DNA from: Okamejei kenojei
Taxonomy: Eukaryota
DNA: 64,000 bases
Assembly: GCA_035221665.1 (NCBI GenBank)
Contig: CM069145.1
Location: 56,978,001 to 57,042,000 of the forward strand
Reading direction: 5' to 3'
Under the pieces are notes generated by a model that had not been told where the DNA came from, did not search any database, and worked only from the letters and a program-made list of their open reading frames with translations. This document shows positions 1 to 64,000 of the stretch, one piece after another. The first letter of the stretch is position 1. Every line of letters begins with the position of its first letter. Both the position numbers and the translations under genes were made by a program.

Positions 1-1617
1 TCAAAACTCCTTAGATTCTGGAGTAGTTCCTGCGGATTGGAGGGTAGCTAATGTAACCCCACTTTTTAAAAAAGGAGGGAGAGAGAAAACGGGGAATTAC
101 AGACCAGTTAGCCTGAGGATTGGCGGGTAGCAAATGTTCCTGAGGATTGGCGGGTAGCAAATGTAACCCCTCTTTTTAAGAAGGGAGGGAGAGAGAAAAC
201 GGGGAATTACAGACCAGTTAGTCTAACATCGGTAGTGGGGAAACTGCTAGAGTCAGTTATTAAAGATGGGATAGCAGCACATTTGGAAAGTGGTGAAATC
301 ATTGGACAAAGTCAGCATGGATTTACAAAAGGTAAATCATGTCTGACGAATCTTGTGGAATTTTTCGAGGATGTAACTAGTAGCGTGGATAAGGGAGAAC
401 CAGTGGATGTGGTATATCTGGACTTCCAGAAGGCTTTCGACAAGGTCCCACATACGAGATTAGTATACAAACTTAAAGCATACGGTATTAGGGGTTCAGT
501 ATTGATGTGGATAGAGAACTGGCTGGCAAACAGGAAGCAAAGAGTAGGAGTAAACGGGTCCTTTTCACAATGGCAGGCAGTAACTAGTGGGGTACCGCAG
601 GGCTCAGTACTGGGACCCCAGCTATTTACAATATATATTAATGATCTGGATGAGGGAATTGAAGGCAATATCTCCAAGTTTGCGGATGACACTAAGCTGG
701 GGGGCAGTGTTCGCTGTGAGGAGGATGCTAGGAGACTGCAAGGTGACTTGGATAGGCTGGGTGAGTGGGCAAATGTTTGGCAGATGCAGTATAATGTGGA
801 TAAATGTGAGGTTATCCACTTTGGTGGCAAAAACAGGAAAGCAGACTATTATTTAAATGGTGGCCGATTAGGAAAAGGGGAGATGCAGCGAGACCTGGGT
901 GTCATGGTACACCAGTCATTGAAAGTAGGCATGCAGGTGCAGCAGGCAGTGAAAAAAGCGAATGGTATGTTAGCTTTCATAGCAAAAGGATTTGAGTACA
1001 GGAGCAGGGAGGTTCTACTTCAGTTGTACAGGGTCTTGGTGAGACCACACCTGGAGTATTGCGTGCAGTTTTGGTCTCCAAATCTGAAGAAGGACATTAT
1101 TGCCATAGAGGGAGTGCAGAGAAGGTTCACCAGACTGATTCCTGGGATGTCAGGACTGTCTTATGAAGAAAGACTGGATAGACTCGGTTTATACTCTCTG
1201 GAATTTAGGAGATTAAGAGGGGATCTTATAGAAACTTACAAAATTCTTAAGGGGTTGGACAGGCTAGATGCAGGAAGATTGTTCCCGATGTTGGGGAAGT
1301 CCAGGACAAGGGGTCACAGCTTAAGGATAAGGGGGAAATCCTTTAAGACCGAGATGAGAAAGGCTTTCTTCACACAGAGAGTGGTGAGTCTCTGGAACTC
1401 TCTGCCACAGAGGGTAGTTGAGGCCAGTTCATTGGCTATATTTAAGAGTGAGTTGGATGTGGCCCTTGTGGCTAAGGGGATCAGAGGGTATGGAGAGAAG
1501 GCAGGTACGGGATACTGAGTTGGATGATCAGCCATGATCATATTGAATGGCGGTGCAGGCTCGAAGGGCTGAATGGCCTACTCCTGCACCTAATTTCTAT
1601 GTTTCTATGTTTCTATG
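1..1617 (+). mobile_element. CR1 LINE (family A), 3' part of ORF2 with uninterrupted RT domain and 3' tail
   Basis: ORF 235-1518 has QHGF, YLDFQKAFDKV, GVPQGSVLGP, FADD and RPHLEYC motifs; 3' UTR ends in (TTCTATGT)n at about 1595-1617. Confidence 0.95.
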
Positions 1618-2837
1618 ATAAGGGAGAACCTGTGGATGTGTTATATCTAGACTTTCAGAAGGCTTTCGACAAGGTCCCACATTAGAGATTAGTATACAAA
1701 CTTAAAGCACACGGTATTGGGGGTTCAGTATTGATGTGGATAGAGAACTGGCTGGCCGACAGGAAGCAAAGAGTAGGAGTAAACGGGTCCTTTTCAGAAT
1801 GGAAGGCAGTGACTAGTGGGGTACCGCAAGGCTCAGTGCTGGGACCCCAGCTATTTACAATATATATTAATGATTTGGACGAGGGAATTGAATGCAACAT
1901 CTCCAAGTTTGCGGATGACACTAAGCTGGGGGGTTGCGTTCGCAGTGAGGAGGATGCTAGGAGGCTGCAAGCTGACTTGGATAGGCTGGGTGAGTGGGCA
2001 AATGCATGGCAGATGGAGTATAATGTGGATAAATGTGAGGTTATCCACTTTGGTAGCAAAAACAGGAGGGTAGACTCTATATCTGAATGGTGGCAAATTA
2101 GGAAAAGGGGAGATGCAACGAGACATGTGGGTGTCATGGTACACCAATCATTAAAAGTAGGCATGCAGGTGCAGCAGGCTGTGAAGAAAGCAAATGGTAT
2201 GTTAGCATTTATAGCGAAAGGATTTGAGTATTGGAGCAGGGAGGTTCTACTGCAGTTGTACAGGGTTTTAGTGAGACCACACCTGGAGTATTGCGTACGG
2301 TTTTGGTCTCCAAATCTGAGAAATTACATTCTTGCTATAGAGGGGGTACAGAGAAGGTTCACCAGACTGATTCCTGGGATGTCAGGACTTTCATATGAGG
2401 AAAGACTGGATAGACTTGGCTTGTACTCGCTAGAATTTAGAAGACTGAGGGGGGATCTTATAGAAATTCACAAAATTCTCAAGGGGTTGGATAGGTAGAT
2501 GCAGGAAGATTGTTCCCGATGTTGGGGAGGTCCAGAACAAGGGGTCACAGCCTAAGGATAAGGGGGAATTCCCTTAGGACCGAGGTGAGGAAAACATTTT
2601 TCACACAGAGAGTGGTGAGTTACTGGAATTCTCTGCCACAGAAGGTAGTTGAGGCCAGCTCATTGGCTATATTTAAGAGGGAGTTAGATGTGGCCCTTGT
2701 GGCTGAAGGGATCAGGGGGTATGGAGAGAAGGCAGATACAGGATACTGAGTTGGATGATCAGCCATGTACATATTGAATGGCGGTGCAGGCTCGAAGGGC
2801 CGAATGGCCTACACCTGCATCTCATTTCTATGTTTCT
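1618..2837 (+). mobile_element. CR1 LINE (family A), second 5'-truncated copy with frameshifts
   Basis: Starts at GEPVDV right after the first copy's tail; ORFs 1731-2498 and 2510-2749; same 3' UTR and TTTCTATGTTTCT end. Confidence 0.95.
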
Positions 2838-3997
2838 AAATTCTTCAGCATTGCAGGTCCCGAAGAGCACAGTGGCCTCTGTTATTCTTAAATGGAAGAA
2901 ATTTGAAACCACCAGGACTCTTCATAGAACTAGCCGCCCGGCCAAACTGAGCAATCGGGTAGAAGGGCCTTGGTCAGGAAGGTGTCCAAGAACCCGATGG
3001 TCAATCTGACAGAGCTCCAAGTTCCCCTGTGGAGATGGGTGAAAGTTCCAGAAGGACAACTATATCTGCAGCACTCCACCAATCAGGCATTTATGGTAGA
3101 GTGGCCAGACGGAAGCCACAGCTCAGTAAAAGAAACACGGCAGCCTCGCCAAAAAACACCTAACAAGATTCTCTGGTCTAATGAAACCAAGATAGAACGC
3201 TTTAGACTGAATGCCAAGCTTCACGTCTGGAGGAAACCAGGCACCGCTCATTACCTGGCCAATACCATTCCTACGGTGAAGCATGAGGGTTGCAGCATCA
3301 TGCTGTGGGGTTGTTTTTCAGCGGCAGGAACTGAGAGACTAGTCAGGATCGAGGGAAAGATGAACGGAGCAAAGTACAGCGAGATCCTTGATGAAAATCT
3401 GCTCCAGAGAGTTCAGGACCTCAGACTGGGGCAGCGGCTCACCTTCCAACATGACAACGACTCGAAGCACACAGCCAAGACAACGCAAGAGTGGCTTCCT
3501 GACAAGTCTGTGAATGTCCTTGAGTGGCCGAGCCAGAGCCCGGACTTGAACCCGATCGACTATATCTAGTGGGTCCTGAAAATATGTGTGCATCGATGCT
3601 CCCCATCCAACCTGACAAATGCCCCCCATCCAACCTGACAAATGCCCCCCATCCAACCTGACAGAGAGGATCTGTAGAGAAGAATGGGAGAAATTACCCA
3701 AATAAAGGTTTGCCAAGCTTGTAGCGTCATACCCAAGAAGACTTGAGGCTGTAATCGCTGCCAAAGGTGACTCAACAAAGTACTGAGTGAAGGGTCTGAA
3801 TACTTATGTAAATGTGTTATTTCAGTTATTTATTTTTAATTACTTTGCAAAAATTTCTAAACACCTGTTTTCACTTTTTTATTATGGAGTATTGTGTACA
3901 GATTGATGATAAATGAATTTAATCAATTTTAGAAAAAGGCTGAACGTAACAAAACGTGGAAAAGGTGAAGGGGTCTGAATATTTTCTGAATGCACTG
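2838..3997 (+). mobile_element. Tc1/mariner DNA transposon, 5'-truncated and degenerate, with right terminal repeat
   Basis: ORF 2970-3569 has ILWSNETK (catalytic D>N), [23 protein letters not shown] and [11 protein letters not shown]; internal direct repeats GGGTCTGAATA near 3792 and 3971; ends ...TGCACTG followed by TA; 22-bp unit repeated three times at about 3598-3663. Confidence 0.92.
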
Positions 3998-4287
3998 TAT
4001 ATGGAATAAATTGCCTGAGGTAATTGTTGAGGCAGGTACAATAATAGCATTTGGAAGGCATTTGCACAGGTACATGGATTGGATAGCTTTTGATGGAACT
4101 GGGTCAAATACGGGCACATGGCAGTTGTGTACATGGGGCATCGTTGTCAGCAGTGACAAGTTAGGGCGAATGGCTTGTTTCCATATTGTGTGACCCTATG
4201 TCTTGAATGATTCCTGATATGAGCTGTGGCCCATCGGCAATGATGGGCAAAAAGGAGTTCAGATGAATGATATTCTGAAAAGTATAG

Positions 4288-4502
4288 CAAGGAACTGCAG
4301 ATACTGGTTTCATCCGAAGATAGACACAAAATGTTAGAGTAACTCAGCATCTCTGGAGAGAAGGAAGGCAACATCTCGGGAGAGAAGGAAGGGGTAACGT
4401 TTCAGACTTGAAGAAGTGTCCCGACCCGTAACGTCACCCACTCCTTCTCTCCAGAGATGCTGCTTGTCGCACTGAGTTACTCCAGCATTTTGTGTTGTCT
4501 TT
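4288..4502. mobile_element. Foldback (inverted) Penelope terminal element with degenerate hammerhead core
   Basis: ACACAAAATGTTAGAGTAACTCAG arm inverted against CTGAGTTACTCCAGCATTTTGTGT arm; centre ...TTCAGACTTGAAGAAG... Confidence 0.75.
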
Positions 4503-5804
4503 GAGATTTTCAAAAGACTTGAGAGGGGACAGATAGGACCGTTTCCCATGGTTGTTCAGTCCGCAGCTGGGAACTTGGTCTCTGGGTTCCTGAAGTCCGA
4601 GATGGGGAGGAATTACTTTAGTGAAAGGATCGTAAGACATTAGATATACCTATTCTGACGAGTTGAGAATTTGGACAACAAGGAACCATAGAATGTCTGC
4701 AGAAAAGTAGAACTGATGTCAAAGATCAGATCAGCTGCAACCTTTTTTTGAATAGCCAAACAGTCCTGAGGTGGGACATGGTGAATACCTGTTATTAAAA
4801 TTTTCGTTGATATTGCAAACAAGAAAGAAGTAAAATAAACTGTTTTTCTTTAAGTTGTTCTTAAGATATTACAGAAACACATCTTCTAACTACTCAACCA
4901 TATTATAATTATAGAAACATGCAGCACAGAAACAGTCCCTTTCAAACCATCTCGTTCCTGCTGGCCATGTTGACAATTTGCCCAGATTAGTCTATCAAGT
5001 ACCCGATTCAAATACCTGACCAATATCTTTTAAATGATGTAAAGCCAATCTGTTGAGCAAGCTGATCTCACCAAGAATTAGCCAATTAACATTTTACAAT
5101 AGACAATGGGTGCAGCAGTAGGCCATTCGGCCCTTCGAGGCAGCATCGCCATTCAATATGATTATGGATGATCATGGCTTTACATTGAGAACATACATTC
5201 AGCTTAAAACTACGCTATAGGATCTATAAAGTATTTTGTCCTCCATTTGCACCACCAGGTTACTCTGTCTGTGCACTGGACTAATGGCGGCCTAAGAACC
5301 TATAATTCCCTTCAAGACAGCAACAATTGCATTCAGAACCCTAGTTCTCTCCACATGGTCGCCAGGAACATGTCGCATTCAGGGAAACTCACTGAACAAT
5401 CATTTTATGCAAAAGATCGCTTATTGGTGGTAAAGGAGGTGTGCTGCACCCACATGTCACCAGTTCACAGGGCATCGCGTTATTGATCTGGGAACCCATG
5501 CTCATTTGGCACTTGGTCCACAGACCGACTGGCTGCTGCTACGAGGCATGTCTGGACATTGTGATCCAATTGATGTAGACAGGACACAATCTGGCCCACT
5601 GAGCGTTCTGAGCGTTCCCACATGTCACCATTTCAAAGTGTAAAATATTCAAGCTCAGATGTTTGTTTTTCCCTCAGCCAATATACTAAGAGGGACTGCA
5701 GCTAAATTCCATCGCTCTGCACACCTTTTATATTCCTTCAATTAATTCCCTGCAGAAATTATATGGGCAATTCGTTTTATATCAAATGCAAAACCTGTTC
5801 ATGA

Positions 5805-6065
5805 GACCATAAAATATAGGAGCAGAACTACGCCAGTCAGCCCATCAAGTCTGCCCACCATTCAATCGTGGCTCATCAATGTTTTCCCTCTGTACTGCAT
5901 TGTCCCGTCTTCTCCCCGTAACATCTGACCCCCTTACAAATCAAGAACCTATGTACTCTACTTTAAAAATACCCAATGACTTGGCCTCCACAACCGTCTG
6001 TGGTAATACATTCCACAGATTTACCACCCGCTAGCTGAATAAATTATCTTCATCTCCATTGTAAG
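5805..6065 (-). mobile_element. CR1 3' end fragment
   Basis: Reverse complement resembles the CR1 ORF2 C-terminus and 3' UTR seen at 1380-1600. Confidence 0.7.
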
Positions 6066-7159
6066 ATTCACAGCTAGTCTTCGGACAGTAAAAACAATGC
6101 AAATGCTGAAATCTTGAGCATAAACGAAACAGACTGCTAGGGAAACAGTGGGTAAGGTAGGTAAACTGTGGACAGACGACATTTTGGATTAGGTGCCTTC
6201 TTCAGACTAAAGAATCGATTCTACACTGTTAGCTCTACTGAATTCCTCTAATAGTTTGCCTTTCACTCAAAACTCTCAGCTGCAGTCATTTGTGCCTCAC
6301 ACAAAGATAGATAATTGACATGCCTTGTTGTGGGACTAGATTAAATCACTCGTCTATCGTGTTGACAAATCAGCGTCTTCACAATGCATCTGCACCATTC
6401 ACCTGCTCCCAATGTGGGTAGGGATTCATTTCTCATCCATCCGACTGAGACAGCTGCAAATTCACTATTATTGGAGAGCATTTCAAGCCCTTGCTTGTAA
6501 GAAGAAATATAGAGCACAAGAGAGGTCCTGAAGCACTAATGTACTAACACGGAGAAAGATAATTTATTTGCTCCAATTCTGGAAAAGCATTGAATTTATT
6601 ATCCAATCTATGAGTACACCAGCGAGTTTGCACTGGGGAGAGGCCATTTACCTGCTTAAATTATTGGAAAGTGTTCACTCCGTCAACTACCAAAACACAA
6701 GAACATCATGAGAAGGACTGTAGAAATGCCCTGTGAACAGCGATTTAATCAATCAGGGCCCTTTGAGACATTAATTGTTGTAGTGAGTCAGGGTGTCAGA
6801 CAACCTCTCTGGAGGACATGTGTAGGTAACCTTTCAGGTGGGGACCCTTCTTCAAAGTCATTGTAGTGGGAGGGGGAAACTTCACCTATTGGTGTCCTCC
6901 AGAGATGCTGCCTGAACTGCTGAGTTTTTCGTGCACTTGTTTTTGTCTTTTTTGATAAACCAGCATCCGTGGATCCTTCACTCTCCTTTGAGGCAGTAGC
7001 ACATTCATCTTCGGGACAGGCCATTCACTTGCTCCATCTCTTGGGATTCACGCCTTTTCTCCACCAGACAAAGCAGTGTGATCCCAGTGAAAGAGGCCAT
7101 TCACTACTCTGAGTGTGTTGATTCACTCAGATATCCACTCGGAGATCTAATATCTCTAG

Positions 7160-7395
7160 ATCTTTAGAAATAGGCCTTTCGACTCACCGATTCCGTGCTG
7201 ACCAGCGAACACTTAAGCCAATTAACCTACAAATCTGTATGTCTTTGGAGTGTGGGAGGAAACCGGAGCTCCCGGAGAAAATCCACGTGGTCAATGGGAG
7301 AACGTACACATTTCTGAGACAGCACCCGAGGTCAGGATCAAACCCGGGTCTCTGACGCTGTAACGCAGCAACTATACCGCCAAACTACTGTGTCG
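7160..7395 (-). mobile_element. HE1/V-SINE (tRNA-derived)
   Basis: Reverse complement has tRNA-like head with GGGTTTGATCC B-box, TTTCCTCCCACACTCCAAAGAC core and CR1-like tail; matches the copy at 52148. Confidence 0.85.
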
Positions 7396-7424
7396 TACAA
7401 AGTCTAAAGACGAATGACCTGGAA

Positions 7425-7631
7425 TGTCAGCCTCAGAGGGAGGTGTAGGCAGGTTTTCTGGATGCTTTTAAGAGAGAGTTAGATAGGGATCTTAAAAATA
7501 GCGGAGTCATGGGATATGGGGAGAAGGCAGGAATGGGGTACTGATTGGGGATGATCAGCCATGATCACATTGAATGACGGTGCTGGTTCGAAGGGTCGAA
7601 TGGCCTACTCCTGCACCTATTGTCTATTGTC
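7425..7631 (+). mobile_element. CR1 3' end with (CTATTGT)n tail
   Basis: GGATATGGGGAGAAGGCAGG...GAATGGCCTACTCCTGCACCTATTGTCTATTGTC. Confidence 0.85.
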
Positions 7632-7747
7632 ACCTATCCAGGTGAAATAATCCAGACGCCGCCTGGTTAGCTGAGTTATTCCAGCACTTTGTGATTTACA
7701 TAATATTCCAACACCTGCAATTCCTCGTGTAACCATTTACATGCCTG

Positions 7748-8400
7748 AATAGAATAGATTAGAGCAGAATAGAACAGAATAGAATGGATTTTATTGTCAT
7801 TCAAACAGACAATGTTTGAAAGAAATTGTATTCCTGCAGTCATAACATTCCAAAAATCCAAGACACTCACTTAACACAATTTACACAAACATCCATCACA
7901 GTGAATTTCCAACACCTATTCACTGTGATGGAAGGCAAAGTCTTATCTCTTCCCTTTGTTCTTCTCCCGCGGCCCAGCAGTCCAACTGCAGCGTCGAGGG
8001 TACTGGGGCTCACGATGTTAAAGCCCCTGGCGGGCGATGGTAAGTCCTGCGGCCGATTAAGCCGCGCCGGGCGATGTTAGGCCCCGCTCTGTGTCATTTA
8101 AACCCCGCGATTCCGGCGGGAGAAGTTGCCGTTACAGGAGCTCCGAAAAGCGGTCTCCCACCAGGGACCTGCGAGCTCCCGATGTTCCTGTTCATCGGGC
8201 CTGCGACCGGAGTCTCTGATGCTCCGAAGTCGGGTTGCAGCCGCGCGCCACCACAGCTCTCCGCGCTCCGAGGTCGGCCAGCTCCGCGATGGCGAGTCCG
8301 CAGGCTCCGCGAATGGAGCCCTCAGGTTGGTTGCGGTTGGAGGCCGCCGCCGGCTCCACGATGTTAGGCCCAACGACACCGGAGACCCGACAGGGAAAAC
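7748..8400 (-). mobile_element. GC/CpG-rich non-autonomous retroelement with microsatellite tail
   Basis: (AATAG)n tail, then CATCCATCACAGTGA...TCACTGTGATGGAAGGCAAA hairpin and GC-rich body; related copies at 14390, 25008 and 29298. Confidence 0.65.
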
Positions 8401-8904
8401 GTCGGTTCCCCGTTCAGGGAAGAGTTTATACGGTCCCGAAACAACATTCTTGTTCTCGAGACGCTGCCTGATCGGCTGTTACACATGTACTTTGTAGTTT
8501 TTTTGTAAACCAGCATCTTGTATCTTCATTTTAAGGTATCAGATTGCTTTAGGAATCTATATTATTTTCAACAACACGAAAAAGGTGTGTGTAATAAATG
8601 ATGTTGAATTGCAACTTTCACCTAATTCAGTTTCACAAAGGCATCGAGAGGCTGGGCAGCCTTTTCCTTTTCCTGCTGCTCAGTATAATTTAATGGGAGA
8701 AATTAAGTTTAAAATCAGAGCTTCAACAATAGAGCCCATTCCCAGTATGCATGCTGCGACACCTTGCTCCCTCTCAATGCATAAGAAGTCCATGCACCAC
8801 CCTAGACAGAGTACTGGACTCTGTAAAAGTGAGCATACATAGTCAAAAATGATCAGACATCCTCAGTTCAGAGGAAGAGTCCCTGACCATAAATATTATC
8901 TGTG

Positions 8905-9082
8905 TAAGAAATGCAAATACTGATTTAAACCGAAGATATACACAAAAATCTGGAGTAACTGAGCGGGACAGGCAGCATCTCTGGAGAGAAGGAATAGGCA
9001 ACGTTTCAGGTCGAGACCCATCTCGACCTGAAATGTCACCCATTCCTTCTATCCAGTTACTCCAGATATTTGTGTCTTATTT
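8905..9082. mobile_element. Foldback Penelope terminal element
   Basis: Inverted arms centred on ...TTTCAGGTCGAGACCCATCTCGACCTGAAA... Confidence 0.7.
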
Positions 9083-9164
9083 TCGATCAAAAATATAATT
9101 TGCTCCTTTTTTCACATGCTGCTAAAGTGGCTAATGGATTCAATTCTTCCAACATTTTCCAGAG

Positions 9165-9350
9165 CTGCAGTGGCGCATCTAATAGAGCTGCTGCCTCACA
9201 GAACCAGAGTCGCGGGATCTGACCAGACGTTAGATGCTGTCTGTGTGGGGTTTACGTGTTTTCCCCATGACTGTGTGGGTTTCCTCCCGGTGCTCTGGAT
9301 TAATTCTGCATCCCAAAATCATGCAGATGTGTACGTTAATTGGTCTTTAT
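9165..9350 (+). mobile_element. HE1/V-SINE, degenerate
   Basis: GTGGCGCA...GAGCTGCTGCCTCACAG head and GTGGGTTTCCTCCCGGTGCTC core. Confidence 0.7.
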
Positions 9351-10214
9351 TAAGTTTAGATTACGTTTATTATTGTCCCGTGTAGCAAGGTACATTGAAA
9401 GGATTCTGCTTCGTCCTATCCAGTCAGCGAAAAGACTACACATGATTACAATCAAGCCATCCACAGTGCATAGATACAGGATAAAGGTATAATGTTTAGT
9501 GCAAGATAAAGTCCAGATTAAACATAATTCAAAGGACTTCAATGAGGTATATGGGAGATCAGGATCGCTCTTCCGATTGGTGAGAGGACGGTTCAGTTGC
9601 CTGATAACAGCTGGGAAGAAACTGTCCTTAATGAAGAGGTAGGGATAAGAAAGTGGAATAACATAAAATTAGTATAAACAGGAGGTTGATGGCAAACATA
9701 GACTTGGTGAGCCAAAAGGTCCGCTTTCATCTTGTAATCATTTTTCCTTTTGTTTTTCCATATTCCTGCATTTGCAATTTTATTTGTGATTACAATGGTC
9801 TTGGACAAGTTTCTGCTATGCATTTAGCTCATATTTGGAAGGCCATTCAGTGCAACATTAGGTGTCTATGCAATTGCACATCCCCAATTATTTCCCTGCC
9901 ACCATTTCATTCCCACATGCCCAGTCATCTCCAACCAGATTTTACTGCCACTCACCTGCATTTGGGACAATTATGAATTCAATTAATCTACCAGCATATC
10001 GTTGGGACAGGAGAAGAAGTCAGAGCACCAGGGTGAAATTCACAGGGAGAACATTTAAACTGCGCAGTTTGCATCACTGGTCAAAATCAAATCAGTGTTG
10101 TTGAGACATCAGCACACTGTACCAGCCCTTTATTGTAAAGAAAGTTATAAAGATCCAAATATCTTTGCTGTCAAATCAATTTAATAAGTCAATAACACAG
10201 TGGATCTTCACATA

Positions 10215-10535
10215 TCCCCAGACGGGAACAATTTAACCCAAGCTGTTGAGCAAAACACGGCGGTTGAGCAGACTAGGGCTAAGCTTGCTGTACGGAGGGT
10301 GTGTGCATTGGATCACCAGCTGTTGCCTGCAAGTGTTCTGATGATGTTGACCCTTGCTTTCAGTTCATCAGCCACCCTCTTCGGGTATTCACAGTAGATG
10401 AGGGTGCGATCCAAGGTGACTCGGGGGTACTGGGGAAATTCTTCATTGATCGCCGGCTTTCCACGAAAGGACAGTCGGAGCTTTGCATTGGCGAGCCCAT
10501 TGCTGAGGTGCAAGGCCGTGACAGTTGTCTTAGAT
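10215..10535 (-). mobile_element. Vingi/Ingi-type LINE, RT C-terminal fragment
   Basis: Minus-strand HLSN..PQYPRVTLDRTL..LKARVNIIRTLAGNSW continuing NAHTLRTASLALVCSTA, like the PKYLGVTLDRTL..KLAGxxWGA..LRTSALAL signature. Confidence 0.65.
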
Positions 10536-11104
10536 GGGAAGTGTTTCTATTGTTTTAAACATAGAAAACGTTCAATCTATCCAAATGACTAATAGTACAC
10601 ATATGAACAAAAAAATAAAAAGATAGAGCAGATCGTTTAGCCTTGGTTCCCACTAAATATTCAATGAACAAAGGTTTGTACTTTAATGTAGTTTGCTATT
10701 ATTCAAGGGAACTGGCATAGTGGAGCTAGATCCAATGACATTCGACTCATTGCCCACAGTAGGACCGAAACGAGCACCCAGGCAGGCAGATGCACATCCG
10801 CTCACACGAACATTCACTCACAAGTCCACGGAGACACGCGTACGCACCACCATTATGCATCGGGGTAGCACGGGTTCCACGGTGTTATTTGGTAGCGATG
10901 CGACTGCCAATCGTTTCGAGTTCCAGGTGAATCGCATTAATTCATGATGTCAAAGGCCTGTTGCAGTACTTTTAATTGTTTTGATAATCAGAGACAATTA
11001 GAAACAATTAAGTCAATTTAAATTATTGAAGAGCTGAAAGCTTATTTTAAATATTTCTAAAATGTGTGGAGAAATGAAAATAAACAACCAAACTTAATTG
11101 ATAA

Positions 11105-11687
11105 AAACACATCTATTGATACTCCTGAACACATCATCAGTGATGTCACCTGGAGTCATTGGGACTTTCGTGTCTTTCAACATCAGACACCCTCACCCAG
11201 GCGACCCAGCCGTGGCTGAGTAGACCACGACGTGTTCAGGTGGCCTTCTCCGCTGCCTCTGTGGTGTTCTTGATGGCTCTTCTCCTCTCCATTCCGTTGA
11301 TGCTCAATACACTCAAGGCGTTGGAGAACGATTGCCCTGCAAAGCCTCTGCAGCCAACCTCGATGGGCGTACACCTTGCTTCCATCCCTGCTTACGGCAG
11401 TCTATGACCAGCTCTTCGTACTTGGTCCTCTTCCCCTCGTGGACCTCCTCCAGACGGTCCTCCCATGGCACTGTCAGTTCCAACAAGGCGATGTTTTTGG
11501 TCGCCTCCGAGACCAGGAGGATGTCTGGCCTCAGGGTTGTCGTGGCAATGTGCTGTGGGAACATCAGCTGTTTCACCAGGTTTACAGAATACTGCCAGTC
11601 CTGCGCAGTCGCCAGGATTCCTGAAGGATTCCTGGCTGCTATGATTCTTGGCAGCTGCACTCCGGCCTTCACGAAGATGATCATCTG
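11105..11687 (-). mobile_element. HERO/R2-superfamily non-LTR retrotransposon, 3' fragment with restriction-like endonuclease
   Basis: ORF 11313-11684 has LRPDILL..LLELTVPWED..KY..L..CRKQGW, followed after a frameshift by IEVGCRGF (PD-(D/E)xK motif). Confidence 0.8.
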
Positions 11688-12382
11688 GTGGCTATTGTTA
11701 TAGGACTGATCAGTACCGTGAGTTTCGTAAAATAAATCCTATGTACATTGCACTTGAACAATTATATATAATTAATAATATACCATGGTACTGCAATTTA
11801 CGACCAAGCTTTTATACAGACTTATTGGACAGCGTACAATTGACTGATCATATCTTAAATCCGTGTTCTCCCTTTCTTCTGATGTTACTACTCAATGCTC
11901 TCACCATCAGGCACATTCTCGCAGCTTACAAAACTCGCCGGAGACTGCGGGTCCAGAGCAACTGAGAGAAACAGAGAGACCCCGAGGTGGAGAGCCGGAG
12001 AAAGTCCATTATTTTATTCTTCACTATATACGAGAGTTTCATGCTATTATGGACAACTTATATTGTACATTTTTCATATGTGCGAATTGCGAAGAGCAAT
12101 TATTCGGTGGGCACCAATCCCGTAACCCAAGATGCATTCTCCAGGGTAGACAAAAATGCTGGAGAAACTCAGCGGGTAAGGCAGCATCTTTGGAGCAAAG
12201 GAAATATGCAACGTTTCGGACCGAAACCCTTCTTCACACGCATTCTCCAGGAAACGGGAGTCATGTTGCAACTCTATAGCTCCTGCACAAACACGTGTAC
12301 CTGTGCAGGCACTCAGAGGAGGTTTAGAGGGGAATTCAAAAAAGGGTTGAAATACCCATTGACACTGATTAGTAAAAAATAA
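11688..12382 (+). pseudogene. GPR139-like class A GPCR pseudogene, TM4-TM7 only
   Basis: Collinear with 19186-19799 (PWYCNL, DHILNPC.PFLLMLLLNALT.RHIL, RKSI, CTNTC..AGTQ..FR); TGA at 11963-11965; frameshifts; inserted element; 5' half missing. Confidence 0.88.
12146..12239 (-). mobile_element. Penelope terminal fragment inserted in the GPCR pseudogene with a 12-bp target-site duplication
   Basis: GCATTCTCCAGG at 12134-12145 and 12240-12251 flanks the 94-bp insert. Confidence 0.85.
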
Positions 12383-13914
12383 CATCAAGGAACTAGATAA
12401 TGTTCATATTTTGCGCTCAGAGTTTGCTTACCAAATCCCGATTTGCTCTGTCAGATCCAAATAGGCGATCTTCTCCATTTTGCATCCTCTCAGCACTCGC
12501 ATGCTCGAGACAAATAGTACTTGTGGTAGCTGTTCATCCTAATACAGTTTTTAACAATGCCGTTTGCATTCATATTGGGGTTGTTAAGCCCTTCGTTGAA
12601 ATGCTGATTCAGTTGTAGAGGCAGAAAACCATAAGGGAACCGACTGTCAGTTGTCAAAAATAAAGAGCTATAACTGTAGAAATAGTTTGTGGCGAGACCA
12701 AGCGGGTAGAGCAAATGCTTTTATTGACAAAACGTTACTTGAACTACCCGAGCATTTAGACGAGCGAAAACTGTTTTTTAAGCTATTGTGGTTGCGAGGA
12801 GCACTAGCTACTGAATAAACTTACTAAATCTAAAAACCCCGCAAAAACCATATCACTTGACAGTCCCGAATGCCGTCGAGGGTTCTGCATGCAAAGCTTA
12901 ACCACTAAGTGCCGCTACAACTTCATTATTATCACGCATACCTGGATGGAGTCCGGTCTTCAAAGGTCGATTGAGATGCCGCAAACGAAGATAATCGAAA
13001 ATGCACAATATTTGCGCCCATCAATGCCAACTGAAACAATTCGGTCAGACATTATCTAACTGGCTGTAATGGGCATCTTCTACATTCAAACTCTCTTTAA
13101 GGTCCTCATCAGTCCGTTGCCGGTAATAGAACGTGAAACTTGTTCTGGTAAAACAGGCGCTGTGAATAAAATCGCTGGATATTCCAATTACGCAAGGGAA
13201 GAGCAGATTTCAAACATTCCCTGATTTTTATTTCATTGCATAGTCGTTTATTCATACCTGTCACTAATAATTAAATCCTTTCTTTCCGTTGACTCTCCCA
13301 TTTCATCGACCCCTCATTTCACGCATCAATTTTCAGACTGGATTTACTGTAGTGCAACGGACGAAGAAAACGGTGCACTCGAGTCAGTGGGAAACAACTC
13401 GTGATCTACAAATTAGAGAAGCGTAGAGTGCTCCAAATTATATTGTTTAATATAGTCTCCAACTTCCTTATTTTTGGAATTAATTTTCCATCGATCTTAA
13501 TTGAACATGTTTCTCGGATTGCGGAGGAAACTGGATGGATGCTCCATTACAATAAATTTGCTGCTTATTATGAAGTGATGCAAAACCTTTTATATCTTTG
13601 CTTTAAAGAGATGCCGCTATTCCGCCAGTGAGAAAGTACATACGAATTAAAATTCAGATAGTTAAATAAATTTAAATTGTTATATATCCAATTCAATTGG
13701 CTTCACGCCCGTTGGCTTCAAGTTCAGGATCACATTGTGATATAGCTCCTTCTTAACCAACCAGGGTTTCACATCAGCTACATCAATAGGTGATAAGCAT
13801 AATTCCATGTGAAACGACAGTTTTAATAAAACATACATTTCATGTTTAAACGCATGTAAAACGTGCAACACGTAAACCCTTATGTCCTTTACCCGATGAT
13901 CAAACTCGAAACAT

Positions 13915-14382
13915 GCGAGTTGCAGGGTTCCAGCAACTATGTTACAGAGAAAGGTTGAACAAGTTAGGTCTTTATTCTTTGGAGCGCAGAAGGTTAAGGG
14001 GGGACTTGATTAAGGTCTTTAAAATGATGAAAGGGATAGACAAAGTTGACGTGGATACGTTTTTCCCATTGAGGGTAGGGAAGATTCAAACAAGAGGGCA
14101 TGACGTGAGAATTAAGGGACAGAGGTTTAGCGGTAACGTGAGGGGGAACTTCTTTACTCAGAGGGTGGTGGCTGTGTGGAATGTGCTTCCAGTAGAAGTG
14201 GTGGAGGCAGGATCGATTTTAACATTTAAAAGTAAAGTGGATAGGTATATGAAGGGAATGGAGGGGTATGGTCTGAGTGCAGGTAGATGGGACTAGGGGA
14301 AAACAAATGGTCGGCACGGACTGGAAGGGCCGAGAGGGCCTATTTCCGTGCTGTAATTGTTATCTGGTTATATGGTTATATA
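13915..14382 (+). mobile_element. CR1 LINE (family B) 3' end with (TTATATGG)n tail
   Basis: ORF 13913-14296 (LGLYSLERRRLRGDLI..FFTQRVV..WN); near-identical to 47870-48505 and 59460-59927. Confidence 0.92.
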
Positions 14383-14389
14383 ACAGGCA

Positions 14390-15060
14390 GAGTCAAGTCA
14401 AAGTCAAAGTCAAAGTATCCTTTATTGTCATTCAGACCTTTCGGTCTGAACGAAATGTCGTTGCCTTGCAGTCATACATATAATAAAAACAAAACACACA
14501 ATAAACACATATTTAACATCCACCACAGTGAGTTCACCAGGCACCTCCTCATTGTGATGGAAGGCAAAAGTCTTAAAGTCTTTGTCTTCTTCCCTCCTTG
14601 TTCTCCCTCTGCGCTGAGGCGATCCAGGCCTCGGATGTTGTCGTCCACTAGGCCCGTGGCCGAGCCTGCGAAGCCGGGCTGCCGCCACCGCCGTCGTCGG
14701 AACGCTGGAACACCGCCACAGCTCTGAAGCCGGGTCCGCCGCTGAAACACTGGAATCCCACAGCTCTGAAGCCGGGTCCGCCGTTGGAACACTGGAATGC
14801 TAGAACGTCGCCACAGCTCTGAAGCCAGGTCCGCCGCTGGAACACTGGAACCCCACAGCTCTGAAGCCGGGTCCGCCGCTGGAACACTGGAACCTCACAA
14901 CGCTGAAGCCGGGTCCGCTGCCGGAACGCCACACCCACAGCTCTGAAGCCGGGTCCGCCGCCGCCGCTGGAACGCTGGAACGCCGCCAACAGCTCTGAAG
15001 CCGAGTCCCCGCTGGAACGCCGCTGGATCCTGGAAGACTACAACTCTGAAGCCGGGTCAA
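14390..15060 (-). mobile_element. GC-rich non-autonomous element with (AAAGTC)n tail and internal minisatellite
   Basis: Shares CATCCACCACAGTGAG..ATTGTGATGGAAGGCAAA with the 7748 and 25008 copies. Confidence 0.65.
14717..15058. repeat. GC-rich minisatellite, 8 units of about 40-52 bp
   Basis: Core CACAGCTCTGAAGCCGGGTCCGCCGCTGGAAC at about 14717, 14759, 14811, 14853, 14895, 14935, 14987 and 15038. Confidence 0.9.
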
Positions 15061-15329
15061 TGACTATGGAGACAAAATGCCGGAGTAACTCAGCGGGTCA
15101 GGCAGCATCTCTGGGGAAAAGGGATAGATCACATTTCGAGTCGACACCTTTACTGATACAGGATCAATAGGACTGTTCAATATTCGAGAGTAATGAAGTT
15201 TCGAAAATAATCGGAGCAGACTTAATGGGCCGAATGGCCTTATTCTGCTCCTATCACACATGACCTTATGACTAGGGAAAAAAAAGACTGTGCGTTCTTG
15301 CTATTCATTTCCCTCATGATTTTATACTG

Positions 15330-15608
15330 CACCACAGCGGTAGAATTGCTATCTTACACCGCCAGCGACCCGCATTTGATCCTGGTCACGTGTGCTGTCT
15401 GAAAAGTACGGTCTCCCTGTAACTGTGTGAGTTTTCTCCGGGTGCACCTGTTTTCTCCCACATTCCAAAGACATGCAGGTTTGTAGGTTAAATGGCTTCT
15501 GTAAATTGTTCTTGTGTGTAGGATAAAACTAATGTTCGGATGATCGTTAATCGGCGCGGACGCTGTGCTCGAAGGCTTGTTTCCACACTGTATCACTAAA
15601 TTAAACCA
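15330..15608 (+). mobile_element. HE1/V-SINE
   Basis: CAGCGGTAGAATTGCT..GACCCGCATTTGATCC head, CTCCCACATTCCAAAGAC core, CTAAATTAAAC tail. Confidence 0.85.
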
Positions 15609-16609
15609 AATATCACGCCTCAATCTCCTGCACGCCAACGAATATAGTCGTAGCCCACCAAACATCTCCCCCTAGCTCAGGTCCACAAATCCTAGCAACA
15701 TTCTGGTAAGTCTTCTCGGCACTTTTTTCAATCCCATTGTATATTTCCGATGTAATGGTGGCCAAAACTGAAAACTAGCATTCCAATTTATGCCTTAGTA
15801 CAACTTCTACATACAGTCTCCACTGAATTCCCCGACTGAAGAAAGTCAGCGTGCCGAAAGCCCTCTTCACTGCCCTGTTAATCTGCAATACAAATGTTTG
15901 GGGAATTCTGTACTACAACCAAATATCCCTCATCTTTACAACACTCCCCGGGGGGCTCATCGTTCACTGTGAGGGTATCACTCTGTTTCATTTCAAAATG
16001 CAAAACATCATACTTATCTGAATTAAACGCAACTTGTCATATTTCGCTCACTCGTCCAACTGATCAACATCCAGTATAATTATTGATAACCGCCCACAGT
16101 GTCCATAATTCTATCCATGTTAACTTAACCGTCAAACTGTTTGACCCACTGAAGTAATATTTGTCAATTAGAAAATAAATTATATTTAAGCCATTTAAAA
16201 TAATTGCGCAATACCAATAAATGCTATTGTGGCGATTCAGGGGCTTTGAGTCAGACTCATGGATACATAGGGATTGGGAGGGATAGGCATATGAGATTAG
16301 TTTATTTTGGCATCATATTCAGTATGAACTTCTTGGGCCAAAGGGTCTGTTCATATTCTATGTTTGATATTCTGTGCTCTAATAGCGAAAACACATTTCA
16401 GTTAGGCCGTAATATTGCATCGCTTGGAGTTCTCCATAATTTGTGAATAATAATTATTTTACAGTATTTGTATTGATCTCTACGGGGCAGAGTCGACCTG
16501 TAGAAACAGCCCACATTGCACCAGAATCAGAAGGGGAGGGGGTTTCAATTTCTTAGCGACTACTGAAAATGCTTGGGTGGATTTAAACTCATCCGGAAGA
16601 CGATATAAC

Positions 16610-17360
16610 AGATGAAAAAGTTGGAGCAGTTAATGAAGTCAAAGTAATCAGGTCCACTGGGCAGGACAGACAAGAACAAGGGAGCGAGGAAATACTAAGA
16701 AATAGCGCGTCATGTTATATCCGTGCAGGCCATTTTTGGCAAATCGGCCTTCATTTTGGAAAATTGGCATTCATCAGAGTATTGAGTACAGATGTTGGGA
16801 GATCATGTTGCAGTTGTATAAGAGGTTGGTGAGGCCGCATTTAGAGTATTGTGTTCAGTTTTGGGCACCATGTTATAGGAACTATATTGTCCAGCTTGAA
16901 AGGGTTCAGAAAATATGTATGAGGATGTTATCAAGATTAGAAGGTCTGAGCTACAGCGGGAGGTTCAGTAGGCTTGGAACGCAGGAGGATGAGGGGTGAT
17001 CTTATAGAGGTGTATAAGATCATGAGAGGAATTGATCGGGTTGATGCACAGAGTCTCTTGCCCAGAGTAGGAGAATCGAGGACCAGCGAACATAGGTTCA
17101 AGGTGAAAGAGAAAAGATTTAATAGGAATCTGAGGGGTAACATTTTCACACATAAGGTGGTGGATGTATGCAACTAGCAGCCAGATGAGGTAGTCGAGGC
17201 TGGAACTATCCCAACTGTAAGAAAGTTAGACAGGTACACGTTCGGAAGGATATAGGCCAAGCGCAGGCAGATGGGACAAGTGTAGCTGAGGTGTTTTAGC
17301 CGGTGTGGGCACGTTGGGCCGGACGGCCTGTCTCCACACTGCATCACTCTATGACACTGT
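16610..17360 (+). mobile_element. Old CR1 fragments (ORF2 C-terminus and 3' UTR)
   Basis: LVRPHLEYCVQFW and ERRRMRGDLIEVYKIM peptides. Confidence 0.85.
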
Positions 17361-18080
17361 GAATCTACGTCGTTCGTGAGAAGGTATTTGTAGTAACGTT
17401 TTTCAGATATAAGAAGATATTGGGTGGATTGAGACGAATCCCTTGGAGAGAAACAGACTAAATGTGACCTTTGGAGGAGAAAAACAATTGTGGATAAAAG
17501 CTGGGTAATTTCTCCTGGATAAGAGAGTCTACCACTGGAAACCATAAGTCTAAGATGAGTGTGAAAGTATTAAAGGGGACCTGCGAGGCAAGTTTTGTTT
17601 ACATAGAGTGTGATGGGTACAAGGAGCGAACTATCAGATGGTGTAGTAGAGATGGGCCTAATTCCAACGAGTCCTCTGAACTAACAATCTCAGCAGCACC
17701 TGGTGTCAAATACTTATTTTGGAGCTTTTAATTCTGTTTGATTATTAGAAGGTCGGTGCCTTTGGGGTCAACTCGGCACAGCAGTATATGTAGCCTTGAT
17801 ATTCTTAGCTTCCATTCTACGTTTCTGAACCTGCGATTTAAATTGGTATTCTAGTCATGACTTACAGATTATAAGCATCAATATACTTTGCACCAGGGTA
17901 GAAAGCTGAAGTGATATATTAGTTCGTTTAATTACCTAATTTAACATCAGTGATCATGTCCTTACAATGCCAGGGTGCCCCGGTGCCTCTCGGGAACACT
18001 CCAGTGTGTATTTCAAGAGGATCCTGGCATTTTACACGGTGTCAGAAGATTTGCTGCAGCTTCGGAGGTTCCGACTGAAA

Positions 18081-19799
18081 ATGCAAGGGCGTGTGTCAGG
18101 CCTGGTTTACGCTATGTATTACCCCGTTCTGGCTGCTTTTGGCGTTCCAGGTTGGACCATGTGTTATCTCCTGTATCGTTCAGCTAAGCGACAACTGAGT
18201 CATTGCTCTATTCTATTAATTCCTTTCACCGCGCAATGTGTTCGTTTGTGCTAATGATACTGGTTGATTCGGTTTGTGTTAATGATGCTGGTTGTTCTAT
18301 GCAACAGTTTCTAAAATATTTATTCGACAATATACTTCAACAGAATCCATATCGTGGAATTCCTGTCATTCGCTCGTGATTCAAGCACGTGTTTTCATGG
18401 AGGACATAGATAGGCGGCGTTTCAGGACGGGACCCTTTTTCGTCATTTTTCTTCTGAAGAATGGTCCTGACCACAAATGTCGCCCATCCATGCTCTCAAC
18501 TGATGCTGCAAAACCCGCTGAATCATTCCAACACTTTGTGCTTTGCTGAAAATTCCGGAATCTGCAGTTCCTTCTTTAGGGAAAGTGCCGCTGTAAAAGC
18601 CGCTGTTCTTTAGAAGAGGTCCCAATTTAATCCTCGCGCCGCTATTGCGTTGGGCCGGTCCCTCATAAACTAACCTTACCGCGTCGTTTCTGACGTGCTC
18701 TTTCTATAAACCTATAACCTTATAGGTAGACCTATAACCTTGGAAATAAACATTACATTATGAAGTATTCTGGCCTGGTCGTTGGTCTTCAATGGTGGCT
18801 GCGGAAAGAGGTGGCGGCGGTAGGGAAGGACGGATGATGCAGAATTACGTAACCGATTAATTGTATTTTTTTTTAATAATCTACGTAACTTGGTGACTAT
18901 TGTGATCCTGTCCCGCGGAAGGTGAGGTCTATCTAGTTGCATCACTCGATACTTGGTGGGCATGGCGGTGACAGATCTTCCTCATCGCGGCGGTGATATT
19001 CCAGAGAATTGGCATGTTATATTACCCGGTTGTCTCCTTCCAGACCACACGAGTGTGCAGCCTCAGAGTGGTTCTAATATTTGCAACCAGGGATATCTCG
19101 GTTTGGTTAACGGTGACCTTCGCCTTCGATCGATTTGTTTCCATTTGTTGACCGAAACTGAAATCAAAGTACTGTAGGAAGGAAACTGCGGCTGTCGTTG
19201 TTGGAGTGATATGTGCCGTGTGTTCCGTGAAAAACATCCCCATGTACTTTGCGCTTGAACCTTTATACATGGTTAACAATGTGCCATGGTACTGCAATTT
19301 ACGATCAAGCTTTGATACTAATACTTTATGGGCTGCGTACAAATATACCGATCATATCTTAAATCCGTGCGCCCCCTTCCTCCTAATGTTACTGCTCAAC
19401 GCACTTACCGTCAGACACATTCTGACAGCGAACAGAGCTCACAGGAGACTCCGCGTCCAGAGCAACGGAGATAAGCAGAGTGACCCAGAGGTGGAGAGCC
19501 AAAGAAAGTCCATTGTTTTACTTTTCACTATTTCAGGAAGTTTCCTTGTGCTGTGGGCAGCATATGTTGTAAACTTTTTATATGTGCGATTTACAAAAAG
19601 TAATTATTCGACTGGAACCAATTCCAATAACCCGAGGTTCATTTTCCAGGAAAGCGGGGTCATGTTGCAACTTCTTAGTTGCTGCACAAACACGTGTATT
19701 TATGCAGGCACTCAGAGGAGCTTCAGAGAGCAATTCAAATATGGGTTGAAATACCCGTTGAAACTGATCATTGGAAAGAAAATCCAAGGAAGTAGATGA
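18081..19799 (+). pseudogene. Two-exon GPR139-like class A GPCR pseudogene (exon 1 18081-18150, exon 2 about 18885-19799)
   Basis: Exon 1 MQGRVSGLVYAMYYPVLAAFGVP with GT donor at 18151; exon 2 NLVTIVILSRGR*GLSSCITRYLVGMAVTDL, a frameshift, SVWLTVTFAFDRFVSIC*, then open to CTNTCIYAGTQ..FR; stops at 18923-18925 and 19149-19151; acceptor reads AC rather than AG at 18883-18884. Confidence 0.9.
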
Positions 19800-21204
19800 T
19801 TACATGTTTACCGCACGGGTCGTTTCATTCTCTACCCTTTCTCTTTCGCATCGCGTTCCGCCTTCCTTCGTGAGATCCAAATTGGAGATCGTCTTTGTTC
19901 ACTCCATTTGTATACGCCATTCAGTCAGTACCCATGGGATCTGCTAATCCAAACTCTTTCTTAACACCGCCGTTGGCAATTATATCAAAGTTCTTAAATA
20001 CTTCCGTGAAAATTGTGGAAACGTTTATTCAGAGTTTAACTAGTTACAATGGTCGAGGATCACTGTGACCCGAGGTAGACCTATAATCTTGGAAATAAAT
20101 ATTACATTGTGAAATATTCTGGCCTAGTCTTTCGTCTTTCATGGTTAATTAAGATTTTTTTTAAATCAAACAGAGAAGTTTGAAGAAAGGTCCCGACCCG
20201 GGACGTCACCTATCCACGTCTGACAGAAATGTCGTCCGACCCGCTGATTTGTCGTCCGATCCAGCTCTCTGCGTCTTTGCTGTGGAAACCAGCATCTGCA
20301 GTTCCTTGTTTCTTAACAAAAACTGAGCGTCATATTAAAATTAGGCCAAGCTGGCTAGGGCACCTATCAAGAAATAATATTAATCGGAAACACGCAGGAT
20401 TTCCCAAACATCACCCATAATAGGGTGTGGGTGCTTGATGAGAAATGATATTACTAGGTTCACGATGGTTTTTTTCGGTCAGAAATATTCCGGATCTGAA
20501 GGATGGCTAGGGTGCTGGGGAAGAGTAGCAGTAAACGGGTCGGCCTGGTGGGTGGTGGGTAGGATGGTCGCTAAGGTGGGCGGTACGTGGTGGGCGAGCT
20601 CGGAATCTTGTGCGCTGTATCATCATCAGGTGCAAATGGTGAAAAACTCAGAATGTACAATGTACGTTTTACACCCAGCGTTTTCAGGTATTTCGGCGTC
20701 GAAATCAGCCACTAACAAGGCAATCGAATTGAAAGTTGAAACATAATCAGCGGCGAGGAGAGCAAAATAAATAATCAGAGGCATACTTCGCATCATACTC
20801 GCACGTCGAACCACATCCTCCACTCCGGCCATTTACCAAGATCAATTTCCATCTATAAATTCAACGTCGGGTTCCTGCCCTTTACACCCCTCTATAAATG
20901 ACATCGATTTAGTTCAGGCGATGCCACGAGCTAGAATGTGCTTCACAGAACTGGCCAGATCGATTGCTACGACGTATTGCACGGAAAGTCTGCAAATAGA
21001 GACCAAATTGAGCCTAACACATCCAACGTTGAGATACATTGAAGACAAATATCTCGATGTAGCACAACTTCAACTTCAAGTGTCGACTCTATATTTTTAT
21101 TAAACGAGCGAAATTTTCGAATACTGATGACAAAATATTCGATTAACACGTTCGCAGACGCAGGAACGTGCAGATGTTACATCGATTAATCGAAAATATG
21201 TGCA

Positions 21205-21580
21205 GGAATAGGCCATTCAATGTGATCTTGGCTGATAATTAGTACCCCGTTCCTGCGTTGCCCTCTTATCCCTTGATTCCGCTAGCCCTAAGAACGCTAT
21301 CGAACTCTCTTTCGAATGCATGCAGCGAGTCGGCATTCTGTGGCAGAGAATTCCACAAATTCACAACCCTCTGGGTGAAAAGAATTTTCCTCATCTCAGT
21401 TCTAAATGGCCTACGTCTTATTCTTAAACTGTGGCCCCTGGTTCTGGACTCCCCCAGCATCGAGAGCATGTTTCCTGCATCTAGCGTGGCCAATCCCTTC
21501 AATTTTGTTTTATGTTTCCATAAGACCCTCTCCTATCCTTCTTAATCCCATAGCATGCACGCCCAGTCGTTCTATTCTTC
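21205..21580 (-). mobile_element. CR1 3' fragment
   Basis: ORF 21266-21502 SRTRGHSLRIR..FTQRVVNLWNSLPQ. Confidence 0.85.
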
Positions 21581-21585
21581 CATCT

Positions 21586-22110
21586 CTGGGAAGAAGTTCA
21601 GTATTTCAACCAACCTCAATGTCCACCAGAACAGTTGAGATTCACCTGCTCTGTTTGTGAGTGGGGATACATTCTGTCTTCCCACCTGCTGAGGCATCAG
21701 CTTGTTCTCACGGATCAGAGATCGTTTAACTGCTTTGACTTTGAGAAGTGTTTCAAGCGATTTACAGAGGCACCTACGTACTCACACTTGGAAAGGCCGT
21801 TCGCCAGCTCTGTATGTGGAAAGCAATTTGCCCTGTCGTCCTACCTACCTTCCGTCCTAACGACTCACTATGAACTCACTCACACTGGAGAGAGTCGATT
21901 GACTTGTACAATGTGTGGGAAGGGATTCGCACAATCATCCACGCTGCTGAGGCACCAACTTACCCACACTGGAGAGTGGCCGTTTACCTGCTCAGAGTGT
22001 GGAAAGGGATTCACTTGCACTTCCCATCTCGCCGAGGACGAACACGTTCATACTGGCGAGAGATGGTTTCCTCTTTGCGCGGGAAAGGATTCAATAAATC
22101 ACCCAGACAA
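21586..22110 (+). pseudogene. Tandem C2H2 (Kruppel-type) zinc-finger array, degenerate
   Basis: CTMCGKGFAQSSTLLRHQLTHTGEWPFTCSECGKGF..HVHTGER; flanking fingers have lost Cys/His residues or are frameshifted. Confidence 0.85.
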
Positions 22111-24404
22111 ATGCGACGGTGGAGACACCAGGAACTGCAGATGCTAGAATATTGAGTATAACCCACAGTGCTGGGGAAACTCACCAGGTCAACATGCTGA
22201 GTTGCTCCAGCACCTTGTATTTTACAATATGAGGCAGCAGTTTCTTTACACTGGAGAAAGATGATGTACCTAATGCATGTGTCAAAATGGTTTCATCTCA
22301 GTTCATAGCACTGAATGTCAATCAACTCGTTCAAAGTCATCAGACACCTTATTGTATTCATGTTGAAATGTGTGTAAGAATAAGTCATTTGTACAATGCC
22401 AATGTGCTTGCCCTTGAGAGAGATCATTCTAAGTTCTGCGGATGGCACATAATTCCTGCAGAGTTCCAGGCTGTTAACAAACCAGCAAACCTACAAGTGA
22501 CTAAAGTAAAGGTTTGATTATCCTGTCTCTGATTGTTTGGCGATCCCGATGGTTCAGCATCTGGTTCACTCATCAGAATGCTCAGTCCTCCTTGTCCATG
22601 GCCCAGCATACTTACAAGGACAGCTGAGTATTACTAGGAGCGTTGGCCATGTTTCTCACCTGGGTGTCAGGAAAGGAGAGGTTGGTTGTACCCAGAGCAT
22701 TGGAGGCTAGGTATGCAGCCAGATTTTAGTTCCTTGGGGCAGGCTGGGTGTGCTGAAACATACACCCGAGACCGAGGTTAAGGCTCAAGTTCTAACGCAC
22801 ACTCCATGTAGTATTCGCCAATCTCAGTTCCCTGCTCTTCTTTAAACTCCCTGGGTTCACTGAAAAATCCATCGAAATACCGCGTAACATGTATTTTTTA
22901 AAGTAAAATTCAATTGCGGTAATGGGATAACTTCCACTAATTTGAAGTATGCTACTCCCAAAGTCATTGGAATATCGGAGACACGAGAGACCGTAGATGT
23001 GTCTGCGATTATGCGGAAACGGCAGGACAATGGGGTGAGGAGTGAGGTCAGCCATGATTGAATGGCGCGGTAGACTTGTTCGGTCGAATGGCTTAATTCT
23101 GCTCCTATCTCTTATCACATGATGCTGGAATCTGGAGCAACAATAATCTGCTGCCGGAAGTCCATGGGTTGCACTGCATCTGTGGGAGGTATTTGAATTG
23201 TTGACATTTCAGATTGAAACCCTGTATTGAGACAGAGTGAAAAGGGAAAACAGCTAGCATAAATGGGAGAATGGGGGTGGTGAGACAGGAGCTACTACAC
23301 GTCCTAGACGGGGTGAAGGATGATGGGCAGATATTAGAATACAGGAATTTTAGTAAACCCAACCGTGTTCTGCTTTTTATTCATTTCTACGACAATCCTG
23401 TATTCATCTACTTAATTACCATTTGTTTCTCCGATGCTGGCCCATCTCCCATTATCCTGACCAACATTCGCAAGCTGGCCAAAATTGATGTAAAAAAATG
23501 AGATTGTATTTGTGAAGCTGCCAAAAGAGAAAGTTGCGGCAAGTAGAATAACACTATTTAAAAGACACTTGGACGCGTTCATGTATAGGAAATGTTTCAA
23601 GGGATATTGGCCAAATACAGGCAAATAGGTCTAGTTTGGAAGGGGCATCTTGATCAGCATGGACAAGTCGGCCGATGGGAGAATGTTTCTCAGGTGTATG
23701 ACTCTATTACCCTAATTGCAATACCCAAGTGATGTCCTTCTCTTCGACAGTAGCCCCTTAATAATGGATCGCATTGAGTCTTTTTGGTTCTGTGCAGCTA
23801 TTTTATATCTGAAGCAAAATGGCAGGCGATGGGCCATGCCGGGCAGCAGATAACTCATCCACGTCACTCCGGGATTGTTCTGTATCATTTTTTTCATTGT
23901 GCCTTGTACGTATCAATAATGAACCAACGTCACCCAAAAGGATGTTGTTGTTAATCACTGTGAAGACATTTTATATCAGGCATGACATTTGTGGCAGTGG
24001 CTGTTGGTCTACATCTGACCGGGGGGTAGGTCACTTGTATATGTAGATGGATAGGAAACGAGTAGAGGTATTTGGACCAAATGCAGGCAAATGGGACTAA
24101 ATTAGATGGGCCTTCTAATTCGGAATGGATGAGTTGGGCCAAAGCGTGTTTATGTGCTTTATGACTACCACATTATCTGACTGACCACAGTGGAACACTG
24201 CACACTTCCCCGCGTTAAATTGCATTTGATATTTCTTTGCCACCGCACCAGAAAAATGTTACATTGTGCTCGCAGTGAGAACACTGCAGGTTTTCCACAA
24301 CTATATCTGAACATGAAGTGTAAAGTTACAAGGGAAGGTTTGAGGACTTAATGATTTGATTCTTTTAGAAACATTAAATGGTTATCGTCATCACAATAAC
24401 AACA

Positions 24405-25007
24405 TATAAACATAGAAAATGGAAACATAGAAAAATAGGCGCATGAATAGTCTATTCAGCCCTTCGAGCTAGCACCGTCATTCAATATGACCATGGCTGA
24501 TCATCTCAAATCTGTTCCCCGTTCCAGCTTTTTCCCCATATCTTTTGATTCCTGAGAGCTAAATCTAACTCTCTCTTGAAAACATCAAGTGAATTGGCTT
24601 CTGCTGCCTTCCAGAAACATAGAAAATAGGTACAAGAGGAGGATACCCGGCCCTTCGAGCCAGCACTGCCAATCGTTGTGATCATGGCTGATTGTCCCCA
24701 ATCAATAACCCGTGCCCGCCTTCTCCTCTTATCCCTTGATTCCACTAGCCCCTAGAGCTCTATCTAACTCTCTCTTAAATCCATCCAGTGATTTGGCCTC
24801 CACTGTCCTCTGTGGCAGGGAATTCCACAAATCCACAACTCTCTGGGTGAAAACGTTCTTTGTCACCTCAGTCTAAAATGGCCTGCCCTTTATTTTAAGA
24901 CTGTGGCCCCTGGTTCTGGACTTGCCCAACATTGCGAACATTTTTCCTGCATCTAGCTTGTCCAGTCCTTTTATAATTGTATATGTTTCTATAAGATCCC
25001 CCTCATC
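24405..25007 (-). mobile_element. Nested CR1 3' ends
   Basis: Two (AAACATAG)n tails at about 24405 and 24613, each followed by CR1 3' sequence. Confidence 0.85.
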
Positions 25008-25806
25008 CAATACAATACAATACAATAAAATACGGTTTTATTCGTGACATTGCACATAAAGTGCAAGTGAAATGAATTTGCCAGCAGCGGTACAATGATA
25101 AAGAACACACAAAGCACACTGAAAAGTTAACATAAACATCCACCACAGCATTCATCACTGTGGTGGAAGGCAGACAATTTGGTCAACCTCCTCCATTTTC
25201 CCCCGTGGTCGGGAACTCAACCCTCTGCAGCCGTCGCTGCGGGAGTCCAGATGTACAGACAGGTAAAAGTCCAGGTAAGCCCAGAATCGGCTCTTCCCCA
25301 CCGGAGACCGCGGCTTCAGGTTGGTGTAGGCCGCAGGCCGGCGGTTGAAGTTTTAAAGTCCCTGCCGCGCCGCAGCCAGAAGCACCGCAGACCGCAGGGC
25401 CGGCGGTCGAAGCTCCCCTCCAGGGATGATGGTAAGTCCACGCCGCGCCCCTGGTAGAAGTTGGCCGCGGGCGGGCAGTCGGAGGCGGAGCTTCTTCTTC
25501 TCCCAGGCTGCGGACGCCGCGCCAGCTGGAGCTCCGCAGACCACGGCTTCAGGCTGCCGGCTGCCAGCTGCCGGTTGCCGCGGGCCAGCGAAACGGAGCG
25601 CTCCCCTCCGGCGAGCCCCGGCGAGGGCTCGCACGCTGCACGCCGAGAGTCCGCGCTGTGCCCGCCGCAGAAGCCCCGGGCGCGTCTCCGGGAAAGCCCG
25701 CCCGTTCCTCGTTGTTAGGCCACGGGGGTGGAGACCTGGAAAAAGTCCCTTACCCCACTCCCCCCCACACCACCCCCACACAAGACACACAAATAAACAT
25801 TAAAAA
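25008..25806 (-). mobile_element. GC/CpG-rich non-autonomous element with (CAATA)n tail, inserted in CR1
   Basis: Hairpin CCACCACAG..CACTGTGGTGGAAGGCA; CR1 sequence continues on both sides, with CATCC at both junctions. Confidence 0.7.
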
Positions 25807-28045
25807 CATCCTTCTAAACTCCAGTGCATACAAGCATAGTCTTTTCAATCTTTCCTCAGACAGTCCCGCCATCCCAGGGATCAATCTCGTGAACTTACGC
25901 AGCACTGCCTCAATCACAAGGATGTCCTTCCTCAAATTAGGAAAACAAAACTTTCTGAAAGTGTAGATACACTACATCCACTGGCTCCCCTTCATCCATT
26001 TTACTTGTCACATCATCAAAAATGCCCAGAAGATTAGTCGAGCATAATTTTCCTTTCATAAATCCATGCTGACTTTGACTAATCATTTTACTGCTATCCA
26101 AATGCCCTATTATTACCTCTTTAATATTTGACTCCAGTATCTTTCCCACCACCGAAGTCAGGCTAACTGGTCTGTAATTCCCCTGTTTTATCTCTCGCTC
26201 CTTTCTTGAAAAGTGGGATAACATTATCTATCCTCCAATCGACAGGAACTGATCCTGAATCTATTGAACATTGGAAAATGATCACCAATGCTTCCACTAT
26301 GTCCAGAGCCACCTTCCCGAGGACGCTGGGATGCAGACCATCGGGCCCAGAGGATTTATCATCCTTCAGTCCCATTAGCCCGCCCAATACTATTTCTCGC
26401 CTATTGAAAAAGTATTTCAGTTCCTCGACCCCCTTAGATCCTCTGTCCTCCAGTACTTCTGGGAGATTGTTTGTGTCTTCCTTAGTGAAGGCAGATCCGA
26501 GGTACCTGTTCAACTCTTCTGCCATTTCCTTGTTCCCCATAATAATTTCAACCGTGTCTGCCTGCAAGGAACCCACATTTGACTTTGCTATTCTTTTTCC
26601 CTTAACATATCTAAATAAGCTTTTACTGTCCTTCTTTACATTCCTGGCCAGCTTCCGCTCGTACTTCATCTTTTCAGCACGTATTGCCCGTTTTGTTTCC
26701 TTCTGTTGTCCTATAAAGTTTCCCAATCCTCTTGCTTCTGGCTACGCATTGCTGTGCTATACATCTTTTATTTTAGTTTTATTATCTAACTTCTCGTGTC
26801 TGCCACGGTTGCCTCCCACTCCCCTTAGAACCTGTCTTCCTTTTTGCAATGAGATGATCCTGCGCCTTCCGGGTTATGCCCAGATATTCATGCCACTGCT
26901 GTTCCACCGCCATTCCTGCTGGTATCCCTTTCCAGGATACTATCTACCTTGGACAGCTGCTCTCTCGTGCCTTCATAGTCCCCTTTGTTCAACTGCAACA
27001 CTGACACTTCTGATTTAAACTTTTCCTTCTCAAATTGCAGATTAAAACGAATCATATTATGATCACTACCTCCAAGCGGTTCCTTTACCGGATCTCTTAT
27101 CACATCTGGTTCATTGGACAACACTAAATCCAGAATTGCATTTTCTCTGCTCGGCTCCATTACAAGCTGCTCTAAGAATCCATTTCGGAGGCACTCTACA
27201 AACTCTTGGAGTCCTGCACCAACCTGATTTTCCCAGTCTACCTGCATATTGAAATCCCCCATCACCACAGTGGCATTACCTTTGTTACATGCCAGTTTTA
27301 ACTCCTGCTGCAACTTACACCCTACAACCGTGCTACTATTTGGGGGTCTATAGATAACACCAATTAGTGTCTTCTCGCCTTTGCAATTCCTCAACTTAAT
27401 CCACAGTGTCGCAACCTCTTCAGTCCCCATGCCTTCCCTCACAAGGGACTGATTTCCATTCCTCGCCAGAAGAGCTACTCCCGACCCCTCCTCTGACCAC
27501 CTGCTTGTCCTTTCTATAGGATGTATAACCCTGAATATTAAGTACCCAGGCCCGATACTCCTGCAGCCACGTCTCGGTAATCCCCACAATGTCACAATCC
27601 CCACCAACCTCAAGCGCATCGATCCCTATTACACTTGACCATACACTCCTATCCCTTTGTTAGCTTTCTTTCCCGTTAATTCTGGGGTCATTAACTATCC
27701 CTTTACTCCATTTCCCTTTTACTCCGTCCTTGACTATCCCATTTGACACCCCCCTCCCCCCTTATTTAGTTTAAAACCACCTGTGTCGCAGTGGCAAACC
27801 TGCCTACCAGAATGCCGGCCCCCCACCTGTTCAGGTGCAATCCGTCCCTGTTGTACAGCTACCCCTGACTCCAGAACAGATCCCAGTGGTCTAACAATGT
27901 AAATCCCTGCCCCCCCCCCCCTGCACCAGTTCCTCAGCCACACATTCAGGTCCTGTATCTCCCTGTTCCTGCTCTGGCCAGCACGAGGCACTGGAAGCAA
28001 ACCGGAGATAACCACCCCGGAAGTCCTGCTTTTCAGCACTTCGGC
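25807..28045 (-). mobile_element. Long decayed CR1: ORF1 esterase fragment, AP endonuclease and RT N-terminal region
   Basis: VVISGLLPVP..LNVWLRNWC followed by DGLHL (SGNH-type ORF1); GVIYRPP, MGDFN, LDLV, SDHN (APE); SGPDGLHP, NYRPVSLTS. Confidence 0.9.
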
Positions 28046-28919
28046 AGATAATTCCACATATTCACAACTCTCTGGGTGAAGACCCCTTATTCTTAACTGT
28101 GACCCCTGGTTCTGGACTCCCCCAACATCGGGAACATTTTTCCTGCGTCTACCCTGTCCGATCATTTAAGAATTGTATATGTTTCTATAAGATCTTTCTA
28201 AAAGTTTGTATTAAATGTTTCTGTAATAAAAACGTATAAATTGCATTTGGACGGGTACATGGACAGGGAACGTTAGACGAATAAGTGCCAAACACCGAAT
28301 AGGTGAATGGGCCAAGAGTGCTGTTTCGGTGCTTGATGACTTAATGATATGGAGACCTGTGCTGCATGTTGCCTTGTTAAAACTCCTTTCACATGTGAGT
28401 TGCACCTTCAATGGTGAGCATTTACACATTCATTCAAACTATTGTGTTGAGACCCTTGACGGAATTCAAGGACGAAATATATTATGTCTACCTAAACAAA
28501 TTGATTTTACGAAAGGATAGTGGTTTACGCGTTATTCTAATTGCAGGTTTTAGGAATTTCAAAGTAATCTGTTAGGATGACACTATCAAACACCACCTCA
28601 CGAGTATTCTGCAAAATCCACGTACTGTATGATCAAAACCAAACCACTTTGCGCGGAAGTCAGCAAAACATTTCTTCACACCAAGGATGATGGGGGAGTG
28701 AAATTGTTTAAGAAGCTGTGAGAAACTCAAGGTCAGCTATAGGTTTAGGTCAGAATTGAATTTTTTGTTAGTCCCAATGGACTACCGTGAGATTGTCCCA
28801 ATCTAATTGGGGGATTGAGGAGGGACATCGAGTGGGCTAGAGGATGTGGGACGGGATCTGAAATTGTCAAGTTTCAAAATTGGTTTGCGAAACGAAAACG
28901 TGTTGAGGAATAGTGTAGC

Positions 28920-29148
28920 AAAAAACTGGAGATGCGAGATTAAACCGAAGATAAACCAAAAATGCTAGAGTAACTCAGAGGGGCAGGTAGTTCTTCTGGA
29001 GGGAAAGAATGGATGACATTTCGGTTCGAGACCGATCTTTAGAGGCTGAAAAGTCTGAAGAAGGGTCTTGACGCGAAACGTCACACATTCCTTCTCTCTG
29101 GAGATGCTGCCTGTCCCGTTGAGTTATTCTAGCGTTTTGTGTCTACAA
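28920..29148. mobile_element. Foldback Penelope terminal element with near-intact hammerhead core at 29053-29084
   Basis: Inverted arms; GT-CTGAAGA-A-GGGT(CTTG)ACGC-GAAA-CG-TC-AC. Confidence 0.8.
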
Positions 29149-29297
29149 ATTAGGTGTCCTGGCTGGCACAAGGGAGGTTTTGTATCATTGGCTCACGCTG
29201 TTTTTAGGCTATGCAAATATGGGACCGAAAAGGAAATTCACAGGTTTTGCCAAAAGTATTAAGCTTTTGGGGCATGTGCCGTTTGTTCAAAACTATC

Positions 29298-29978
29298 CAC
29301 CGGGTGGCGCCGTCAGCGATGGCAGCCTCGCCAGCGGTCTTTGCTTTTCGTCTTTTTTCTTATTTGTAGTGTGTTTAAAAAAGTTTGTGTTAATAATCTC
29401 TGGTTTGTTTCATGTGGGGGGGGGGGGTGCGGGAAGAGGTAGGGAGAATTTTTTTTCAATCTCTTACCTTACGGGAGATGCGATTGTTTTCCGGATCGTA
29501 TCTCCGGTCGCTTTCCGGCCTAACATCATGGAGCTGGAGGCCTTGCTCGAGACTGACTTTGATACCCACCGCGGGGCCGTGGACTTACCATCGGAGCCTG
29601 CGATCCCTTGCCTGATTTGAAACTCCAACTGCGACCTACGGATTTCGACATTGAGGAGCTCGCAGTCCGATCGCCCGGCGCGGGGACCTGAGATTCCCCC
29701 GATGCATGTTGCCGTGAGGCGGAGGGCCCGTCCACAGGCTGTGGGAGCGAAAGATCGTCCCGTCAACGGAAGGCTAGAGGCCTCCAACCGTGGGAGGACA
29801 AAGAAGGGAAGAGATGTACTTTTTTTGCCTTCCATCACAGTGAGAAATGTGGAGGAGTGGCTGTTTATGTTAAGATGTATTTTGCGAGTCTTATTGCTTT
29901 TTTCTAGGTATGGCGGTATGGCAAATCAAATTCCTCGTGTGTTGCAAAACATGCTTGGCTGATAAAGTATGATTATGA
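29298..29978 (+). mobile_element. GC-rich non-autonomous element with Rex1/Babar-like 3' tail
   Basis: TTTGCCTTCCATCACAGTGAG motif (reverse complement of the 7748/14390 motif); 3' end CAAATTCCTCGTGTG..CTTGGCTGATAAAG(TATGAT)n resembles the Rex tail at 52455. Confidence 0.6.
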
Positions 29979-30096
29979 CCAAATAGTTAGGGAGGGGGGG
30001 GGCAATTCCACTATATGTGAGCTGGAAACTATGCTGAGGGGAGTGGAGAGTTCAGCTTTTCTTGTAACCGTTAGGATAGAATTGTCACTCTGCTCA

Positions 30097-30725
30097 ATAG
30101 AAACATAGAAACAAAGAAAATAGGTGCAGAAGTAGGCCATTCGGCCCTTCGAGCCTGCACACCCATTCAATATGATCATGGCTGACCATCCAACTCAGTA
30201 TCCTCTACCTGCCTTCTCTCCATACCCCCTGATCCCTTTAGCCACAAGGGCCACATCTAACTCCCTCTTAAATATAGCCAATTAACTGGCCTCAACTACC
30301 TTCTGTAGCAGAGAATTCCAGAGATTCACCACTCTCTGTGTGAAAAATATTTCTCTCATCTCGGTCCTAAAAGATTTCCCCCTTATCCTTAAACTGTGAC
30401 CCCTTGTTCTGGACTTCTCCAACATCGGGAACAATCTTCCTGCATCTAGCCTGTCCAACCCCTTAGGAATTTTGTAAGTTTCTATAAGAATCCTCCTCAA
30501 TCTTCCAAATTCTAGCGAGTGCAAACCGAGTCTATCCAGTCTTTCTTCATATGAAAGTCCTGACATCCCAGGAATCAGTCTGGTGAACGCTCTCTGTACT
30601 CCCTCTCTGGCAAGAATGTCTTTCCTCAGATTTGGAGACCAGAACTGTACGCAATACTCCAGGTGTGGTCTCACAAAGACATATACAACTCCCTGCTCCT
30701 ATACGCAAATCATTTTGCTATGAAT
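30097..30725 (-). mobile_element. CR1 family A 3' fragment
   Basis: ORF 30282-30674; (AGAAACAT)n tail. Confidence 0.9.
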
Positions 30726-30869
30726 AGAAAGGATTTTGTTGAACAGAATAGCACGGGCAATAGAATGGGATGAATCAGCAGCTCTTTTGAATATCAACAC
30801 AATTATGTGAGGCAAGCCCTTCCTCTTAACGTTAAACCTAATGTTCAACTGCTACCACCTGCACCATGC

Positions 30870-31790
30870 AGCACTCATGGTATGCATCAACTTCCCTACT
30901 AACGTACCTCCTGGACCATTACCGATGCCTCCCTCCCCTTGCTTGATCTCACCGCCTCCATCACAGGAGGTAAACTATCGACGTGTACTGCAAGCCTACT
31001 GACTCCCACATTCATATGAACAACACTTATTTGCCCCCCCCCCCCCCCCTGCCTACTGCAAATACTCTATCTCCTACTCCCAATTCCCCCATCTCTGCTG
31101 CATCTGCTCCCAAGATGGCATATTCCATACCTGGACATCCGAGATATCCCCATTCTTTAGGGATCGAGGATTCCCTACTTTTATCACAGATAAGGCGCTC
31201 ACATGTGTCTCCTCAGTACCCCGCAGCTCCGCCCTTGACCCCCTCCCCCTGGTCACAACGGGGACAGAGTCCCCCTTGTCCTCACCTTTCACTCCATCAA
31301 CTGTCGCATACAACGCATCATCCTCCAACATTTTCGCCAACTACAACGGGATCTCACCACTAGTCATATCTTCCCATTTCCACCACTTTTGGCCTTCCGT
31401 AGTGACAGTTCCATCCGCAATTCCGTTTCACTCATCACTTTCAACCCAAACCATCCCGTCCCCAGGAACTTTCCCCGGCAACGGTAGGAGATCAAACACC
31501 TGCCCTGATACCTCCTCTCTCGACTCTCCAGGGTCCCGACAGATCTTTCAGGTGAGGCAGATTTTCACTTGCACCTCCTCCGAACTCATCTACTGTATCC
31601 GTGGTGCTCCTATATATCGGCGAGACCAAGCGCAAAGCGGACGATTGTTTCGCTAAATACTTATGCTCTGTCCGTCTTGGAGAGTTTAACTCTCCTTCCC
31701 ATTCCCATACTGACCTTTCAGTCCTGAGCCTCCTCCATCGTCAGAGTGAGGCCACCCGCAAATTGGAGGATTAGCACTTCATATTTCGAA
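30870..31790 (+). mobile_element. Penelope-like element fragment: RT C-terminus and GIY-YIG endonuclease
   Basis: YCKPTDSH, YSQF..ICS, FTCTSSELIYCIR then LLYIGETKR; frameshifted. Confidence 0.85.
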
Positions 31791-31879
31791 ATATAGAATT
31801 CAACAGAAGAGGACAAATGGGTTAATTAAGAGGACAAATTGGGTTAAGTATGAAATAGGGCATGAATGAAAGCTTGAAG

Positions 31880-33730
31880 GAATATAATAACTAATTGTAT
31901 AAGCCCCTATAGATAAGCGAGGAGGACACGATTAGTGGAGCCAAATGTAGGTTTCTTAGAGTCAGAAACAGGTGAATTCATAATGGGAATTTCTTTATGG
32001 CAGACAAGTTAAACTTTGTTTCTGTCTTCACTACGTAAGACACAAACAATCTCCCAGAAATAGTAGGGGACCGAGGATCTAGTGGGAGGGGGGAACTGAA
32101 GGGAATCCACGTTAGTCAGAACATGGTTAGGGACATTTTTGGGACTGTAGGCAGATAAATCCTCACGTCTTGATGGTCTGCATCGCGGATTGCTCAAGGA
32201 GGTGGCGCTCGAAATCGTTGTTGCATTGGTGATCATTTTCCAGTTTTCTATATTCAGGATCAATTCCTGTGGACCGGAGGGAACCTAATGTAACCCCACT
32301 TTTTAAGAAAGGAGGGAGAGAGAAATAACGAATTATTGACCAGTTAGCCTGACATCGGTGGTGGGGAAGATGCTTGAGTCAAGTGTTAAAGATGTGATAG
32401 CAGAGTGTTTGGAAAGCAGTGACAGGAACGGTCAAAGCCAAGCAATTAGCCAGGATTTATGAAGGGGACATCATGCTTGACTGATCTTCTGGGATTTTTT
32501 ACGATGTAACAAGTAGAACATATAAGGGAGAGTCAGTGGGTGTGATGTATCTGGACTTTCAAAAGGCCTTTGACAAGGTCCCACACAAGAGATTAGTGTA
32601 TAAAATTAGAGAACATGGTGTTGGTGGCCAGGTCATAGTCTGCTTGCAGACAGGAAGCATTGAGTAGGGATTAACGGGTCCTTTTCAGAATGGCAGGCAG
32701 TGACTAGTGTAGTGCCGCAAGACTTAATGCAGGGACCCCAGTTATTTACAATATATATTAACGATTTAGACGGAGGAATTAAATATAACATCTCCAAGTT
32801 TGCGGATGACACAAAGCTGGGTGGCAGCGTTAGCTGCGAGGATGATGCTATTAATCTGCAAGGTGACTTGGATAGATTATGTGAGTGGGCAGATGCATGG
32901 CAGATGCGGTACAATGTGGGTAAATGTGATCTTATCCACGTTGGTGGCAAGAACAAGAAGGCAGATTACTATCTGAATGGTGTCAGATTAGGAAAAGGGG
33001 GAGTGCAACGAGACATGGGTGTGCTTGAACATCTGTCACTGAAAGTAAGCATCCAGGTACAGCAGGCAGTGGAGAAAGCAAAGGGTTGGCCTTCATATTT
33101 GGAGGATTTGAGTTTAAGAGCAATGAAGTCCGACTGTAGTTGTACAGGTGCCTTGTGAAACCACACCTGGAGTAATGTGTGCCGTTTTGTTCTCCTAATT
33201 TGAGGAAGGACATTCTTGCTATTGAGGGAGTGCAGCGTAGATTCACCAGGTTAATTCCCGGGATGACGGGACTGACATATGATGAAATAATGGATCGACT
33301 GGGCTTACATTTATTGAATTTAAGAAGTATGAGAGGGGGTCTTATAGAAACATATACATTCTTAAGGGATTGGACAGTCAAGATGCAGGAAAAAATGTTA
33401 CCGATGTTGGGGGAGTCCAGAACCAGGGATCACAGTTTAACAATAAGGGGTAGGCCATTTAAGACTGAGATGAGAAAAAACCTATTAATCCAGAGAATTA
33501 TGAATCTGTGGATTATGAACCAAGAGAAGACAGTGGAGGCCAATTCACTGGATGTTTTCAAAAGAGAGTTTGATATAGTTCCTATGGCTAACGAAATCAA
33601 GAGGTATAGGGAGAAAGCATGACCGGGGTGCTGATTTAGGATGATTAGCCATGATCACATTGAATGTCGGTGCTGGCTCGAAGGGCTGAATGGCCTATTC
33701 ATGCACCTGTTTTCTTTGTTTCTATGTTTC
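31880..33730 (+). mobile_element. CR1 LINE, decayed ORF2 and tail
   Basis: YLDFQKAFDKV, FADDTKLGG, 3' UTR and TTTCTATGTTTC end. Confidence 0.9.
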
Positions 33731-34254
33731 AATGACCCGAAACTTTACCCATCCTTTTTCTACAGGGACACTGCCCGACCCCGTTGAGTACTCCAGCACG
33801 TTGTGTCTATCCCCACAAAGATGGTACATTCCCCATCTCCCAATCGAGCTCGCGGTAAACCTTGCATTTATCTTGTCTACGCTTTCTCTGCAGCTGTAAC
33901 TCTATATTCTGAATTCTGTTTCCTTTTACGTTTGCACTACCTGTTGAAATAATATATGATTTGTATATATCATGTATGAATGATGAGAATGCGAATGTTT
34001 AGGACGAGTGTGGAAAACATTTATTGGCAACATACGCATTGTGGCATGTTTTAAGATGTCATTCTGCCCAGAGCAAGAAAGGTTGGAAATATTTCGTTAA
34101 AATGTACATATAAGTTTCAACAAGATTAATAAATATAAACTATTCATTTGTGGATGGTTAAAAATACCGAACTGGGCGGGGTTCGCAATCATTTAAGGTA
34201 ATGCATGAAATGTCCATGGCAGATTAGGTGAAGACGTATTCTGCACGGTTGCAG

Positions 34255-34400
34255 GCCACACGGTGGCGCTGCTCGAAGACCCACTGCCTCGCAGCGCAAG
34301 AGAGTTCGATGCTGATCTGCGCTGCAGCTTGTGCTGTGAGTCTGTGGGTTTTCCCCGGTTCATTTTTCTCCCACTTCTTGAAGTCGTTTAGTTTGTCGCT
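34255..34400 (+). mobile_element. Degenerate HE1/V-SINE
   Basis: CACGGTGGCGC..CTGCCTCGCAGCGC..GTTCGAT head and GTGGGTTTTCCCCGG core. Confidence 0.55.
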
Positions 34401-35047
34401 ATAAATTACATATATGGTGTCGGTTCCTTTAGGTTCAGATTTAGGGCTAATATTGTCACGTGTACCGAGGAACACGGAAAAGCTGCATGTTCAGTATCTG
34501 ATTTCGGTTATTAGTCCAATGTAACGAATGTAGCAGGTAATTTGTGGAAAGTGAATTTCCATAAACAACAATGAGCCAATTGGGGAATATTGCGCCTATT
34601 TTAAGGATTTATTTCCTTCATAACATCCCCCTAAATACACCATGCCTGGTCATACAGTAGCTACAGTACTGGAGTTCCAGAATAGGATTGCGTTCATAAA
34701 TCTTTGTGATGGGAATTGAAACCCGGTCCCCTCTATCTCAGTTGGAAGGATGAACCGCGACGAAGAAGTTAGCGACAAACGGTCTGTGGGGTATTGTGGC
34801 TGATTGAGCAACTCCTGGACTGCACGTCTCTTTTTATGGATGTTTTGGCTCCGTGCAGAGTGAGTCGTGAATTGGCCAAGATCTTTGTGATAAGGTGCTC
34901 AACCAAGTCCCAGCAATATGTTGCCAGTGTGAACAGGTCCTTCAACGGAAATAGATCACTAATGTTCCTCTACGGCAATAAATCAGCAGATTAGCATATT
35001 GAGGCCATGAGATCCACGGTAATTCGCAAATATGATGGATATTAGCA

Positions 35048-35478
35048 GGTAAGCAAGTAAGCAAGTAAGTTTATTGACGAAGTATTCACATACAAGGAAT
35101 TTGCCTTGGTGCTCCGCCCACATGTAACATCATGACATACATTGAAAGTTACGAATGACTCAGAAAACACTAAACATTAATAATAATAAAATATTAATGA
35201 TAAAACACCAGGAACTTCGATAGTCCACAGATGTGACTGTAGTGTTGTTGATGGTGAGTGGGGTGATGGGAGGGGGAGCTCTCCTAAAGTCTACAATCAA
35301 TTCCACTGTCTTAAGGTCATTGAGCTCCAGGTTGCGATGGCACCAGGACGCCAGCTGTGACACTTGTCTGTAGGCAGATTCCTCCCCATCCTGGATCATT
35401 CCAATCAGGGTTGTGTCGTCTGCAATCTTGAGAAGCTTGATGGAGGTGTCTGGGGAGGTGCAGTCGTTGGTGCAGAGA
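35048..35478 (-). mobile_element. Rex1/Babar LINE fragment; 3' UTR joined to RT with an internal deletion
   Basis: IQDGEESAYRQ..SWC..NLELN..KTVELIVDFRR; tail matches 52455-52610. Confidence 0.85.
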
Positions 35479-36379
35479 GATTAGAGAGAGTCTTTACGCG
35501 GAGGATAGCTGGAATTTGGAATGCACTGCTCCAAAGGCTTAGCTATAGGACTAAAGGACGAACTGATGAGGATTTATAAAATTATATGGGGTACAGATAG
35601 ATTTCAGATTATTGAATATTGTCCCACATCTTGGGAGAATTGGTTGAAGATAATAAATGATCGTTTCAGGGGAAGTCTTTACGCGGAGAAAAGCTGGAAT
35701 TTGGAATGCACTGCTTGAGCGAACAGTGGATGCAGAGACTGCCACCATATTTTGGAAGTATCTACTGGAGCAATTGAATCACTAAGATATTGAAGATGAC
35801 GGACTAACGGTAGGTCAATTTGGTTAGATAGGTTAGTACTTCGTCATTCATGATCAGCATAGATAGGGTGGACCGTGGGCGCCGTTTTATGCCGTATGCG
35901 TTGTAAAGTGCTCACATGCAAGTGTGTGTGCTCCCCGCATACAACTCACAGACTGAGAACATTGATGCGATTACACCAATAATACCATGAACTACAAATG
36001 TTACAAACATGAGCAAAGAATATGTGCTGGAGCAACAGCGGATCAGGTAGCATCTGGGGCTGCGAATGGATTGGCGAGGTATTGGTTCGGGACGTTTCAT
36101 CTGAATGACTCAGATTAGAATTGCGAGTGTGTTGGATGTCCTGTACTTTCAATGCATTACTTTAAAAAAGAAGAAAAAAATCCACCCGCGTGGTTTATGC
36201 ACAATTCTTCAGTTGAGCAAATAATCGAGTTATAATGTTGTGTCTTGGACACTGCACGACTAAAATCATCATAATTCCAGAAAAGATAATTAGAAATTAA
36301 AAAGTCAAAAAATAAAACAGTATGTGGGCAGGCAGTTTGTATATGGAAAACTTTCCAGAGTCACATGCTCATAAGGTCA

Positions 36380-36749
36380 TAAGAGATAAGAATAGAATTA
36401 GATTAGATTTTCTGACCATTTGTGTAATTGAATTGCACGAATTTTGGTACAAAAATCAGCACTGCACGGTATCCCCCCTTATAGCTATGATACAGAGGTG
36501 TGGATGAAGTCGATAATAATTTTAATTCCCATGTGCAAATTACGACATATTTGCAGGTCTACCCCTTCCATTTTATATCAAAAGTACTTAACCAATTTTA
36601 ATAAACTTAGTATGAAATATTGGCAATTTATAAAATATACATATTAATGGGATCATTATGTACATATGTAACATTTCCATTTCCAGATCAAGGGGCGGGT
36701 GTGGGGGCAAATATGCGTCAAGCCGATAGCCTAATCGTGAAAGGGTTAA
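36380..36749. mobile_element. Possible piggyBac-type non-autonomous transposon end
   Basis: AT-rich segment ending AAAGGG|TTAA at 36740-36749; no partner terminus found. Confidence 0.3.
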
Positions 36750-36764
36750 AAGATAGCCAAATCG

Positions 36765-37215
36765 ACAAAGAGCTGAGAAGATGAATCAGAGCTGCCAAGG
36801 AAAGGTACGCTGAGAAGTTGAGGAGCAAGTAATCAGCTAGTGACTTCTTTAGTTTGGAAGAGCATTAAAACAATTGCTTTAAGAGGAAAGCCCCCCGCTC
36901 GTTGGACAAACGTCAGCTGACCAACGACCTGAATGAGTTTTACTGCAGGTTTGAAAATCAGAAACGTAACCCTGGTACCCCCTCCCCAACAAACACAGCG
37001 AGACCTCAGTCTGCAAAGAATGGACCCTGCACCCACTCCTCCCCATTCACCACTTCAACTCTACTTAAGGCAACACTCCAGTATGAAAAGACTATACCCT
37101 TCCCCACCCCAACCAACACTTCACACCCACTCACAGCCTGACCTCAGTCTGCAAAGACTGGCCCTTCGACACCCACCTGTCTCCAATTACCACTTCACAC
37201 CCAATTACCCACACC
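36765..37215 (+). mobile_element. Rex1/Babar ORF fragment
   Basis: IRAAKERYAEKL and LTNDLNEFYCRFE peptides. Confidence 0.7.
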
Positions 37216-37706
37216 CTCCTTGCTGAACGAACATCACGGGAGGTCGGGTTGGTTATTGCGGACCGAGCGGAGGTGTTCGGCGAAACGATCTGACAAACGG
37301 CGAAAACGGCGAGGCTCAGCACTTCAACTACCCCTCCCATTCCGTATCCGACCTCTCTGTCCTGGGCCTCCTCCACGGCCAGAGTGAGCAACACCGCAAA
37401 TTGGAGGAACAGCACCTCATATTCCGCTTGGGGTATCTGCATCCTCTGGGCTTGAACATTGAATTTTCTCAATTCTGTTAACCCTTGCTGTCTCCTCCCC
37501 TTCCCACCTCTCCTTCAGCCCTCGGGCTCCTCCTCCTCCTTTTTTCTTTCTTCTCCCCGCCCCCCACCTCGCAGCAGTCTGAAGAAGGGTTTCGGCCCGA
37601 AGCATTGCCTATCTCCTTCGCTCCTTAGATGCTGCTGCACCCGCTGAGTTTCTCCAGCCTTTTGTGCACCCTCGATTTTCCAGCATCTGCAGTTCCTTCT
37701 TTAACA
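37215..37706 (+). mobile_element. Penelope 3' end: GIY-YIG C-terminus, terminal repeat with hammerhead-like core, short 5' inversion
   Basis: RKLEEQHLIFRLG..P.GLNIEFS; AGTCTGAAGAAGGGTTTCGGCCCGAAG at about 37576; ends CAGCATCTGCAGTTCCTTCT. Confidence 0.85.
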
Positions 37707-37709
37707 ACA

Positions 37710-38540
37710 TAGAAGTTGGGAGGTCATGATGCAGTTGCGCAAGCAGTTGGTGAGGCCGCATCTGTGAGGCCGCACCATGTTATAGGAAAAATTTCATCAA
37801 ACTGGAACGGGTACAGTGAAGACTCACCAGGATGTTGCTAGGACTAGAGGGCCAGAGCTATAGGGAGAGGTTGAGTAGGCTGGCATTCTGTTTTATGGAG
37901 CACAGGAAGATGACGGATTATCTAATAGAGGTGTATAAAATCATGATTTGAATAGATCAGGTTGAGTATTTTGACTAGAGCAGGTGATTCGACGAGCGGA
38001 GGACATAAGTTTAAGGTGAAGGGGAAAATATTTAATAATAATCTGAGGGGTCTATTTCTCACACAAAGGGTGGAAGATGTACGGAACAACCAGAGGAGGT
38101 AGTTGAAGCAGGGACAATCGCAACGTTTAAGAAACAGTTAGACAGGTACATGGGTAGGAGAGGTTTAGAGGGATATGGATTAAACGTGGGCAGGTGGGAC
38201 TAGTGCAGATGGGACATGCTGGGCCGAAGGACCTGTTTCCACACTGTATCACTCTGTGACTATCATTCCCTCTCAAACCCATTCTCCTGCCTTCTCCCCA
38301 ATTACTTCTGACACCGGTATCAATCAAGAATCTATCAATCTCCTCCTGAAAAATGTCCATAGACTTGGCCTCCGCAGCCGTCTGTGGCAATGAATTCCAC
38401 AGTTCACCACCCTCTGACTTAAGAAATTCCTGCTCATCTCCTCCCTAAAGCGACGTCTTTTAATTCTGAGGCTGTGGCCACTGGTCCTAGACTCTCCCAC
38501 TAGTGGAAACATCCTCTCCACATCCACTCCTTCCAGGCGA
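37710..38540. mobile_element. Two old CR1 3' fragments, tail to tail
   Basis: + strand copy 37710-38260 and - strand copy 38265-38540 (MFPLVGESRTSGHSLRIK). Confidence 0.75.
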
Positions 38541-38706
38541 TTTCCAGGCTGGGACAGACCACATCATGTTCCAAATCTCGTGTTCTGTCCTGCATCACCC
38601 AAGGCAGTAGAGACGTTATGGGAGAGGGCAAGCCTCGTCACAAAGGAGCTCAAGATGATTTGGGTAACATTCAGGAATGTCTATACATGTCACATCGTGA
38701 TTATTA

Positions 38707-38930
38707 CTGAAGAAGGATCTTGACCCGAAATATAATCTATACCTTTTCTCCACAGATGCTGCCTGACCCGTTGAGTTACTCCACCACTCTGTGAAATGTC
38801 CCCTATCCATATTCTCCAGAGATGTTGCCTGACCCACTGAGAAACTCCAGCACTCTGTAAAACGTCACCTATCCATGTTCTCCACAGATGCTGCCTGACC
38901 CACTGAGTTACTCCAGCACTTTGTGTGTAT
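38707..38930 (+). repeat. Three tandem 66-bp units of the Penelope terminal repeat
   Basis: Units start at 38727, 38793 and 38859 (GAAA/AAAA-CGTC-like..GATGCTGCCTGACCC..GAGTTACTCCAGCACT). Confidence 0.85.
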
Positions 38931-40787
38931 TTTCTCTTCACCCATCTGCCCAAGCCCACCATCCCCCCTCCTTCCCTACGTACCTTTCCACCCATAAACC
39001 TCTCTCTGCCTTTCCATTTCACTCCTCTTTCTAATCTACTCTACTTATCTACATGCATTTTTCTTCTTAACTTTTTAGTCATGGAGTGATGCAGTGTGGA
39101 AACAGGCCCCTCACCCCAACATGCCCACGCCGACCAACATGTCCCACACACACGCATTTGGCCCATCTCCATCTAAACCTGTCCTATCCATGTACGTGTC
39201 CAAATGTCTCTTAAACATTAGGATTCTCCCAGCCTTAACTACCTCCTCTGGCAGCTCGTTCCGTACACCCATCACCCTTGGTGCGAAAAAACAACCTCTC
39301 AGATTCCTGTTAATTTCTGAAATATTGGTCATAAATGTGGTGCAGAATGCTCCAAAATAAGGCTCAGAATGCTTCAGAGAGAATCTAAACCCCCAGAGCG
39401 TCCAGGGCCCTTAAGCACATTAAAAGTTTTGTAATCCTGTCATGCCACACCCCTTTTTGAAAAGCTTCGTACGGGCCTGGTCCAAATGATTAACATGCAG
39501 CGTGTAGAGTAGTGGCCCTAGCCCCGACCCCTACGGAACTCCGCTGGTCACTGGCAGCCAATAAGAAAAAGCCCTCTTTATTGCCACTCGGGACACATTC
39601 AGATACGAGACAGACTAGCCACGTAATTCATTCATTTCTTAATTCATGTTTCGACAGCTTAAGCTGTTCCATGCAATTTATACCAATTGCAAAAAAAACA
39701 CAAATCGTCTTGAGACGAATTACTGGTATCCCGATCGTATTTTCTGCTGACTGGTCAGCACGCAACAAAAGCTTTTCGCTGAACCTTGGTACATTTGACA
39801 ATAAACTAAACTAAACTAAATTAAACTAAATCTATTGGTCACGATTTATCATAGACATATTTGATGGGCAATCTGCCTTTTGTGCCTCTGCCAGATGTCT
39901 AAAGATTCCATGAAATGTTAATTTTCATTTCCCACAGTTTAGCAAACATTTCCTTTTTAAGTGGATCTCAATTGACTATTATCATTGAAATGCTTTCAGC
40001 CGCATTCCACTCGCAGGGAAACGTAAAAATGAATTTACAGTACAATTGGCTTTATTGCCATTCATTTAACTCTGAGTCCTTTGCCAATGAAAACTGTTTT
40101 TTTTTTTACTTTTCATTCAAAAGACCATGTAACTGAACACTTCTATAAAATGCCTCATTCGTCTCTGTAATAGAGTGCAGAACAATCTAAACACAACTTA
40201 GTCCTTCATCAAATCAGTCTCAAAGATTCTGGTGATCAGACAGGAAAGTGCTGAGGCCAAGTTCAGATCATCCAATATCTCGTGAAGGCTTGAGCGGGTT
40301 TGAAGGAGAGCACAGTTCCACTAATTATTTTTTATGCATTGATTAGGTTTTCGTGGCAATGCTTAGCATTCCCTCAAGTTGCGTGCAATGTATTCTTATA
40401 CGGTTAAGTACGGTAAGGTATGGGTACAATCATAACATTGCTCGCAGCAGTATCACGGGCAAATGGTCTCAGACAAACATGTGAAACCATACATTTTCCA
40501 CGAAATACACAAAAATCTCTAAGACTGAAAGAGGAAAGAGGCGGCAAAAACACACGACATTAGTACAAACACAATTAAGAAAAACGTATATGGTAGTGGA
40601 AGAAGTGGTCCGCAGTGTTCGTTTCTCACGGCAGAATTTCGGTTATGTGGGATATACGTGATGTGATTAGCATTAAGATTTGATAAAATCTCCATTCTTT
40701 CTATACGGCGCCTGTTAATAAAACGTAAGAACCGGTAAATTTCGTGAGCAACCTGAGCACCTCTTCCTGTTAACAACTTTGAAATAA

Positions 40788-41075
40788 CCATATAACATAT
40801 AATCATATAACAATTACAGCACGGAAACAGGCCCTCTCGGCCCTTCCAGTCCGTGCCGACCATTTGTTTTCCCCTAGTCCCATCTACCTGCACTCAGACC
40901 ATACCCCTCCATTCCCTTCACGTCCATATACCTATCCACTTTAGTCTTAAATGTTCAAATCGATCCTGCCTCCACCACCTCTGCTGGAAGCTCATTCCAC
41001 ACAGCCACCACCCTCTGACTAAAGAAGTTCCCCCTCACGTTACCCCGAAACTTCTGTCCCTTAATTCTCATGTCA
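40788..41075 (-). mobile_element. CR1 family B 3' end
   Basis: Reverse complement of the 59640-59927 sequence. Confidence 0.9.
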
Positions 41076-41899
41076 ATGTATTCACCGAGCTTACAGGTTT
41101 GTACCACAACATTTTAGAGCCAATTCTCAGCCTCATAAAATGGTGCTGAAAGTATGCATTTATTATACAATTATTAATCACACCGAACCTTTAGGAGATT
41201 TTGCCTTTCTTATCAATATCTTGCACATTTGTTGTTTTCTGCTCCACTTCAGACTTGCATGGTTCAGTAATGTTAGGTTGATTTTAGTTGTGATATGAAA
41301 CTGCTTGATACGGGGTGGGGTTGCCCCAGATTTACATAATCATAGTGTTGTGCCTGCAGGAACTAAGAATATAAAATAACTATTCTGAAAAAAGTACAAA
41401 TAGCATAGATGCAACAATTCAAATGCTATGTGATGGGTTGATAAATGGACTACAAGAGTTGTTAACAACTAATTTAATATGAATCATTAAAAACATTAAC
41501 GGTGTAATATGCTGTACCTAATAGATAATCTTATTTTAGCTTCTCGCAAAATAGCGCCCAGCTGTATGAATGGCGATTGTTGACCCATAACTGAACACAA
41601 GCCCAAATCTGCCACCTGGCCGTCTTGCCTCATCGCGATCTGGGGCGTGATAGTTAAAACACAAAAGTCGCTACTTCAAAGGTTGCGCTGCACATTTTGC
41701 TTGGACTGCTTATTTTCCAATAGGTTTTACTGTTATTGGAATGATCAGACGTCTTATGAGACGGGCACAAGAACTGTAGACACTAAATTAATCTTCAAAA
41801 TTGTTCTATGCTCCGCTGTATACCAAGAAAAATAGTTGCAGAATTGGCATTATTTAATAAATTAATAAATTAATAAATTATTGAATTCAATAAAGAAAT

Positions 41900-43785
41900 A
41901 ACATTGTGTGAGGATTGTGTGCAGTTTTTGTCTCATCATTTGAGAAAGGGCATTCTTATTATTGAGGGAGTGCAGCGTAGGTTTACAAGGTTAATTCCCG
42001 GGATGACGGGACTGTCATATGCTGAGAATGGAGCAGCTGGGCTTGTACACTCTAGAGTTTAGAAGGATGGGAGGGGATCTCTCATTGAAACATATAACAT
42101 TGTTAAGGATTTGGACACGCTAGAGGCAGGAAACATGTTCTCGATGTTGGGGGAGTCCAGAACCAGGGGCCACGGTTTAAGAGTAAGGAGTAAGCCATTT
42201 AGAACGGAGCCGATGAAATTCCGTGTTGAGTCTGTGGAATTCAAGTGTTGAGTCTGTGGAATTATCTGCCTCAGAGGGCGATGGACGCAGGTTCACTGGA
42301 TGCTTTCAAGAGAGAGCTAGATAGGGCTCTACAAAATAGAGGAGTCAGGGGATATGGGGAGAAGGCAGGAACGGGATACTGATTGGGGATGATCAGCCAT
42401 GATCACATTGAATGGCGGTGCTGGGTCGAACGGTCGAATGGCACCTATTGTCTATTGTCTTGTCTATTAACAGGTAAAGGAGAGTCAGTAGATGTCGTAT
42501 AGCAAGAATTTCAGAAAGCCTTTGATACGGTGCCACGCGGGAGGCTGCTGAGGAAGATGAGAGCCCATGGTATTAAAGGGCATATACTAGCATAGATATC
42601 AGGTTGGGTTGGTGGCAGAACGCAAAGGGGGCCAATAAATGGTGATTTTTCTGATTCGCTGCCAGTGACTAGCGGGGTTCCGCAGGACTCGATGTTGGTG
42701 CCGCTGCTCTTCACGTTAATTATCAATGACTTGACTGAGGGGATTGAAGGACTTTAGGCCATTTTTGCGGATAATTCGAAAATAGATGGAGGGGCATGTA
42801 GTGTACACAAAGCAGGGACTCTGCAGAAGGACTTGATAGTTTGGGAGAGTATGCAAAGAAGTGGCAGATGGAATATAATGTAGCAAATTGTAGAGTCCTG
42901 CATTTTGGTAGTCGGAATAAAGGCGTAGGTTGTTTTCTAAATGTGGAGAGAATCCAGAAATCGGAGGTGCAAAGCGACTTAGCAGTGACGGTGCAGGTTT
43001 CCAAAATGTTAATCTGCAAATCGAATTAATAGCAAAGAAAGCAAACCAAATGCTAGCATTTAGTTCGAGAGGGCTGATATACAAAAGCAGGCGTGTAATG
43101 CTGAGGTTCTATAAGGCGCTGGTCAGGCCACATTTGGAATAATGTGATCCATTTTGGGCACCGTATCTGAGGTTGTGCTGGCTCTGGAGAAGGTCCAGAG
43201 GATGTTTACAAAAATACTCCAGAATTGATCTCATCAATGCCTTGTACAATTTTAACATTACTTTCCTACTCCTATATTCAATGCTCTGATTTATAAAGGC
43301 CAGCACACCAAAAGCTTTCATTACCATCCTATCTACATGCGATTCCACCTTCAGGGAACTATGCAAAGTTATTCCTAGATCCCTCTGTCCCACAGCATTA
43401 CTCAATTCCCTACCATTTACCATGTACGTCCTATTTTGATTTGTCCTGCCAAGATGTAGCACCTCACACTTATCAGCATTAAACTCCATCTACCATCTTT
43501 CAGCCCACTCTTCCAAATGGCCCAAATCTCTCTGTAGATAAATCTACTTCATTATCCACAACACCACCTATCTTAGTATCATCTGCATACTTACCTATCC
43601 AATTTTCCACCCCATCATCCAGATCATTGAAGTACATGACCAGATCATTGATGTACCATGTCCCCTGATTCCGCTAGGCCTAAGAGCTCTATCTAACTCT
43701 CTTTTAAATTCATCCAGCGAATTGACCCCCACTGCCTTCTGTGGCAGAGAATTCAACAAATTCACAACTATTTGGGTGAATTTGT
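41900..43785. mobile_element. Cluster of CR1 fragments (+ 41900-42470, + 42470-43210, - 43210-43660, - 43660-43785)
   Basis: CR1 RT peptides on both strands, e.g. ORF 43109-43489 MEFNADKCEVLHLG. Confidence 0.85.
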
Positions 43786-44679
43786 GTAGGTCTGAAGGTT
43801 AGAATAACTTTGGAAATAACTTTGTTTCAGCACTTTATTCTACGTAGGCGGTGAGATCGTGAATTGTGGAGCCTCTTCTGGGTAATGAGTAAGATGAGGA
43901 GCTGAGTATCGTCAATTTCTGAAATGGACCCCCCAATTACTTCCGTGAATGAGCCATTTCCTTGTTTTAGTTCCGTTGTTAGACGAAACTTTAGTCTATA
44001 AGTGGCATCGGGGCGGACCCGGAGCTTTATTTTTTGCAATGGGAAACAACAACATCGATTGGCTGTTTCTCATCAATAGTTATTTGAAATTGCCAGAATG
44101 GCTCTCACTCAAATTTATTTCTGTAGTATGCTATAAATCCAGTATATATTGAATTGGTGACATAAATCATTATCACTATTTGTTGCGTTATGAAACTGCG
44201 TCATATACCTTATTACAGAGATTAGTTAAGAATGCAGATGCGCAGGGGTACTGGGTCATGTTTTAGGTATTACTAAAACATCATTTATTAAAGGCATGCT
44301 GCTTGCAATGGTTTCGGAAAAGATTAAAACAATGATTATAAAATGAATTGTACTGAGGCAGTATACATTCGAGTAATTAAAATTAATTATAATGATGGTT
44401 AATAATTTTGAAGAGCCTTAAGATTGTGTATATAGGCTTCAAGATCCATGGTGTATCTAATTTATAGCTAACGCATGGACTCCTATGTGGCCGGGGATAT
44501 CAACCAAGTCTACTTTTCACGGAAGCCCACTGAAGTTTTAAATAAACAGCATTTCAAACGCATCCCGTCACAAAGTATCCCGCATCCCCCGGGACTGTCT
44601 TCCCATCTGCATTACAGATGGGGTTCAAGGACATACCTGATCTGTCACCTCACCCCTCGGCACCCAACACCCACCGCCC

Positions 44680-44740
44680 AACACATACACGCACGCACGC
44701 ATGCACACACAGACAGAGACACGCACACACACGCACTCAC
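44680..44740. repeat. Imperfect (CA)n/(CACG)n microsatellite
   Basis: ACACATACACGCACGCACGCATGCACACACAGACAGAGACACGCACACACACGCAC. Confidence 0.8.
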
Positions 44741-44974
44741 GGTAACACAAAATGGAGTGGAAACAAATCCTGCTTCATCATGAGAGACCAGCAGTTGAAA
44801 AGAGAAAACCTTTTGTTTAGGAAGGAACTGCACATTTCCCTGGGTTGATTTTATTCCCAAACATCCTCCGATTGTCTGGAACCCTTTTTTACACATCATC
44901 GACTAAATCACACTTAACATAACTTGCAATCTTCTTAATTGTAACTATTGTATCTAAATCCAACTCTACCGCTG

Positions 44975-45150
44975 GTCGGGATGTTGGCGCAGCGGAGGAG
45001 TTGCTGCCTTACAGCGCCGGAGCCCCGAGTTCGATCCCGACAACGGGTGTTCTTAAAAGATTTGGAGTTTTCCGAAATAATTGGCTTTTCTGAAATAATT
45101 GAAGGGTGAGTGGGAATGGAAGGGCCTGTCTTCGCGCTGTTTCTCACAGC
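44975..45150 (+). mobile_element. HE1/V-SINE, internally deleted
   Basis: TGGCGCAGCGG (A-box) and GAGTTCGATCC (B-box), then a CR1-like tail. Confidence 0.7.
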
Positions 45151-45436
45151 TCCAAGAGACCAGCTACTGTGCTCCATTCACCTTACAGTCAGAGACTCCC
45201 AGTTCACTATTCCGTTCTGTCGGTAAGCCAGTTTCTAATTTATCCTTCTCTTTTTTCGAATACCGACAGTTTTCTTGATCGATCTGCTATAAAATAATTT
45301 TCCAAATCTTCATCTAAAATCCATGAATGCATCCATCCAGTTGCATTAGTCTGTGTGTGGCGCCTATCAGTAAATGTAATTAAAATAGTCGGACATGAAT
45401 TTTCTTTGACAGAACCAGTTGAGGGCCATTGATATA

Positions 45437-45630
45437 CAGTGCCCTGCATAATGTTTGGGACAAAGACCCATCATTTAATTATTTGCCTCTGTAGTACACA
45501 ATTTGAGATTTATAATAGAAAAAATCACATGTGGTTAAAGTGCACAATGTCTTTAACCACATTTTGGTTTCACGATGTAAAAATTACAGCAGTGTTTATA
45601 CATAGTCCCTCCATTTCAGGGCAACGTAAT
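45437..45630 (-). mobile_element. Tc1 terminal repeat; the element continues at 48505-48740
   Basis: TA|CAGTGCCCTGCATAATGTTTGGGACAAAG terminus. Confidence 0.7.
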
Positions 45631-47868
45631 CAAGTCAGGTCAAGTCAAGTCAATTTTATTTTTGTACCACATTTGAAAACAACTCTGTTGACCAAAGTGC
45701 AACATCCAATGGCACATAGATTTAACAATACATACATACAGACATACATACAGCGCTCCCTCAGAGGACCTCAAGAAACGCTTCTGAGTAGAAATATGTT
45801 TTAAGTCTAGACTTAAAGGACTCGACGGAGGGGGCAGTTCTGATGAGAAGAGGGATGCTGTTCCACAGTCTAGGTGCTGCAACCGCAAGAGCGCGGTCAC
45901 CCCTGAGCTTAAACGTGGACCGCGGGATAGTCAGTAGCCCCAAGTCGGCCGACCTGAGGGACCTGGAGGTAGAATGGTAGGTTAGCAGATTTTTGATATA
46001 GGTGGGGGAAAGCCGTTAAGGGCGTTGTATACATATAGGAGGAGCTTGAAATTGATTATGTAACGTACTGGGAGGCAGTGGAGAGAGGCCAGAATCGGGG
46101 TGATAAGGTCCCCTTTACTGGTACGTGTCAGAAGTCTCGCTACGACGTTTTGCACCAATTGCAGGCGGGACAGGGTTGATTGGCTGATGCCAGTGTATAG
46201 GGAGTTGCAGTAGTCAAGGCGGGGGGAGATAAATGCGTGGATGATCTTTTCAAGGTCGTCGAATTGGAGGAATGGTTTAATTCTAGCTATCGTGCGAAGC
46301 TGGAAGAATCTAGTTTTTACCACAGCATTCACTTGTTTGTCAAACTTCAATGTGGAGACAAATATCACGCCACGGTTTTTGACGTGCGGTTGATAAAGGA
46401 GGTTACATGTTCAAGAAGGAACTGCAGATGCTGGAAAATCGAACGTAGACAAAAGTGCTGAGGAAAATCAGCGGGTGCGGCAGCATCTATGGAGCGAAAG
46501 AAATAGGCAACGTTTCGGGCCGAAAACCTTCTTCAGACCTGAAGAAGGGGTTCGGCCCGAAACGTTGCCTATTTCCTTCGCTTCATAGATGCTGCTGCAC
46601 CCACTGTGTTTCCCCAGCACTTAATGTCTACCTTCGAGTAAGGAGCTTGGACTTCCAAGGCTGAGTGCTGTCGTTGTGATGGAGTCCGAGGGGCTGAGTA
46701 GGATGACCTCAGACTTGCTTTCGTTTAGTTGGAGGACGTTCTGTGCCATCCAACACTTTATATCCTCGAGGCAGAGCATAAGGCTGTGTAGATTTGATCC
46801 GTTCTTGGGTTTCATGGGGAGATAGGGCTGTGTATCGCCTGCATCGGAGTGGAAGGAAATGCCGTGCCTTTGAATGACGGCCTCGGGGGCGCATATACAG
46901 AGAGAAGAGAGTGGGGCCTAGGATGGAGACTTCTGGAACCCCGCAGCGAAGGCCAGCTGGGGAAGAGAAAGAGTTGCCTATGTTTGTAGAGAAATTCCTA
47001 TATTTGAGGTAGGAAACGAAGCAGCTCAGGGCAGTGCCATCAATACCAACCCCGCACCGGAGACGGTCAATTAGGATGGTGTGGTCAACTGTATCAAACG
47101 CTGCGCTGAGGTCGAGAAGGAGCAGGATTGCACAGTCGCCGGAGTCGATGGCAAGAAGCGGGTCGTTATGTGCCTTCAACAAGGCAGACTCTGTGCTGTG
47201 GTGGGCCCTGAAAGCTTATTGTAAAATTTCCAGAATGGTATTTTGGTGTAGGTAAGGCATTAGCTTATTTAGAATTACCTTTTCATGGACTTTTGAAAGG
47301 AATGGCAGTTTGGAGATAGGTCTGTAGTTGGTAGGCAAGTTGGGGTCTAAGTTAGTTTGAAGTTAGGAGCGGCTCGACCATCGCGTGCTTGAAACAGTTT
47401 GGAACAGTGCCTGTGGCCAGAGCAGTGTAGATGATAGCGAGGATGCTGGGACCGGCTATTGTAATGGCATCATTCAGAAGGGCAGTGGTGACAACGTCGA
47501 GGGGGCAGATTGCAGGTTTCATAGTGGAGACCAGCTTTACAAGGGAGGGTAGAGTAACGGGATGAAAACAGTCTAATTTAGAAGAACAGACCAATGAGAC
47601 AGCTAGGTCACGAATGGGAGGGGAAATATTCGTTCTAACGTTCTCAACGTTGCTAGTGAAAAATGTAGTAAATTCCTCGCACTGGTACTAGGGGCAAGAC
47701 ATATGACAGAGTTAATGGTACTAAATGGGACCTTGGAATTATGGGCGTTTTTGGAAACAAGATCGGAAAAGTATTGTGTTCTCGCAGACTTTACTGCTTC
47801 CTGGTATTTGAGAATATAGTTTCTCACAAGTTTGAATGAAATTTGAAGCTTATCAGATTTATATTTGT
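45631..47868 (-). mobile_element. L2 LINE, decayed ORF2 and (TTGAC)n tail
   Basis: LLLLDLSAAFDTVDHTILI, RLDYCNSL..LQLVQN..ARLLT and RALAVAAPRLWNSIP peptides. Confidence 0.92.
46409..46638. mobile_element. Foldback Penelope terminal element inside L2, with hammerhead cores on both strands
   Basis: Near-perfect palindrome centred at about 46537; CTGAAGA-A-GGG..CCC-GAAA-CG-TT at 46539-46566 and its mirror at 46536-46509. Confidence 0.85.
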
Positions 47869-48505
47869 GCTGGCCTTTATGAATCAGAGCATTGAATATA
47901 GGAGCAGGGAAGTAATGTTAAAATTGTAAAAGGCATTGGTGAGACCAATTCTGGAGTAGGGTGTACAATTTTGGTCGCCTAATTATAAGAAGGATGGCAA
48001 CAAAATAGAGAGAGTACAGAGGAGATTTACTAGAATGTTGCCTGGGATCCAGCAACTATGTTACAGAGAAAGGTTGAACAAGTTAGGTCTTTATTCTTTG
48101 GAGCGCAGAAGGTTAAGGGGGGACTTGATTGAGGTATTTAAAATGATGAAAGGGATAGACAGAGTTGACGTGGATAAACTTATCCCATTAAGGGTAGGCA
48201 AGATTCAAACAAGAGGGCATGACATGCGAATTAAGGGACGGAAGTTTAGGGGTAACGTGAGGGGGAACTTCTTTACTCAGAGGGTGGTGGCTGTGTGGAA
48301 TGAGCTTCCAGCAGAAGTGGTGGAGGCAGGATCGATTTTAACATTTAAAAGTGAAGTGGATAGGTATATGGACGGGAAGGGAATGGAGGGGTATGGTCTG
48401 AGTGCAGGTAGATGGGACTAGGGGAAAACAAATGGTCGGCACGGACTGGAAGGGCCGAGAGCGCCTTTTTCCGTGCTGTAATTGTTATATGGTTATATGG
48501 TTATA
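47869..48505 (+). mobile_element. CR1 family B 3' portion
   Basis: ORF 48035-48421; (TTATATGG)n tail. Confidence 0.92.
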
Positions 48506-48740
48506 CTTCCGTTCTGATTTTCTGCACTCTATTCTTAGGGCTTTGCATGCAATGACTACTTGAAGTCTGCAATTCATGGACATCACCAGTTGCTGGGTGT
48601 CTTCTCTGGTGGTGCTCTGCCAGGCCTGCACTGCAGCCACATTTAGCTTATGCGTGCTTTGTGGGCTAGTCCTCTCAGTTTTCTCTTCAGCATATCAAAG
48701 GCATGCTCAATTGGGCTCAGATCGTGTGATTGACTTGGCA
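48506..48740 (-). mobile_element. Tc1 transposase C-terminal fragment
   Basis: PSQSHDLSPIEHAF (SPDLNPIE motif). Confidence 0.75.
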
Positions 48741-48759
48741 ACAACAACAACAATGGCAG

Positions 48760-49830
48760 ATAATTCGAAGAATAATACAGAAGGTGCAGGATGAGTACAT
48801 TCCTAGGAGGAAGAAAGATTCCAAGGGGAGTGAGGAGCGACCGTGACTGACAAGGGACGTCAGGGACAGTATAAAAATAAAAGAGAAGATGCACAACGTA
48901 GCAAAGATGAGCGGGAAGCAAGAGAATTGGGTAATGTTTAACGAGCAACGGAAGATAACTAAAAATATAATACCGGGAGCAAATATGAGGTACGAAGGTA
49001 AGCTAGCCAAGAACATAAAGAATAGTAAATAGTAAAAGCTTCTTTAGGGTGAAGAGGAAACAATTCGTTAAGATCAAAGTTGGACAATTGAAGACCGAAA
49101 AAGGCGAATTTATTATAGGGAACAAGAAAATGGCAAATGGGTTGAACAGGTACTTTGGATCCGTCGGGAGAGAGAAAGGCGGGAGAGAGAAAGCAGGGAA
49201 TTATGGACCAGTTACCCTGGCATCGGTGGTGGGGAAGATGCTGGAGTCAATTATAAAAGATGAAATAGCCGCACATTTAGATAACAGTAACAGGATCGGT
49301 CCGAGTCAGCATGGATTTACAAAGGAGAAATCATGCTTGACTAATCTTCTGGAATTTTTCAGGATGTAACTAGGAAAATGGTCAAGGGAGAGCCAGTGGT
49401 TGTTGTGTATCTGGACTTTCAGAATGCATTTGATAAGGTCCAACATAGGAGAATCGAGCAAAGGAGCAAAGAGGTCCTTCTGCTGTTGTACAGGGTCCTA
49501 GTGAGACCACAACTGGAGTATTGTGTGCAATTTTGGTCCCCTAATTTGAATAACATTCTTGCTATTGAGGGAGTGCTGCATTGGTTTACAATGTTAATTC
49601 CCATGATGGCGGGACTGAGAGAATGGCGGGACTGCGAGATATGCTGAGAGAATGGAGCGGCTGGGCGTGTACACTCTGGTAATTAGAAGGATAAGAGGGG
49701 ATCTTATTGAAACATATAAGATTGTTAAGGGTTTGGACACGCTAGAGGCATGAAACATGTTACCGATGTTAGGGGAGACCAGAACCACGGGCCACCGTTT
49801 AAGATTAATGGTTAAGCCTTTTAGAACGAA
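48760..49830 (+). mobile_element. CR1 fragments with internal deletions
   Basis: SQHGFTKEKSCLTNLLEFF, YLDFQNAFDKV, VRPQLEYCVQFW. Confidence 0.85.
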
Positions 49831-50169
49831 TGTACTTTCGCTTGCATTATTATGCTCTGGTGCAATAGTATAAGTATAACTGATAATTTATTGAATTGCT
49901 GTTTATTGTACTCTTATTGTTGTGTGCTTGGGTTAATGTTCTTTTTAAGCTGCAGCACGTAAACATTTTACTGTTAAGGTGCAAATGACAAATATAACCT
50001 ATTGACTCTTACTCTTGACACATTATTACGTAAAATAAGTTGAATGGAATAGCTTTGCCTTCCACAAGGAATGGAGTGTCACCGTATCACCATGCACGCA
50101 CAGTTCCTATAAATGCAGTCACAGAGTCCAACAACACAGGGACAACCTCGTCAGCCCCACGCGCCCATG

Positions 50170-50635
50170 CCAACTTCTTCATGCGAATGAAAGATAAGCC
50201 AAAGGAATAGTTAGATCTCAACCCGGGTGTTGAGCAGCCAGGTTGTTGTTTCTGCGTCAATGTCTGCCAGGCCCTGAGCTCATTTGGAGGGTAGTAGAGC
50301 GGGCACCCAGCGATGACATGGTTGGCTGTCTTGTTCTGATCCGCATTCGCAGGCTGGGGTCCTCTGGCGGAGTGCTCATCCCCACGTGCTGGCATTAAAA
50401 CGCCCAACTGCAGTACGAAGTCTGTTGAGTTTCACCCATGCACCTCTGGGGATAAGACCTTGGACAGCTTTTATCTGGTGAAGAGATGTAGCTGTGTAAT
50501 GGAGATGAGATTGCCTTCCACTCCTGTGACCACTTGGTGGCTTTCCAGTGTGCTTTTGATGCCAACATTTTGCACATACAAAAATATTCCTCCAACATTC
50601 TGGCATTAGGACCCTATCCGTCCCTGCCTTGCCAA
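50170..50635 (-). mobile_element. Vingi/Ingi-type LINE 3' end (zinc-knuckle region)
   Basis: PRGAWVKLNRLRTAVGRFNAS..WG and TANHVIAGCP peptides. Confidence 0.65.
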
Positions 50636-52147
50636 TTTAAGTGTATATTAGTTGCAATGAAAAGATTCGATTCTGTATTGTCAGTTGCTTAGCGAACATA
50701 TAAAACAGTTGTGCAATGAAATGTGGTCATCCGAACTAGGGTCATGTTGTTGTTACAGCACAAGATTCAAGGAAATTGAGCTAAAAAGTCCTAAGGAAGA
50801 CGTCCATTTACATGACGACTTTGACGAGCTTATTAGGTTGTCCAGATACATTCTATATCATCTCCACAACGTTCACTGTACTGTTATTGTAGTGATGCCG
50901 ATGTGACAACATGTGTGATTCCATTCGTCACTCCTCGAGAATGAAGCAGTCCAGGGCAGCTTGCAGTAAGTATGCATGGAAAACGCAGTCACGGACCTAC
51001 AAATGCCAAGTAACTCGTGCGCTGGAAATTTCCACACAAACGATCACTTCCAAATAAAAGAGTCCAACTGCAGAACAATGACATCTGACGGCACTGCCTT
51101 ACTGCGTTCAGCACCGTAAAATCGTGGAATTTGCGTTGATCACAAAATCAATTGGACTAGTCAGTTAGGCAATGCCATTGTAGGTGAAAACCCGGGTATC
51201 CTGTCGTATTTCCCATTTTCCAATCTAATGGGAATTCCTGGATTCTGGGAAGTTTTTTGTAAAACCGAAAGCCACCCATCAACTAATTTTGACATACCCC
51301 CCTTTTTGGAACTTTAGCTATATCCTCTCTCGTGAAACCTTCTGAATTCACCTGACATATGTTTTTTTTCTCCATTATATATTCCTACACTCTCAGTAGA
51401 AGTTGGCGATGATGTTTTGCTCAGTGTACGCTTGTCGTGCACACATAGTGGTAGGATTATGTAAAGAAGGGTTTTAGTACATGTTCGCCAGTGATGGTAT
51501 GAACTGTGGCCAGGGGATGGACGGTATCGTATTTGTATTGATCAGTCGTAAACATATCTACAAATGTTTCTGCGACTACCGTATAATTAAAGTTTATTGA
51601 AGAGCCAAGGATTAAAAACCTCAATTAAGTCAGTGTTTATCTTTGGTCTAAGATGTCCAAGCTTCTGCCCAATAAATCTCCTTATGGTTTTGAACTTACA
51701 TCACTATGCAGATGGCAAGCCAAGACACCATGACACCAACCCCTCCGCCCACTCAGCCCACCTGTCAACCTGCAGTTTAATTGTACTCAGTGACACATCC
51801 CGTAGTTTTACTTCCTGAAAGATATCGAGAGCCTCCTTCTATATAAAGCAAGGGGTAAACCCGACTTCAAATATTGCGGTCGGCAGTATGCTACAGGTGG
51901 TCAATAAAACAGGCGGGAGCTGAAGATGGAACCCGATCGATATTTGCTTGTAACCCCGCCCTTATTATTTCTTTGCAGGGCCGCTTTCACGTTCAACATT
52001 ACCCAAAGACTGATAATCTTTCAATGCGGCGTCTGCTGAATGCTGACACCGAACTCATTAGAACTCGGCAGATGAATGCGGGAATCCGACTAAGCTGGTA
52101 GCAGGAATAAACATACCTAAAATATACGAAACACACCCAACATATGC

Positions 52148-52440
52148 GGCACGGTGGCTCAGCGGTACAGTTGCTGCCTTACAGCGCCAAAGCCCCGGGT
52201 ACCGGTTTCGATCCTGACAACGGGTGGTTGCCTATACGGGGATTGTACGTTCTGCCTGTGACCTGCGTGGGTTTTCTACTATTTCTTCGGTTTACTCGCA
52301 CACACCAAAGTCGTGCAGTTGTAACAATGCAAAATTGTCCCTAGTGTATGTAGATAGTGTTAATGTGCGGGGATCGCTGGTCGGTGCGGACTCAGTGGGC
52401 CGAAGGGCCTATTTGCGCATTGTATCTCTAAACTAAACTA
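52148..52440 (+). mobile_element. HE1/V-SINE, full length
   Basis: GGCACGGTGGCTCAGCGG A-box, GTTTCGATCC B-box, CR1-like 3' part, CTAAACTAAAC tail. Confidence 0.88.
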
Positions 52441-52452
52441 CGTCTTGCTGAT

Positions 52453-53060
52453 TAAGTAAGTAAGTAAGTAAGTAAGTTTATTGGCCAAGTATTCACATAC
52501 AAGGAATTTGCCTTGGTGCTCCGCCCACAAGTAACAACATGACATACAGTGACAGTTACGAATGACTCAGAAAGCACTAAACATTAATAATAATAAAATA
52601 TTAATGATAAAACACCATTGATCAAGCATGTGAACCAACAAAATACCAGATCAAAGGGAGACTACAGATTTTTGGCTGTTGAGTAGAGCAAGTACTCGTG
52701 GATAAAAACTGTTTTTTTGTCTGGATGTGGCCAGGGTGAGAGTGGTCAGAGATGATCTTGCGCGCTCGCTTCCTGGCCCTTGCAGTGTACAGTTAATCAA
52801 TGGAGGGAAGGTTGCAGCCAATAACCTAATCTGCTGATCGGACGATTCGCTGCAGGCTCCAGGTGTCGTGCTTGGTGGCTGAGCCAAACCAGACCATGAT
52901 GGAGAAGTTGAGGGCAGACTCTACGATGGCCGTGTAGAATTGGACCAACATTGCCTGTGGCAGATTGTGTAGGAAGTACATCCTCTGTTGTGCCTTTTTG
53001 ACTGTGGAGTCGATGGTAGCCCCCCACTTAAGATCCTTAAGGTAGCCCCCCACTTAAGGT
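52453..53060 (-). mobile_element. Rex1/Babar LINE 3' end with (TTAC)n tail
   Basis: DLKW..KKAQQRMYFL..FYTAIVESAL..VWFGS..LQRIVRSA and NSFYP peptides. Confidence 0.9.
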
Positions 53061-53814
53061 CCTACTACTGAGATTTCGAGATTAGACTGTAAAGTTTATG
53101 AATGGCGATTTCCATTCCAACTCTTGGAAACGTATTTATTACACCGAAATAGAAAGGGTGTGGAGGAGAATAGCTTGAACTTGGCCCGGCTATTAATGTC
53201 CAGGGTATAACTCGATAGACGTGAGATCACTGTTTTTACTATACGATGCTTACAAGTATGAAGAGCTGGTATTAGATGTGGAACTGTAGACCAACCCATT
53301 GTATATTCTCGTACACTCAACCACATTGAAATGTGCGGAAAATAAGCATGGCGTGATCACATACCATGATCTCCGAATCCTGATTCTAGGGTCCATTCAC
53401 TACAGGCAGGTTGCCGAATGCCACTCACCGCAAATGTAACTCGAGAATGTCGTAAAGAGTAGGATGTGAGTGAACAGCTTCGGAGACAGATAGGGGATGG
53501 GTAAACAAATTATACATTTTGCACAAAGAGTGAGTGGCATAACGTGGGGGAAACTGTGTAGACTATTTCATAATATGGAAAAGGGTCCCGTAACAGGGAG
53601 ACCTGTTATGTACAAACACAAGTACACAGACCCTGAGAGCACGAGGACATAAAGAGTTGATGCAATCCTTTACGTCCCTCGAACAAGTTCTGCTAATGAA
53701 CATGCTGGCTATTCTGATAATTGGCATCCATTTCTCATTCTTGCCTGATGTTCATAATCATTGAATGCCAGCTTTACCCGCTGCCCGTTTCCTCTCGCAT
53801 CCGGCACGTTGTTA

Positions 53815-56040
53815 CAGAGCTCAGAACTACGACCTTGGGCCCGAATTGTCCATGCTGATCGAGGTCCCCCATCTTACCTAGTTCCGCCTTCCAGTGTTTG
53901 GCCCATATCGCTCCAACGCTTCCTTATCCATGTACCTGCCCAAATGTATTTTAAATGTTGTTATAGTACCAGCCCCAACTACCTTATCTGGCCGCCCGAT
54001 ATATCTATCCGCCGTCATCTGTCGGGAAAAAGTTACTTCTCAGGTTCTTATGAAATCGTTGGCCTCTCACGTTAAATCAACTGGATGTCCTTTTATTGTT
54101 CATTCCCCAACAGTGGGTAAAAGCCACCGTGCGTTCACCGCTTCTGATTTTATACTGCTTCTGATTGTATACACAACTGCAAGATCATAGATACGTAGAT
54201 ACATCGACAGTAGTGCAGGAGTAGGCCATTCGGCCCTTTCCCATCCCTTTCCCAGCAAGCACTTCCATTCAATGTGATCATAACTGATCATCCACAAACA
54301 GTTACTGTCTTCCCCCATGCTCCTTGATTCCGCTAGCCCGAAGAGCTCTATCTAACTCTATGCTATCTAACTCTGAATGCATCTAATGAATCGGCCTCCA
54401 CACTTCTGATGCAGATAATTCCACAAATTCACAACTCTTTGTGTGAAAAAGTATTTCCTCATCTCAGTTCTAAATGGCCTACCCCTTATTCTTAAACTGT
54501 AGCCCCTGACTGTGGACTCCCCCAACATCGGGAACACGTTTCCTGCATCCAACGTGGCCCATCCCTTAACATAAGATCCCATCTCATCCTCCTAAATTCC
54601 GGTGAATACAAACCCAGTCGCTCCATTCTTTCATCACATGACAGTCCCGCCACGCCTGGAATTAACCCCGTGAACCGACGCTGCCGTCCCGCAATAGTAA
54701 GATTGTCCATCATATTAGGAGGGCAAACCTGCACACAAAACTTCAGGTGTGGTCTTACCAGGGCCCTGTACAACTGCAGAATGACCTCGTTACTCCTATA
54801 CTCAAATCCTTGCGTAATGTAGGCCAACATGCCATTAGCTTTCTTCGCTGCCTGTTGTACCTTATAGAAGGATCTTATAGAAACTTACAAAATGCTTAAG
54901 GGGTTGGATGGGCTAGATGCAGGAAGATTGTTCCCGATGTTGGGGAGGTCCAGAAAAAGGGGTCACGGTTTAAGAATGAGGAATTCCTTTAGGACCGAGA
55001 TGAGGAAAACATTTTTCACACAGAAAGTTGTGAGTCTGGAATTTTCTGCCACAGAAGGTAGTTGAGGCCAGTTCATTGGCTATATTTAAGAGGGAGTTTG
55101 ATGTGGCCCTTGTGGCTAAAAGGATCAGGGGGTATGGAGAGAAGGCAGGTACAGGATACTGACTTGGATGATCAGCCATGATCATATTGAATGGCGGTGC
55201 AGCCTCGAAGTGCAGAATGGCCTACTCCTGCACCTATTTTATATGTTTCTATGTTTCTATGTTTCTACCTGCATGCTTACTTTCAGTGGCTAATGTACAA
55301 GGACACCCAGGTCTCGTTGTACTTCCCCTTTTCCTAACCTGACACCATTCAGATAATCTTCAAAGAGCCCGAAGAAGGGTCTCGACCCGGAATGTCACCC
55401 ATTCCTTCTCTCCAGAGATGCTGCCTGAACCACTGAGTTACTCCAGCATTTTGTGTCCACCATTCGGATAATAATCTGCCTTCCCGTTCTTGCCAACAAA
55501 GTGGATAACCTCATATTTATCCACATTGTACGGCATCTGCCATGCACCCCTCAGCCTCCTGTGCTCCAAGGAATGAACTCTGAGCCGGCTCAACCTCTTC
55601 CTATCGCTCAGTTCCCCGAGTTCTAGCAGCATCCTCTGAAATCGTCTCTGCACATTTTCCAACTTAGTGACGCCCTTCCTATCCCAGTATGACAAAAACG
55701 GAACGCACTATTCCGAATGCTGCCTGCTCAACTTGGTGTACAATTGCAACATAACACCCCTACCTCTGTACTCGATGCTCTGATTGATGAAGACCAATGT
55801 ATGTAAAGCCTTCATCACCACACTATCTACAAATGGCGAACTTTCAGGTAACTATGTACCTGCACTCCTTGATCCCTCTGCTCTGCAACACCCTCCAGGG
55901 GCCTGTTATTCAATGTGTAGTTTCTGCTCTGGTTAGACTTTCCAAAACAAAACACGTGCTATTACCAGCATTAAACTCGGTTAGCCATTCCACAACTCAC
56001 ATGCTCAGCTGATCAAGATCCTGCTGTAATTTTTGACAAC
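53815..56040. mobile_element. Nested CR1 fragments, including a + strand copy (54863-55265) inserted in a - strand copy, and a Penelope terminus (55365-55460)
   Basis: TACCT at 54858-54862 and 55266-55270 flanks the + copy; CR1 peptides on both strands. Confidence 0.8.
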
Positions 56041-56654
56041 CAACATTTATACCTGGAATTTGTTTAGGTCGCCACCTCTGCAAGGCAAGTGGAATATGTG
56101 TTTAAAAATAATACTTAACTGTCCTGCAGGCATGATCACACCAACGTTCTGTGAAATTTCCTTCACTATCGCATATATTTTTACCGTGCAGGCCAAATTT
56201 CTATTTGCCTTTCTTATTTTTTGCAACCGCGTGTTAACAGTCTGTGTTTGTTCAACAAATGCACACAGCCGAGCGCCATGGAATGTTGCTTTACTATTCT
56301 TACCATGAAACTACATTTCTTAACATTACACGTCAGTCATCATTCTTTGCCAATCACTGAATGTTTCCAACATATCCATACCCTTTTCCGGCGTTGCGTT
56401 GTACAATCACATCCTATTTCTTCACTTTTCTTTATTCATTTCAACTGTAATAGTTCAGTCCTGATATCTAGTCCGGGAATAATATTTTATACATCGTATT
56501 CTTTCCAACCTTCGTCGCAGCGTGCCAACTTGAAAAGTATCCCAAATTTCATAAGAACCAGAATAAAAGACATGTTGGCGATGCTAGAAATTCGAAATGC
56601 AAACAATAGATGTGGAAGGCTAAGATTCCATTCTGATTTTCAAAAGATTATCGC

Positions 56655-58045
56655 TCGACAAAAAAGCTGGAGAAAGTCAGCGGGTGAGACAGCATCTATG
56701 GAGCGAAGGAATAGGTGACGTTTCGGGTCCAGAGACTTCTTCAGGATGATGACGAGGTGGGGGGGGGGGGACAGGAAAGGAAGAGGCGCAGACAGTAGGC
56801 TGCGGGAGAGCTGGGAAGGGGAGGGGAAGGATGGAGAATGCAAGGACTACCTGAAATTGGAGAAGTCAATGTTCATACCGCTGGAAGCGAAATATGAGGT
56901 GCTGCTCCTCCAATTTGCGGTGGGACTCACTCTGGCCATGGAGGACGCCTAGGACAGAAAGGTCGTTTCAGAATGGGAGGGGGAGTTGAAGCGTTGGGCC
57001 ACCGGAAAATCTGATTGTTTAGTGCGAACCGAGCGGAGGTGTTGGGCGAAGCGATCGCCAAGCCCAAGCTTGGTCACACCGATGTAGTGCAGCTGACAAC
57101 CAGCAGCGGACGCAATTGATGAGGTTGGAGGAGGTGCAGGTGAACCACTGCCTCGCCTGGAAAGACTGCTAGGGCCCTTGGATTAAGTCAATGGGGGAGG
57201 TAAAACAATAAGTGTAGCATTTCCTGCGGTTGCAAGGGAAAGTGGTGGATTGGGTGGGAAGGGACGAATTGACCAGGGAGTTACATAGGGAGTGGTCTCT
57301 TCGGAAACCCGAAAGGGGAGGAGATGGGAAGATGTGACTTTGCTACGAGTGGGGGGATAGGGATTGAGAGCGGAGCTACGAATACAGAGGAGACCCTGGT
57401 GGGAGCCTGATCGGCGTAGACTAGGAATTGGGAGTAGGGGATAGAGCCTTTACAGGAAGCAGGGTGGAAAGTGTAGTCCAGATAGCCATGGGAGTCAGTG
57501 GGTTTGTAGTAGATGTCGGTCAGTAGTCTGTTCCTGTGATGGAGATAGTGAGGCCTAGATAGGGTAGGGAGATGTCGGAAATGATCCAGGTGAATTGGAT
57601 GGATGTTAGTGGTGGATGGATGTTAGTCGTGAAATGGATGAAGTCAGTGAGTTCTGCACGGATGCAGGAGGTAACACCAATGCACTCATCGATGTAGCAG
57701 AGGTAAAGGTTCGGGGATAGGGCCACGTTCCGCCTGGAACAAGGATTGTTCTATGTATCCTACAAAGAGACAGGCATAGCTGGGACCCATGCGCGTGCCC
57801 ATAGCTACGTCAGGACCAGCTCTGCTAGGCGGAGGAGAGTATTTGTAGACCGGGATTTGTTGGTTCTGCGTCGAACAAAAAACGGAGGGCTTAAAGACCC
57901 TCCTGATGGGGGATTGAGGTGCAGAGTGACTGGACATCCATGGTGAAAGTGAGGGAGTTGGGACCTGGAAAACGGAAGTCATGGAGGAAACGAAGATCGT
58001 GTGAGGTGCCTTGGACATAGGTAGGGAGGAATTTGACCAGGGGGG
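56655..58045 (-). mobile_element. Penelope-like element, decayed RT and GIY-YIG with terminal repeat
   Basis: VAMGTRMGPSYACLFVGYIEQ, YIDECIG, YYKPTDSH, YIGVTK; terminus CCTGAAGAAG..GACCCGAAACGTCACC on the minus strand. Confidence 0.88.
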
Positions 58046-58394
58046 GGGGGGATAGGAGGTATGATCATGAATCTGAACAGTAATTCAGTTTCAAGATTTC
58101 AAGATTTCAAGGTTTCAAGGTCAGTTTATTATCATGTACCAATTAAGGTACAGTGAAGTTCGAATTACCATACAGCCATACTAAAAAAAAGCAGCAAGAC
58201 ACACAGCTACATAAACGTTAACTTAAGCGATCCTACCGTACACTGGGAAGGTCGTGCTCTGACACTCTTTGCCAAAATGCAACGTCACAATATCAGAACA
58301 AAACTCTATGGACCACTCCACTGTACACATGCCCAGCTGGTCAAAATCTTGGGGCAATCCACGACAACCATTTTCACTTCCAAGCGATATGTTG

Positions 58395-59927
58395 GAAGTG
58401 TAGAAATAGCAGGAGCTATGACAGAAATATTTCAAATGTCATTAGAAACGGGAATAGTGCCGGAGGATTGGCGTACTGCGCATGTTGTTCCATTGTTTAA
58501 AAAGGGTTCAAAGAATAAACCTAGCAATTATAGACGTATTAGTTTGACGTCAGTGGTGGACAAATTAATGGAAAGGATACTTAGAGATAATATATATAAG
58601 CATCTGGATAAACAGGGTCTGATCAGGAACAGTCAACATGGATTTGTGCCTGGAAGGTCATGTTTGACAAACCTTCTTGAATTTTTTGAAGCGGTAACTA
58701 GGGAAATTGATGAGGGTAAAGCAGTGGATGTTGTCTATATGGATTTCAGTAAGGCCTTTGACAAGGTTCCCATGGAAGGTTGGTTAAGAAGGTTCAATCT
58801 TTGGGTGTTAATGGCGGAGTAGCAAGATGGATTCAACAGTGGCTGAATGGGAGATGTCAGAGAGTAATGGTGGATGGCTGTTTGTCAGGTTGGAAGCCGG
58901 TGACCAGTGGGGTGCCTCAGGGATCTGTGTTGGGTCCACTGTTGTTTGTCATGTACATCAATGATCTGGATGATGGGGTGGAAAATTGGATAAGTAAGTA
59001 TGCAGATGATACTAAGATAGGTGGTGTTGTGGATAATGAAATAGATTTTCAAAGTCTACAGAGAGATTTGGGCCATTTGGAAAAGTGGGCTGAAAGATGG
59101 CAGATGGAGTTTAATGGTGATAAGTGTGAAGTGCTACATCTTGGCAGGACAAATCAAAATAGGACGTACATGGTAAATGGTAGGGAATTGAGGAATGCTG
59201 TGGAACAGAGGGATCTAGGAATAACTGTGCATAGTTCCCTGAAGGTGGAATCGCATCTAGATAGGGTGGTAAAGAAAGCCTTCGGTGTGCTGGCCTTTAT
59301 AAATCAGAGCATTGAATATAGGAGTAGGGAAGTAATGTTAAAATTGTACAAGGCATTCGTAAGACCAATTCTGGAGTATGGTGTACAATTTTGGTCGCCT
59401 AGTTATAGGAAGGATGTCAACAAAATAGAGAGAGTACAGAGGAGATTTACTAGAATGTTGCCAGGGTTCCAGCAACTCTGTTACAGAGAAAGGTTGAACA
59501 AGTTAGGTCTTTATTCTTTGGAGCGCAGAAGGTTAAGGGGGTACTTGATTGAGGTCTTTAAAATGATGAAAGGGATAGACAGAGTTGACGTGGATAAGCT
59601 TTTCCCATTGAGGGTAGGGAAGATTCAAATAAGAGGGCATGACATGAGAATTAAGGGACAGAAGTTTAGGGGTAACGTGAGGGGGAACTTCTTTACTCAG
59701 AGGGTGGTGGCTGTGTGGAATGAGCTTCCAGTAGAAGTGGTGGAGGCAGGATCGATTTTAACATTTAAAAGTAAAGTGGATAGGTATATGGACGTGAAGG
59801 GAATGGAGGGGTATGGTCTGAGTGCAGGTAGATGGGACTAGGGGAAAACAAATGGTCGGCACGGACTGGAAGGGCCGAGAGGGCCTGTTTCCGTGCTGTA
59901 ATTGTTATATGGTTATATGGTTATATA
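58395..59927 (+). mobile_element. CR1 family B, RT domain with a single frameshift and 3' tail
   Basis: ORFs 58277-58822 and 58780-59841 (YMDFSKAFDKVP, GVPQGSVLGP, YADD); (TTATATGG)n tail. Confidence 0.95.
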
Positions 59928-60885
59928 TCACCTACTTCAATTTAGTCTCCAAACTCTCGCATAGTGGCCTTGTACATTCTAATTCAATTCGTCGATATGG
60001 ATAACATCAATATGCATGATAAAGGTGAGCATTGGCATGGTAGTATTTAATATACTAGATGTGGCCTGTGCAGAAATCCTTTGCAATTGCTATTTAGCTT
60101 TGCATCTTTTCATTTAGACACTTCACGGAACAGTAAAAAAATGCCATCCTATAATTTCTATCGATGAGCCTTTGCGACAGCATTCTAGGCAAATCATTGG
60201 TTTATGTTGAAGATTGGGAACCTCCGGGTAGCGACTTCTTATATTTTCTCGCAGTAATGTCGTGGACAGTGAGAGCAGCGCTTTCGAATTTCTTTGGAAA
60301 CCATTTTCAATTAATAAGACTGGCACAATTATTCGATTGTACACTTCCTCAGCAGCCATCTTGGTCGACCTTAATTAATTTATCCACCTCTGATATTATT
60401 CCCCAGTCATATACCTATTCATCCATTTGCTTTCTGTGCACCGTAGTGTATCTAAATTCCCCACGCCATCGCTTTATCGACTGTGTGAACTAATTTCCGG
60501 AATTCGGTATTCGAATGAATTTAGCAAAGTCCCCAAAACAAGAAATCATCAAGGCCCTTCGAAATTGGGCTCTCGAGAGAAGGATTAATCGGGACTCAGA
60601 GCGAAGAGCTCAATTTTAGTGCTACTATTTTTTTGTTCTCTATCAAATCTTATTTAATTTCGCAATGATGTTTAACTCAAACTAAACGACTTGTTATCTG
60701 AATCGGATTCTTAGCCTTGGCTACGTTTGTTATTTCGGTAGGCTAAAAATCACCAGAAGCTTAAACCAAGAGAGTGCACGAACATTTTCTATATCTCTGC
60801 CAACATATTCATGTTAATACACTGCAGATTCCAGCGAATTGATAGCAGAAAAGGGGGACATATTTTTTGCTATCACCCGAAATGT

Positions 60886-60950
60886 ATTTGCAGTCAGTGC
60901 AGTTTCACAACGCCTTAATGCAAATGAGCACTGACTGTGGAGGTTTATAA
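60886..60950 (+). promoter_or_regulatory. IgNAR V promoter: octamer ATGCAAAT (60918-60925) and TATA box (TTTATAA, 60944-60950)
   Basis: Perfect octamer about 20 bp upstream of TATA; TATA about 95 bp upstream of the leader ATG. Confidence 0.8.
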
Positions 60951-61043
60951 GGTCTTCGCTGAGAGCCGCATGGTTACACAGACAGTGGGCGCTAAGGTCC
61001 AGTACCCTCTCTGCTTAACCATTGTTTTATCGTGAAAAAAAAC

Positions 61044-61086
61044 ATGAATATTTTTTGTGTTTCAATACTTTTGGCCTGGTTACAGA
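61044..61086 (+). CDS. IgNAR: IgNAR leader exon (MNIFCVSILLAWLQ)
   Basis: Hydrophobic signal peptide resembling shark IgNAR leaders (MNIFLLSVLLA..); phase-1 donor GTGAGT at 61087. Confidence 0.9.
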
Positions 61087-61221
61087 GTGAGTGCAGTTTG
61101 ATTTTAAAATATTATGAATTGTAATAGTGCAGTACGTCCATCTTGTGCGTCTGTCATTATGTGTTGAATCTTACATTATTTCAAATAAGCAATGTATTAA
61201 ATATGGGGTTTCTCTTTTCAG

Positions 61222-61491
61222 ATGCCTACAGTGTACATGTAGAACAAACACCGAGTTCGGCAACGAAAGAATCCGGCGAAACTCTGACCATCAATTGTGT
61301 TTTACGTGATAGCAGCTACGGGCTGTATGACACAGCATGGTTCCGGCAAACACCGGGTCAATCGGAACGGGATAGCCTAACGATTGGAGGACGATACGTT
61401 GAAACATTCAACTGTCGACAAAACACCTTTTCCCTGCAGATCAGGAAACTGGTCGTTGAAGACACGGCCACGTACACCTGCAGAGGATGGG
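61222..61491 (+). CDS. IgNAR: IgNAR variable (VNAR) germline exon
   Basis: Acceptor TCTCTTTTCAG; (N)AYS-VHVEQTPSSATKESGETLTINCVLRD..WFRQ..GGRYVETFN..FSLQI..EDTATYTC; Cys22, Trp36 and Cys83 with the C'-C'' (CDR2) deletion typical of VNAR; frame open. Confidence 0.95.
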
Positions 61492-61529
61492 CACTGTAGT
61501 TAACCTGCAGCTCATGCAATACAAAAATA
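61492..61529 (+). promoter_or_regulatory. V 3' recombination signal sequence, 22-bp spacer
   Basis: CACTGTA, 22 bp, ACAAAAATA. Confidence 0.88.
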
Positions 61530-61728
61530 CTGTATTTCTCTTTCTCTGAAGAAATAACGAATCGCTTCATTTTAATTGAACATAAAATTACCAAAGTAGC
61601 TACCGAATCCTGTGCCGGACGAGGGCAGATTGGCAATGAGTGGTCAGATGTGGTGACACCCGACGCATGCCGAAGTCGAAAGAGTTGGATGTGCAGTTTC
61701 GTCGTTTAACGAGTAGCGCAGGTGGATC

Positions 61729-61809
61729 TATTATTGTGCTGGGCTTTACCACTGTGAACAGTGCAGAAAACCACAGTGACGAATCTTCAATTCCCGTAAT
61801 ACATAAAGC
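61729..61809 (+). other. IgNAR: D1 segment (61757-61771, AACAGTGCAGAAAAC) with 12-RSS and 22-RSS
   Basis: TATTATTGT-12-CACTGTG | D | CACAGTG-22-ACATAAAGC. Confidence 0.9.
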
Positions 61810-62131
61810 GCCCGAGAAGTTCTTAATGGAAAATGAATACGAAACATTTCTTCAGCAATTGAAATCGTAATTACCAAATACCCACTGCTTTACCAAACAC
61901 TGCTCGACATATCAGAGTTTTATCTCCGTATACTTCGTGATTGTTATATAAATGCTACCGTCGTATTCAAAACAGAACGTTGATATTTACCAAAATATCT
62001 TGAGTGGCTTAGAGTTATAATCATCTACTGGATACTAAGTTGTCAAAACAACGAAACAACCGTTTCCACTGCAACATTCGATAAATAATGTGGAATATCT
62101 GGAGGAGTTTAAGCACAATTTTCAACAGTGG

Positions 62132-62198
62132 AGTTATTGTGCTTATGTGAAATGGTGTGGGGAACAAATACACAGAAGCTCAAGCCATTACAAAAACA
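62132..62198 (+). other. IgNAR: D2 segment (62160-62170, GGGAACAAATA) with 12-RSS on both sides
   Basis: AGTTATTGT-12-TGGTGTG | D | CACAGAA-12-ACAAAAACA. Confidence 0.85.
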
Positions 62199-62512
62199 TA
62201 TTCAGCAGTGTATTGGTGCCCCATCCGTGAATGGAGTCTTTCTGCTCAGAGATATTGTTGGATATGGTGTCAAGTTAAGTTTTCTTCTTTGCTTCCAATG
62301 TACACACATTCCCACTGTTCAATTAGCGGAATTCCGTTTTCCGGACCACACGACATGGCATTGCAACAAATAACGATCAGGGAAAAAGTTAAGATTATAA
62401 GGATGAAAACTGAAGGAAACAACGAATGATTTTACCGACCGCAACCCATCAATTAACGTTTTGTAGTTATATCATTTTGGAGAACCTATTGCAACACCTT
62501 ATCTTTAATGAC

Positions 62513-62551
62513 AATTTTTGTCCTGGGCTTACGAGGAAGTGAATCATTGTG
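62513..62551 (-). promoter_or_regulatory. J 5' recombination signal sequence, 23-bp spacer
   Basis: AATTTTTGT, 23 bp, CATTGTG (read on the + strand). Confidence 0.88.
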
Positions 62552-62592
62552 TGACCACTACGGAGCAGGCACAAAGCTGACTGTGAAACCTG
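62552..62592 (+). CDS. IgNAR: IgNAR J segment (DHYGAGTKLTVKP)
   Basis: GxGT.LTV motif preceded by Tyr rather than Trp/Phe; phase-1 donor GTAAGT at 62593. Confidence 0.92.
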
Positions 62593-63559
62593 GTAAGTTA
62601 CCTTTTTTTGTGATATTTAATACTTTCACTTTGGTATTCCTTTGGTTTATTTTCGCTCAAGCGATAAGAACCATTTAGATTATCGATGAATTGGTGTGAA
62701 TTGTGAATTATAGTGTATTTTTGGAATATTGGCTTGATTCTCTGTCAGTTTAGTTCGCTTAAATATCAATATTACATTGCATTCCTCAGCTGGACCAAAG
62801 GCTAACTCAACAAAAATGTAATTTTGCAAAACGAAATCTACAAATGTTCCTCGTACAGCACTTGTCGTCCCAACCCCCGATAACGTACCCGATAACAGCT
62901 GTTGCAGTATTATTATCAAAATAGGTATTAATATGTTGACATATAGGAGTTTGAATTAACTAACAGGCGCGACCAATATAGATTTATATGCAGGAAACAT
63001 GGCCTCTCAAAGGAGGATTTTGTGTTTGTTATGGTGCGGGTAACATAAAACCTTGAATGGGCATTGAGCGCCAGTGAAGAATTAAGTCAATAGAAATGTA
63101 AACAGCATTTCGTCAACTTCTAGTCAGAGGAATTGCCAAGCAGACCTTCGTTGGGAAAAATGTGTTTACTTTCTGCAATGGGGAAAATAATCTGCTCTTC
63201 AGAAATTAAAAACATGACATAATTTCAATCAGCGCGTTTTAGCTCAGAATAAAGTAGCTGATAATATTCTTTGAAGTTTTCAGTCGCTAATACTAGTGAT
63301 CATGCGGGTGATATTTCAACGTTGATGATCGGAGTGTTCGAGGTTTTTCGTGCTGTGTGAAATAAGTTCTACATACAAACCAAGAAGATGCACTGAATCT
63401 AATAACATGCTCAATGCAGCATTCACAAAACAGGACATAGAAATATCCTGGGTCTATCCCCTCCCACCAAATGTTGATCGGTCAATTCGCAACGTATTAC
63501 AATCGATCATAAGATAAGCTGCATTGCAGTTGACTGGATGACATGTCATTGTTTCTGTG

Positions 63560-64000
63560 TAGCTCACGGCATCGAATACAAGAAAGCACATCCTATGTGT
63601 AGCAATGTAAAATTTTGAGATTTTAAAAATCAAGTCTGCAATTTATCCCATCAGATAAAGCATAAAACGAAGTTTAATTTGGCACCTATTTCACTTTCAT
63701 ATCTTCAGTATCAAGACAGTTATGGCCATATTTATAATCGGAAATTAGCATCTTGTTCCCCATTGCCTTTCCATTGAATTAACACAAAAGCTGTGATCGA
63801 GGACAGTCAAAAGCCCATAACTTTCTTAAAAATTAAGAGAACTCAATTATTATAGATTGAAGCATTCTGAAACAAATATGAAACAATCTTACTTGGATGA
63901 CCTGAAATTAAAGCATATAATTAGTTAGTTCTCTTATTGTAGCTAATTACAAATTCAATTACTAGATCCAAACATCTATCCATTTCTTAAGAAATGATAA
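63560..64000. mobile_element. Probable AT-rich non-autonomous DNA transposon in the J-C intron
   Basis: Inverted motifs AGTTATGG and CCATAACT; no coding signal; runs off the window. Confidence 0.3.

Follow-up and report, generated by a model that had tools for sequence, protein, structure and literature searches.

In nurse shark types I and II and in bamboo shark IgNAR1, the canonical IgNAR gene is organised as V-D1-D2-D3-J-C1-5 (PMC4622739, PMC5192425, PMC8692893). A cluster in the genome of the skate Okamejei kenojei that carries a NAR-type V segment but two D segments raises the question of whether it is an IgNAR gene and, if so, whether its short D complement is real and how it relates to the shark pattern. 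We consider it probable (roughly 85%) that positions 60918–62598, on the forward strand of the window (the whole 64-kb stretch of DNA analysed), are the 5′ portion, V-D1-D2-J, of a functional germline skate IgNAR heavy-chain-only antibody cluster. The cluster is intact and unrearranged, with two D segments where the textbook shark gene has three. It extends the known IgNAR gene family to rays and skates, leaves the known mechanism unchanged and is no new kind of system. Our search of the literature returned germline IgNAR descriptions from sharks only, and none from skates or rays.

All features described below lie on the forward strand. An Ig octamer (ATGCAAAT, 60918–60925), read directly, precedes the leader ATG by 119 bp and is followed by a TATA-like box (TTTATAAG, 60944–60951), also read directly. 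Contigs from sequencing runs of the same organism, an RNA-like run (X6) and three amplicon runs (X7 and X8 among them), were compared with the window, and X6 depth begins in the bin 60907–61013, near the TATA-like box. Leader exon 1 (61044–61086; MNIFCVSILLAWLQ plus 1 nt) starts with the ATG at 61044 and is bounded by a donor GT at 61087; the leader intron (61087–61221, 135 nt, GT..AG) ends with the acceptor AG at 61220–61221. The V exon (61222–61491) is open and encodes the end of the leader (N-AYS) and a NAR-type V domain, VHVEQTP...TYTCRGW. A leader joint 61086→61222 with GT..AG ends occurs at the predicted sites in X7 and X8, and X6 depth over the leader intron is low relative to the flanking exons.

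Similarity searches, for which the V exon alone served as query, place it among the VNARs. It matches Pfam V-set (E 3e-12), and its best match among solved structures is the Okamejei kenojei VNAR P0001 (PDB 8ht3; E 1e-44, 83% identity, gap-free alignment). The top 30 structure matches are all VNARs, with E-values from 1e-44 to 1e-21, and conventional antibody domains follow from E 1e-14. A protein database search returned eight candidates, all VNAR constructs, within a length range that left out full-length IgNAR and NAR-TCR chains, so that the absence of such full-length chains is uninformative. The exon has no non-canonical Cys in CDR1 (DSSYGLYDTA, Cys-free), FR2 or FR4, and one germline Cys in HV4 (61413–61415), which reads NCRQN. 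No other V gene was found in the 60 kb upstream of the cluster within the window, as a cluster organisation, unlike a TCR V array, would lead one to expect.

The V exon is followed by an RSS at 61492–61529 (heptamer CACTGTA, 22-bp spacer, nonamer ACAAAAATA), which the RSS scan scored at 12 of 16 matches. D1 (61757–61771, 15 nt, AACAGTGCAGAAAAC; frames NSAEN, TVQK and QCRK) lies between a 5′ RSS at 61729–61756 (nonamer TATTATTGT, 12-bp spacer, perfect heptamer CACTGTG; 13/16) and a 3′ RSS at 61772–61809 (perfect heptamer CACAGTG, 22-bp spacer, nonamer ACATAAAGC; 14/16). D2 (62160–62170, 11 nt, GGGAACAAATA; frames GNK, GTN and EQI) is preceded by the weakest of the six signals, at 62132–62159 (nonamer AGTTATTGT, 12-bp spacer, heptamer TGGTGTG; 11/16), in which the heptamer scores 4/7 with CAC retained on the signal strand, and is followed by an RSS at 62171–62198 (heptamer CACAGAA, 12-bp spacer, nonamer ACAAAAACA with 8/9 matches; 13/16). 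The J RSS (62513–62551; nonamer AATTTTTGT, 23-bp spacer, heptamer CATTGTG; 13/16) leads into the J coding sequence (62552–62592; DHYGAGTKLTVKP plus 1 nt) and its splice donor GT at 62593–62594. J carries the G-x-G-T motif of FR4, and its FR4 is identical to that of P0001 (GAGTKLTVKP). Promoter, exons and the six RSSs are complete and all have the proper orientation, and the spacer series reads V-22, 12-D1-22, 12-D2-12, 23-J. A preliminary description had already placed the promoter, leader, open V exon, two RSS-flanked Ds and J with its donor, and each element lies where it was claimed to be; the spacing given there, about 265, 390 and 380 bp, agrees with measured coding-end gaps of 265, 388 and 381 bp for V/D1, D1/D2 and D2/J. 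As a separate observation, the D1 5′ RSS and the J RSS carry the same nonamer and agree over the first part of the spacer, as members of short repeat families.

Joints from V to J, with 19–40 non-germline letters between them, occur in the three amplicon runs, and six of the seven checked are in frame. These joints are somatic rearrangements, mostly from paralogous clusters: the rearranged amplicon contigs are mostly of a paralogue type, with V end CKAY, leader TCG and an extra GAG in J, while the cluster's own markers are leader CAG (61083–61085), HV4 TGT (61413–61415), C at 61481 and a J without GAG. Some contigs are 100% identical to the window over 62417–62581. X6 covers the leader, V, the entire V–J interval and J, and its depth falls to zero past the J donor. 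A single contig of that run reads on from 62593, at the donor, into 201 letters unlike the intron, and the 30 of these 201 letters that were read give (VKP)GKQPTPPIINL, which we take to resemble shark CH1 starts (PSPPI/T...); the sequence would suit the beginning of a CH1-like domain better than a TCR-delta V. No X6 contig over 61763 is identical to the window, so that those close to it in sequence could stem from alleles or recent copies and not from the exact cluster. The gene family as such shows somatic V(D)J rearrangement and is expressed; assignment to the copy at 60918–62598 is partial. On D usage, which the preliminary description proposed to read from mapped transcripts, inspection by eye gave no convincing D1 or D2 match in the 12 junction inserts listed (there are 59 further), most of them paralogue-derived.

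These data bear on the alternative that survives best, namely that the cluster, though it looks intact, is an orphan or seldom used copy which gives mainly sterile germline or V-less transcripts, the repertoire coming from paralogous clusters. We consider this improbable. Most amplicon depth does carry paralogue markers (T at 61481, HV4 AAACCACAAAAA, J with GAG), and the reference HV4 codon makes up only about 7% of local depth; yet the reference-type leader splice 61086→61222 reaches a depth of 16,000–18,000, comparable to the 25,000 of the paralogue-type joint, and X7 contigs across 62561 without GAG amount to a depth of about 100,000, against 40,000–55,000 for the unrearranged J flank. High depth just upstream of J, together with a joint from the leader to 62316 that suggests V-less germline transcripts, would suit a little-used copy, and an unpaired HV4 Cys could be disfavoured. 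Joints that leave V at 61488–61492, the CRGW end, are nevertheless present, and the coding parts and signals are all intact.

A functional IgNAR cluster with two Ds also has to be weighed against one in which a third D has been missed. The whole 64-kb window was scanned for paired RSSs, in which both flanks of a 3–40 nt core had to carry CAC and agree with the consensus at 11 or more of 16 positions, with a consensus match count in place of a trained information-content model. Three D-like structures were returned: D1, D2 and one weak chance match with 13/13 spacers at 15568. At 10/16 or 9/16, with CAC relaxed to CA, no third D appeared between V and J, the extra hits overlapping the D1 and D2 sites. 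An RSS-like site at 62347–62374 was considered as a third D and ruled out, its partner signal being absent. The preliminary statement that there is no third heptamer/nonamer pair is thus upheld by this match-count scan, which gave only the D1 and D2 sites in the V–J interval. A third D whose RSSs have degenerated beyond the reach of a consensus count, or one collapsed in assembly, is in our judgement very unlikely. The weak 5′ heptamer of D2 does show that faint signals are tolerated in the cluster, isolated RSS-like sites such as 62347–62374 do occur, and the scan lacked a trained RIC model; but no paired candidate lies outside the D1 and D2 sites down to 9/16, the gaps of 265, 388 and 381 bp are evenly sized, none of them unusually long, and the chain 22 / 12-22 / 12-12 / 23 needs no further member to satisfy the 12/23 rule. 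In other runs, independent contigs from paralogues or alleles are moreover colinear with the window over 61464–62159 and 61792–62199 (jointly 61464–62199) with only one or two small gaps, which means that V, D1 and D2 are spaced alike in at least one further copy.

The V domains of NAR-TCR and IgNAR are related, and both have a leader; the NAR-TCR V is distinguished by a Cys in the a–b loop and by lack of the canonical Trp of the WYRK motif (PMC1845163). The idea that the locus is a NAR-TCR V cassette (L-V-D-J), with J joined to a leaderless supporting TCR-delta V and a T-cell receptor chain, not an antibody, as its product, can draw on that relatedness and common leader, on a TCR-J-like look of FR4 (GAGTKLTV) and on the position of the exons downstream of J outside the window, but it is the least credible of the alternatives, as the a–b loop Cys is absent (SSATKESGETLTINC is Cys-free before the canonical Cys), TAWFRQ retains the framework Trp, V and FR4 both agree with those of a skate VNAR, no V-like ORF occurs in 62595–64000 (the 1.4 kb from J to the window end) or in the rest of the window, and the RNA contig joins J to GKQPTPPIINL, which in the 30 of 201 letters read is unlike V framework 1. 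The preliminary description, which held NAR-TCR to be the less likely reading in part on the same absence of an a–b loop Cys, is borne out by that absence, by the framework Trp and by the skate VNAR match of V and FR4. Its proposal of a single-domain batoid IgNAR cluster of V-D-D-J form, with at most three junctions, likewise holds, given the V and J match to a skate VNAR, the missing NAR-TCR hallmarks and the RNA splice from J to a C-like sequence.

The cluster has the NAR-type V, the promoter and split leader, and the single J with 23-RSS and donor of an IgNAR gene, and the paired-RSS scan finds two Ds in place of the canonical three. Two Ds do not exclude membership, because reviews speak of 'up to three' Ds (PMC5192425) and pre-joined exceptions are known. 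With canonical shark IgNAR the skate cluster also has in common the cluster organisation, RSS-flanked Ds and rearrangement within the cluster (PMC4622739, PMC5192425, PMC8692893), its V is 51–54% identical to shark VNARs, and 22-bp spacers occur in bamboo shark IgNAR too. It differs in having two Ds and three possible joins against three Ds and four joins, and it differs from shark types I, II and III in its batoid host, in its lack of non-canonical Cys in CDR1, FR2 and FR4 and in its one HV4 Cys.

The closest shark precedents are nurse shark type III, with a germline-fused D1D2 (PMC4622739), and bamboo shark IgNAR2/5/6, with germline pre-joined Ds (PMC8692893). Like the skate cluster, these have only two separate D elements, three rearrangement events and a restricted CDR3 (PMC4622739, PMC8692893). 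The two-D layout set out in the preliminary description stands, but the novelty it attached to an IgNAR with fewer than three Ds was overstated in view of these genes. Type III is marked by a CDR1 Cys and an adjacent conserved Trp (PMC4622739). In the skate, CDR1 lacks a Cys and this hallmark is absent. Canonical IgNAR Ds have a 12/23 spacer layout, and if two such Ds, D1 and D2, were fused, the result would be exactly the skate pattern, 12-D-22 and 12-D-12. The 15-nt D1 nevertheless bears no sequence sign of being a fusion product, and the three inter-segment intervals have no significant similarity, local alignments among them scoring not above shuffled controls, so that they are uninformative on a history of duplication or loss. 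The two-D arrangement may be an ancestral layout, the outcome of D loss or a germline fusion. In IgM clusters, as worked out in the horned shark, V has a 23 spacer, D1 12/22, D2 12/12 and J 23, and the skate cluster resembles this layout, and would operate in like manner, in its two Ds with 12/22 and 12/12 RSSs between 23-type V and J. The D number, two, is also that of the VH-D1-D2-JH clusters of shark and skate IgM and IgW (PMC2193153, PMC1845163), but the V is of the NAR single-domain type rather than a light-chain-pairing VH.

A close known counterpart from the species itself is the 8ht3 VNAR, 83% identical in V, with the same CRGW V end and an identical FR4; it is a rearranged protein, whereas the cluster here is germline. 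IgNAR and VNAR of Okamejei kenojei have reportedly been treated by Wen et al. in Front Mar Sci in 2023. Amplicon contigs of the organism carry the HV4 NKPQKT and the J YEGAGTK of the 8ht3 protein. The HV4 NCRQN and a J without the Glu codon therefore mark the present locus as a different cluster or allele from the source of 8ht3.

Judging by RSS geometry, RAG in developing B cells would join the segments under the 12/23 rule, the V 22-RSS to the 5′ 12-RSS of D1, the 3′ 22-RSS of D1 to the 5′ 12-RSS of D2, and the 3′ 12-RSS of D2 to the J 23-RSS; the order of joining, too, is one we infer from this geometry. Direct joining of V to D2 would also be permitted, so that D1 may be optional, while D2 would be required to reach J. 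CDR3 would accordingly be built from two or three junctions with at most 26 templated D nucleotides. The assembled exon would then be transcribed from the octamer/TATA promoter, the leader intron removed and J spliced to the first constant exon. CDR3 lengths are 6–13 residues in seven sequences, from the organism's contigs and the Okamejei protein, against 13–19 in seven shark VNARs; the shorter loops expected in the preliminary description are thus observed, and the smaller number of Ds may be their cause.

A wider reading, in which two Ds are the general and possibly ancestral state of batoid IgNAR and the cluster represents a new VNAR disulfide type, strikes us as doubtful. On the ancestral side, a V-D-D-J cluster of IgW/IgM type would have acquired the NAR V, the third D being added later in sharks. 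On the structural side, Cys codons stand in germline HV4 (61413–61415) and in one frame of D1 (61762–61764), and both are absent from the paralogue contigs; a new disulfide type may be defined because the two codons occur only in the cluster at 60918–62598. For skates themselves, the cluster provides reference germline V, D and J segments with which repertoires can be analysed and VNAR libraries built. It also offers a comparison point for changes in IgNAR D number following the union of the NAR V domain with an Ig cluster (PMC12227049), and the batoid V-D-D-J logic would explain, in simple genetic terms, why the CDR3s of skate VNARs are short and mostly Cys-free.

The analysis confirms the observation of a gene cluster with two D segments and supports its interpretation as a skate IgNAR germline locus. 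Reading of the interval 60500–64000, combined with a recombination-signal scan, gives a complete gene head with all elements in the same orientation on the + strand. An octamer ATGCAAAT (60918–60925) and a TATA-like box TTTATAAG (60944–60951) precede a leader exon (MNIFCVSILLAWLQ plus one base; 61044–61086), a GT..AG leader intron of 135 nt (61087–61221) and an open V exon (61222–61491), the 3' end of which reads ...TYTCRGW. The V recombination signal sequence (RSS; 61492–61529) consists of CACTGTA, a 22-bp spacer and ACAAAAATA. D1 (AACAGTGCAGAAAAC, 15 nt; 61757–61771) lies between two signals with perfect heptamers, the 5' RSS with a 12-bp spacer (61729–61756) and the 3' RSS with a 22-bp spacer (61772–61809). 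D2 (GGGAACAAATA, 11 nt; 62160–62170) has a 5' RSS with a 12-bp spacer and the weak heptamer TGGTGTG (62132–62159), and a 3' RSS made up of CACAGAA, a 12-bp spacer and ACAAAAACA (62171–62198). An RSS with a 23-bp spacer (62513–62551) leads into J (DHYGAGTKLTVKP plus one base; 62552–62592), with a donor GT at 62593. The V–D1, D1–D2 and D2–J gaps measure 265, 388 and 381 bp; direct reading and the RSS scan thus bear out the V22-12D22-12D12-23J formula and the spacings of the preliminary description. The D1 5' RSS (61730–61746) and the J RSS (62514–62530) have the nonamer and first nine spacer bases in common (88% over 17 nt), and the 23-bp J spacer resembles the 12-bp D1 spacer with about 12 extra bases.

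Searched alone, the V exon is a V-set domain. Among solved structures its thirty top matches are VNARs of sharks or skates without exception; the first, aligned without gaps (E 1e-44), is the Okamejei kenojei VNAR structure 8ht3. Identity to the Okamejei VNAR is 83%, with shark VNARs ranking below it at 51–54%. The Okamejei VNAR protein P0001 ends in ...CRGW-VGGREGYE-GAGTKLTVKP, and protein and cluster therefore share the entire FR4 as well as CRGW, the germline V end. No further V-like sequence occurs elsewhere in the 64-kb window, and the 60 kb upstream hold mostly retroelement and transposon ORFs; a lone V in such repeat-rich surroundings is in keeping with an isolated Ig cluster rather than with an array of TCR V genes. 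The mobile-element ORFs of this upstream region include RVT_1 reverse transcriptases and a DDE_3 transposase, and a C2H2 zinc-finger ORF lies there as well (mobile-element and zinc-finger ORFs at 235–1518, 2970–3569, 21635–22147 and 58277–59841). Two related ORFs (19206–19799 and 11987–12382) look like GPCR fragments or pseudogenes, the former matching the C-terminal half of rhodopsin-family 7TM receptors at 30.1 bits, against a Pfam cut-off of 30.5.

That the V might be a T-cell receptor cassette (NAR-TCR) is less likely, as had been proposed from the sequence. Hallmarks of NAR-TcR V segments are a leader, a Cys in the a–b loop and loss of the WYRK-motif Trp (PMC1845163); here the extra Cys is absent from the a–b region SSATKESGETLTINC and the framework Trp is kept, within TAWFRQ, so that both discriminating features speak against a NAR-TcR V. 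One contig of X6, a run that behaves like RNA-seq, carries, beyond the J donor, 201 letters that differ from the intron, the first 30 of which read (VKP)GKQPTPPIINL in the J frame. CH1 domains of shark IgNAR and IgM start with PSPPI/T-type motifs, and a sequence such as GKQPTPPIINL would not be expected of a TCR-delta V framework 1.

D segments were sought on both strands of the whole window as cores of 3–40 nt between two outward-facing signals, each starting with CAC and with at least 11/16 consensus matches. Three D-like structures emerged in 64 kb: D1, D2 and a weak 13/13-spacer match at 15568. Between V and J no third D appeared at 10/16 or 9/16 (background 0.3 and 1.55 per kb), all extra candidates overlapping D1 or D2; the claim that this interval holds no third heptamer/nonamer pair stands down to 9/16. 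Two Ds already complete the spacer chain as the 12/23 rule requires it, and none of the intervals stands out as too large. A cryptic third D that escaped the scan retains a small probability, because signals were scored by match count and not by a trained RIC model.

Should the canonical IgNAR D layout be 12/23, 12/23, 12/12, D1–D2 fusion, loss of D2 or a third D never gained would each leave the observed pattern. The inter-segment intervals show no significant similarity to one another and D1 bears no diagnostic mark of its history, so the sequence is compatible with all three alike. The RSS pattern itself is that of IgM-type V-D-D-J clusters. In reviews, the IgNAR cluster is given as V-D1-D2-D3-J, assembled by four joins (PMC4622739; PMC4279169), or as having 'up to three D' (PMC5192425). 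In the nurse shark type III cluster D1 and D2 are germline-fused, leaving three joins only (PMC4622739), and bamboo shark IgNAR2, 5 and 6 have pre-joined Ds, 22-bp spacers being found in bamboo shark IgNAR too (PMC8692893). A two-D IgNAR layout is thus not new in itself, and is less surprising than the preliminary description implied.

Evidence for use of such genes comes from public sequencing runs of one source organism (organism A), in five DNA-like runs of which 59–88% of the stretch's words are present. Runs X7, X8 and X12, tiny, extremely deep and from one study, behave like leader-to-constant VNAR amplicon libraries, while in X6 the leader exon is covered and the leader intron only thinly, V, the entire V–J interval and J are covered again, and 62619–63046 has no depth. 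A joint 61086->61222 with GT..AG ends reaches a depth of 16,000–18,000; the predicted leader splice is therefore used. Many joints connect the V end (61480–61492) to J (62552–62562) with 19–40 unmatched letters between, which is somatic V(D)J rearrangement, and six of the seven checkable inserts are in frame. Contigs 100% identical to the cluster span 62417–62581, contigs that cross 62561 and lack the GAG of paralogous J segments reach about 100,000 depth in X7, and the reference TGT at 61413 is retained in about 7% of local depth. Expression of this exact cluster is graded only likely, because all X6 contigs over 61763 differ from the window. In X7 and X8, a leader joint from 61082 to about 62316, with no clear acceptor AG, and a depth of 30,000–55,000 on the unrearranged flank 5' of J (62298–62618) look like V-less germline transcripts. 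X6 contigs at 63582–64000, about 1 kb 3' of J (depth 2,000–4,000, many loose ends), probably reflect an expressed repeat within the J–C intron.

Most rearranged products derive from paralogous clusters. Their leader ends in TCG-A (...LS) versus CAG-A (...LQ) in the window cluster, and their V in TGT AAA GCA TAT (CKAY); their HV4, AAACCACAAAAAACC (NKPQKT), and their J, with an extra GAG (Glu) codon giving YEGAGTK (YEGAGTKLTVKP), are the same as in P0001. A CDR1 variant, SYGMGSTYWYRQ, also occurs in the reads. Expression in this organism extends to at least two IgNAR V/J types other than that of the window; there are hence several clusters, and the one in the window is not among the dominant ones. 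Paralogue or allele contigs (94–96% identical) are colinear over 61464–62159 and 61792–62199 with only one or two small gaps, so that the V-D1-D2 spacing is shared by one or more other copies.

In the joining scheme we propose, RAG would join V–D1, D1–D2 and D2–J; the 12/23 rule would also permit a direct V-to-D2 join, making D1 optional, while D2 would be required since J (23) reaches a 12-RSS only. Germline-templated letters between the Cys codon and the G-A-G codons amount to 46 nt (V 10, D1 15, D2 11, J 10), and so to an untrimmed CDR3 ceiling of about 15 residues without N additions. In small, selected samples, CDR3 measures 6, 10, 10, 12, 12 and 13 residues in contigs of the organism, 11 in P0001 and 13–19 in seven shark VNAR constructs. 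The proposal of shorter loops agrees with this trend (6–13 versus 13–19 residues); fewer Ds as their cause is not proven.

The window V differs from type I, II and III VNARs, having no CDR1, FR2 or FR4 Cys, and is similar to type IV except for one germline Cys in HV4 (FNCRQN, 61413–61415). A second Cys codon lies in frame 3 of D1 (QCRK, 61762–61764), and paralogue or allele contigs, which have NK(P/Q)QK in HV4 and, through A at 61763, the codon TAC in D1, carry neither. Judging from this one cluster, the two may be a co-varying pair, in which case they would define a new type of VNAR disulfide. The cluster can serve as a germline reference and in studies of how D number evolved.
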